This document shows, one piece after another, positions 1 to 64,000 of a DNA stretch of 64,000 bases; position 1 is the stretch's first letter; each line of letters starts with the position of its first letter. The notes below the pieces were generated by a model. That model searched no databases and was not told where the DNA came from. It worked only from the letters and a program-made list of their open reading frames with translations. Source of the DNA: Paraspadella gotoi (Eukaryota > Animalia > Chaetognatha). A program made the translations under genes and the position numbers. The stretch covers positions 8,429,225 to 8,493,224 of the forward strand of contig CM119269.1 of the NCBI GenBank assembly GCA_051294375.1, in the 5' to 3' direction.

Positions 1-724
1 AGTTTCTAAGCCAACTAACCTCAGTTATAATGTTAATTGAATAAAGGGAGAATAAATTAATATCAAAGTTAAGAAAATAAGTACATCATGAGCCAACAAA
101 AACTATTCGTTTTAGGTATGAAGCATCGAGGAGCGAGTAAAATACTTACCTTATGAGAAAACTCCTCGAAGGCAACATATTTCGTTTGTGTTAATTAATA
201 TTCGAAAATGCGAAGGTAAACAAATCCATTTTCATCGATTCTGTTTCATTTTCATGAGTCAACAGACGAATGGAGAAGGTATGGACTCTATAATCATACT
301 CCTCCTCCTCATCTTCCTCCTCCTCCTCCTCCTCTTTCTCCCCCTCACGCGAGGTAAGGTCAACAACTTTTCTTCTTCCTCTTCCTTACGTACGTATATA
401 GTTTCTCCTCATCTTCTTTTTTCTTCTTCTTCTTTTCATTTCTCTTTTAAACTTCTGATTCTTGCTTCGAGAATCGTCCTCAGATTTTCATTTCATATCA
501 GAGGAAACAAAGATTTATTTGCAAGCCCGCCCGGCATTTATAAAAATACGGGGGTTTAGGTCAAAATAAATTTGCTAGTGTGACTAAATTACTACGACAA
601 TAATATAATTGCGAATCTAATCACTAGTTCAAAATGATTTATTTTTCGAGGAATACTTTGGTAAACTGGTAAACTGGTAAACTTTCTTTCATATGGTTAA
701 AAAAAAAAGTCAAAATTAAAATAT

Positions 725-913
725 TGAAGACAGAGTGATAATTGTTATATGTTAGTGACAGAACCGTTCAATATAAGCAGTCCCTGAGCTTCGGATCAGG
801 CTGTAACACCGTGTTACAGGCGGATTAAGCGCCTCGTCCCTCTTAACTGCGAGGCGGCCACAGGGCTAGAACCCCGGACCTTTGGGTTGGGAGGCTAATG
901 ACTTGCCACCATA
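725..913 (-). mobile_element. tRNA-head + twister element, copy 1 (internally deleted)
   Basis: Near-identical to the copies at 15367, 22024, 45825 and 47974. Flanked by ATAT/ATAT 4-bp TSD. Twister module at 777-850 carries a T1 mismatch. Confidence 0.85.
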
Positions 914-1575
914 ATATTTAGATTATCAAAAGCTAAAATTAATAAAAACTAATAATAAAAAATTATATATGTATAAATATAACATAATATATATTGGTTC
1001 TACCAATTTCATAAATAATTTGTAATAAAAATTTTTAATGAATATTGACAAATTTAAAACTTAAAATATTAAACCTTTTAAAAAATAAGTAAGGATTTTG
1101 GGTTATAAAAAATGAAAATAAAGCATAGGCAAAAATACCCTCCAGCTTTTTTATCTGTTCAGAACTTGAGATGTTTAATTCTAGATACTACAAGTATTTG
1201 AGCGTGCATTGCAGTGCATATTAACCTCGAAATTTTAACCTTTAAACATTTCGTAACTTTTCGCTTGAGTCATCGTCATTATCATCATCATAACTGCCCG
1301 GCGAAAGTTGGCCGAAAAACGAAGTCTTTTTCCGTTTTCAAATCATCGTCATCATCATCATCATCATCATCATCACCATCATCATCATCATCTCTGAAAT
1401 CCAAGTGAGAGAGCGAGTTCACCAGATTTGTGATTTTCACGAAACCACAACAACTAAACAACGATCGACAGCAAAAGTTATAACTTTGCTTTGTTCATTA
1501 AAGTATCCAACTATTTATCAAAACTTTTTAACTATTAGTTTTATTTAAATATTGATCTCTCTTCTGAAAAAAAAA

Positions 1576-2735
1576 ATGACACTAAAGTCTCCTAACGCGA
1601 AACCAGTCGACGTTCTCTCTTTGGATAAAATCTGCAAAACAGGTGAATCAATTTAAGGGGAGTCAATGAAAACAAATAAATAAGTATGTACGTTTTGAAA
1701 ACTACAATATTCTTTTTTTAATTACAACTTCCCAATATTATTTATCGAAGAAAATGAAAATCACATTTTTTTAAAGCAGTTACTAAGCCCACTTTGACAA
1801 TCATTTCTAACCACTGTCGCTTAATTTACATATATTGTAGCGGTAGCATTTCATACCCCTTTGCTCATATATATACCTATCTACAAAGCGATGTAAAGTT
1901 TATAAGCTAACCCTAAACTTTGTGAGAATGAGAATCGAATATAATCATATCCCATAAGTTCAATCGACATCAAATGTGACATTACAAATGAGGAAAAAAC
2001 CTTCTCTTGACGGACCAAACAGCGTTAAGAATCGTGCCTCGATTGCGCCGGGCTAAAAATAACAAATCGTTGACAAAATAAGCGAAGGTTCAATCGCCGA
2101 ACGAAAAAGAAAGGACAGTCACATCCATTCATTAACGTCACGTCGAGAAACCTGAGCCCCACCCTCTCCTCCCCGCCCCCCCCCCACTCTATTTCAGTCT
2201 GCGCCTTCGGTGGCGACAGAAACCGAAGTCATCACGAGATCTTCTCGGGTTTGATTTTGGGCGACGCGACTGTCGCCGCCAACCTCACCAAGCTGCGAGA
2301 TTTGGGGGTCAGTTTTGGGAGGGGGGGCGGAAAGATTGGGCTTGGGCTTGATATTGGCAATTGAGTTTTAGCGGGCGGCGGTTGGGCTTGGTGGGAGTAA
2401 TTGGGTTTTAGGGAGCGGTGATTGGGCTTGGGCTTGACAGGNNNNNNNNNNNNNNNNNNNNNNNTGATTGAGCGTTGGTTTTGTGAGTCTTTACTTTTCA
2501 CTGTGAATTGCGAATTGTGACAAGATTTGAGAATAAAGTTTTCGAGCTTGGTTTTCGGGTTTGGTTAAGGAGTAACTCTTGGTTTATGAATTTTGAAATA
2601 AAGTAGGTTCGTTCGTTGCTAGGTGACGCACGTGTTGAACGTCGCTCAGAGAGATATGTTCAGCACCATCTACCGACCGGGAGAAGAAAATCCGTACGAG
2701 CATCAGGGCATCAAGTATTTGGGTAAAGAGACTAA

Positions 2736-2819
<84 letters not shown>

Positions 2820-3637
2820 TGAACACCCCTTCTTACGTCTCCCACCCAGGCATTCCCGCCGACGACGACCCTACTTTTGACCTCAGCCCGTTCTTCGAGT
2901 CGACGGCCAACTTCATCGACGCAGCACTGACCTCAGGCGGCGTCGTTTACGTCCATTGTCTCTTCGGAATCTCTCGCTCGGCGACGATAGGTCAGATTTA
3001 GTTTTTTTTATTTATTCAATTTTATTATCTTCATTTTTTAAAAATAATCTTCGCAAGTGGTGTTTAAAACCAACTGAACAGTACAAGGAGACCTTCGAAA
3101 AAGTTATTGGAATAAAGATTGTCACGCAGAAAAAGGTTGGAATGATAGAAAAGTGACAACGAATTTTCTCACTGAAGTTTTTTGTTAAAAAAAAACAACT
3201 GTTTTTGGAATATATATCGTCTCTGGAATCCCTCAGTTTTACATCATTTTGTTAGGACAGTTTTTTTTTTTCCCCGTACTTTCGTCGTGCTTCTCTTCAT
3301 TCTTTTAATTTTTTTGCCATATATTTAGACTTATTTTTCATTTTTAGTGGCTTATGAATGATGATGACTTAGAAAAATGTTCAAATATATGACAAAAAAT
3401 CGAAAAATTATTTGTTTCTCCTGAACTGATAATTCCATAATAAAAATAAGTATATATATAATAAGAAATTTTGTCATTTTCACTTTTTCAGTCGTATCTT
3501 ATCTGATGCAAAAACGCGGCCTCTCCGCTTTGGACGCAATGAGAGTTGTTCGTCTCGTGAGGAGAGTCAATCCAAACTCGGGATTCATGCAGCAGCTCGT
3601 CGACCTCCACTACAGACTTTATCCGCTGAAGGAGTGA
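1576..3637 (+). CDS. Atypical dual-specificity protein phosphatase (DUSP3/13/26-like), 5 exons, ~187 aa
   Basis: Exons 1576-1642, 2198-2307, 2623-2722, 2850-2990, 3492-3637 join in frame with GT-AG introns. Product contains EIFSGLILGD..A..L..LGVTHVLN, acid loop IPADD, catalytic motif VHCLFGISRSAT, SYLM and PNSGFMQQL. Confidence 0.93.
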
Positions 3638-4069
3638 AACGACGAGGTGGAGACGTCTGACTCTATTCTTTATAGGAGCAAAATAATTTTACTCTCTCCT
3701 TGAAAGGAGCAAACTGGTCATAAGCAGAACGATCTCGATTATAAAAAAAGAAAATAATCATAAAATCCCATTTTCTAATGACAATCCTTAGTTGTTTTAT
3801 TTTTTTCATTTGACTGTTGTTTACGATTGACATGAATTAACCTGATCTAATTTTTTGTCTTTTTTTTAAATTGTGAACGTTGTCATTAATTTATTGTCAT
3901 TATGAGATAAATAAAGCTCTTCATTCTTGATACTATTTTTTTTTCCAAAACTGACCTTTCACGTAAAAAAAAATAAAAGTTTAAAACAGAGAAATAAAAA
4001 CTATAATTAAGACATATTGTTTAACAAAGGTATGTAAAAAAATAATAAATTAAACATTCGCTCCTCCTC

Positions 4070-6599
4070 CTACTCATTTTTCTCCACAGCCTCCAACAAG
4101 TTGTTTAATATTTCCATGACGACTTGATGATGATCACTTTCTTCGCCTTCGTCTCTTTTCGATTCGGATAATCTCTTCGCTGTCGTCACAGAAACTTCAT
4201 TGGTGAGACGAGACGAAGTCACAGTCGTTATTGGTTCCTTTTCAGAAGAAACTGTCTTTCGCGATGCAACAGTGAGACTCGCTGACTCTGGAATCAACTC
4301 GAGTTTCTCTTCAACAGATTCAGCTCCAGAATTGAGTTCGTCAGTCGTCGTTGTCGTCCTTCCCTCGCCTTCCGCAAGCGAAATATCGTCCGAGAAATCA
4401 GGCGGTGCCTGGTCAACGGCGATCGTCAAAGGCGGTTCGTCAGGCGAACACGATTTTAAATCTTTCTTCAATTTTCGCTCTGAAATCGATGGGGATCGAT
4501 CAGACGATGACTCAACCAACGACGATACGAGTCGGACGGTTGAATCGGATTGAGTTTCACTTGCAACATTGTCATCAACAATCGCCGTTTGTGAAGTTGA
4601 CGGCGTAAGGATCGCGTCCACACGATCTTCATGTCCCGTCGCCGTCGCTGGCGCTTTGTCCTTTGTTTCCACGACCTCTTCCAACGCCTTTGTGGAAGAT
4701 GCTGCAGATTTTGTCGCCTTGTGATCGAACGACGTGACATCTTCACTTTTTCCTTTCGGTGAATCGGATTCAGTGATTTCGTTCGCTTCGTGATTTCTTT
4801 TTCTGTCATCATTCGAAGAAGCAATTACTGTGTCATTAATTGAGGCGAGATTTTCCATGGATTTATTTTCATTTTCCATGGATTTATTTTCATTTTTATC
4901 ACAAGACGTAAAATCTTTAGTTATGTCACCCTGTATGACGTTTTCAGTTTTTTCGCTAGATGCGACTTTTTCTATTTTATCGCACGATGTAAAATTGTCG
5001 CTTTTACCACTTGGTTTTAGGATATTAGCTTTATTTTTCGATGTGTCGTTTTCAATTTTAGCACAAATTGTCACATTTCCGTCACTGGGTGTGATAATTT
5101 CCGCTTTATCAATTAGTTCATTGTTTTTAGTATTATCACAATGGGTCATAGTTTCAGTAGGAGAACTTGGCATAACGTTTTTCGTTTTATCGCACGACGT
5201 ATCGTTTTTGGATTTATCACAAGACGTCACATCATCCGATGCATCACCAGTAGTTCCATTATTTGTTTCATCACTAGAAGCATCGATTTTTTCACGCAAT
5301 GTCACGTCGTCGTAGTTACTTTCAGTTACTTGACTCGGCGACACTGTTTGATCTTCTACACTCGACGCAAGATCTTTTGATTTTTCAGCCGAGACCGAAA
5401 TTTCCGGTTGTGCGAAGATAGTTTTCGTTTCGTCGTCAACGTCGTTTTCTTGAGTTTGATCAACCACGGACTTTTGTCTGGTCATCAAGCGACCGCCGCG
5501 ACCTCTCCCGCGTCCCGAGGAAGAGCGAGGTCGCATCCTGAGTAACAAATGAACATAACGAGGGTGAGCATAACTTGTGGGTTTAACTTAAAGGTAGCCT
5601 TTCTCAAGGTGGGTCAAAAATTTTATTACTTAGCACCTGCTCAAACGAAAATTTATACATTTTTTAAAAAAATTAGTATAGTAACATCACTCTATACCCT
5701 ATACATTAATTGTCTAATATTTTTTTTAAGAATTTAAAATTTTTTTTAAGAATTTATTATTTTTAAGATCAGAAAGTTGCCTTCCCAAAGTATAAATTGT
5801 TTTTATGTTTTGATCATAATTGGGTAAAAAAAGAAAAAACATTTAAAATTATCATCGTCATCATCTTTTGATAATTTCATTCGTTTTTTTCCCTTAATTT
5901 TGACAAAGAAAACGTAACAAGAATAGCATTAATTTTTTTTTCTTAATTTTTTCTACCTGTGAGTAGACATCAAGACTAAAGTTTTGATTTTTATTTCAAA
6001 GTAGAGTTCCCCCCATCCCGGGTTCCTTTCACTCACAAATGTTGAATTCTGTGACAAACTTCGGGATCTCCTTCGTACAAGCAATCGTTGATCATGATGA
6101 GGGGGATCGAAACCTGGTAAAAAAAAAATAGATTATTGTAGTTTTTGGGCACCGACTTAGAATTCATTACTCATTTCGCTAATTAATTAGTTAATTATTT
6201 AGTTTCGAGATCCTCTAAGGAATTTTGGCGCTATTTTACGAAAGAAACCAATTCCTTTCCTTATTTTATAAATTCTAATTTGATCTAGAAATATTAAACT
6301 CTGATATTTAACATTATCTCCTACTCCTAAATCCCTAACCCTAATCCCTAACCTTACGCCTATCCCAAACCCCTATTAAATGTAGTAGTTACGATTCATT
6401 CAATGTTTTAGAATGTTTTAGAATTTGGTTAAAGTTGTTTTTTTTTTGTTTTTTTTTTCAACGAGAGTTTGGAATCGTCAATTGCACACACGGCATCCGA
6501 TTCCTCGCCCTCGTCAGAACTCACTCGTTGCGGATCCATGATGTCCAGGGGTGGATCGCGCAGGGAACTTCGAGGCCGAATTCCGGCCGCGCAGCCGGT
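4070..6599 (-). CDS. Uncharacterised acidic Ser/Thr/Asp/Glu-rich protein, 5'-incomplete model
   Basis: Large terminal exon 5537-4070 (492-aa ORF track). Upstream GT-AG exons 6599-6525 (TGCAAGIRPRSSLRDPPLDIMDPQR) and 6113-6037 (VSIPLIMINDCLYEGDPEVCHRIQHL) join in phase. First exon not resolved (candidate GC-rich block near 7600-7790). Confidence 0.6.
5592..5830. repeat. Dispersed repeat, second copy at ~36281-36560
   Basis: Shared aggtagcctt.ctc...agcacc.gctcaaacgaaa...tttttaagatcaga...ttttgatcataa. Confidence 0.6.
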
Positions 6600-7923
6600 C
6601 TTCAAGGGCGGACGGACGGACGGACGGAGAGAATGGAGCGAGTGAGAAAAGAATATTTGGAGAGAGAAAACAAAAAAAGAAAAAAGAAAAAAGTAAAGAA
6701 AAGGGAAAAAAGAGAAAAAATCAAGGAAAGATGAGAGGAAAAAAACAAAACAAAAAAAAAAAGAAAAAAAATAGAATAAAAGAAAAAAATTTTAAAAAGA
6801 AAAGAAAAAAATAAAAAAATAAGTTTATTAAAATTTATTCATAGCCCTGGAGCTGTTTTAATTTTTGTAGTAGAAAAATAAAATCGGAATGTCGCGCCGG
6901 AAAATGTTTAGTACTGATTGTGATATGTACTAATATGTAGTAATACTGAGTCGATGATTAGTTTTATCGATGTTGTTTCAGGAATCAAATTGATTTTGTC
7001 GATTGACAAACTCTTTCATCATGAAATCTGGAAGAATATCAGAAAATTTCGCGACAAAATAACCAATAACCAAAAAAAAAAAAAAAAAAAATCGAGGAGT
7101 CAATGGTGTTGAATGTGGCATCGATCTGGACGCATTTCCAGATGATCACGTGATTAATTAAGTATGTGACGTATGCACGACAAGCATCTAATCATTCTCA
7201 TGGTTCAACGTTTATCTGTAAAATATTTAACTAAAACATTCAAGTATTGCATGAACTCATTGACTTTCTGATCACGTAACCACATTTTTATGTTATTACA
7301 TAACTGTACAATTATGAAACATATATACTAGCAGCGTTCAATGATTATAATTTTATGCAAAATATTCACTACATTGACTTCGTAAAACGTAAGTTATATA
7401 CATCAGTTACAAGGCGTTGTCTTTCGGCTTATATAATTAGATATTTACGTATCGGAATAACTATCAGTCAAAAAAATGCAGTATGAGTTTAATAGTGAAC
7501 ATTTAATGCGTAAATAGGACAGATCCACGGACAGATCAACAGACAGACCAATCGACCGAGCGACCGAGCAATAGAGTTGCATCGCGGGTTCTCACGGCTA
7601 TGAGAGATGTTTTCAACAACTTTGGGCATCTCCTTAAAATTTTGTGCAGATCTTTGACGCATTTGCTGAAGCAGCAGCCAATCCTTCTGCGCCATCGTCG
7701 ACGCCTTGTTTCAGGGGGCGTCTACGGCGTGGTCAGCGGCGGCGGCGGCGCGGGGTCGGAGGCGGCGGCGGCGTCCACGGAAGGACGAAACAAATTCTTG
7801 TCTTTTTTTCTCTCTTCGTTTTTCCGCAAGAAAAATAACTTGATTTTTTTTTAATTTTGTTTTTTTTTTCTTTACTAGTTTATCTCTTTTCCGAGTTTAA
7901 AGTGAAGAAGTGAAAAAGTGTAT

Positions 7924-8218
<295 letters not shown>

Positions 8219-8339
8219 ATTTGATTTTCATGTAGAGCAGATGATTGTGGTGAGAGATGAGATCAAAATCTTTGCCTTCGAAAATCCCCGACGATACTCT
8301 TCCTCCTCCTCCTCCTCCTCTTTTTCCATTTCCAAAGCC

Positions 8340-8650
8340 GACAACATGATCCCTCATGACCAACAGTCTCTACAGCATTTCACCATCACACCTGTCACCA
8401 TTATCCCTCATGACCAACAGTCTCTACAGCATTTCTCCATCACTGCCGACACCTGGATCCTTCAAGACCAACAGTCTCTACACCATGATCCTTTATGACC
8501 AACAGTCTCTACAGCATTTTCCCATCACTGCCAACATCATGACTCCGCATGAGAGACAGTCTCTTCAGCATTTCCCCATCACTGCTGACATAATGACCAC
8601 TATGATGGACAGTCTCTACAGCATTTTCCCATCAAAACCGACACCATGAC
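8340..8650. repeat. Minisatellite, ~50-57-bp unit, ~6 copies
   Basis: Recurring atgaccaacagtctctacagcattt.cccatcactgc. Confidence 0.85.
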
Positions 8651-8996
8651 ATCATAATTGCACACCGCATTTGTGCATCAGATCGTTCTATCTCAGAAGG
8701 ACCTTTGCTCAGCCGAAATTATAAGTCACAACCCTATCGAAGACGTTATCTGTTCTTTCTCTGTCAAAAGCAACTACATCAGCAACATCGCCATTGCAGT
8801 TGGATTGAATTGCTGTTTCGGAATCTTTCTTGCTTTGCACTTGTTCATTAGTACTCATTAACACTTTTATTATCATCATCGTCATTATCATTATCATCAT
8901 CATCATCATCTAAATCATCATCCTAATCTCAGACAATTCCCTCTTCTCGTATTTTCGCACGTTTTGTTGGTTCACTCCCACAACCTGATTTTCAAT

Positions 8997-9049
<53 letters not shown>

Positions 9050-10093
9050 TTTTTTAATATCAGTAATTTTTTGATTTTATAAAAAATAAGTAAATATGGT
9101 AGTCAGTATTTCAAAAAATAAAAGAAGTTATAAAATTATTAAAATTGAGAAAAATCAACAGACCAGTAGCTATTAAAAGTATCATGAACAATAAATTTAA
9201 AATTATGTTTATTATGCAAAAAAAACATTCAAAATAATAATTTTTTTAATATAATTCATTTTATAAGTTATTTATTTTCTATGTCAAAACATAATCATTA
9301 AAAACTTACTATATAATATATATATAATATATATAATTACTTTATAAAAAACTGTAATTGAAAAAAATTTATTACCCTTTTTTTGTGTAGACCAAAGGTC
9401 CGGAAACGTATCCCACGACATCTCATTTTTGTGCACTCAGTGTAAAAAGTAACCTAGAAGTGAGGAATGAACATCACTGTACTAATGAACATTTATGTAT
9501 TAAAAAATTTTAATTTTTACGCCGTAGGCAATATTTATACATAGTACTAATCAAATAGATGTTAAAATTTCAAAATAGTAAGATTTGTAAGATTTTTTTT
9601 GCAGATTTGGATTCGTCATGAGAAGTTCATGGAAGAAATATAACTCTATTTTCAATATTTTTTCATTAAGTTAGTCAAATATCAGAAAAACCTATAATGA
9701 TAGTAAAATATACCAACTGCGAAAATTAAAAAAATGTAAAATTAATAATTTTATAATTCAGCATTGTCGAAATTACAAACATTAAAGATATAAGTGAGAC
9801 AGACTGACGGACCGACCGAACGAGCAGAAACTAACTTAAATAGAGTCGTTTCGCGAGTACTCGCGACGCAACTAAAAAAAAAAAAAGTAAAAAGATCGAA
9901 TTCAAATTCATGACTGAGTTCTTTTGTTTATTTCCCGCGCGGTAACCGCCCTTCCACCTTCCACCTCCACCTCCATCTCCCAAGGGGGGGGGGTTAGGGG
10001 GCGGTGTTGGGATCGAGATGGTTCAGTTTTCGGTTCGGGGTTTTTTTTTTTCCCTTCGAATCAAAAAGCACGAGCGAATCTTCGGCATTAAGA

Positions 10094-10124
<31 letters not shown>

Positions 10125-11109
10125 CGTCGACATCGGGCTCGATCTTCTTCAGCTTCCAAAACAATAATATTACCGTCATGGGCGTCATCATTATCGTCGT
10201 CGTCGTTGGCGTCGTAATCAGCATCATGCTCGTCATTGTCATTTCCGGTCTTTATTGGTAACTCTGTCATTGTCGTAATCGTCATCTTCCTTATCATCTT
10301 GTCTTCTTCTTTGTCATCGTCATCTTCGTGATCTTTGTTAAATGTGAATTTAGTTTTTCCTTTTCGACGATCATGTGATTTTCTTTGTTAGAAATCTTTA
10401 TAAATAAATAAAAGCTTTTTCTCTGTTTGGCTACATAATTTAAATTCGGATATCCTTACTTGCTCGGGTTTTTTCAGTTTTGTTTTGTTTTGAGAAACGT
10501 TATTAAGTCGGGTTATTTTGGGACAAGATTGAAATAATAAATTGAAAAAATATTTTAAGAAACATAATTCTCAAAACTTAATTTCGAATATAAACTCGGT
10601 TGGCGGACAAAAGAAAAAAAATATTAAAACTTTGAATTAAAAAGATAATAAGAAACATCAAAGATGAGGTTATTTTTAAACATTAATTTTTAAAAAAAGA
10701 TGGAAAAAGAATTTAATTTTCTTTCCCATCAAGAAAAGATATATCATTGAGAACAATAGAAGAATGACGCCATTTTTTTGGAATAGATCTTACAGAAAAA
10801 AATAAAGAACAGGAAAAATTTCCTAAATTTCGTTTTACAATCTATTTTATGTTTTAATTAATTTAAAACTTGAGTTTTAATTGAATTTTCATAACTGGAA
10901 ACTTTTTTGGTTTTAATAATTCAGGTTCATGAAGGTGATAAACGTTGCTTTATGAAAAAAAAAGGCATAATTTCTGCTGATAACTCCAAACGTCTTCAAG
11001 GTTAGGGATAAGATCAAAAATGATTCGACCCAAGATGACTGATATGATCATGACGATATTCGATAATGATAATGATGTTAACTGTTTTTATTGCATTAAA
11101 AGCGCAAAG

Positions 11110-14100
11110 ATGATGCTCATCCTTATATTGGAAATGGTGTTGAACGTAGTTGACCTCGGAACGGATCTCCTCGTGACGATCGAGAGTCTCTTGGCTCAAC
11201 ACTCTTTCGCCAATCAAGTCGGCCGCGCATTGGCCCTCGTCCTTCTCTGTCACGGTATCTGTTCAGCCACTCACGCCTTAATCAATTTGTCCCGACACCC
11301 GAATCTTTACCCTCGCCTATGGAGATCGTGGAGGCGGCGGTTGATGACGCTGTCGGCTCACTTGGCCGGCATCGGTGTGGTTCCTTTAGCCCTGGATCTT
11401 ATACTCGATGAGAGAGCTCTCCGGGCTGAGACATTGACTCCGGAGTTTGAAAAGCGTCTTTCCTTTAAGGAAAAAGTCTTAGCCGGTAACAACGTTATCC
11501 ACACTCTCGTTGAGTCATTTCCTCAGCTCCTCATTCAGTGCGGAGCCCTGGTGGTCGCTTGGACCAGCTCGACAGATGAAATGTGCTTGACGGGATTTCG
11601 GAAACATCATGCAGGTTTTTTATGAGTTGCGCAAGTAACGAAAAGTTGTAGAAAGTAGAGAGTGGTCTCAAATGAAAGCTCTTACTGTGAATATGAAGAT
11701 AAACATATAGAATTCCAAATTGTGATCATTTTTAATAAAATTAATAAAAATTATTAAATTTTTTTAAAAAAATTAATTAGCATTTAAATAAATGCCTTGT
11801 ATCGGATTTTGCTAGATTATGGGATTACTTCAGGATTTTATAGGTTTCAAAAATAGCACTTTTACTGTTTTTTTTTTTTTTCAAATCCTCTCTTGCATAA
11901 AGAATATTGAAAGTTTTAACAAACTACCATGAAAAGTATTTTATTTTAAAATTGTATGGATAATGTTTTGCTTTAGGTTACAAGCTCTGTCATATGACTT
12001 AAGCACCCAAAAGTGGACCAAAGGGTTTAGTGTAAGAGAAACAACGGATCCCAAAACTGTTATGGCGTCGACATCGATGGTATTGTTTCTGAAGCAAATG
12101 CCCCCTGTTACTGCGAATCTCTTTGGTCTGGAGGTCCTTTATTCTGTGGTTGGAGGATCAAAAAGGAAGAGGGGATTTTTTAAAAAATATGCAAATGGTG
12201 GTTGGGTGGTGGGCTTTGGAACCTGCAGGGACCACCCAACTGTGTACCATCACACTTAACTAGATTGACTGTGAGAAGATTTAACTCGAACTGACGGTTG
12301 TTTAGCAAGTGATTAACTGTCCCAAGCATTTGGAATGAGCTGGAAGGTAGAATTTCGGATTATTGCCATAGATGACGTATCTTAGCAACAGCTGGCGCAT
12401 AGGTGTGTTTATGTGTACTGTCAGTAACCACTAACCAGCATGACTGTTAGGGGGTTGAAACCAGAACTCATGGTTGGTTTAACAGTCCAAGCCGTTGTGA
12501 CGAGCTGGAAGGGTATTAAAATTGTTTTAACTTTGGTTTTTATTGTTGAGTAGTATAAGTTGAACCGAGAATAAAAATATAATACTTGATCAGGTTCGTC
12601 CCATAGTCTCAATTGTCATCTCGACTTTTGGTGTCGCCAAACTTGCAGCTGCTCATCACATCAAAGAATTTGATCTTGATTCAGAAAACTTTATAAAAGA
12701 AAAATCTTTTCTCGTTCTCGGAACAATTCAAGGTTAGATCGCCATTTCTTTAATTTAGTCTGACCAGGAGAGCCACTGAAACTGACTCCACAAAACATTT
12801 CAAAGCTCATTTTTAACTCTGGGTTTCTCGTGCATTTTGACTGTAAAATAGACTTGCACCGTGCCATACATTGAAGTATATTATTTTGTTGACTCCCCTT
12901 GAAACATTCACAGGTTTTCGTTCTTAAGCCTTTTAGTATTCGTGAAAGAGGATCAGGAAAACGGATAGCATTATTTTTGTGGAAGTTTTTATTATCCGGA
13001 TTTTATCTTCAAAGAAACTGGCAAGCTCTGGCGACATAATTTTTGTGGTGCGCAATTTATAAAAGCTAAATAAAAGTGGGTGCTAATAAAAATTAAACAG
13101 TTTTTTCAATCATTTAAAAGCTTGTTCATAAAAATCGGACAAGCCAGTTTCCTGGCTCTCCTTAAGTTTATCTTTAATTTTTTTTTTTTTGTAGTTTTTT
13201 ACATTTTTCACGAGCTAATACTACTCAAAAATTGATACTTTTTTTCATGTATCACATTTAGGATTGGTTGGCCTAAGTAATTTGCTTTATTTTACATACA
13301 TAAAAATGCTTAACCTCTCCATATGGTTAGCGTTTTTAACGCCATTTTCCCTCTTGCGATTAATTCATATAAACCATCTGAAGTCACTGTGGAAAACATT
13401 GTGGCCAACAATCCATGAAGTTCGTCATCGAAAAAATTTGGCTGTAAATCCACTATTAACTTTGCCACTATGGAACGTTCTATGCTTCTCCGCAATTCAT
13501 ATCCTCGAAAAACATATTTTTTCGGACAAAGAACGGTTGAGGAATGGAGGTTTTAGCTGGGGTCTGGTAGTTCTTGAAAACAATGTTGCTTCAAGAATAC
13601 TCTTCTATCAGGATATTTGGAACACAAGCTCTCTTTCCGCAAGTGTCAGTTGCTATAAAGCAGAAGTTTTTCAGGATGTAAAAAAGTGGGATGCTTTGTC
13701 ATTTGGACATTTGCTGGGTTTTTTATGCACCAAATGCACTCGGCCCATGCAGATGATTTACGAGCCATTACATATACATCTGGAATTGGCCAAACCTAAT
13801 TTCATTATTTATCTGGGAAATTATCGTTTTCTTAAACCAAAATATTATGCTTTGGTTTTAATACTTTTGGTAGACATGATTACTGGCTTGGTTTATGTCT
13901 CATCAATTTTTGTTTTGAGGGTAACTATCAATAATTGTTATGAAAAATTTTAAATCATTTAAAAAATCATGCATTGTCGAGTAAAAAGTAAAGTAACAAA
14001 TTCTCCTTGATTGCGCTTCGAGTACTCACAGAGAAACTCTGGATTCCTCCCGAAGGAATTCCTCCCCAAGGGATTCCTCCGCACGATGGAACTAAGCTTT

Positions 14101-15280
14101 ATGTGCATACTATGTTTCACTCTTGTGTAATTATTAATCACATTAGGATATGCGTCAACCAAAGAAAGTCAGTGGCGCAACATCTTAAACTTGCTCGTTT
14201 ATGTTATCTTAAATTTTTAAATTTTAGGGAAAGTCCAAGGACATTTTCGTCGCTTCTTTGATTTGGTCATTTCCCTTCATTGTCGTCCTGCTGAACATGG
14301 TGACTTCAGTGCAATACCATTTGCTTTATATTGGATTCCCAGGTTTTTCTTTGAAAGGTTGTCCCATTTTATCACAGGAGACTATCGCTGTTTTTCAAGG
14401 TAAAAAATGCGACATAGTAAGAGCAAGGGGCAGAAAAATTCTAGAAATGGGACCAGCAGTCTATATCTTGGGAAAGTTTTGGGAGACTGTTCCAATCATG
14501 GCCACGTCTATAGCATCAGCGATATCCACTGACCGAGTTTGGCGTCACACCATTGGTTCTTTGAAAGCCTCTCTTGCTGCAGGAGGGTCTCTTATGATCG
14601 CTGCTATAATGCTGCCCATCTTTACATTCTCACTAAGCATCAACTCTATGAATTCGGGCTATTCATTGAGCAATACAATGGGAAACCTTTTGACTTATGC
14701 TGCAGTCTCCGAATTTTTTCCTCTTTTTTTCTTTGCTTCTTTTTCGCCTCTTGCCATGGGGACATCGAGGTACCTCCTGGCCCTCCTAAGCCATTTCGCT
14801 TCAAACATGCTTGGGTACAGAACTCAGGCATTCAGCTTCATCGTCATGTGGGCACTGTTGTTGTGGTCCTCTCTCACTCTGTATACAGAATCAAGAGTGA
14901 GCGGCAAGCACCAGTTACAAATTTTGGACCAAACGCTCATTGGCATGGAATCGGCTATGGAATGCTGGTCATCTGATGCAGTAGACTATCACGAAGAGAT
15001 AAACGGCGTTGAGCTTATTTCGCCAACATCAAAGGGAGTTGTTATGATCCAAAAAAAATTAAATTATTGTTGTGAGCAGTCATGTCGAGCCGAGTTTATG
15101 TTTTCGGTCCTGGATAAAAATCACACTTCGAACCAAAAAATATTTCGCGTTTTAAAAAGTTTTAAAACTTATGTGAATGAATCGATCAAAGCCTACAATT
15201 ATCCATTGATGGCATTTTTTGGTTTTCTGCCGGGACTTTTCAGTTTTTTGTTTCTGATTTTTAATCAGAATAAAAAATAA
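11110..15280 (+). CDS. XK-related (XKR scramblase-like) multi-pass membrane protein, paralog 1, ~846 aa
   Basis: Exons 11110-11614 (alternative ATG 11020), 11816-11843 (28-nt microexon), 11977-12133, 12594-12732, 13262-13920, 14228-15280 give one open frame. XK hallmarks: D.GTD in TM1, ESFPQLLIQ, VSIVIS..GVA. Colinear with paralog 2. Exon 2 and exon 3 boundaries are least certain. Confidence 0.72.
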
Positions 15281-15366
15281 TTAGGATAAATAATAACCTT
15301 TAAGCTATGAATCGAAATTAATTATAAAATAAATACTTTTTAAGTACACGACTTTAACATATATTC

Positions 15367-15597
15367 TGAAGAGACAGTGATTATTGTTATGTGTTAGTGA
15401 CAGAACCGTTCAATATAAGTACTAAGCAGTCCCTGAGCTTCGGATCAGGCTGTAACACCGAGTTACAGGCGGGTTAAGCGCCCCGTCCCTCTTAACTGCG
15501 AGGCGGCTACCGTCTAGAACCCCTGACCTTTGGGTTAGGAGGCGAATGACGAGGCGAATGACTTGCCTCCGGCACCAATGGCCGCTGATGAACGGTT
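15367..15597 (-). mobile_element. tRNA-head + twister element, copy 2
   Basis: Same family. Lacks the terminal hairpin end and has small internal duplications. Confidence 0.85.
15426..15499 (-). ncRNA. Candidate type-P5 twister ribozyme (best-preserved core)
   Basis: Minus strand reads GCAGTT-AAGA-GG-GA-CGG-GGCGCT-TAA-CCC-GC-[P3 hairpin]-CCTGA-TCCGAAGC-TCAGG-GACTGC. P5, P4, L4 (UNNNAAGC), T1 (CCG/CGG), T2 (GC/GC), GA and UAA are all in twister order. Predicted cut between 15476 and 15475. Confidence 0.72.
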
Positions 15598-16487
15598 ATA
15601 TATAGAGGATATATTTAGAGGTTATATTTAGAGGATTTTGATATGTATACTGGGAAACAAAATTTAAAAAATGATAGGATTCCCTAATTAGTTTAGTTAT
15701 TTCGATATTAAGTACTGAGGTGTTTTATTCTTATTAGATGATGATATAAATGAACGTAAGCAATCAATAATCACAGTCAATAAAATAATATATCACTTGA
15801 AAAATTAACAATTGTAACGTAATTTTTCAGGATATACTTTTAGAACTTCACTTTTTGTATAAAAATATTTTTTTTAAATTTTATTTGTCTATATATATAT
15901 AGATATATATGTATATATATATCTATATATACACTGTATATATCTGGATGCCCAAAAAATTCTTGATAACGATTTGTCAGTAAATTTCACGTAACTTCAC
16001 TTGTCGATGTTGATGTATCTTAGTGTGTCAACGTTATGTCACGTTATGTCACCTTCTAGTTTTGGTGTAATTAAAAAGCTTTAAAGTCTGTTGTAGTTGG
16101 TTCTTTGATTAAGTATCGTAAAACTATGGTAATACACGAATTCCTATTTCAAACTTTTACTTTTACCTATGTATTAGCCAAGGGTGATAAAGGGTGAAAA
16201 TACGACCTTTTTTATCCACGTAAATCGGATACTAGGCTATTTGTCAAGAATTTGTGTTATTTCTTTTTCTAGTGAATGTGTTTGCTATTTTACATGTGTA
16301 GTAGAGTATAGTATAGTACAGTATAGTACATGTATTGTATTAAAATTTTACATAGCAACAATTAATTAAAAATCTGATTCTGATTTTCAAAAATATCAAT
16401 ATTTTTTTAAAGAATTTTTATCTCATGACATTAAGAATATTATCTCTCATATTTTAGCTGAAGCACGTTTTGTCTATAAGTGAATAG

Positions 16488-17215
16488 TAGGGTGAAGTGA
16501 AAGTTTGGAATCAAAATTTAGCAGTTATATCTTGAAAACTATTATATTAGTGAATGCTAATCTGTAATTTTTTTTTATAAATATAGTAGCCCAGTCAGCT
16601 TATTTTGTATATTGTACTACCCTTATATAATGTCAAAATTTCAAAATAGTTTTTTTTTTTAATTCTGAGATCAGATTCAGATTCGTCTTAAAAAGTTGAT
16701 AAAAGAAAATATAAATATTTTTCAAAAATTATATCATTAAGTAGATTAAAATTATAAAAAAATATATTTTTAAGCTGGAAATTGTAGTTAACCTTTTTTG
16801 TTGTTAGTGTGAGATTTAAAGGAAAATAACGAAACAACAAATTGTTGTAAAAACAAAATTTTTGTTATTTTCCATAACGTTGGAAATTGAAAATTGGCGT
16901 TTTAAAAATAGTTTTTTATATTTTTAACAAAAGAATTCTACTTTCTTTTATCAATTTTTTGCAAGGAATCCAAATCCGATCTTAAAATTTAAAAATTTGC
17001 ATTTTAAAATTTTAGCTGGGATTGAACCCGGTACCTAGTGGTCATGAGCTGATAGCTTTACTCAATGAGCCACCGGGTCACAACTGAAAGTGTTATGATT
17101 CTAGGCGGGGTGAACCTAGGCAATGCCCGACTACAAATATAGCTCACTGGTACCCACTGATGAATAAAATTTAAAAACAAATTTACCAAAGTATTTTTCT
17201 TATTTTTTATTTTCT
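16488..17215. repeat. AT-rich dispersed repeat (MITE-like), second copy at ~29632-30020
   Basis: Shared agggtgaagt.aaagtttggaatcaaaatttag...atatagtagcccagtcagcttattttg...aaatttaccaaagtattttt. Confidence 0.6.
17014..17080 (-). mobile_element. tRNA-derived head of the second SINE family (not a functional tRNA)
   Basis: Reverse complement gacccggtggctcattgagtaaagctatcagctcatgaccactaggtaccgggttcaatccc matches 38982-39043. Confidence 0.7.
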
Positions 17216-18605
17216 TGTTTTATATCATTTAAGTAAGCAGAAAGGGATTTCAATATGAAATCAAGGTGGAATTTTATTATCAGAAAATAGACAAGAGAAG
17301 ACTGTGTCAATTTTCAGACAGAGTGAATCAAAGCAGAAACAGAGGCTATTTATAATGGGTAAGTAGACGAAGCCAGATTCCTCTTCCGGAATCCTCCTCT
17401 TCCTCTTCTGGAACCTTCTTTTCCTCTTCCGGAAACTATTGTTCCTTTTCTGGATTTGGCTTCCCAAATCCCGTTCAAAATCATTCCAGAATCTTCTTCC
17501 TCTTCCGGAATCCTCTTCCTTAATCCTTTCCTCTGTTTCCGGGTTTTATTCATCTGTGATGATATGCTTAATTTTATATAAGATTTTATTATTTTCACAT
17601 CACTCTAGTGAATAGTATTGGATCTACTAACTCCAAGTACATTGTGCTGTCTTAAAAAAACGTTCTCCGAGTAATGAAGTTTATTGAACTTTGCTCATTT
17701 TATTACTCAATTCGTAAGAAAAGCAGAGAATATTTACACAAGTATTTAAAACAATTTAAGCAACTCTTTTTGAAGAAAATCATATTCTGTTCATTTTCTA
17801 TATTTTTGTGTTTTAACTATTATAAATGTGTGCAAAATAAATACATTATTTAAACAAAAAATGTTTTAAAATTAAAAGTCAATTATGAAAAATGTACAAG
17901 CTCTTTTTTTACCAAATGATTTAACATTCAAGTATATTATTTAAACGAATATAATTATTAACAAAAAATAGTTATTTATGCTATAAAGTCTCAACTGACC
18001 TTATTACGGTGAAAGAATTTACGGTAAGACAACTTGGTCAATGGTCACAACAGAAAGCTCAATATGCAGGTAACTTTCTCTCGAATAATGTATCTTTTTA
18101 TCAATAATTACTGATTTCAAAAGGAACTGTTCCTACAACAAACCTATTAATTTTTTTTATATTCGAAATTATAAAATCTTCAATCAAAGATCCGTATATA
18201 ATATTAGCACTTTCCCGAGCATCTACCACTTTTCAAATTTCCTTGTATTTCTTTCTTTCGTTCCCCAATACTGCCCCCTCTCTCCTCCCCATCTTCTTCC
18301 TCCCTCTCTCCTCCCCTATCTTCTTCCTCCCTCTCTCCTCCCCATCTCCTCTTCCCTCCCTCTTCCTCCTCCCCATCTTCTCTCCCTCTCCTCCCCTCTC
18401 TTCCTCCCTCTATCTCCTTCTTCCCTCCTCTCTCTCCCCATCTTCTTCCCTCCTTCTCTCTTCTCCATCTCCTTCTTCCCTCCCTCTCTCCTCCTCCCAT
18501 CTCCTGTCTCTTCTCACTCTCCTCTTCTCTCTCCTCCCCATCTTCTTCCCTCCCTCTCTCCTCTCACATCTCCTTCTTCCCTCCCTCTCTCCATCTTCCG
18601 CCCCC

Positions 18606-21600
18606 TTAAGTCGCCCTCACAGAGGGGCGTTGAATGACAAACTTTTCCTCCCTTTCTTCCGCTCCCGCTGATTCGAGCGAAGCTTTAGACGCTGCCGACT
18701 TCAGTCCTTCTCTCTGCAGCGGCGGTACGTGCGACGGGAAGCCGGTCGACTGCTCGATGTAGTACTCGTTGTCGTACTGGCGGCGGGGAAAAAAGGAAAC
18801 AAATCGACAAATGAAAATTTTGTAATTACTAACGTTAATAAACCAAGTTTCATATAATTTCTGATATAGATTAGGAAGTATGTTTTTGAGACACTTTTTC
18901 GTTGCAAATTCCGGATTCTGATTGAGCGTACGTGTCAGTGACATTTTATTGTTATATTAATCCCGAAATTTACAACGTCATATATTGAGCATTGGAGCAA
19001 CATATCGAAAAGCACAGTGAACTTACAGTAGGAATTCCCGCCACGTCGGCGTCCACGTAAAAGGCTTCCGTTTCACTGTGGAAGAAAAAAAAAACCGAAA
19101 AAATAACAACAATTAAAACCAACAAAAAATAATAAATCAACCAACAACATTGATTATAATTTTTGATGCCAACGACAATGATATTAATCGAGGCTTCAAC
19201 GAATTACTTCCCCCCATTTCACAAAAAAGAAAATCGCTTCTCTTTCTTTTCACTTTTCATTTTTTATTTTCGCTCCTCATCTTTTTATTTTTATAAAAGA
19301 AAATCGCTTCTCTTTCTTTTCACTTTTCATTTTTATTTTCGCTCCTCATCTTTTTATTTTTATAAAAAGAAAATCGCTTCTCTTTCTTTTCACTTTTCAT
19401 TTTTATTTTTGCTCCTCATCTTTTTATTTTTATAAAAAAGAAAATTGCTCTCTTTCTTTTCACTTTTCATTTTTATTTTCCGCTCCTCATCTTTTTATTT
19501 TTATAAAAAGAAAATCGCTTCTCTTTCTTTTCACTTTTCATTTTTATTTTCGCTCCTCATCTTTTTATTTTTATAAAAAGAAAATCGCTTCTCTTTCTTT
19601 TCACTTTTCATTTTTATTTTCGCTCCTCATATTTTTATTTTTATAAAAAGAAAATTGCTTCTCTTTCTTTTCACTTTTCATTTTTATTTTCGCTCCTCAT
19701 CTTTTTATTTTCATAAAAAGAAAATCGCTTCTCTTCTTTTTTCATTTTTATTTTCGCTCCTCATATTTTTATTTTTATAAAAAGAAAATCGCTTCTCTTT
19801 CTTTTCACTTTTCATTTTTATTTTCGCTCCTCATCTTTTTATTTTTATAAAAAGAAAATTGTTTCTCTTTCTTTTCACTTTTCATTTTTATTTTTGCTCC
19901 TCATTATTTTTATTTTTATAAAAAGAAAATCGCTTCTCTTTTTTTTTCACTTTTCATTTTATTTTCGCTCCTCATCTTTTTTTTTTCATAAAAACAAAAT
20001 TGCTTCTCTTTCTTTTCACTTTTCATTTTTTATTTTCGATCCTCATATTTTATTTTTATAAAAAGAAAATCGCTTCTCTTTCTTTTCACTTTTCATTTTT
20101 ATTTTCGCTCCTCATCTTTTTATTTTATAAAAAGAAATCGCTTCTCTTTCTTTTCATTTTTATTTTTCGCTCCTCATATTTTTATTTTTATAAAAAGAAA
20201 ATCGCTTCTCTTTCTTTTCACTTTTCATTTTTATTTTCGCTCCTCATCTTTTTATTTTTATAAAAAAGAAAATTGCTTCTCTTTCTTTTCACTTTTCCAT
20301 TTTTATTTTTGCTCCTCATATTTTTATTTTTAAAAAGAAAATCGTTCTTCTTTTTTTTCACTTTTCATTTTTATTTTCGCTCCTCATCTTTTTATTTTCA
20401 TAAAAAGAAAATCGCTTCTCTTTCTTTTCATTTTTATTTTCGCTCCTCATATTTTTATTTTTCATAAAAAGAAAATCGCTTCTCTTTCTTTTCACTTTTC
20501 ATTTTTATTTTCGCTCCTCATCTTTTTATTTTTATAAAAAGAAAATTGCTTCTCTTTCTTTTCACTTTTCATTTTATTTTTGCTCCTCATATTTTTATTT
20601 TTATAAAAAGAAAATCGCTTCTCTTTTTTTTCACTTTTCATTTTTATTTTCGCTCCTCATCTTTTTTTTTTCATAAAAAGAAAATTGCTTCTCTTTCTTT
20701 TCACTTTTCATTTTTATTTTCGATCCTCATATTTTTATTTTTATAAAAAGAAAATCGCTTCTCTTTCTTTTTCATTTTCATTTTTATTTTCGCTCCTCAT
20801 CTTTCTCGCCCTCCATCTTTTCTCTTTAATTCTAAACTCTTTTAGTCCATCTCTCGATTCTCTTAGGACTACAATACATAAAATTATCAAGCGTTTAAAT
20901 TCATTTAATGAAAATGCCATCTTGCCCCTATCATATGGTCACTGACATTTGACCTCCATCCCTCTCACAAATTAATAATATAGCACTCAAAGCAAGCTTT
21001 CAATCGTCTTCCTTTCTCTTTCCTCTATTTCCCTTCCTCCCTTTCCTCCCTATTCTCTTTTCTCCCTTCCCTTTCCTGCCCCCACCTCAACTGCCCCACG
21101 TCCGTCTGCGCGATGAACGTCACAATGACGGCGCAAATGATTGCCAGAAAGATGGCGACCCAGGCGACGGCGTAAGACCAAGACAAATGGTACATCAATC
21201 CATTCTGCGTCGTCTTGTCCATCGAGAGAATAAAGACCTTGAGTAGGGCAAAGTAAAAATCCAAATAGATATCTTTTGTATAAAACATATTTTGTAAAAT
21301 ACATATTTTTAATAGTTTTAACTTTTAGTTATCTTATCATATTGTATAGTTCTAGACATATAAATAATTAAAAATTGCAAAATGTTTTTTTTAAAACAAA
21401 GTAATTTTTTTTCTATTTAAAAGAATAATTTATCAACGATATCGACATTCAATGTCAAATTTAACAGGAGGAATCCCGTGTGGGAGGAATCCAGTTGGGA
21501 GGAATCCCGTGTGGGAGGAATACCACGGCCACCGATATCATTCAAAAACATACAAGTATTTATAAATTATTTAGATTCCTTCAATAATGAGAGAGTCGCA

Positions 21601-22967
21601 TCGAACCTTGAGGTAGTCGGCCCTGTTGACTTTTTCTTCGCCGATGACGCTTAACGTCTCCGTTTCGAGTTGATGACGCACGTGGAAGAGAATGATGGCG
21701 ATGAGGACGACGAGTGCGGCCAAGATGGTGAAGGCGATGCTGCTCTTAAGGATCCTGGATTGAGGAGGGGCGGGGTGAAAGTTGAGCGCGGAAAAATTCG
21801 AAAAGGAAAAAAATTAAACAATATATGGAAATCCAATTTAATTACTTAAACACATCGAATAGGTTTTGCCTACATAGTCACTCTGATGAATATTAAGGAA
21901 GCGTTCCTTGGAAGAGATTATTTTCGGCGTGACAGGACCAAGGCAGGATGACTTATCCAAGCCAGATATAAAATCCTTACCCTTTCCCAGTTCTAATCCT
22001 CAAACAGATTAAATATATTTATTTATGGTGGACTAAAATCCACCACCCGTTCATCAGCGGCCATTGGTGCCGGAGGCAAGTCATTCGCCTCCCAACCCAA
22101 AGGTCCGGGGTTCTAGCCCGGTGTTCGCCTAGCAGTTAAGAGCGATGGGGCGCTTAACCCGCCTGTAACACGGTGTTACAGCCTGACCCGAAGCTCAGGG
22201 ACTGCTTATATTGAACGGTTCTGTCACTAACACATAACAATAATTACTGTCTCTTCATATTGTACCAATTTCATAAACGAAATAAACTTTGTGCAAGTAT
22301 GTATTATTCTTGCAGCCATGGTAGCGGTTCTGGGCTTGGAATCAGGCTTGGCCCAAAAGGCAGTTTACAGCCGTCCTCACTCTTCCCGTACGACAGGTAC
22401 TTGGTTGGGTTTGGACCCGGTACCAGGTTGTCATGAGTTGATGGCTTTTACTGTAAACAGGAGGTTGGAAAATGCTCTACAAGAAGATATCACAAGAGCG
22501 AATAAGGCGCTACATCGACTGAAGATGACTTCTGTACAACTCCATTAGCCTTCTTTAGGAGCCATGAAACGGGTCCGCGGCTTGGAACTTGGCGGTGTAA
22601 TCCGAACCTCACGCTTCCCGAAGGGTAGGTATTTGGTTAAATTCTAAGCGGCCTGGAGCTAATGGCTTTCATTTCATGAGCTACAGGGTCACGAGTCACG
22701 ACTGAGGAAACGATGATTAATTAAGGAGTAAAACTGGGGGCAATACCCGCTGCATAACAAGCAACATCACCAAATATTTGTCCCTCATGGTTGCACCTGC
22801 GCATGAGCCACCAGTAGCCGAAGCAGAGCAGCAGCAGCGCCACGACGAAGAAGATCATTCCGAGGATCATCATTGAAAAGGTCGCTCGCAGGAGATCGTA
22901 GTACCTTTCCTCTGACCCGTCTAATGGTAAGTTGTTGTCGCGGGGTAGCTGGGAAGGTAAGGTAAGA

Positions 22968-23011
<44 letters not shown>

Positions 23012-23568
23012 TAGGATAATAAAACAAACTTGAAAATCGATGTGAAAGCATTTGATGCCAAGTTCGTTTTCCCAAAGCTTGCTACCCTGCTTGTCGATCG
23101 GTTGGCCGTTAGTCAGTGACGCTTCGGGAAAGCATTCACGGAAAAGTCCGTAGTGACGCGTGAACAACTCGTGACGATCGTTGCTGTGAATTGTAAAATA
23201 TTTTGGTTTAGTGTCTCAGTATCATATTAGTTTATATTCTCTCTATTTTTCATAGTTAAAAAAAAGGAAATATGAATGTCTTTTTCCCTACTAAATGTGA
23301 TTTTTAAAGAGTTTTCAATCTGTCAACTCAGTGTAAAGGTTAATTTTTACCTCTGGGAAATCATGCTTTAAAGACAAAAATAACAACCAAATAACGCAAT
23401 ATTACTATTTATTATACATTATTAATAAATTAATTACCTGCCAAAACTCCTTTGATTCTCCATTTCCATCCAATGATCCGTGGAAAAAGCAACGATACAA
23501 GCGACCAACGCTAAGATCAATGACAGGACGGCGATTCCCGCCAAACAATTACGTCGTTCCAATGTCAT
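18606..23568 (-). CDS. PMP22/EMP/claudin-superfamily tetraspan membrane protein, 7 exons, ~318 aa
   Basis: Exons 23568-23438, 23183-23030, 22948-22797, 21754-21607, 21237-21086, 19075-19027, 18776-18606 join in phase. TM1 followed by STDHW, HYGLFREC...C loop motif, four hydrophobic segments, YHLSWSYAVAW before TM4. Confidence 0.88.
19220..20802. repeat. Minisatellite, ~70-bp unit, ~22 copies, in a claudin-like gene intron
   Basis: Unit ttataaaaagaaaatcgcttctctttcttttcacttttcatttttattttcgctcctcatctttttattt recurs at 19501, 19571 and onward. Confidence 0.95.
22024..22257 (+). mobile_element. tRNA-head + twister element, copy 3 (full length)
   Basis: TATGGTGG...CTCTTCA with TATT/TATT TSD. tRNA-like head ~22057-22128 (A box TGGTGCCGGAGG, B box GGTTCTAGCCC); twister module 22132-22205. 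Confidence 0.88.
22315..22695 (-). mobile_element. Two degenerate copies of the second tRNA-derived SINE family
   Basis: Reverse complements share aaagccat.agctc, tacct, gggaag and ccg...catggct with the 38980 copy. Confidence 0.6.
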
Positions 23569-26395
23569 TTTTACAGTGGGAAATTACTACGGTTGCTGTA
23601 TTTGGTGTAGTTGGTGAAGTTTTTTTTTTTTGATTTTATTTCGCTGGCTTGTTTTATCGTTCTTAATTGTTTATTATGCTCTATTGTTTTTAGTTCTTAT
23701 TATTTTAAGAAAGGGAAATAAGAAAAATTACGCTGTTTTGTTTCTTGTAGTTGTTGTTTCCTTTTTCTGTTGTTATTTCGTTTATCGTATTTCGCAATAT
23801 ACGTGGTTGGTGGCGACTTCAACGGGGAAGATTTCTGTCAAACTCGATCAAACTTGAAAAAAAAAAAAGAATTTCTTGCTGACGACAGAATTGGGCGACG
23901 CCTCTCGGCGAAAGGTTGGACCGAATCCGGTTTTGCGCGGAAAGCGGAGGCACGGTGGTCGTCGTCGTCTTTGTCAAGATTCACCACAGAATGAACAATG
24001 TTGCTCCTCTGTAACTCTTTACCCGCGTTTGTCCAGATCGTCTAGTTTTAAAATTATTCCGCTAATTGCGATCTATCTTTCTAAATCTTATTTAATAAGA
24101 AGACGCGCTTCCGATTCTTTAAACAACCCGGACGCGAACTATAGACCTTTCAGTCACGACTATTCGACATTGATTACGAAGCCGTCTCGCTTGACGAACC
24201 TTCCCTTTTATTCGTCGTCTGCTACACAGTAAAAATCAGGTTTTTATAGTTGCGATTTCGAGAATTCTAAAAGTGGGAGAGAGAAAGAGAGAGAAAGTTA
24301 ATTGTCCTGTTCATCCCTCGCCTGAGGTGTCTGACTAAATTCGGATGGGGAGCGCGTGAGAAGAAGACAAAGAAAAAGGAGAGAAGAAAACAAAGGAGAT
24401 ACTCAAAGGGAAAGGAGAGGAAATAATAATACGGAAAATATATAAAATAAGAATATAAATAAATATGAATAGTATGATATATAATACCTATATAATATAA
24501 AATGAAAATAAGAAAATATGATAATTTTATTATTTTCAATTATTGTTGCCTATTATTTCAAATTTTGTCTCCAATCTCAAATCACAACGAAAGAAAGGAT
24601 GATTGATAATGTCTGATAATTTTATTATAAAAAAAATTTAAAAATTTAAAAAGTATTAAAAGTTAATCCATTATATTTTTTCATATTTTTGAAAATTTTT
24701 TCATTAATAATATAAATCAAATATTGTAATAATATAATTTTGTTTACAAATATTTTTTTTGATAAATAAAAAAAATAATTACTATTAAAAGCTGGGTAAG
24801 AGTTGAAAACAGCATTAACTTACGAGAAACAAACTCAATGGTGGGTGTAAATGTTATAATCAACGATTTATATTTATGAAAAAACGCATATATTCTTTGA
24901 CAACTAACGGAAAATATTCATGATAAAACAGACAATTTTTATTATATTGCCGGAAAGTGTTTACACGGACCGTAAACCTCGTTTATACTAAATATTAATT
25001 ATCTCTACGAAAAACTTTTTACCATTTATGTTTTTGACAAATTCGGAATACGCTTCTTTTAAACCATTCAAATTAACTAATTCAAAAAGAGCTTTAGATG
25101 ATTTAAATTATTATACTACCCGATCCTTCAAATCATATCAGTAACAAATTAACAATATCGTCGGTTAGAATACAAACCAATTCATAAAGAAAGGTTTTAA
25201 AATAATATGCTACTTTAGTATACTTCACATCATATCAGTCACGACATTGTAATTTTCACTGAGGTTCTTCTCATTAGACTATGTTATGGTCGTCGTCGTC
25301 TTCATCGTCGTCAACTTGTAAACTGGCAGATATTTGGCGGCAGACAAAGAAAGAGAGAGAGAGGTATATTATAATTACCAACCAGCTCATTCATAAAAAG
25401 TCAAACTGTCGATAGCTACCTGATTTCGCAACCAATTATCCAGGAAACCGACAGCGAATAAAGGAAGGCTGAAGATTATTGGGAGCAAAAAGGTAACTAG
25501 AAAATTGGCGTGTGATAAGGGTGTGCACTAAGGGCGCCAAACTTGGATGATTGCACAATAGAGTGGAGCACTCAAGAACAAAAAATCTATTTGAATGATT
25601 AAACAAGGAAATTTAGATGTGAGATAGTATGATTAACTAGTATTAAAAATATTTTGTTAATATAGTCTGGGAACAGAACAGTAAAATACAATATATTTAT
25701 ACATTGTGTAATTTTCTCTCTTTTCGTTGTTCAATAATATCAGCAGATTCGAAAACGAAAGTTTTTAGTATTTTTTAGAACTGTAACAACGTGTTAAGGG
25801 CAACAAGCATGCGAAGAGTACCCTAAGGGTGCAGTAAAAATACTACTTCGCCTCAGGGTGCAGTAAGAACTGTAATAGTTTAGCAACTAGCAAGCACATT
25901 AAGGGCATCAACTGGGCAATTAAGATGCGATTAGGGTAACTAGGGTGCATTAAAGAGTGCAGAAATTGTGGATAAAGGCAGTATGCACTAAAATATCATT
26001 TGATCGTGTGATGACTGTCGAGAGAAAAGAGATTGAGTGGTATTAATTGGAGATTGGAGAAGGTCAACGGTAACAGATGAAATTCTTTCTGCGTTTTTTC
26101 AATTTACATGTATGTCAAAGAAAGCGAAATAGTTATTCTTCACCACCGTCGATTCTTTTTAATGATTATGCGTATATAATATATATATTCATAAATATAA
26201 CGGTTTTTTTTCCAAAGTCAGAGAGGGAATTTTAAAACAAACTTGGGACTGCCTTTGCCATGGACTCTCTACCTCTTCATTTTCTGTTAAAAATATCAAT
26301 AGAATTGAAAAAAATATAATTTGTAAATTTAATCGTGCTTATGGTTCTTGAAAAACACGGTTTAGCATTTAGTCGCCAAACTTTTAATCCAGATA

Positions 26396-27413
26396 TTTTT
26401 AGTCGGATCTGCTTATCAGCAGATCTGAAGAGAGAGAACGTGAATGAAAAACTCGACTTTATAATTCACTTGGTCGGTCCGTCGGTCCGCCCCCTCAATA
26501 TTGTCGGGCACTAACTTATATCATGTCAGAACATCGAATTATGATAAATTATGCAAAAAATATTATGTCCGTCCGTCCGTCCGTCCGTCCGTCCCACCTT
26601 AGCAAAAAACACCAATTACTCGTGATTGGATGGATGGATTTGAATGAAATTTTGTGTGTGGGTAGGGAAGTGTGTGATTGAGCTGGATATAAAGTTTCGA
26701 TGGAATCGTCCGAGTGGAAATGAGTTTAAATGGAAAAAACAAAAAAATATAATTCACAATTTGAATACCAATTGCTCATGAGTGGATGGGGCGATTGACC
26801 TGGAATTTTGTATGTGGGTAGGAAAGTGTGTGATTGAACAGGAAAACAAGTTTCGATGGAATCGTTTGAGTGGAAATGAGTTTAAATGGAAAAAACAAAA
26901 AACCTGTTTCACTAATTGATTATGATTCTTTTTCTTTTAATATTAAATGTATATGCAGGATGTATTAATAAATCAAATAATTAATCAGTTAATTAATAAC
27001 TCGTGATTGGCTGGTTGGATTGGAATAAAATTTTGTGTGTGGGTAGGAAAGTGTGTGATAAAGCTGGATATAAAAGTTTCGGTGGAAACGTACGAGTGGA
27101 AATGAGTTTAAATGAAAAAAATATGAGTCAATATTTACCCATAATAGATTGAGATGAAATTATGTGCGCGGGTAGGAAAGTGTGTGAAGAAGCTAGATAT
27201 AAAGTTTTGACGGAATTGTGCCAGTGGAAATGAGTTTAAATTGAAAAAACATAAGTCACATTTACTTGAATCTTTATTATTTATGATTACTAATAAATGT
27301 TTTAATTAATTAATTAATTCATGTGAAGAAATGATGCAATTTAAAAAAATGATGCAAATTGAAAAAATGATGCAAGTTAAAACAATCTTAAAAGCATAAG
27401 GATCGTCGCAATT

Positions 27414-27448
<35 letters not shown>

Positions 27449-27528
27449 TAAAAACGAAATGAAAACACGATGTTACAAGTTAAAAAAATCTTAAAAGCAT
27501 AAGGATCGTCGCAATTGCAAAGAAAGAA

Positions 27529-27559
<31 letters not shown>

Positions 27560-28950
27560 TAAAAACGAAATGAAAACACGATGTTGCGATAGCAAAATGA
27601 TAACATGCACAAATGCGATGCCTAATTTTACGAGTTCAATCCTTTTTCAATTTTTTTGTTTAATAAAAGTAGGGAAGTCTGGCGTTAAGCGTCCGAGATA
27701 AAAATTAGCGAATAAAAAAGTTGTTATTTTACTCACTGAATAAAAATACTTAAAATACTTACAAAATACATAAAATTGATAAAATTATTATTCCTATAAC
27801 ATTGTTCAATCACATGCAATATATCTAGTAAGGCGGGCCAAAATAGAACACTTTTTATAACTTCTAGTTCTCTCAAAAAAAATTTTTTTTTCCTTCTACT
27901 ACTAAATCGATTTTCAATGTAACTTTTTGAATTAGTTCATGGGGTTGTTGCACTGAAGCTTTTAAAATATAACAAATGACAAAAAAAATTTTAAAAATTT
28001 GATTTTTTAAGAACGGATTCTTATAAAGCTTAATAAGTTAAATGAAAGTTAGTACTATAATTTTTTAAAATTTTGACAATAAATTGGTTAAAAATATAAA
28101 AAACCTTAAAAAATCATCATCATCATTGGCTGAATTTTATAGTTTTTTAAATTTTTCATTAATAAAACAAAACAATTTTAAAAAGTTGTATTAATAACCT
28201 TTATCTAACTTTTAAAGCTCTATAAAAAAAAATTTAAAAATTTTTAAAAAAATGTTAACTTTATATAGTAATAAAATAATCTTTAAATGCTTCCGTGTGC
28301 TTATTAATAAGCAAAATTTTAAAAATTATTTTCATTTTCATATTATTAGTCGCTTAACCATTATTTATTCGAGAGAACTTCTAGTTTTCAACCTGTTCCG
28401 GCCTAATATCTAGTGCCTTTTTTTCATTGAAATCGATAGATATTAACTAAAAATATTAGAATTAATTTTTCTTTTTGATATAATAAGAGAACCGAACTTC
28501 TGTCGCTTGATGTCGTTAGGTTACTAATTAATATGCGTTTGAGGATTCCGAATATGTTTTTAAAATTTACTTACATAGATGCGCATAGACGCAATATGCC
28601 TTGAAAGCAAGTTGTTTGGTTTGGTCACTTATTTGGTAATAAAAAAATAGAATTTCTTTGATATCTTTTGAACCAAAAATGATAAAACGATGAGACTGGT
28701 ATCATATTAAAGCCATAATTATGGGGCATCTTTTCCATATAATTTTTTTAAATGTTTCAAAGGATTTTTTTTAAAATCTTGATCGGAATCTTAGTCAAAA
28801 GTATAACAACTTTTGAAATTAAATTAAACACACTTAGCCACATTTCAAAAAATAAATAAATATAGATTCTGAAAGAAATAATTTTAATGCATCATGTGAG
28901 GTATCATATGAAAGCTAACGATGTCTGCTACATGACAGCACGTAAAAAAC

Positions 28951-28993
<43 letters not shown>

Positions 28994-29192
28994 AAGAAAG
29001 AGAGAAAGAAAGAAAGAAAGAAAGAGAGTTTTAGGACAAATCAAAAGCGGCATCAGCAGAGGCAGCCAGAAAAAAAGAATGATACGAGTTGAAAAATTGA
29101 TGTGAGTTAAAAAAAATTGTTATTTATCATCTGATTAGCTGATTTCCGCTTAATTATCGTAGGCAGATCCGACATTGTTTGCTCAAACTTGT
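26396..29192 (+). mobile_element. DINE-1-like Helentron-associated element (HINE) with nested insertions
   Basis: 5' TTTT-AGTCGGATCTGC subTIR, (GTCC)n microsatellite, internal ~130-190-bp repeats, 3' GCAGATCCGAC followed by a GTTTG/CAAAC stem-loop and T-rich flank. Confidence 0.72.
27829..28405. mobile_element. hAT-like MITE
   Basis: 8-bp direct repeat ATATCTAG at 27821-27828 and 28406-28413; imperfect TIRs taaggcggg / ccggccta; AT-rich interior. Confidence 0.5.
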
Positions 29193-29273
29193 TTTTATAA
29201 TACTAGCTTAGTTAAACTACATATTACATAATACATATCTCTATAAAGCCCCTCCAGGCTCCAGCCCTAAAAA

Positions 29274-32200
29274 ATGGAAACCGTACACTTGCTTCTCCTC
29301 TTGCAAATTTGTCTCAACGTTTTCGATGTGATTACGGACATTCACACGTCGGCCCGGAAAATCCGCTCGGGTCAGCGTTACAACCAAGCAGTTGGGTGGG
29401 CGTTGTCCCTCGTGTTGCTCCTTCACGTTGCAGTCAGCTCGTTCTACTCGCTGTCGATCATTTTGAAGAACAAAAGACAATACGCGAGATTCTTTAAGAA
29501 TTGGATCCGAACGGCGGCGATTGTCGCCCTACATATCGCTGGTTTGGGCAACCTAGCTTTAATGGTTGACCTCTTCATTGATGAACGGGTATGTAAAAGT
29601 TTTGCAGTAACATGACGTAACATTGACTAATAAGGGTGAAGTAAAAGTTTGGAATCAAAATTTAGTAATTATATCTTAAAACCTAATACTAATCTTTTTT
29701 TTCTTTTACTAATATAGTAGCCCAGTCAGCTTATTTTGTCTTGTACTACCCTGATATAATATTAAAATTTAAAAAATGTATTTTTGGCCAATTTATTGAA
29801 AAAAATTTTAAAAAGGATTATACTGTCATCTTTCCCCAATTTAGTAACAAATTGAAATTCGGTCTTAAAATTTCAAAATTTTTATTTTAAAATTTTAGTT
29901 TATTATATATTCATTATTATATATGAAAAGCTCACTGGAACCCAGAAAATATAAAATGAAAAATTAAATTTACCAAAGTATTTTTATGGGTTTTTTACTA
30001 TGCTCATTACTCAATTTTAATTTTGTAAAGTTTATTATTTTTAAATCTCTCTATTGACCACAGAACGCTGTTAATGGTTTTCACATAATTGTGACTAATT
30101 CAAAATTAAACGTTTTTCATATTATGGGGTAAAACAATAAATATCTAAGGTGAATAAGAATCCACTTACCATTCAGGCTGCTTGGTCGGTCGGTCGCTAA
30201 TTTGCCTTCTACCCCTAAGACCTGAGGAACCACATTATTGGTTAATTATTGGTTAATAGAGTGTAGTGAAAGTTACTTACGGAAACTCTAAAAGTCAATT
30301 ATGAACAACATACCATCAGTAAACATTAATTTGTAAAAAAAATTAATCTTATATTTTTAAATTTTTGCAGTAGGCTATATTTATATATAGTACTATCCTT
30401 ATAAAATCTAAAAAATTTCAAAATAGGCTTTTCTTAATTTTGATTGCAGATTTAAATTTCTCGTCAAAAGTTGATAAAAAATATAAATCATTTTTAAAAA
30501 ATTATTTTATTAAGTGGGTTAAAAATTAAAAAAACTATCTTTAATATATAAAAAATTAATTTTCAGCTTAAAATATAGCTTTTTCTAATTTTTGACCCAC
30601 TTAATGAAGGAATTTTTCAAAAAACTGTTTTGAAATTTTAACATTTATTGGATTAGTACTAGTATAAATATGGCCTACAGCATAAAATTTATTATAAATT
30701 TTTTTATTACATAATTGTTCATTAGTATAATGTTGTTCGTTCCTCACTTTTAGAATTTTAATTAAAGTTAAATTTAGAAATTTTACTACGCCTTATTGGT
30801 TAATACTGTAGAAGACAAAAATACGGGAAAATAAATGAAGGGAAAAAGGTGAAGGATTGTGTTTAACCAACGTAGAAAGAATTTTATTTCTAAGATCTAC
30901 TGTTTGAAATATTTAGTTCTCAAAAGAAAAGTCGCATTCTTTAATGATTGAAATATTTTAATCAATAACTTTAACCTTGTTTTGTCTATGGTGGTAGTTT
31001 TAATGCAATCTTTAACTTTGTTTTGTCTTTAGTCTTAGCTTTTTTTGATGCTCTGATTTTGATGTACTAAATCAATTTGTTGAATTCGAAATAAAACGCA
31101 TATATAACCCGCCTGTAAAATAGTTTAGGGACTTTTAATTAAGATAATATTTATGTGGGAGATTGTATTAAAAACATTGTTTGAGTACTTGGCTCTAACT
31201 TAATTTATACCTTGTAGATTTCGCTATCAAAAATAAGAATCAATCCAAATCACGTGATTTTAATAATAAAATAATTGGATCAGAAGGGCCTCGTCCAATC
31301 AGAATCTAGAAATAAATAATTACCAATGAAAGCATAGGACGAGTTTGAGAGTTAAAGCTACTAACGTTATTAGTATTCTATATAAAACCGAATATTAATT
31401 TAGAAAATTATTAAAATATTTATAAACTATTTAACAATTTAATTTATAATAATTATATTTTGTCTCTTCTTTTTTATGAGGATAATAAAGAGCAGTAATG
31501 GACTGTGCTGTAGGCTCCAGTGGAGCACTGCATTAAAGGCAAATTAACCCAGCCGTCTCATTTTTAGTCGGATCTGCTTATCAGCAGATTCCGACTCTAT
31601 AATGCACTTTGTCGGTCCGTTGGTCCCACCCCTAAATCTTGTCGGTAAATCATTTTTATCACATCAGAACATCATATTATGCTAAATTAAGCAAAAAAAG
31701 ATGTCCGTCCGTCGTGTCCTGTCCTGTCTTCAATTATTCGTGATTGGATGGTTGGAATAGAATGAAATTTTGTGTGTGGGTAGGAAAGTGTGTGATTGAG
31801 CAGGATATAAAGTTTGGATGGAATCGTACAAGAGGAAATGAGTTTAAATGGAAAAAACATAATTCACATTAACTTAAATCTTTTTACTAATTTTAACCCA
31901 TAATTACTCGAATTAATCATAATTGGATAGATAGATTGAAATTAAATTTTGTGTGTGGGTAGGAAAGTGTGTGATGAAGCTGGATATAAAGTTTAGATTG
32001 AATCTTGCAAGTGGAAATGAGTTTAGATGGAAAAAAACATAAGTCACTTTTATTTGAATCTTTTTAATAATTTTATTCCATAATTAATCGATTTATTTAT
32101 AATTGGATGGATAGAATGGGATTAAATTTTGTGTGTGGGTAAAAAAGTGTGTGATTGAGCAGGATATAAAGTTTTGTTGGGATCGAGGAGTGGAAATGAG

Positions 32201-33408
32201 TTTGCATGGAAAAAACCAAAGTCAAGTCGACTTGAATTTTTATTATTTATGCTTACTCATGAATGCCTTAATTAATTAATTAATTATTTAATTAATTAAA
32301 TTAATTAAGTGAAAAAATGATGCAAGTTAAAATATTATTCATATTGAAAAAATGATGCAAATTGAAAGATTGTTGCAAGCTTAAAGAATGATGCAAGTTG
32401 AAAGAATGTTGAAAGTTGAAAGAATGATGCAAGTTGAAAAAATGATGCAAGTTGAAAGAATGGTGCAAGTTGAAAGATTGATGCAAGTTGAAAAAATGAT
32501 GCAAGTTTAAAAAATGATGCAAGTTTAAAAAAATTATATAAGTTGAAAAATGATGCAAGTTTAAAAAATGATGCAAGTTGAAAAAAAAGAATTGCGTGTT
32601 AAAAAAATGATATGAGTTGAAAAAAATGATGCAAATTTAAAAATAATGCAAGTTAAAAGAATGAATGCAGTTGAAAAAAATGATGCAAGTTGAAAAAATG
32701 ATGCAAGTTAAAAAAAAGGTTGCAAGTTAAAAAAATGATGCAAGTTGAAAAAATGATGCGAGTAAAAAAAATGATGCAAGTTGAAAAAATGATGCGAGTA
32801 AAAAAAATGATGCAAGTGGAAAAAATAATAATATTTGAAAAAATTATTTGTACTTTATTTGTAATTATTTCTACTATAGTATTTATTTATTCATTTATTT
32901 AGCTGATTCCCGCTTAATTATCGTGGGCAGATCCGACATTGTTTGCTCAAACTTGTGAGTTAAAAACTAACTATTGACAAACTTTTGTAGAAAGATTTCT
33001 TTATTCTTTATTCTTCTTTTCAAACTCCTCTTTAAGTCCTACCTCACATCGGATCTCAATCAATTGCAATGGTATCGCTACAAAAGAGATATTTTCACTG
33101 CAACAAATTTCATCCACATTTTCTTGGAGTCATGGCCGCAGGTTTTGATCCAGACAGCGGGCATCCTCTTGAGCTGGACTAGCGACTCGAGAATGGTGTG
33201 CCTTTACGACTCTTGGATGAACATAACGGAAAAAGGACCATTCAAACAAAAGTTATTCACTCATTTGTTGACCGAGGAAGGGCCTAAGAACACAAGCTGG
33301 CCTTGTCTGTGCGATGTAATTAACTCCAACGCAAACTACCAAAGGTCATTTGGTTGAGAATTGGGCGAAATGCTCTTTGATGCCCCCTTGCCGTATGACG
33401 AAGCAGTG

Positions 33409-33441
<33 letters not shown>

Positions 33442-36236
33442 CTGGATGACTTAGAGTCAGGATCAGGATCGACAAAAACGACGACGATAATTTGAACGAT
33501 GGATTAATTGTTTTGGTTTTCGGTTAGGGATAAGGTTAATTTAGGGAATAGATATTAGGGATTAGGGTTGGGATAAGGGTCAGGGTTAGGGTTTAGGGTT
33601 GGGATTAGGGATTAGGGTTAAGGATTAGGGTTAGGGATTAGGTTCTTTTTCCCGACGCTACTTTTGCAACAATAAAATTCTGGCATGCTGGGTGACTCAG
33701 CGAGAGAAAGAATTAAGCCTCCGTTACGATCGGGATCGACAGAAACGACGACGATAGTTTGAACGATGGAGGAAGCAGTTGCGACGATGAGAGCTACGAC
33801 TAAAGGAGTGACGCATAAAACGACGATGGAAGCAGCAAAAGAGACAAGTTTTTTGTGTATTTTTGAGTCCGCTGCTTCAGGAGCCGCAGCAAGGGGGCTT
33901 CTTTGAAAAAAGTGCCGAGAATTGTATAGTTTTTTTTCAATTTCAAAAAAAAAATCATTCATGTATAAAGGTTACTTTACTAGTAAAGGAATTGATAAAT
34001 TTTCTACTTTTTATTGGTTGTACCGTCAGCTTGAAGTGATGTAATATCAGTCTTGTATTCCTAACGCAAGGGTCCCCGATTCTGGCCCAGTCACCCTCAC
34101 GGTTTTTGGTGGTACATACCGCCAGCAGGGGCGTGTAAATTGGTTAAACACCCTCCACGGGAAAAGCTCATGGGACTAAAAAAATTTATAATAAATAAAT
34201 ATAAGAGAAATAACAGCTTTTAATTTTGTAAAATATTTTTTTCATCAGGACAGGAGAGAACGCTTAAAATACATTCATAATGTAACAATAACGTGATTTT
34301 TAAAAGCATCCAAACCTCATTTCTTGAGAAGTTATATTTTATTTATTTATTTTTTTAAGGAAGTGGAGTGGAGGGTCCCGCCATTCTCTACACGCCACTG
34401 ACCACCAGACTACATTTATTTCTTTGCTGTGAACATGTTTTTTGCTTATTTTCTCTCAGTCGCGTCTACGTTTGCGGGTGGCGAATCACCGAGTTTGGGA
34501 CCCTCGTCTCCGCGGCGATGTCGACGCTGTGTTTGGCGAAGGCAGCGATCGAGAATCGTCATTCCGAGGATCATCCCTGTTGCCTCTCGAAGATTTGCTC
34601 GGTCCTCGGTTTGATTCAAAGCCTATTTGGTTTGACCATTTTTTTGTACATTTTGAGCCTTAACGCCTTTATGGTTTCCCCATGGCTTCTCGCCTGCCTT
34701 CCTCTTATGCCGCTGAGAGTTTTTTCATTTTATGAACTAAAGGCAATTGCTTTTGGCTTCTTTTCAAACAATAGATTAGACGTTAAAATAAAATCTAAAA
34801 ATAACATTTTTCATGTTATTTACAGTCCCTACATTAATATTTTTTTGTTCTCTTTAACTCTTTTTATAAAAAAGTTAGATTTTTTAGGTTACAACCCGAT
34901 AAATATTAAACTATCTTTACATTGGAATTTAATCACCGACTTGTCCCCAAAAATAAAGTTTTTTTTTAAGAAGCCCACGGTAAAATTTCTTTTAAACAAC
35001 AATGTAATTTTTTGCACAAGTGGAATAATAAACAAAAAAAATTGGATTAAATCTTTTGGCGAGATTTTGCAATGCAAACCCGATTGTAATTCTGATCTTT
35101 ATGCTGGTGCAATTTACATGAAAGCTGGCAATAATTATCTTTTACAACCTGATTTTGGCTTATACTTAATTCTACTCTTAATAGACACAACCTTTAGTGG
35201 GGTTTATAGTATTACTTTTTTTCTTATGAGAAAGTCTTTTAAAGCATATTTTTTATCACTACTTTCACTTTTTAGTACCATCTTTGTTATTTATTTAAAT
35301 CTTTACCATTTTATTTTTCACATTAACGTCGTGAATATAAAAAAAACTAGACGTGCTGTCTTATCAAATTATCTTTTGATGACCAAACCAATTCCATTAA
35401 AAGATCCAAATATCAACAAGGATTTTTTTCAACAAATCTACAAGTCTCATTTGAAGGTTTATAGATTTTCAAGTTTAATCTCAAAAATGTCAGGAGTAAT
35501 ATTTTTCTCAACATTGGCATTTTGCTTACAGAATCTTCGCTCAAACTGGAAAAGTAAACGTGTCTTTCTCACAGTTGAGTTTTTTATCGGAATACTTTCA
35601 ATTTTTCTCCCAATTTTGACTTTTTTCACAATCAGACAAACAACGTGCCGACAAAATGTCTTGGTCGGTCAAGAAGAGTTGCTACACCTTTGCTACCAAA
35701 AGATACTCGACTCAGATAACCCTAGAAAAAATTTTAATCCCTGCAAGGCGGTTTTTTTTTCTAAACTTTCGACCCACGCTTTTCTTCAAGATAATTTCTT
35801 TTACTTTTTTTCTTTGTCTCTTCTCCCGCTTTACAAATATCTCTGCGTCTCGATTGATGGATTGATTACAATTTATCGATCGGACAAACGAATATTCCTC
35901 GCAAAAGTGCCGCAGCTCATTTCTGGTGGAATCATCTTAGCTTCGTCTTACATGGTCGTATCTTCGCTACAAAACCCGGCTACGCAATTGGGTTATGCTA
36001 AATTCGCGAAGGTCCCTCGTCCGAAACATACTTTTCTTGGGAACAATTTAAGAGTGAACTTCGAAAGCGAGATTTTTTATCCCTTCAATGACCTTTTGTT
36101 TCCTTTCTTGGAATTTCAAGTCGAAAACCTGTCTGCTTTTTTCGACGAAATGAAAGTTCATCTTTTCAAAGACATAAAAAAAGGTCCCAATATCTTGATT
36201 CTATCCTTTCTCTTCGTTCCTGCGTTGATTTTTTAA
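29274..36236 (+). CDS. XK-related multi-pass membrane protein, paralog 2, ~799 aa
   Basis: Exons 29274-29588, 33037-33344, 34460-36236 join in frame. LNVFDVITD, LHIAGLG, DER, IHIFLESWPQVLIQ and VSAAMSTLCLAK align with paralog 1. Confidence 0.78.
31561..32956 (+). mobile_element. DINE-1-like HINE, same family, with 18-bp (TGATGCAAGTTGAAAAAA)n array
   Basis: Same termini as the 26396 copy, including the 5' partial inverted repeat GTCGGATCTGC..GCAGATTCCGAC; tandem array ~32310-32825. Confidence 0.8.
33522..33642 (+). repeat. Interstitial telomere-like (TTAGGG/ATTAGGG) degenerate array
   Basis: Repeated ttaggg, ttagggt and gggatta units; smaller similar tracts at ~6330-6375, ~44305-44350 and ~47700-47765. 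Confidence 0.75.
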
Positions 36237-36841
36237 AGTTATTAGGCTACATGAATACGGCCATATTTTCCCATAACTAGAGGTAGCCTTACTCAGTAAG
36301 GTGGTTAAGAAATTTGAATTAAGCACCAGCTCAAACGAAAACTAGACATTTTTAAAAAAATTTGAATAGGCCAAAAACTTTAATATTACTCCTCACTCCA
36401 CATATTAATTTTTTAATATTTATTTATAAATAGGAAAGGCTAAAACTTTTTTTATGATTTCTTTATTTTTAAGATCAGATTCAGGTAGCTTGTAAAAAGT
36501 TTTTTACTCGATGTATAAAATATATATTCAATATTTTGATCATAAGTGATTAAATTTGGGTGTATGAAGCTGAAAATTTATATACAGCTTCTCATAATCG
36601 AGGTACTTGAAATTGGGTGAGGACGTTTATTAAATACGTTTTGTTTACGTTTTATCAAAACAAACAAATTTGCTCTACTTTTATTTTTATATCTCTTTCT
36701 CTCTCTCTTTTCTCTTTTAAATATATGTAGCTCTCTCTCTCTGTTTTCCCCAGTCGCTGATTCCTTGGGCTCTGCAGGGGCTTTCTTTCTTTTTCTCTCT
36801 TTGCTCCTGCTCCTTCTGCTGATTCGTCCAAAAACGATTTG

Positions 36842-36883
<42 letters not shown>

Positions 36884-36909
36884 GTTTTTATTTAAAAAAA
36901 ATTTAATTA

Positions 36910-37480
36910 GGATTGAACTCGTAAAATTAGGCAACGCATTCGTGCATGTAATCATTTTTCTATCGCAACATCGGGTTTTTATTTCGTTCTTTCTTCTCGT
37001 CACTCTCTCTTTATTTTTATTTCTTTCCTTTCTATTCTTTCTTTCCTTTTTTTTCCTTTCTATTCTTTATTTCCTTTTTATTTTATTTTCTTTCTATTCT
37101 TTCTTCCCTTTTTATTCTTTTTCTCATTTCTATTCTTTCTTTCCTTTCTATTCTTTCTTTCCTTTCTATTCTTTCTTTCCTTTCTATTTTTTTTTCATTT
37201 CTATTCTTTCTTTCCTTTCTATTCTTTCTTTCCTTTCTTTTTTTTCTTTCCTTTCTATTCTTTTTTTCCTTTTTATTTTTTCTTTCCTTTCTATTCTTTC
37301 TTTCCTTTCTATTCTTTCTTTCCTTTCTATTCTTTCTTTCCTTTCTATTCTTTCTTTATATTTATTCTTTTCCTCTTTTTCTTTCTGTTTATAAATTTAA
37401 TTTTTTTTAGTATCAAAATTTGTCGTCAATCCAGATTTTTCATATGCGATTGCGACGATCTCTATGCTTTTAAGATTTTT
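36910..37480 (-). repeat. Reverse copy of the repeat at ~27385-27645, expanded by (TTTC/TATTC)n
   Basis: gaactcgtaaaattaggca.cgcatt.gtgcatg and attgcgacgatc..tatgcttttaagatt are reverse complements of 27385-27640. Confidence 0.6.
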
Positions 37481-37675
37481 TTTTAAATTTATTTTAGTAA
37501 CAATAAAAGCATTAAAATTGAACTTTTTTTTAAAATTCTTTTTTTACCTGAAAGTAGACTTCAAGACCAAAATTTTGAACCCCCGCCCCTATTGAATTTA
37601 ATTTCATAGTAGATTTTTACCATAACGCCCAATTTCTTCTTTTGCTGAATAATTTTTTCCAATTCACAAACTGAA

Positions 37676-37721
37676 AAACGCTGAAGAAGGCTTGAATATT
37701 AAAGCCGAAACATGTCTGTTT
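37676..37721 (+). ncRNA. Minimal type I hammerhead ribozyme (Penelope-like)
   Basis: aaacg CTGAAGA a ggctt ... aagcc GAAA catGTC tgttt: intact core, 5-bp helix I, helix II ggctt/aagcc, palindromic ACATGT helix III, GUC cleavage triplet. Confidence 0.8.
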
Positions 37722-38832
37722 ATCAATAAAAACAAATTTCGTTTGTTTTTCTTTAATTTATAATTTAATCTATAATTTAAGTTAATTTTTAAGATTTAAA
37801 GCTTATGGAGAGGGAATAGGTTAAGAATTACGTTCAAAATTAAGGTTAAAATTAAGTTCAGAGATTTAAGAACTAAAATTTGGGCTCATTTGGAAAAGAG
37901 TGCCGAATATGAATAGAATCTTTTTTTTCCCCATTGTCGTTTTTGAGTGTTTGTTGTCTTTCAATTAAAAGTTATTTTTCGCTAATTAGAAATAGTAATG
38001 ACTATGAGAACGTTAACTTTCTAATTTAAAAATAATTAATGGTGGCATCTGGCATAAGTTTAGATAAATGATGATGATTGTACTTAATCAACCTTGTTGT
38101 ATTCGAAGAAAATCGCATATAAATAAATAAATAACTTTAATTTGCGCCAAATTGATCTTAGTATTTTAATGATTGATTTTTATGTTTTAAATTCGCATAT
38201 GTATTCTTGTAATAGTAACCTTTCTATTTTCATTAAAATGGTTTTAATCTTAATAAAACGTTTTTTTATGAGTAGGCGAATTGAAAACGAAGGTGCTATG
38301 AAATAAATTTTTGAACAGAGGGAATTTAGCTATAAACAGGGATTATTTAAACTTAAAAAAGATTGGGTAGCTCTGGTGAAGTTTCCCCAAGGAGCTAAGG
38401 CCCACACGTTCCTGACTTGGCTCAGTTGAGGAATTCCGAGATTCACGCAATTACGGTATAATACTGTATAATACTGTAATACTGTATAATACTGTTTCCT
38501 GTTTTGATAAGTACCTATGACTGACAAGCAAAAGGTGGCGACTTGAATTTTTGATAAAAGTGACATATTCGTTAAAAGTGAATAAATTTGTACTATTATA
38601 TCCGTTTGTGATAAAAGCCCGCATCAACAATTGTAGACAATAAATTTGGTTAAAAAGTTTTGGCAATCTGGATTGGTCGGTCAAAGGACACAAGGACAGT
38701 CATCTCGGTTCAGAAGAGCTGGTGCTATCATTGCAATAAGTTTGTAGAAGACAATTCGCCGATCCACTGGCCAGTCGTTTTGGCCGAAGATATTGATATG
38801 AAATCTCTCTATCTCTATTTGACCGGTTTTAT

Positions 38833-38863
<31 letters not shown>

Positions 38864-38979
38864 TGAACATCGCGAATTTTGTCCTTGTTTTATCTCTCAA
38901 AATAAAACTTTCTATGTCTCGGTTCCGAAGAGCTGGTGTTATCATTGCAATAAGTTCACTACGCATGATATCCTCGGTC

Positions 38980-39142
38980 ATGGCCCGGTGGCTCATTGAG
39001 TAATGCCATCAGCTCATGACCATTAGGTACCGGGTTCGATCCCCAATGGTACCTACCCTGTGGGAAGTCTTAGGACGGCCGTAAACCGCCTTCGAAGCCA
39101 GGACCCGTTCCATGGCTTCGAGAGGTGTTAAACGAGTCAACC
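38980..39142 (+). mobile_element. Second tRNA-derived SINE-like family
   Basis: Head GGCCCGGTGGCTCATTGAGTAA...GGGTTCGATCCC (A/B boxes). Related reverse copies at ~17014-17080, ~22315-22455 and ~22555-22695. Confidence 0.75.
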
Positions 39143-39409
39143 AAAATATCGGTGGGAAACCGACCTTGTTGGATTTGCCATAGCAGGATTTAATTAGAAA
39201 GGTAATTTAGCGCAATCTTATTATGTATATCAAAGTTATGTTCGATATCCTGAATGTCAAAGGTAACCATACAAATAAAGGTCGTTAGATTGACTCTTAA
39301 CTATACAAACAGAGAAAAGGGATAGAGCGAGTATTATTAAACATGATAACCGTTTCCCCCCAAACTGTAGATGAAAAGGGATTTGATTGGGTTTAATATA
39401 AACTGTCGA

Positions 39410-39638
39410 AAAAAATGTAAAAGAGAGAGAGAGGAAATAGACAATTTTTTAAAATGTAAAAAGGGGAGAGAGAGAGAGAGAGAGTAGACATTTTTTTTTT
39501 AAAGGTTATTAAATTGTTAGAATACTACATCGTAAACTTATTTAGAGAGTATAATAATATTTGATGCTATATCTCCATAATCTTGAAAGAGAGAGAGAAA
39601 GAGAATGGGAATAGAATAGAAAATGTAAAAAGGGGAGA

Positions 39639-39675
<37 letters not shown>

Positions 39676-39750
39676 CATTGTTATTATACTACTCCATCGT
39701 AAATTTATTTAGAGAGTATAATAATATTTGATGCTATATCTCCATAATAA
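39410..39750. repeat. Local tandem duplication 3' of the acyl-CoA synthetase
   Basis: aaaatgtaaaaagggga...gtagaca...atcgtaaa.ttatttagagagtataataatatttgatgctatatctccataat occurs twice. Confidence 0.8.
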
Positions 39751-39816
39751 TGTAATGTACAATTATAAACCTAAAGTGCGCGATCAAACAACGCAGTACC
39801 AAATTCGTTTCCCTCT

Positions 39817-42772
39817 TTAATTATCCTTTTCCAAGAACGCCCTCTTAATCTCCCGTCTCAAGATCTTTCCCGACGGCGTTCTCGGGATCTCCCCGACAAA
39901 CTCTACTCCACCGCGCAGCCACGAGATGGCGTTGACGCGCGACTCGACGAAACGCTGAAGCTCGGACTCGGTGGAGCCGCGACCCTCCTTCAGGGTCACG
40001 AAGGCGCGGGGCACTTCGCCGCCGACCTGTTGTGAGGGCATGAGGATGATTAGGAAGAGGAGAAAGAAAGAAAGAAAGAAAAGAGGAAAGAAATAGAGAT
40101 AGAAAGAAAGAAAAAAAGAGAAAGGAAGAAAGAAAAAAAAAAGAATATTGAGGGACCTGCTATAGCAGAGTGATGGTAAGAGTGATGGAGGCCTTAGACC
40201 ACCAAAGCCTGTCCACAGTCAGGGGCAAGATAGCTTATTTATTAAATGAATGGATAATTTGTATATTAATAGTACCAATTTCATAAAGAAAGAAAAAAGA
40301 AAGAAAGACAGACAGAAAGAAAGAGACAGATAGAAAAAGAAAAACAAAAAGAAAAAAAATATTACTAAACTAACCTCATGCGGAACTCCAATGACAGCCG
40401 CATCACCAACCGCAGGATGTTCAAGCAACAACCCTTCTAATTCAGCCGGGGCCACTTGGTGTCCCTTGTACTTTATGAGCTCCTTGACCCGGTCAACAAC
40501 ATATAAGTGCCCGTCAGGCTCGATGTAGCCCACGTCACCTGATCTCAGCCAGCCTTCTGAATCGATAGTTGCCGTGGTCGCCGCTGAGTTGTTTAAGTAG
40601 CCCTTCATAATCTTAAGGGGAAGAGTTTTGGGGGCAAAAATAGTTTTAAGATTCGTTGTAAGGACATCGCATGTACAGGTTAATTCCATATCAAAGTAGA
40701 GTCTTTGTGGGTATTACAAGTGCATTTATTTTTTTGCCAATATTTCAATTCACATAGCGGAATCATTTTACAGAACATTTCAATTACAATAAATGCAATT
40801 ACAATAAATGCACTTGTAATACCCACAAAGACTCTCTACTTAAATAGTTTTAAGATTCAATTTTGATTACCCTGATTAAACTGAGGCTGGTTAATTCAAT
40901 TTTTATGCTATAGTATTCTTAAATATATCTCATTCATATTATATTTTAAAGAGCTTTTAAAAGTTGTTAATATTAATTATATTTATGTAAACTTTTTTTT
41001 AAAATTCATCAAAAAAAAGCACCAAATGATTAAAGAAAAAACATTAAGTTTTAATTGAGAGATCATTTTTAAGACTACTTTTTTCCCCTTATTGCCAAGG
41101 CAAATAAAAATCAATCAATATAAAATTTGAACATTGTGTATAGACTTTCGATTTCGTTGTTTATGGGCATTAGGAGAAAAACTATTTTTATTTGTTTTGA
41201 CAACGAATTTTAATGACAATTTGACAGACATGTTTCGACTCTGTATCTTTAGAGTCTAAACACTGATGAAGACTCTAAAGATACAGAGTCGAAACATGTC
41301 TGTCAAATTGTCATTAAAATTCGTTGTCAAAACAAATAAAAATTGTTTTTCTCCTAAAATTTGAACAGAAAAATAATTTTTTTTTTCACAAAGAGTTTTC
41401 AAGATTTTAAAAATCTTTACATGGCGTTTAAATGTGTCACATAAGAATAAGAGAATTAAAAATGAATTGTTCCAATACTATTTCACAATCACCTGAGATC
41501 CCTTGACGAGGACCTCTCCAAGCTCTCCGCCGGACACATCCCCGCCCGTGTCGTCGACCACCCTCAACGAGGTGTTGGGAATGGGAACACCTGCTGATCC
41601 GGGCTTAACGGACCCAGTTGGATCTAAGGTGGCCAAAGGTGATAGTTCAGTCATGCCCCACATCTGAGAAGGATTTTTTTTTACTTTTAGGAATCCCTTT
41701 TCATTAAAATTTCATCTCTTTTTACTCTTAAGAAAATTCCAATAATTGATGTTCCTGTTACAAATTAATTTTATCAATTTTTATACCTTAATTTTTAGTT
41801 GCGCCGCGAGTACTCGATCGGTCTGTCGGTATGTATGTCTGTCGGTCTGTCCCACTAACGTTAAAAATGCATATAATTTGCCTTGAGTTGGTTGCTCATT
41901 TGTTAAGACATGTCATGTCATGCCATATCATATCATATCAAAAGAAGTACACGTGAAAATAAAGTCACTGCGGCGTAACATATTGGATGAACCGATCTTG
42001 TTTGTTTGTAACTCACTTGTCGAACATTGTCTCGCCCAATAAGTTTCATAGTCTCTTCTTGGAGTTCTTTTCTAAAAATAATAAAGGAAATGTTTATTTA
42101 CATTTACCAGCTTTATGTATAGGCTTTCGATTTCGTTGTTTCGTTGTACGACTCTCCTCGCACCGAGCGTCGCCCAAAACGACGGCTTCAGGAGGAGGGA
42201 GAGGAGTCTGTGTCTCCTGTATCAAAACAGGCAAGAACAGGCAACCGGCTGACTCACCGTCAGGTGAGAGGAGGGCCGTCGGCAGGCTATATCAGGCCAA
42301 AAGAGATATACGAGTGGCACTTGGCATTTTTCCAAGTGGAACCTTACCAGACCCCAGAATGTCACGCTCTACAAATATATCCTCTCACCTATGACAGGCC
42401 AATGACCCGATCTTATCGTCAACGTCCTCCATTTGCCCGGCTCATTTTTGAGCTCTTTCTTTAACTTACTTTCACTAACTCTTTACTTACCTATCCCTCA
42501 CCACTTATTCTTCCATTTCAATTTCACTTCATTTTACTAATTTATTTTCACTGTTGTTAATAGTAGTATTACTTAGTTAATCTTTATGTTTACTTATTTA
42601 TTCTTATTTTTCTCTGTTGTACATTACTAAATGTATTAATTTCATTTGTCTCTCTTCTCTCTCTCTCTCTCTCTCTCTCTTTTCATATTCACAATCTTAC
42701 TTCTCCTTCCCCTGTCCTTACCTTGAACTGTCCTCACATCTGACCACTATCTCTCACTCAATTCTTTGTTGG

Positions 42773-42843
<71 letters not shown>

Positions 42844-45767
42844 TCATCTTCACTAAACTCAACTTTCACAGAGAAAATTGTTGTAAAATCACTTGCTGAT
42901 GAAGACTCTAACTTTGTAAGAGTCGAACAAGTCCGACTTACTTGTCAAAAAAAATTTCGTTGCCACATTAAAACTGTTTTTCCATTTTCAGCTAAATTTA
43001 GTTTGTTAATTGATGCGATAATCCTTTCTTTTTCGTTGTTTATTGATATTAGAGAAAGCAAATTTTGAATTTTTAACAACGATTTTAATTAATAGTTGGA
43101 CATGTTTCGGCTTGTTTGCTTCAAGCCTTCATCAGCATATGACATTCAATAATAAATTTTGTGTAAAAGAAGAGTATGTGAGAGAGAGAGAGAGAGAGAA
43201 GAGAGAGAGGGTAAAAGTTTTTTACAGCAAAGTGGTGAGACAGAATGTGGTCAGATGTGAGGACAGGTTGAAGGTGAGGGCAGATTGAGTGAGTTGTGAA
43301 AAGAGTGAAACTTGTTAAAGAGAGAGAGACGAGACGAGAAACAAAACAACAGGGATAAATAAACTATTAATTAAAAATCGTTGTTAAAAATTCAAAATCT
43401 TTGCTTTCTCTAAGTTTTTTAATTGAAAAGCGTAGTGACATTCAAACATAAACAAACACGCAGTTCTGCATGTGAAGTTATTAACTTGATAGAATAAATT
43501 GTATTTAATTCATATTAAAGCTCGAGTGATAATTTCAAAGTCATGAGCAAGTCAAGAATTTAGCCAGGGGCAGTGAAAATCCTAAAAACTACACATTTAC
43601 TATTCAAATTTTCAAATCAGTATTATCCTTTTCTTTTCTGTTACGTCATTAAGTCATTACGTCATTTTATGTCATTAGTCTCGTCATTAGTTACATCATT
43701 TTATGTCATTTTAGTCATGTTTTATCCTTTAGTGTCAATTTATTATTTTAAGTCATTTTATGTCCTTTTAGTCATATCTGGTCCTTTTATCATTACGTAA
43801 TTACGACATTTTACGTCCTGTCATTTTAGTCACGTTTAGTTCTTTAGTCATTACGTCATTACGTCATTTTACGTAATGATGTGATTTTGGATCCTCTGTT
43901 TTGATGATTTTAATATAACACAAAAAAAAATTATCCGTTTGAGCTTCCCACGCAGTTTCTCTCTCACATCATAAACCGACTCACGACAAAGGGGCCGCTC
44001 CAACCACGATATCTCGGACGGAAGACAAATCGTATTTCTTGACCATCGGATGTTTGTTGAGAAAAACCAAAACTGGCGGAGCGACCGGCAGAGAATGGAG
44101 CCGATAGCGAGAGATTGTCTCCAGAAAGATCACAGGATCAAACTTGCGCATCATCACTATCGGGTTTCTCAGGTGAAGATGAAGGACGAATAGCGCGATT
44201 TGCGCGACGTGAAATATGGGGAACATGGCCAAGACGTTGTCCACGTGGCCGAACAGTTCTTTCCTGAAGATAGTAAATTCAAGATGTTCCAATATTTAGC
44301 ATAATTCCTAACCTAACCTTTATCTTTAACCTTATCCCTAACTCCTAACTCCTTCAGTGTCTACCTGCACAATTGACTGAGACAAGAGATAAAAGAGCCG
44401 TGTGTCAATTCGACTCCTTTTGGCAAACCCGTCGTTCCTGAAGAAAATGGGATGAACGAAACGTGAGTCATTGGATCGATCAAGTCAAGCCGCCGGGTCC
44501 TCGAAGGAAAAGCATCTCCGGTGTCGCGTAGCATTTGAGAAATGGACATTTCCGCGCGGCTTTCCGAGTTGTCATCGTTATCGATCAGGATCAAGGGAAC
44601 GTTGGCCAAGAGAGGATCTTTTAATGCCTCCGCGGCAACGTTGTACAGACTTCCATCGGCAACAACCATTTTTGCTGAGGTCATCATCAACTGAAACCGA
44701 AATAAAATGGCTGGTCACATTGTGAGAAGGACATGCAAATAACAATTATGAAATTGGTGAAACTAATAACAAAAAATTGTCATTTATGAAATTGGTACTT
44801 GTATTTAGGTATTTGTCTAATAAATAAGCAATCTTTCCCTTGAGTTTGGACAGGTTATTGTGGTTTAAGGCTTCCATCACTCTTAAAAGATAATGACAGC
44901 AGGACTGTGCAAACTTTAAAAAAAGACTCCATCACATCCTTATTCATTTAAAGGTACCTGACTTCCCTATCAATGAAGTGGTATAATGTTTCAAAGAATG
45001 TTTTATAATGTACATTGTATAATATTGTAATAAAAAGTTCTTAAAATTATGGGACTATCGAGGTTTTTTTGGTCAATCTTGGCTGCCGTTACCGAGTCCC
45101 CAGTCCCCTCTGTGAGTTGCTTTGCCTTCTGCATTACTGGATCAGGCGGACCACTAGTTATCGGTGGATTAACCAACTCGTCACGTTCTTAGTGTACTTT
45201 TTGGCTCGAATATAATGCCAAATAAACCTAAAATTTTAAAACTTTTGATGAAACCTGTTTCCTCAGTTCGGCGGCATTAAACGCCGGATTGGCCGGCGTA
45301 AAGGCGGCGCCAATTCCTAACGTTGCCAACATGATGGATAGACACTCGATGGAATTTCCCGCAAACAACGCCACCGTATCCTTGGCACCAATCCCTCGCT
45401 TCACCATCGCCGACCCGATGGACGTTGCGCTTTCTTGCAGCTCGCCGCGAAAGACGGTGCGGCCGGATTCGGCGTCGACGATGGCGACGGCCTCCGCTGA
45501 AGACGAATCGTCGTCGTCGTTGTCATCTTCAAAAACGAAAGTGAAGATATCGATTTCTGGTACAACGACTTTCGGAAAAGGCGATTGGTAAATTTTTTGT
45601 TTCTTTGTCGATGTGGAAAACGACGAGCACCAAGGCTGAATTGAAATGGAATCGTTGCCAACCTTGGCCGTGACCACTTGATCTTTGATACGCGAAGAAA
45701 TTGAGGAGACGAAACGAGGTTGAAAACCGCGATTGTAAAGAGGAACTGAGATTCGCCGCAACCACAT
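39817..45767 (-). CDS. Firefly-luciferase-like / 4-coumarate-CoA-ligase-like acyl-CoA synthetase (ANL superfamily), 7 exons, ~596 aa
   Basis: Exons 45767-45255, 44690-44365, 44263-43985, 42071-42017 ([18 protein letters not shown], absent from the ORF track), 41663-41493, 40611-40375, 40026-39817. Motifs [47 protein letters not shown]. Confidence 0.93.
40695..40840. repeat. Small foldback element (~36-bp inverted arms)
   Basis: agtagagtctttgtgggtattacaagtgcatttatt / aataaatgcacttgtaatacccacaaagactct(ct)act. Confidence 0.75.
41170..41357. repeat. Near-perfect inverted repeat (arms 41170-41257 / 41270-41357), Penelope-type inverted pLTR fragment
   Basis: Arms are reverse complements with ~2 mismatches and a 12-nt spacer; contains the hammerhead. 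Confidence 0.8.
41260..41303 (+). ncRNA. Minimal hammerhead ribozyme inside an 88-bp inverted repeat
   Basis: aca CTGATGA a gactc taaagataca gagtc GAAA catGTC tgt. Confidence 0.8.
41793..42003 (+). mobile_element. Short second HINE-like family
   Basis: TTTTAGTTGCGCCGC ... (GTCN)n ... GCGGCGTAAC + hairpin + CTTGTTT. Related 5' ends on the minus strand at ~9795-9880 and ~7515-7600. Confidence 0.55.
42090..43412. mobile_element. Penelope-like element remnants in inverted arrangement, with two hammerheads (42893-42936 +, degenerate GAA; 43096-43138 -, intact core)
   Basis: ctgtcctcacatctgaccac (~42730) is inverted at ~43247; 43052-43096 is inverted at 43363-43412; hammerhead cores present; short ORF remnant containing RPMTRS. 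Confidence 0.6.
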
Positions 45768-45824
45768 TTTTCAACGCTGAAAATTTACCGACTCTGCATA
45801 AATTTATTACTATTAATATACTAG

Positions 45825-46053
45825 TATGGTGGACTAAAACCCACCAACCGTTCATCAGCGGCCATTGTTGCCGGAGGCAAGTCATTCGCCTCCCAACCCA
45901 AAGGTCCGGGGTTCTAGCCCGGTGGTCGTCTGGCAGAGGGACGGGGCGCTTAACCCGCCTGTAACATGGTGTTACAGCCTGATCCGAAGCTCAGGGACTG
46001 CTTATATTGAACGGTTCTATCACTAACTCATAACAATAATTACTGTCTCTTCA
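45825..46053 (+). mobile_element. tRNA-head + twister element, copy 4
   Basis: CTAG/CTAG TSD; 5-nt deletion in the P5/junction region. Sits ~57 bp upstream of the acyl-CoA synthetase ATG. Confidence 0.88.
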
Positions 46054-46246
46054 CTAGCATATTTACTATTAAAAAATTGTATCAAACAATAAATACAATT
46101 TTTTTTTGTGTATGTGTATCAACTTGTATCAACACGCATTAGCATGTTCTAATTAACGGTAAAAGCAAAAAAAATTTTTCGTCTTCAAACTTAAAACTTT
46201 AAAACGAGTTCGAAACGAATTTAATTAAGGAGCAACCAGTGGAAGC

Positions 46247-46298
<52 letters not shown>

Positions 46299-46409
46299 AA
46301 CTGCTGAAAAAAAAAAAAGATTTTGAGAAAAGAATTTTAGGGTCAGAATTGAATCGAAAAATAATGTCTGACAATTTACGTACTTTGAACATCGATTAAA
46401 AAGAGAGAA

Positions 46410-46952
46410 ACAAGTTTGAGCAAACAATGTAGGATCTGCCTCCGATAATTAAGTGGTAATCAGCTAATCCGATGATAAATCACGTTCATTCTTTCTGACT
46501 TTCAATTTGTGATCTTAACAGATCATAACAGATCATCACATAACAAATCATGAGATACTTCTTTATAAATTTAAGAAAAAATCTATAAATCAATTAATCT
46601 ATTAATGAACCAGTAGCTGCGCCAATAATAACTTACATATTTTGGTCAAATTGCCTAATTTGGTCAAATTACATAATTTGGTCAGCTTTCATAATTTGGT
46701 CAACTGGCATGATTTGGTTAACTGGCATTATTTTGTCAACTGGAAAAATTTGGTCAACTGGCATAATTTAGTCAATTGGCATAATTTGGTCTACTCGCAT
46801 AATTTTGTCAACTAGCAAAATTTGGTCAACTGACATAATTTGGTCAACTGACATAATTTGATCAACTGGCATAATTTGGTCAACTGGCATAAATTGTCCA
46901 CCTTGCATATTTTGATTAACTGGCATAATTTGGTCATTCAATAATTTTATCT

Positions 46953-47008
<56 letters not shown>

Positions 47009-47257
47009 CTTAAACAAAATTTAAATGTTTTTTTCCATTTCCGTTCGCTCGATTTTACCAAAACTGTCCAGCACACACTTTCCTACTGACGTACAAAATT
47101 TCATCTCAATCAATCCATTTAATTGTGAATAATTTGAATAATTGTGAGTAAATATAAGTAAAGAGATTTGCATAAATATAACTTTTTTTATTTAAACTCA
47201 TTTCCACTCGCATGATTCCATCAAAACTTATTATTATTAGCAGATCCCGACTAAAAA
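46410..47257 (-). mobile_element. DINE-1-like HINE, reverse copy, with 18-bp (TTTGGTCAACTGGCATAA)n array
   Basis: Reverse termini acaagtttgagcaaacaatgt.ggatctgcc and cagatcccgactaaaaa; tandem array ~46640-46935. Confidence 0.75.
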
Positions 47258-47973
47258 CTTTGTTTTCGTTCTTGGCTTGAATTTCGAATGCGAGAAACTT
47301 CACGATGAGAAGAGAAGAAAAGACGAGGACTGAAGATTCTTTGTGATTTCTTCTAGATGACCGGGGTCAACTCGAGTCGCCAGAGTATCACTATCGAGGG
47401 ATGAGAATTAATGGAACAATTCCTAGACTTTCTCAGGCTCAAGTAAAAAGCAGAAATCAATCCATACGAATACGAAAACCGTTCATCTATCTGACATGTC
47501 CGTTTAAAATACAAATAAAACAAAATGTATTATGTCAATGTGTTTTTTTGTTTTTTAACCGTGAAATATAAAAAGAGACATCTAGACATCGATATTGGAA
47601 TCCGTTAATAGAAACAAAATAAAAAAAATATAAAAAAGCTGTTGAAGTATTTAAAAAAAAAATTTTAAATGTTATGTTATGGTGCTTTCGATTATTAGGC
47701 AAAGTTAAAGGTGAGGGTTAAGGTTTAGGATTAGGTTAGGGTTAGGGATTATAGTTAGGGATTGGTTTACTTTATATTATATTGAGTTAAAATTAAATTC
47801 TGGCATAAAGGAGCAGAAATAGAGCGCTCTGAAAATTCAAATTCGTAACTTTGTTCAATTTCCTTCTGATTTTACATCTTTTATTATTATTTTATTTTCA
47901 CTTCTTTTACTTTCCTACATTTTTTTTTCATTATTTTTATTTTAATTCGAATGAATTTGAACACCATTCATGT

Positions 47974-48206
47974 TGAAGAGACAGTAATTATTGTTATGTG
48001 TTAGTGACAGAACCGTTCAAATAAGCAGTCCCTGAGCTTCGAATCAGGCTGTAACACCATGTTACAGGCGGGTTAAGCGCCCCGTCCCTCTTAACTGCCA
48101 GACGACCACCGGGCTAGAACCCCGGACCTTTGGGTTGGGAGGCGAATGACTTGCCTCCGGCACCAATGGCCGCTGATGAACGGTTGGTGGATTTTAGTCC
48201 ACCATA
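47974..48206 (-). mobile_element. tRNA-head + twister element, copy 5 (full length)
   Basis: Full-length reverse copy, flanks ATGT/AAGT (3 of 4 match). L4 reads TTCGAAGC (G-U in T1). Confidence 0.88.
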
Positions 48207-49110
48207 AAGTTTTTATTTTCATTTATTCGTTGATCATTTTTATCATTTGTTCGTTTTTTTCGTTTGATCCCCTATTGTTAGAATTTAATTTGACTTTTGC
48301 TTCTTTTAAATCTTCACTTCACGTTCTTTTTTTTAAAGCAGAAAAATTGTTTCACATTTTCAATAAAATTATTGTTCTGACTTTCTTTTGTTTAATATTT
48401 TGTTTTAACTTTTGTTTTCTCTAAATGAATGGATAATTTTTATATTGGTTGTACAAATTTCATAAAATTATTAAAATTTTAAAGACAGACAGAGGTAACT
48501 TTAATTTTTGAAAAAGCGAGACTGATATGATTTAATCATTTTTTGGACACTTATAGCTCGTCTGTAACGGAGAACCAGATGGATTCGAATGGCAATGGCA
48601 TCCGATGCCATATTGATCAGCGAATGTCTTTTAATATTCAGAGGTGGTGTTGTCAAACTCATTTACTTTCGGGCGAAACTCCGGGATTAGGATTTTTCTC
48701 TTGCGAACTTTGCAACCTTTCCTTATTTAATAATTTCATTACAACAAAAAAGAATCGTAAATATAACGTACATTTGGTTTGATTTTAATTCATTTTATGT
48801 CAAGATAATCAATGGGTACAATAGCAAACCTATTTTTGGTGGTTTTGAAATAAATATCTGTTTTTAAAATTATGGCACTCGATAAAAAAAAAAAACAGCT
48901 TGAAAGACAGTAATACTGCAAAAATAAAAATACAACACAATTTGCCTTCCGTATGTCGTGTCGTTGGAATTCCCTCGAGGTCAAGATTTTTTGTAATTTA
49001 TGATTTGTCATCACTTTGTTGTTGATCCTGTTTCGTCTTTTGTTTTGGGTCCAGTTTCGTGATTGTTGTCCTTCGTCAGATATAACACCCCACCTTTAAA
49101 CGCCTCCCCC

Positions 49111-52100
49111 TTAGCACACGAAGAGTGTCACAGGTTCAGCCGGAAATGCTCGTCGGGTCTTCCATCCGCTTCCCTTATGCCGCCTAGTCGTCGGCCCTTC
49201 GTAGACTGAAGGGATCTCCTCGTAGATGTGTTCCTTCGAAAGAGTCGACAAAAGACTCGGTTCGTATTCCAACACCTTCGCCACGCCGGCGCCTCCGACG
49301 CCGGCACCGCGCCGCTTCGATTTTCTCGGCGTTCTCTCCGGTGGCGGCGTCGGCAGCGCCCCCACTCGCGCGTACACGTGACCATCTCTCTTTCCGGAAT
49401 GCCGGGCGCCGGCGGCGGCGGCGCCTCGGGTCCGCTCTTCCGCGACGCGATCGGCACCGCCGCCGGCACCACCGCCGGCGTCGTCGTGCGGCAAATCGTA
49501 GCCCGTTGCCATGTTGAGGATGAGAAAGTCGGTCTTGTCGGGCGGCCGACGTGAGTGAGAGTGAGTCGTCGGGTGACTGTGTCGGTAACGCGTGTGACGT
49601 GACGATGATTTTCCCGATTTTCGTCGATCTTTTCGATGATCCTTTGCCCGACGAGTTTTGGTTCCGTCGCGGTCGTCGTCGTCGTCGTCTTCATCGTCGT
49701 CGTCTTCGAAAGTCACGCGCGTTTCCTTCTCCAACGAACGATGAATTGTCTTCGAGTCTTTCAACCTTCGAGTGGGGGTTGTCGCCGCTGCCGCCGCTAC
49801 CTCTGCCGCAGCTGCCGCTGCTTTTGCAGTCTCTTTCTTCGATTCTCCAGATCCTCGACGCGGCGGCGTTTTCGTCGCGGCTTTGGCAGCTGCTGCTCCG
49901 ACTGCGGAGGCGTCCGCCACTGCTGAGGAATCGGCGACGGCGTCGACGAACTCTTCGGGTTTTCCGAAATCGTAGAGCAGCGGTCGAATCGGAGGCTTCG
50001 TCTCGAGGAATTCAGTCTGCTGCGTCGGACGATGCAGGTGCTGTATTTGATGCTGTGATTGCTGCTGTTGCTGCAATAGCGCCCGCCTTGCTTGAAGAGA
50101 GTCCGTCTTGGCGGAGCTCGTGTTCGCAGACGACATAACTCCGCCGCCGCCGCCGCCGCAGTCGCCGCATTGAACGCAGCCTCCGCATTCGGCGACACCT
50201 CCACGCGCTCGTCGTCGTCGTCTCTCAAGGTCTTTGACGATGGATCTCATGTCGACGGCGACGCGACGGAATCGATCGTCGACGACGACGAATCCTCGGC
50301 GATCGTCGTCGTCCACATCCTCGAATTCATCGTCGTTATCGTCGTTGTCGGCGACGTCGCCCGGTTTCCGACAATTGTCGTAAGCTTCCTCCAAGGAGGC
50401 CGTGCCCAAAACCGGACAGTGGAAAGGCCCGTGGGGATTGTCCGAAGAGCTTTTCCGGCGACGCTCGGTTGAAATATTTTCCTCAAGGGTTTGACCGAGA
50501 AGTCTCCCGGCGCCGGAATCGCATTCCTCGAGTGTCTCGTAGACGGTCGGTTCCGGAAGGCGGGAAGAGGGCGCCGTGGATCGAGGCGGCGTCGCGGGCG
50601 GCGTTCTTTTGTGATTCGGCGTCGACCTTTTAGTCTTTCGCTCCGACGAGGAGGAAGAGGAGAAGGATTTTCGATGAACGTCTCTGACCAGATCGGGCAC
50701 GGCGTCGTGGCCGGATTCCCGGCGTTGCCCGGCGTCGTGTTCGGAATCAGGACGCTGTCCGGCGCATTTTCTGCCCTCGTCGGCGCCGAGACTCAATCGC
50801 GCCAAATTCATTTCGACGCCGAATTTTCCTTCGTTGGCGACGGCGTCGTATTCGTGTCGGAATTTCCGCAGAGCGCCGATTTTTCCATCCACGGCGCTAT
50901 TTTTCGACGCCGCTTCGTCTCCAGCGGCGTCCTCTTCCATGATTCTGCCCAAGAATCCCCAAGATGGCGGCGTGGCGATGACGCGCCCCTTTCGGTTGGC
51001 GTGGCGCCATCTAGAATCGTCGGCGTCGATTGACCGAGCGTCCAGCGACGTTTCCGCTTCTGGAAGGGCGTCGCCGCAGTCGGCATAGAGTTCCGAAGTT
51101 GGCGGCGGCGGTGGAAAGTAAAGCGAAGGCGGTGGACGCGCCGTTGTGACGCCGCTGTTGGCGGTGAAAACGGCGCCGGTTGGAGATGGAACCACATCTG
51201 GCTTTCTCGCGGCGTCGGCGGCGTCTTCCGCCCATGGTTCTGCGTACAAGTTTTCTGGTGAACCCGGCGTCCTTTCTGCTTCCTGTGCTAATTCTTGCGT
51301 CGCCGATTCGAGTGGCATCGCGTAAACGATTTCCGGCGCTACAAGGCCGGCGTCGTCACGGCGCGATCGGATCCTTCGTTTGTCTTTCTTTCCTTTCTCC
51401 CGACGCCATTCCTTGTCTCGGCGTCCTTCTTTGTCTCGGCGTCCTTCTTTGTCCCGGCGCGCTTCTTTCTCTCTTCGAGCGGCCATCCTCCAATTGGCTT
51501 TGACCCAAATCCATTTCGCTTTTTCGTTTCGCGGCGTCGTTTCGTCCTCGTCGTCGTCGTCGTCCTGCGGCGCCAATGCCGTCCCGCCGGCGCCGTTTCG
51601 ACGCCGCGGTGCCAACGGACTTCCGTTCATCAACGGAATTCCGTAGAGTTTCTCGTTTTCGAGTCGAGAGGCGAATCGAGGCGGCGCCGCGGAAACCCGA
51701 GCGGCGTTGTGGTTCGAAGCGGCGTCGACGCTGTCGGCGGCGGCAGCGCCATCTGCGTCGACGGAGTCCGCTTGACTTCGGCGTGGGTGGGAAGAAAGGT
51801 CGGAGACTTCGGCGCGAGCGTCTGATGAAAAATATTGTTATATTTGTAAATTTACGTATAAATTGATTTATTTAGGGTTAAATTAAAGTCTCACCGAAAT
51901 CAGTTGAGTTTTGACTGGAAGTCATTTCATCTGTGGCGTCTTCGTACAAATATTTTTCAAATTCGTGGCGAATGATATGATTCCTTAAAAATTAAAAAAA
52001 ATCACTTTATAATTAATAGAATTTTAAAAATTTGTTAATAATTATAGTTGCTACTTTGTTTATCCATCAAGAAGAAGACAAGAGAGCGAGCTAGGAGCTG

Positions 52101-52403
52101 CCGAAGTATCTAAACAAAAGTCACCGAAGCTGAGAAGTTTTTGCTGGTCATCCCTTTTGAAATTTATAAACAATATAAAAAGATGCAGAGAAAGAGAGAA
52201 AGAAAAAAAGAGAGAAAAAAGGAAGATAGAAAAAGAAAGAGAAAAAGAAAAAGAGAAAGAAAGGAAGAGAGAAAGAAAGAAAGAGACAAAAAGAAAGAGA
52301 CAAAAAGAAAGAGAGAAAAAGAAAGAAAGATAGAGAGAAATAGAGAGAGAAAAAGAGAAAGAAAGAGATAAAGAAAAAGAGAAAAAGAGAAAGAGAGAAA
52401 GAG

Positions 52404-52434
<31 letters not shown>

Positions 52435-52575
52435 GAGAAAGAAAGAAAAAAATAAAGAAAGAACAAAAAAGAAATTGAGATCTGGTTTTCGAGTTTCTGA
52501 TCAGGACTAAGCGGCCTGTGATTCTGTTATTCTGTGATCAGATTAAATCTTTAATCCCTTTCCATCGAAGCCGCC

Positions 52576-52650
<75 letters not shown>

Positions 52651-55197
52651 TTCACACACAAACCAGATAGAAACCACTCCCGGATGACCCAAAATATGAC
52701 CCTTCCTCCTTCTTTCCTCCTCAACTTCCTCGACCCACCCCCCCTTCCTCTCCCCCCTCCTCTCCCTCCACTCTCACCTCAATGTCTCGGCCGCCAATCT
52801 GGACGCCCTCTCCGCCCAACAGTTGGTCGAATCCACGGAGACGTCGGATGAGGCGCTGCCGGTCGACGGGTGTCGCCTGAAGGAACCGAATGCGTCCGTC
52901 GACGAAGGATCGGACGACAGAGACCCGGAGGAGAGTACGGAGGCGGGATCGAAAGCTGCTGCGCCGACGGCCGCGGCGAAGCGGCGTCTGGCGGCGCGAA
53001 ATGCGGCGGAGGAGACGCTGGAGGATGCGGTGGATGTGTTGGAGGCGTTGGAAGCGTCGCGGCTCGAAGGAGTCGACGTCAAAAAGTCGGAGGCGTCGGT
53101 CGAAGTCAAACTTCCCGTCGAAGTTGTTGCTTCAAAAGATTCCGATGCGAAAGGAAGGGATTTGTTGTTGTTGTTGCCGCAAACGTTGTTGTTGTTGTTG
53201 TTAAGAGTGTTGGAGTTGTTGTTACTTCCGCTGCTGTAGTTGCTGCTGGAGCTGATGTGGGAAGAGTGACGGCGTCGTCGTCGTCGTTCTCTGTGAAGGA
53301 GTGAAAGGTGTGGAGTAGAGTATGTAAAATGCGAAATATAACGAGACACATTTTACAAGCATCACACTACAAATGTGAAGTGAATCACAATTCTACCTTT
53401 GTTTTTTTTTTTAACCGATTTAAGCTTGGCGCCTCTCTAAGTTTCTTAGTTCTGACCAATCTCGTAATCATCTCAGTTGTCTATCAACTAACTCATCGCT
53501 TCCTCCACCCTTCTTACTTCTCTCCCACCTCTCTCTCCTCTCTATCGCCCCACTCACTTCTCTCTCCAACCCCTTCTCACCTCTCTTTAGCTAAGAGCGC
53601 TTCGTGAAACGGCGCCAGAAATTCCGCCATCGACGCCGGAGAATCCAGCGGCGCCCTTTCCTCGCCGCCGGCGCCTGTGCTGCTCCGGCTGCTTCCGCTG
53701 CTCCGGCTGCTCCGACTGCTGCGGCTCCAGTAAGCGGGGCTGCCGCTCCTACTGTCGATCTCGCTGCTAAGGGTGCCGAAAGCGTCGAGGGGGGCGGCGC
53801 TGGAGGGGTGATCGGCGGAGAGGACGGGTTGAGGACTTGTTGGGGAATCTACAGGGTGGTCGAGGGGACGGTCGCCGGAGTCTTCGGCGGGGTGGTCAAT
53901 TGGGTGGCCCGCTGGGTGGTCAGGATCCGGGTTCGAATCAGGGTCTCGAAACCTAAGGAGAAAGAAGAAATTTTTTTTCTTTTTTCTTTTTCTTTTTTGT
54001 CGTTTTTACGATGAAATCGAGAGAAAAGAAGAAAAAAGATAAAAGTCAAAATGTGTCGCGTCGAAGCTTAAATCGTAAGAGGAGATAAAAATTCGAAGCA
54101 GGGGAAGATAAAATCAGGACAGGGGGAGATATTAAAATCTAGATAGGGGGTCTCTATATCGACGACGGGGGTCAAATGAGCTGAAAAGGTTTGGTTTTGG
54201 TTGGAGAAAAAAAGGGGAAAAAATGCAATGAGGAACCCATGGCGGACTTAATGTAAAAATATAAGCATTCTTGATAAAACTTTGTAGGATTATCACGAGA
54301 TTTTATGCAAAAAAAAAATAAATAAATTTTATTTCAAAAAGTTGTTTACAAAGAAATCGCATGCAGACTAAAATTAATTTTTTAGCGCCGAGAAAAGTTC
54401 AAAAATATTTTAAATGACAGATATTGAATTATCTCCACCCTTGATTAAAAAAAAAATCTCAAAATGACTATTCGTGAGCGAAAAATTAAAACCGCAAAAA
54501 AATCGTAAAACCGCATTTCTTAAAAAAGAGGGGATGAAGTTTGAACAACACGACAACAGTATTTTTAATTATGAAAAAAATGAACAAAACTCTTCGGTAC
54601 AAAAAGCAAGAAAAAAAAATTTTATTCTAAAAGTAAAATGTGTGCTTTCTGTAAAACGGAAAACGGTTTTCTTCAAAAAAAAAAAGAAAATTTAAAAAAT
54701 AAATGTTTTAACCCAAGCGGAAATAAAAACATCGACGTCGACGAAGCAGAAAATTCTGTTTCTTAATTTCGGGGTTTTTTTTGTTTTTTGTTTTTTTTTT
54801 TGTCGCACAGAACAAAAAAGAAAAAAAGAGCAGAATTTTATTGTTATGAGAAAAAAAAACAACAGAACTCTGGGGCCAAAAAAAAGGACTTCAATTTTTT
54901 TTTTATCCAGATTTACTCATGTGGCAAAGTCCACTCCCCCCTGAGACCTACGCCCCCCCCATCCGCCCCTTTGCGCCCAGGTTCTGAGGTCGACGAATCT
55001 ACTCATGGGCAAAATCCAAGGCGTGAGAGTGAGAGTGAGAGGGAGACGAAAACGTGAGACTCGATCTCGATCTCCTCCTCGTTTTTTGTGAATCCGTGAT
55101 GCGTTCACGCTTAACCTTTAATTATCGAGTTTCGACGAACAAAAAAAAATCTAACTCCTCTCTCTTCTCTCTTCTCTCTCTCTCCTCTCTTCCTCTC

Positions 55198-55235
<38 letters not shown>

Positions 55236-56219
55236 CGCTTTATTTCATATTTAATTTTTTCATCGTTTCTTCGTTGCATCATTGTTCAGACTTCCACTTT
55301 TTGCTCACAGATAGACTTATCTACCCAAATACTAATACCCTAATATTAATATCCTACTACTTTCTAACTCATTCCCTCTATATTATTTTTTTTTGCTTCT
55401 CCCTGACTCATCTCCCTTTTCCCCATTCTCTCTTTTCTCCTCTCTCTTCCACCTCTCTCTTTTTCCCTTCCTTTTCTTTCTTCACCTCAGTTTCAAATGT
55501 CTCTTTATTCGTCATAAGAATTTTTTTAAAAAAATCTTCGATCGATAAAAAGAAAAAAGAAAAATTTCAAAATTACGCATCCATCGATTTTTGTGGAATT
55601 CGATCCGAAAATGAGAAGCGAAAATTTATTTTTTTCTCAATTCCCTTCTCTATTTAAACGAACACGCTTAATATCACATGAACTTACCTGAAATAACCTA
55701 ACCTCATCTAAACCAATTTAAATTCTCCTTAACTTACCTAAGGTCACCTGAATTAACCTAAACTATCCTCAAGTCAACTAAAGTCACCCAAATTAACTTA
55801 GTTTTAACTCACATTGATTCACCTGTAGACACTTAAAGTCACCTAAATTAACCCAAACTAATCTAAAAACAAAACTAACCTCAAATTTACTTAAACTCAC
55901 CCACTCTAAAAATCATGTCCGTGTTAGGGAGTCCTTGGGTCATTAAATAACAGTATATTTAGCTTAACCAAACGTTTCCCTCACCAAACTTCAATTCCTA
56001 TTACTCACCTCCGGCCCCCCCTTCTCTCATCTCTTATCACGCCCCCACCCCCAGGGTCCTCGCACCAAAACAACCTTACCCTGCGTCTCTGGCGGCGGCG
56101 GCTTTGAGGCGATACTGCGGCCACCTGTCGGGATGTCGCGTCTCCAAGAAATCCTCGAAGGTGATGGAGAGAAGGAACATCTGACGCTGGAGTTGATCTC
56201 CTTGGATCAGCATCGCTTT
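49111..56219 (-). CDS. Large, mostly disordered protein with many SH2-type tyrosine motifs (>1270 aa), 5' end uncertain
   Basis: Exons 56219-56080, 53952-53581, 53290-52778, 51983-51895, 51821-49111 join in frame with GT-AG introns (3825 nt). GC-rich coding-like composition; no recognisable globular domain. Confidence 0.78.
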
Positions 56220-57837
56220 CTGATGGGGTAAAAGAGGTGAGGGCGGGTTAGTTGATGGGAAGAAGGAGAGCACAAGTTTTGATGAAGGAAAGGAGAGCCG
56301 ATGGGGTAAAGTAGAGCGTGCAGATGGGGGAAAAGAGAATGGTTAGGAAGAGTTGATTGGGAAGAGGAGTTGATAAGGATATAGTGATGTAGAAGAGAGT
56401 TTGACGGATGGATTATTTTATGGAGAAAAGGAGTTGGTGAGAATGAGATGATGGAATTTGAATTTATTCAATGGAGCTTACGCACAAAATAAAACAATAG
56501 GCCATGAAAAGCGACTTGATTACATTTAAGTCTAAGAATTTAGGCATTCATGAAATCTTTCCAATTTACAATTTACTAGGCACGACTTTTCCCTCTGCAG
56601 GTAATCACTTCTCACAGTTTTTTCTATGGGCGAAATCTTTATATAAATAGTATTAAAATCAATATTATTAATAGAATCATCAAAAAGATGATTTCAACGG
56701 ATAATACCTTTTAATCCTCGTACAGAAAAGTTTTTAACATAGATAACGTTATTGATGGAGTAAAGGAGGCGGGGTAGCATTAGTTGACGACGACGACGAC
56801 AATCAAGATGATAAAGATAATTTGACCAGGGGCTTGACAATGTCGATGATAATGAAGATGAATGAAAAGACGATGATTATAACAATAGGAATGATATCGA
56901 CGTAAAAGTAGGTTGACGACGACGAGAAAATATTAGAGGAAAACGCGAGTAATTTGGTGTAATATGACTTACTTTTTATGTATTATTTCTAGTTAAGTTT
57001 CGTTCGTGAAGATCGTTTTATATAGTTTCAGTTTCAGAGAAAATTATTTTTCGCTTTTAATAAAATTCCGACGAATAGAAAGGAATCACGATTCTGATTT
57101 TAACTACGCGATTTTTATTTAGTGCCGAGTTGAAGAAGAAAAAATAATTTGTTTAATCCAGTCAGATTTTTTTTACCAGTTTTTTTTTTTTTTTTTCGAA
57201 AATGATTGGAAGAAGTTGAAGATTTTTTTGTCAGGTTTTTTTCGAGATTTTGTTTTGTTTTGACTTTTTTTTTTGAGCAAAATTTTTTTTTTCTTGATCC
57301 GGAATCTGGTGGCCACTTCTTCGGTTTCTAGTTCTCTTTCGCTCTGTCTCTGTCTTTCTTTCTCTGTCTCGCTCTCTCTCTCTCTCTCGTCGGATTTTCG
57401 AGTGAAGTCTGAAGGAGTTACGAGGATTCGTTCATGTTTGAAGTTGTATCAGGATGGGAGGAAGAGGAGGAGGAGGAGGATGATGAAGAGGAGGGGAAAG
57501 TAGGGAGGTAGAGAGAATGAGTATCAATGTGAAAATAAACAGAAAAACTAGGAAGAGAAAGAGATAAATATAAATTATGAATATTAATAAGAAAAAAAGT
57601 ATATCGCAATTAATAAAAAACGTTTAATTGGGAGAGGGGACAACGATGAGAAGTAGAAGGAGTGGGGGAGGGAAAGGTAGATCACGAGGACGGGGAAGAG
57701 GAGGAGGAGGAGGAGAAGGAGAAGGAGGAGGAAGAGGAGGAGGAAGGGCACGAGGAGGAGAAGGGTCGAGGATGAGAGAAAAACTAACACAGTACAAACG
57801 AAGGCAAAGGGATGTAACACGATCTCTCTCTCTCTCT

Positions 57838-58932
57838 NNNNNNNNNNNNNNNNNNNNNNNNNNNNNNNNNNNNNNNNNNNNNNNNNNNNNNNNNNNNNNN
57901 NNNNNNNNNNNNNNNNNNNNNNNNNNNNNNNNNNNNNNNNNNNNNNNNNNNNNNNNNNNNNNNNNNNNNNNNNNNNNNNNNNNNNNNNNNNNNNNNNNNN
58001 NNNNNNNNNNNNNNNNNNNNNNNNNNNNNNNNNNNNNNNNNNNNNNNNNNNNNNNNNNNNNNNNNNNNNNNNNNNNNNNNNNNNNNNNNNNNNNNNNNNT
58101 CGTTGTCCAAATTTGATGGAACATTCGATACTTTTATCCCGATACAAAATTTGTAATCCTTTGTGTAGATTGAAAACGGAACACCCTTTCCCACTTAAGA
58201 GTGAGACAATGTTNNNNNNNNNNNNNNNNNNNNNNNNNNNNNNNNNNNNNNNNNNNNNNNNNNNNNNNNNNNNNNNNNNNNNNNNNNNNNNNNNNNNNNN
58301 NNNNNNNNNNNNNNNNNNNNNNNNNNNNNNNNNNNNNNNNNNNNNNNNNNNNNNNNNNNNNNNNNNNNNNNNNNNNNNNNNNNNNNNNNNNNNNNNNNNN
58401 NNNNAGAGAGAGAGAGAGAGAGAGAGTGCGAGACCCAACTATAAATCAAAAGAGAGTGTCCACCGGAGTCTATATAAATTAAAAAGTTCTTTAACTTAAT
58501 TTTAAATCGATTAACTTCGTCGAGCGGATGTCTTTTGGTCGGGTTCGAACCGGGGGAGACTAAAAATAACAACGACAACAATGAGGACGACGACGACGAC
58601 GACGACGACGACGCTTCTTTTGATCGTCGATCCTTGGCGAATCAAAAAATCAAATCTGAAAAGAAATGACCGCGAATTTATGGCATCATTAAATCCATTA
58701 AATCATTTCGTGTTAAGAAATTAGTGCCACCCCGATTTTTTTTCTGTCTCCCTTTAATGTTTTGTTTTGATGATGTTTCGTTTCGTTGTTTCGAAACCAC
58801 GAAACCAACGAAACATAAATTTGACTACAGCGAGGAATTTCTTTATAAAATAGCATTTCCGGTGATGCTATTTTCGGGCTTCGGTATAATCTTGTTAGAC
58901 TGCAGCTNNNNNNNNNNNNNNNNNNNNNNNNN
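57838..58932. other. Assembly gaps (N runs at 57838-58099, 58214-58404, 58908-58932; also 2442-2464)
   Basis: Runs of n. Confidence 0.99.
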
Positions 58933-61900
58933 AGACCGAGAGATGACGAGAGAGAGAAATGAGAGAAATGATTGACGAGGGCGGAACGACGGAACGCGAC
59001 AGAGGGAAGAGGCGACCTCACGGTATGGTCGGGCGCTTCGCAAAGCTATGAGGTGCGACCTGGAGAACAAGGACAAAATCCCAAAGAAAAAGGGTAGAAA
59101 TGAATGGAAGCCAGGGAAGGACTTGATCAGAACGTTGAATTCATCTGTGCATTTCCAATTATTTTCAAATTTGATTGTTCCGGATCGTCGTCTTTAGTCT
59201 GCGTCGGTCGGCCGAGTGACTTCAGTCGCTCTCTGGGTACGTCGCGTGATACCAACTCGTCCGTCGCTTGCAGTATTTGCAGCGGAATGAGAAACAAATG
59301 AGAAAAGAGGGAAAAGCATTAGTGAGAAAAGAGAAAGGCGAAGAGAAAGAGGTAACCGTAACAGACGCGAGAGATGTGCAACGATATGAGAAAAGGAGGT
59401 GAGCGCAAGGAAGAAAAACCGAAAAACGGAAAAGGCAATGTACCAAAGAATGCAATCGCCCTTCCCTTTATGTGGTTATGTATCCCCGGTCCAGTTCCTT
59501 TGTTAACTTGACTTCCTCTGGAACTCACGGTTTCAAATAAGTGGTGTGTAGAAAGTAACGCTGGTCCGGGAATTAACTCAATTTTCTACGCGTTTTAAGA
59601 AGTTATTCGCCGGTCCTCTAATAATTACGAATAAAAGCGCACAATTAGTGATAATTGCTTGATCATTGTCCAATTACTGAGCGAGCGAGAGAGTGCAATG
59701 TTTCAACTTTTCGCATAGATATAGCTGAGTAATTGGGGCTAGAATTGGCAACCATAAGCGTCGAAACGTTTAACAAAAAACGACTGCGGGCTCGTCTCTA
59801 TAATTACGACAAAAGGTTTAAAAATGTCCGTGCATCGTTTTATTTATGAAATATTTATGAATAGAATGAGCCAAAAGGGTAATTTTAAAATGAGAGATTC
59901 CTAAATGAAAATGAATAGACAGAAGTGACGGCTCCACTCCAGGGGGCAGTGGTAAGTTTTTGGTATATAACAACGGAATATGAGGGAACATACTTTGATG
60001 ATATCGACCGCTCGGAATAAATAACAGTGGTTTAGGTTATTATGTTGTAACCGAGGACTCGAGCAACTTGAACGCTACGTTACGGAGATACAATTATATC
60101 CATGTGGAGGCCCTGTCCAGAAGCCAGCACGAAACCAGGAAGACACTGGCCGATACCTAAATTTATTGAAATCTAATGTTTTATAGGTTTGATAAAAAAA
60201 AAGTTAACTTCTACTTGAGCTCAAATCTGAAATGAAACAATTACAACCTGGTCTATTGTGAGAGGTGTCCGTTTAACCTTTTTCAAAGTGACAGAACGAG
60301 AAATAAAATATTCTCCCTAGTTGCGAAAAGTGACGTTACCCTCAAACTATCCGTCTTAAGCATATCTACACCCGCATATTTACATCACCTCACTCTCGGT
60401 ATGATTTCACCGGCAGCTTTATGTACAGGAGAAAAATTATTTAATTATCCTAAGGCTGAGGCAAAGCCCTTTTCTCCTAGAAATTAACAGAGAACGGTGA
60501 TACAGACGAGGACAAACGTGTAGAAATGTCGCATCGGAAAGTACCGTCGAAAAGACTGGAAATGATGTAGTAATTGAGAGACAGGAGCCACTGCCAGAGC
60601 TCTCTCTCGGTCTCTTGCTTCAACGTTTTCTAATAGAATCACGGCTAGCATAACTGCACGCTGCTCATATTCCTTACCTTGGGATTCCTTAATTGCTACT
60701 CCGCCCCGTCTCTCTAACGCAATCGCTTTTACTATTCTCTTTGTTCTAGGTGGTTTCTCTGCCTTCGATTCCGCAATAAACGTCCCCAATTTTGCATTGA
60801 GAGGGTCAATAGAAAGTGCACAATTTATATGCACTTGTGATAAGATGATTTGTCTAATCAGATTCTAACCGAAGTCCATGATGTAATTGACGTCTTAACT
60901 ATATGCGCCATTCCCATGATGGCCGAAATGTCTGCTCCATAAATACCAGCTCTTATTTTTTTCTCGAAAAAATGGGCCAATGGTTCCCTAATGCGCGAAA
61001 CTATTTGGAACGCGATGAGATCAACAATGTTGAAGATGTCCTTCCTCCGCCTCGCCCTCAAGTGCTTAGCGGTATTTCTCGTGCATCTTCGTGCCTCTTC
61101 TCTCTTATGCTTGATTTTAATTCCTTTATTTGCTAGCAAAATTTTTTTTCTTTTATTGACAGATCACGCGAATCTCGGTGATCCGTGCGACTTGTATTGC
61201 TCACTTTCTCTAATCGCCGTATTTCTCTTTTAGCATTCTCCTTTTCGTCGCCCCACATTCGATCGGTTCTTCTGTGCATTTCTAGTTTCTCCGTGGAGTC
61301 TCGCTCTCTGCTCTCTCTGCGTCGGAACAGATATATATGACGCGGAAGTGAGGAGAGAGAGTCTGAAAGCTAGAGGAGGACGACGGTATACGAGAGGGGC
61401 AGAGGACGAATGTCGTTCATGTTTGAAGTGGATGGTATCAAGGAGCATGGGAGGTGGAAAGAGCAGGAGGAAGGGAGACGGAGGACGGAGCGAAGGAATG
61501 GAAGCGGAAAGGAAAGAGAGAGAGGGAGTTAAGTCGAACGGAGACAACAACAATCCAAGCCTGACAGGTAGACTGTAGAGAGGGAGCATTATATGCCAGC
61601 AGTGCGATTCCGTTCAGTACTGTCTCCCAAAACCAAAGTGACGCACGAGGTAACGGAACGACCAGTAGTGAGGACGGAAATGCAATGGTGCCCAACAATG
61701 GAAAACACGGCAAACAACATAAGCCGAAAGGACGCGGAAAGACCCGGAATTAAAGATAGCCCTAAAAATTACCAATTGAAAAAACAATTGGATGAATGAG
61801 AAAGAGAAATATCCAGTAGTTAAAAAAGCACCTTGCCCTCCTATTTTATCGCCATATTTTCTTTTAAAATTGGCCCATAAGTAAGTAAAAACAGCGCACT

Positions 61901-62830
61901 TTCACCCTGGTGAGCGGCGGGGCGGCAAGCAAGCGGGGTCCCTACTGGTCATACTACCTCTCGCCATGTCTTCAAACTGCCAGATCAGTCTCTATCGTCT
62001 ATATCTCATACGGATGCGTTGCTCGTGCGTACGCGCTGCGTCAAAGGTCTCCTCTCTCTCTCTCTTTATGACTCTCTCTCCTACCTATGCGTCCACTGTG
62101 AGGGCCCTTTTCTCTTCTCAAGGCCGGTTCGCTCACGCTGTGTGTTTCTTATTGGAGGGAGCGATGAAGTTTGATGATAAATCGGCTTCCCACGGTCTCT
62201 CGTCAACGGGAGAGATTAAACGAAAACAGGCGCATACAAGGCGCAATTTAGCAGTTATTGCTTGAATTAATCTCTGTTATTTTTTTTTTGGTCTGCCCAC
62301 AATACATACACGTGTAACGTGTGTATTGTGGAGTAGTTAAGAGAAGGGAGAAAAAAAAAAAAAACCTTACAGTAGATTAGGACATGAATTAACTCTTTCT
62401 TTAAAAAAAAAAATGGAAACAATAGATGAATGCTGAATTTATCATTTTTATCATTACTTGAAGAAATCACAAAATTATTCAAAACTCGCGCGCCAGGATG
62501 ATGTGATGTGTGCAGAAATGAACAAGAATCGAGTTTTCAACAACACTTAATCAAAGCAAAGCCTGGAGCTTTTGTCAAAGAAGAATCATCAAGAGTTTTT
62601 TCTTTCGTTGGAACTTAAGCAATACGCGAAAAACAGCGAGGGAAGAAAGGACCCAAATATATTGGGAGACCCGGTAGCGGCCAACAAATATTAAGACCAG
62701 GTATGTATACTACCACTTACTAGTCCCAGTTAAAAGATAGATATCAAATTTTCCAACTTTTGAAAAAAATGTGTTAGAGAAAGGGAAGAATGAGAGAGAG
62801 AGAGAGAGGGGAGAGAGGCGGAGAGAGAGA

Positions 62831-62861
<31 letters not shown>

Positions 62862-64000
62862 ACGCGAGAGAGAGAGAGAGGAGAGTCAAGTTGGACTGAC
62901 GATCGTGTGTTCGATTTAAGTCGAAAAAGGATGGATTGATTAAAGATAAATGTGAGAGCGAGATAGAGTAACGCGACGCGGATGGAGATAGATAAGAAGG
63001 TGCAGAAAAAACCATTTTGAGAGAGGAGAGATAGAGAAAGCGATGAGAGCAGAGAGAGAGAGATGAGAGAGAGAGATGGACGAGAGAGAGAGAGAGAGAG
63101 AGAGGAGAAAGAGAGAGGAGAAGAGAGAGGGGTTAGGTGAGAGAGTGATGAGAGAGAAATGAAATGGAAAATTTAATATAAGTTGCGTGTCAAAAACACC
63201 AACCCAGCCACCCCGAAAAAATTTCGCACTCCGGAAGTGAATCCTTTCCGCATTTGCATAAACCTATTTGAGGACTTAGGCGAAAAAGAATTAGCTTACG
63301 GAAGGCTTTGAAGACGACATTAAATTTCCCTTTTTTTCAACCCTGCGTCCGACTCAGTTGTTCTACCAATCTTGCTCTAAACGTGAAAAAACCCTTTCCT
63401 TTTTTTTTTTTTTGACTTCTACTTTTTACCCTTCGCAGTCATACGTACTATCTCTGAAAGCGCTTCCCCCTATTCTCCCCCACCCCCCCCGGACCGAACC
63501 AAACGCCTCTCCTCTCGAGATGCGAGAGATTCAAAAGCCTAAAAGAGAAGAAGTTTAAGGAAAGTGTGTAGCGCCCAAAGAGACACGCCCACGAGTCGCG
63601 AACCGGGAAAAGGAGAGGAGAGAGAGGGGGAAATGTTGAGGAAGTAACGGTATGGTAGAGTGGGTGGGAGAAAGAAAGGAAAGAAGATGGAGAGATGAGA
63701 GAGAGTAATTGATTGTAGATGGAGAGAGAGGGTAGAAAGGGCTAATGTACCAGTGGAATCTAACCAAGGGTCAAAGCCGTTGTAGGTTAAAAGAAAAGAG
63801 AAATGGTGGAGGATTTTTTTTTAAAAAGAAGAAAAAAAGTCGGAAAAGAAGAGAGAATAGGAGAAAAAAAAAGTAACATACTTTTTTCTATTTGTATCAT
63901 ACACCTTACTTGACTAATGTTTTACATTCGTACAATTAAATTTCTTTATTGTTTCACTTTTTCTCATAATGATATTTAATAAACGTAAATTCTTAGTCTC

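Follow-up and report, generated by a model that had tools for sequence, protein, structure and literature searches.

In the literature as far as it was accessible, retrozymes are described with hammerhead ribozymes, Pol III-type TRIMs without ribozymes, and animal twisters at the 5' ends of RTE LINEs. Plant LTR retrozymes (Cervera 2016, PMC4918200) carry a type III hammerhead in non-coding LTRs of 300–400 bp, leave 4-bp target-site duplications (TSDs), occur as solo LTRs and form demonstrated circles, and the accessible part of that paper describes no tRNA-derived part. Animal Helenus elements and TRIMp3 (Kojima 2024, PMC10886601) have a tRNA-derived part in a short unit, 4-bp TSDs, and many solo LTRs, and their consensus LTRs do not all begin with TG or end in CA; Helenus LTRs are tRNA-like, with a T run after the tRNA part in those examined, and Helenus is known with two LTRs, a PBS and a PPT. 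The accessible text reports no ribozyme: "twister" occurs nowhere in it, and 12 motif strings led to nine passages, none twister-like; Helenus consensus sequences beyond the scope of that search may include twisters whose loops are spelled differently. According to these two sources, animal Helenus and plant retrozymes insert by Gypsy-type integration, whose mark is a constant 4-bp TSD. Animal non-LTR retrozymes and Schistosoma Sm-alpha, which joins Pol III to a ribozyme, are described in the accessible parts of PMC7229834 and PMC6765202 as hammerhead units of 150–450 bp, arranged in tandem and flanked by larger TSDs; there, amphibian retrozymes and Penelope elements have hammerheads with a short stem and a palindromic loop, which cut in dimeric form. 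The twisters of the RTE element Perere-3 (Liu 2021, PMC8501958, in part) lie at the 5' end of an autonomous LINE and have their termini in P1, which the flank completes; unpublished twisters at RTE 5' ends are also mentioned in the accessible part of PMC7761336.

The 64-kb window, by which we mean the whole stretch of DNA analysed here, contains a repeat, family 1, that unites retrozyme, Pol III-type TRIM and animal twister traits. It is a 233-bp non-coding unit in which a tRNA-like region is joined to a type-P5 twister sequence, and we are highly confident of this core of tRNA-like part, twister and mobile element. Like the plant LTR retrozymes it holds a ribozyme in an LTR-sized unit with 4-bp TSDs, but the ribozyme is a twister instead of a hammerhead. 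It shares the short unit and the 4-bp TSDs, and a putatively tRNA-derived part, with Helenus and TRIMp3, and its TA start parallels their unconventional ends; where those Helenus LTRs have a T run, family 1 has the twister, and a T4 run is absent from all five copies. Its length falls within that of the animal non-LTR retrozymes, and its P1 can be compared with the palindromic loops of the amphibian and Penelope hammerheads. CCGCCTGTA stands at its T2/P3 junction as in the Perere-3 twisters, and occurs at 1,076 places in the accessible Schistosoma twister supplement, whereas the family 1 twister is of type P5, internal and non-coding. With the Rfam model Twister-P5 (RF02684) it has in common the order of elements, GA, UAA, the GC/GC pairing and U-NNN-AAGC, but phage members of RF02684 mostly have a P1 hairpin of 14–20 nt, compared with 6 nt in family 1. 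Judged by its parts, family 1 would function as retrozymes do, and its construction is that of a Helenus LTR; we file it under neither, since its ribozyme is not a hammerhead and the window shows no two-LTR copy. The combination of tRNA-like region, twister and mobile element was found in no report within the literature compared, which also took in the accessible parts of PMC10085705, PMC13725137 and 10.1101/2022.07.19.500677; most subscription papers, Repbase and the original twister alignments fall outside that scope.

Blastn and alignment confirmed five family 1 copies, with 90.8–97.8% pairwise identity, as the first-pass annotation had proposed, together with its order of hairpin, closing stem, tRNA-like part and twister elements. 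The consensus it gave fits the individual copies less evenly: the 5' hairpin is complete in only 3/5, the twister core of the copy at 22024 is damaged, the copy at 45825 has a shortened P5, and the A box is weak. Three findings go beyond that first reading: TSDs of 4 bp, a P1 that is self-complementary, and two related families. The copies, and the features of the one at 22024, are as follows.

22024..22257, plus strand: family 1 copy, TATGG...TCTTCA; twister core with three changes
725..913, minus strand: family 1 copy with an internal deletion between GGTGG and GGAGG; TSD ATAT/ATAT; one T1 mismatch
15367..15597, minus strand: family 1 copy without the leader, beginning at the closing stem; intact twister 15499-15426, predicted cut 15476/15475
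45825..46053, plus strand: family 1 copy; TSD CTAG/CTAG; core intact; P5 short of 5 nt
47974..48206, minus strand: family 1 copy; TSD ACTT/ACAT (3/4 letters); T1 with one G.U
22020..22023, plus strand: left 4-bp TSD TATT of the 22024 copy; right copy at 22258-22261
22027..22044, plus strand: 5' hairpin GGTGGA/TCCACC, part of the leader that precedes the putative Pol III start
22045..22053, plus strand: closing stem, 5' arm; first base is the putative Pol III start
22057..22129, plus strand: tRNA-like region with 7-bp acceptor-like stem, CCC anticodon-like loop and B box at 22109-22119; anticodon stem broken
22132..22205, plus strand: type-P5 twister sequence with P5, P2, GA (22144-45), T1, P1, UAA, GC, P3, P4 and L4 (22187-94)
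22149..22154, plus strand: P1 hexamer GGCGCU, self-complementary, 6-bp duplex of -8.3 kcal/mol, the same in 5/5 copies
22155/22156, plus strand: predicted twister cut at UAA
22212..22220, plus strand: closing stem, 3' arm

The changes in the 22024 core are G>C in P2, a C>U wobble in T1 and U>C in L4, and because of these three changes we take the copy at 15367 as the cleanest.

The unit runs from TATGG to TCTTCA with sharp ends and no tail, its terminal sequences being TA...CA, not TG...CA. Three of the four two-ended copies are flanked by exact 4-bp TSDs (ATAT, TATT, CTAG) and the fourth matches in three of four letters; from the 4-mers of the flanks this would be expected by chance with a probability of ~7e-5, and fully matching cross pairs numbered 0/12. 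Since the consensus of loose read ends suggests a central-TA target on both sides, a chance match would be somewhat likelier than that figure, and in the AT-rich flanks the duplication also matches at 6 for one copy and at 8 for another. Contigs aligning to one family 1 copy numbered 8,171, 15,394, 2,680 and 964 in four runs from the same organism, and summed depth on the element was ~10^4 times that of the flanks in these runs. Depth dropped sharply at 47973/4 and 48206/7, beyond which the loose ends were unrelated (agreement ~0.4). Because summed depth over-counts, and given a density of five copies per 64 kb in the window, we put the copy number at thousands, perhaps 10^4, which supports a non-coding, high-copy mobile element. 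A head-to-tail joint was found in 4/4 DNA-listed runs (X1, X2, X5, X6) at about single-locus depth (53 in X1 compared with 20–50 in the flank). None of the five window copies has two LTRs, a PBS or a PPT, as far as could be seen, the read tables being able neither to reveal nor to exclude a conserved internal region, and a Pfam scan of 21 of the 186 window ORFs returned no reverse transcriptase or integrase family. An X6 contig reaches the left TSD of the 45825 copy (45824) and continues with 12 unaligned letters, a weak hint of an empty allele. Run X9 is likely RNA, because it contains a spliced contig of a neighbouring gene; 964–1,027 of its contigs fell on the aligned stretches, but this coverage says nothing about transcription of the element, as a second repeat is covered in a proportion similar to that in a DNA run. 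Relatives elsewhere were sought in metagenomes, where the 23 loci matching a pattern all lay in GC-rich bacterial DNA and did not resemble the element; in viral sequences, where element-specific patterns gave 0 matches; and in prokaryote genome scans, with 0 relatives and, for another pattern, 8 chance matches. Run X10 of organism B had 0 contigs aligning to the element, which is no proof of its absence there.

Several lines of evidence point to a twister in the ribozyme part. A structural descriptor that recovers 50/66 phage twister loci and 1/23 metagenome loci gave two matches in the window, both within copies of the element, compared with 0/100 window shuffles and 0/40,000 element shuffles. 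A covariance model (CM) built from 25 phage twisters, and from no window sequence, ranked the five family 1 copies 1–5 among nine window matches, with scores of 22.6, 21.8, 17.7, 14.8 and 10.9 bits, the intended register being used in one of the five alignments (the top one); its best score on 65 kb of GC-rich bacterial control DNA was 11.3 bits. UAA, GA and L4 U-NNN-AAGC stand in P5 order, complete in 4/5 copies (22024 has C for U), while T1 is fully paired in 4/5, and T2 as well as a 5-bp P4 in 5/5. The T1 letters, CGG/CCG, recur in four phage twisters passing RF02684, among 26 pattern matches. P2 is less regular: in each of the three families it can be drawn either as 2 bp followed by an A.C or as 3 bp interrupted by a bulged A, compared with a full 3- or 4-bp P2 in 40/51 phage matches, and any changes in P2 length have been suggested to perturb the twister active site (PMC5408937, in part). 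The Rfam check proposed at first reading went against the note: Rfam, including RF02684, returned no twister match (whole window at E<=1, two copies at E<=10), whereas phage loci tested in two sets exceeded the Rfam cut-off in 18/20 and 11/12 cases, the latter serving as controls. The type-P5 fold itself, claimed in the same note, was upheld by the descriptor, the phage CM and covariation, and we count family 1 among the twisters on grounds of its descent and anatomy, not of its Rfam result. If the palindromic P1 works as predicted, such variants escape Rfam, and a class of genomic ribozymes may go unseen. Other readings of the same letters were set aside by eye: a hammerhead from the minus-strand CUGAUGA has no GAAA after stem II, and an HDV fold of the tRNA-like part does not close P3. 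An alternative twister register (GA GGG) was rejected for a T1 mismatch and the lack of T2, and a simple hammerhead scan of the window gave no match. The phage contigs (L036-L101, L104, L108, L112, L119) often carry several P5 twisters each, four with a CGG/CCG T1.

The sixth match of the phage CM (22324-22383, E 2.6) led to a second family with four copies, and a joint profile led to a third with two.

22314..22493, minus strand: family 2 copy B, partial tRNA-like head and twister; T1 GGA/UCC, P1 CGGCUG, P4 partly broken
22520..22704, minus strand: family 2 copy A, decayed; tandem partner of copy B at a distance of 232 nt; terminal TCTTCA as in family 1
38975..39117, plus strand: family 2 copy with tRNA-like head (CAT loop, GGTTCGATCC); P1 CGGCCG at 39076-81; P3/P4 partly deleted
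17017..17086, minus strand: family 2 tRNA-like head alone
40174..40287, plus strand: family 3 decayed copy; T1 UGG/CCA; P1 AGGCCU at 40189-94; no tRNA head found
44783..44891, minus strand: family 3 decayed copy; T1 UGG/CCA; P1 AAGCCU

Families 2 and 3 share the layout of family 1 in different letters and appear older than it, family 1 being the youngest of the three. Unguided alignments set both in the twister register. T1 reads CGG/CCG in family 1, GGA/UCC in family 2 and, by eye, UGG/CCA in family 3, and the closing stem is also retained across families with different letters; T2 of family 3 has AC where GC is expected, and a tRNA head was not detected in that family. In the unguided alignment, 9/24 pairs change on both sides, including 2/3 in T1 and 2/3 in P1. 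Pairing is found in 80% of cells, compared with 24–44% in slid controls, and 0/500 shuffles reach the score, for an alignment of two family 1 and three family 2 copies, which are few, related and partly decayed, with a structure drawn from the same rows and two rows one column off in L4. T1 letters that change and still pair, with a six-base self-complementary P1 in each family, give strong comparative support to a type-P5 twister that would have been under selection. The family 2 tandem lies 67 nt from the 22024 copy on the opposite strand; as a two-LTR copy it is unconvincing, with a spacer of ~27 nt and no PBS or PPT seen. Family 3 relics, including one at 20894-21014(-), terminate in GTACCAATTTCATAAA, and this 3' motif also occurs by itself at 1001, 22262 and 48451, the 22024 copy being inserted just upstream of one of these. 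Several relics are 3'-only, a hint of SINE-like 5' truncation. Weak profile matches at 34059-34176(+), 30148-30227(+) and 45139-45184(-) (E 0.018–0.17) resemble decayed family 1 relatives.

Six bases, too few to make a P1 hairpin, separate T1 from UAA in all three families, and the words they form are GGCGCU (5/5 family 1 copies), CGGCCG and CGGCUG (two of three family 2 cores, the third decayed), and AGGCCU and AAGCCU (family 3). Every word but AAGCCU is fully self-complementary, with duplex energies of -6.3 to -10.7 kcal/mol, and at position 44872 in the AAGCCU copy the letter giving AGGCCU makes up 73–84% of depth in X5, X6 and X9. Self-complementary words account for 216 of the 4096 hexamers (5.3%), and with a single pattern the P1 was fully self-complementary in 4/4 window matches versus 0/8 bacterial chance matches. 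In phage P5 twisters the P1 segment is 14–20 nt long in 45/51 and forms a hairpin, the short ones looking mis-parsed; in family 1, P1 can form 1 bp within a monomer and 6 bp between two molecules. For the monomer, a competing hairpin is predicted at -27.6 versus -19.8 for the nested twister fold, 7.8 kcal/mol better, and buries T1b (unpaired 0.01 versus a median of 0.67 in 51 phage matches), which argues against monomer activity in these models; in the dimer T1b stays largely hidden, at ~0.28 unpaired. The modelled energy gain of the dimer (-5.5) is not specific to the palindrome, as an equal gain is reached with 57/60 permutations of its letters. The self-complementary P1 and the analogy with the dimeric hammerheads lead us to predict that the family 1 twister cuts when paired with a second copy, although a dimer may not be needed, because P1 is dispensable in other twisters, P1-less ones cutting well (PMC5408937, in part). 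If the palindrome works as predicted, it would make a natural dimeric twister, a counterpart of the double hammerhead, with cleavage tied to the transcription of two repeats.

The tRNA-derived origin asserted in the first-pass annotation is borne out weakly. A CM from 19 phage tRNAs placed two family 1 copies as the top two of 17 matches, with weak E values of 0.31 and 0.38, full length and in a register exactly on the proposed 73 nt; the 22024 copy had E 5.9, and an nhmmer profile from the same tRNAs gave a best E of 0.38. Rfam returned no tRNA match (whole window at E<=1, two copies at E<=10) and ARAGORN reported 0 tRNAs in the window. GGTTC is present; the A box is weak and lacks TRGCY; the B box of family 2 is clearer. 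The acceptor-like stem is Watson-Crick in copy 725, through its 3' strand, and G.U-paired in others, and both variable positions (48102, 48105) are common variants in reads. We take the region to resemble tRNA-Gly. The spacing rule of Pol III promoters would place the transcription start 22 nt into the element, on the A that opens the closing stem. With such a start a plain SINE could not copy its own leader, whereas an LTR can.

We lean towards an LTR route for family 1. Fixed ends, the absence of a tail, 4-bp TSDs, monomeric copies and a leader of 33 nt before the tRNA-like part point to integrase-type insertion, as in Helenus or plant LTR retrozymes, and the TSD, the ends and the 33 pre-tRNA bases fit a solo LTR better than a SINE; on the same grounds the Sm-alpha- or SINE-like framing of the earlier note was not sustained. 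Our leading explanation, held at slightly under even confidence, is that the 233-bp unit is a solo LTR left by a miniature retrotransposon of Helenus type, which uses a Gypsy-type integrase and a twister cutting as a dimer. In a two-LTR parent, Pol III would start ~22 nt into the 5' LTR, where the closing stem begins, and, meeting no T4 run in the unit, would continue through to the second LTR. A common helix of 6 bp would then form between the two P1 hexamers, and each twister would cut at U/AA. The monomer released between the two cuts, with 5'-OH and cyclic phosphate ends, might be ligated into a circle or copied directly by the partner's reverse transcriptase. A Gypsy partner would copy and insert the released monomer, and LTR–LTR recombination would yield the solo copies observed. 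Only tentatively would we go on to an old, diversified animal lineage of LTR retrozymes with a Pol III promoter and a twister active solely as a strand-swapped P1 dimer, a double twister.

Some of the same observations can be read differently. A tRNA-headed SINE or non-LTR retrozyme, with twister-cut Pol III transcripts that a few tandem masters may supply, and LINE- or Penelope-type insertion, seems to us unlikely, even though it would account for the tRNA-like head, the head-to-tail joint in 4/4 DNA-listed runs, the tandem pair of family 2, the common 3' end of family 3 relics and the presence of CCGCCTGTA in more than 1,000 twister entries from Schistosoma, where the twister is linked to an RTE LINE (in the accessible supplement). 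Copy 15367, which begins at the putative Pol III start, fits it too and is also compatible with a microhomology deletion. The depth of the tandem joint is about that of a single locus. The start does not lie at the tRNA head, an A-rich or simple-repeat tail and arrays are absent, 33 nt precede the tRNA-like part, copies are monomeric, and the TSD is constant at 4 bp, where animal non-LTR retrozymes have larger TSDs and tandems (PMC7229834, PMC4918200, in part). Solo copies, 4-bp TSDs, the palindromic P1 and the head-to-tail joint would be explained jointly by a replicon made of LTRs only, in which head-to-tail master dimers give unit circles via the dimeric twister and an integrase cuts the CA/TA junction, with no internal region; but a primer site is not evident, the accessible literature holds no precedent, and the rare tandem may be a chance insertion beside another copy, which makes this quite improbable in our estimation. 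The element might also be a non-autonomous DNA transposon, Helentron/HINE-like or of a TIR-less cut-and-paste type, with an old tRNA–twister cassette as passenger. A hairpin at its terminus and an inverted repeat just inside it would be HINE-like traits, but rolling-circle elements are not known to leave a 4-bp TSD, and here one is present; a terminal inverted repeat is absent and the closing and acceptor stems vary through G.U pairs in an RNA-like manner, so that we give this very little credence. Compatible with any of these is a twister that was active in the lineage's past, with family 1 no longer cutting as monomer or dimer. The competing hairpin, the short P2 and the missing Rfam match speak for such a loss. 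Against it, the youngest family retains T1, T2, P3, P4, P5, GA, UAA and AAGC, and in four runs GA, UAA, T2 and AAGC are free of variants exceeding the 3% listing limit, while those in T1b/P1 are CpG-type and reach up to 7%; because family 1 is young, this conservation reflects the founder's state and not current selection. We consider inactivity rather doubtful and predict that the family 1 twister probably cleaves at present.

Other features of the window were observed alongside the element. The host appears to be an invertebrate animal, judging from its intron-bearing 4CL-like, claudin-like and XK-like genes. A fragment at 44899-45044 belongs to another high-copy repeat, with a summed depth of 17,000–51,000 in X5 and X6 and conserved loose ends, and an inverted repeat of 88 nt at 41170-41357 (99% complementary, 12-nt spacer) is MITE-like or a fold-back; a long inverted repeat called at 57818-58428 was an artefact of N runs. 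Tandem repeats comprise a 70-bp array at 19141-20892, repeats of 156–180 bp in two clusters (26454-27420 and 31592-32405) and two 18-bp arrays (32293-32901 and 46595-46990). A claudin-like gene at 21025-23215(-) contains the 22024 copy in a likely intron, and two XK-related genes lie at 10984-15280(+) and 29271-36236(+), with long second ORFs that have no Pfam matches. The spliced contig in X9 belongs to an intron-bearing 4CL/luciferase-like acyl-CoA ligase gene at 39775-45770(-), whose 4CL-like exon is 40–44% alike to its best matches, with insect and bivalve matches at 29–53%.
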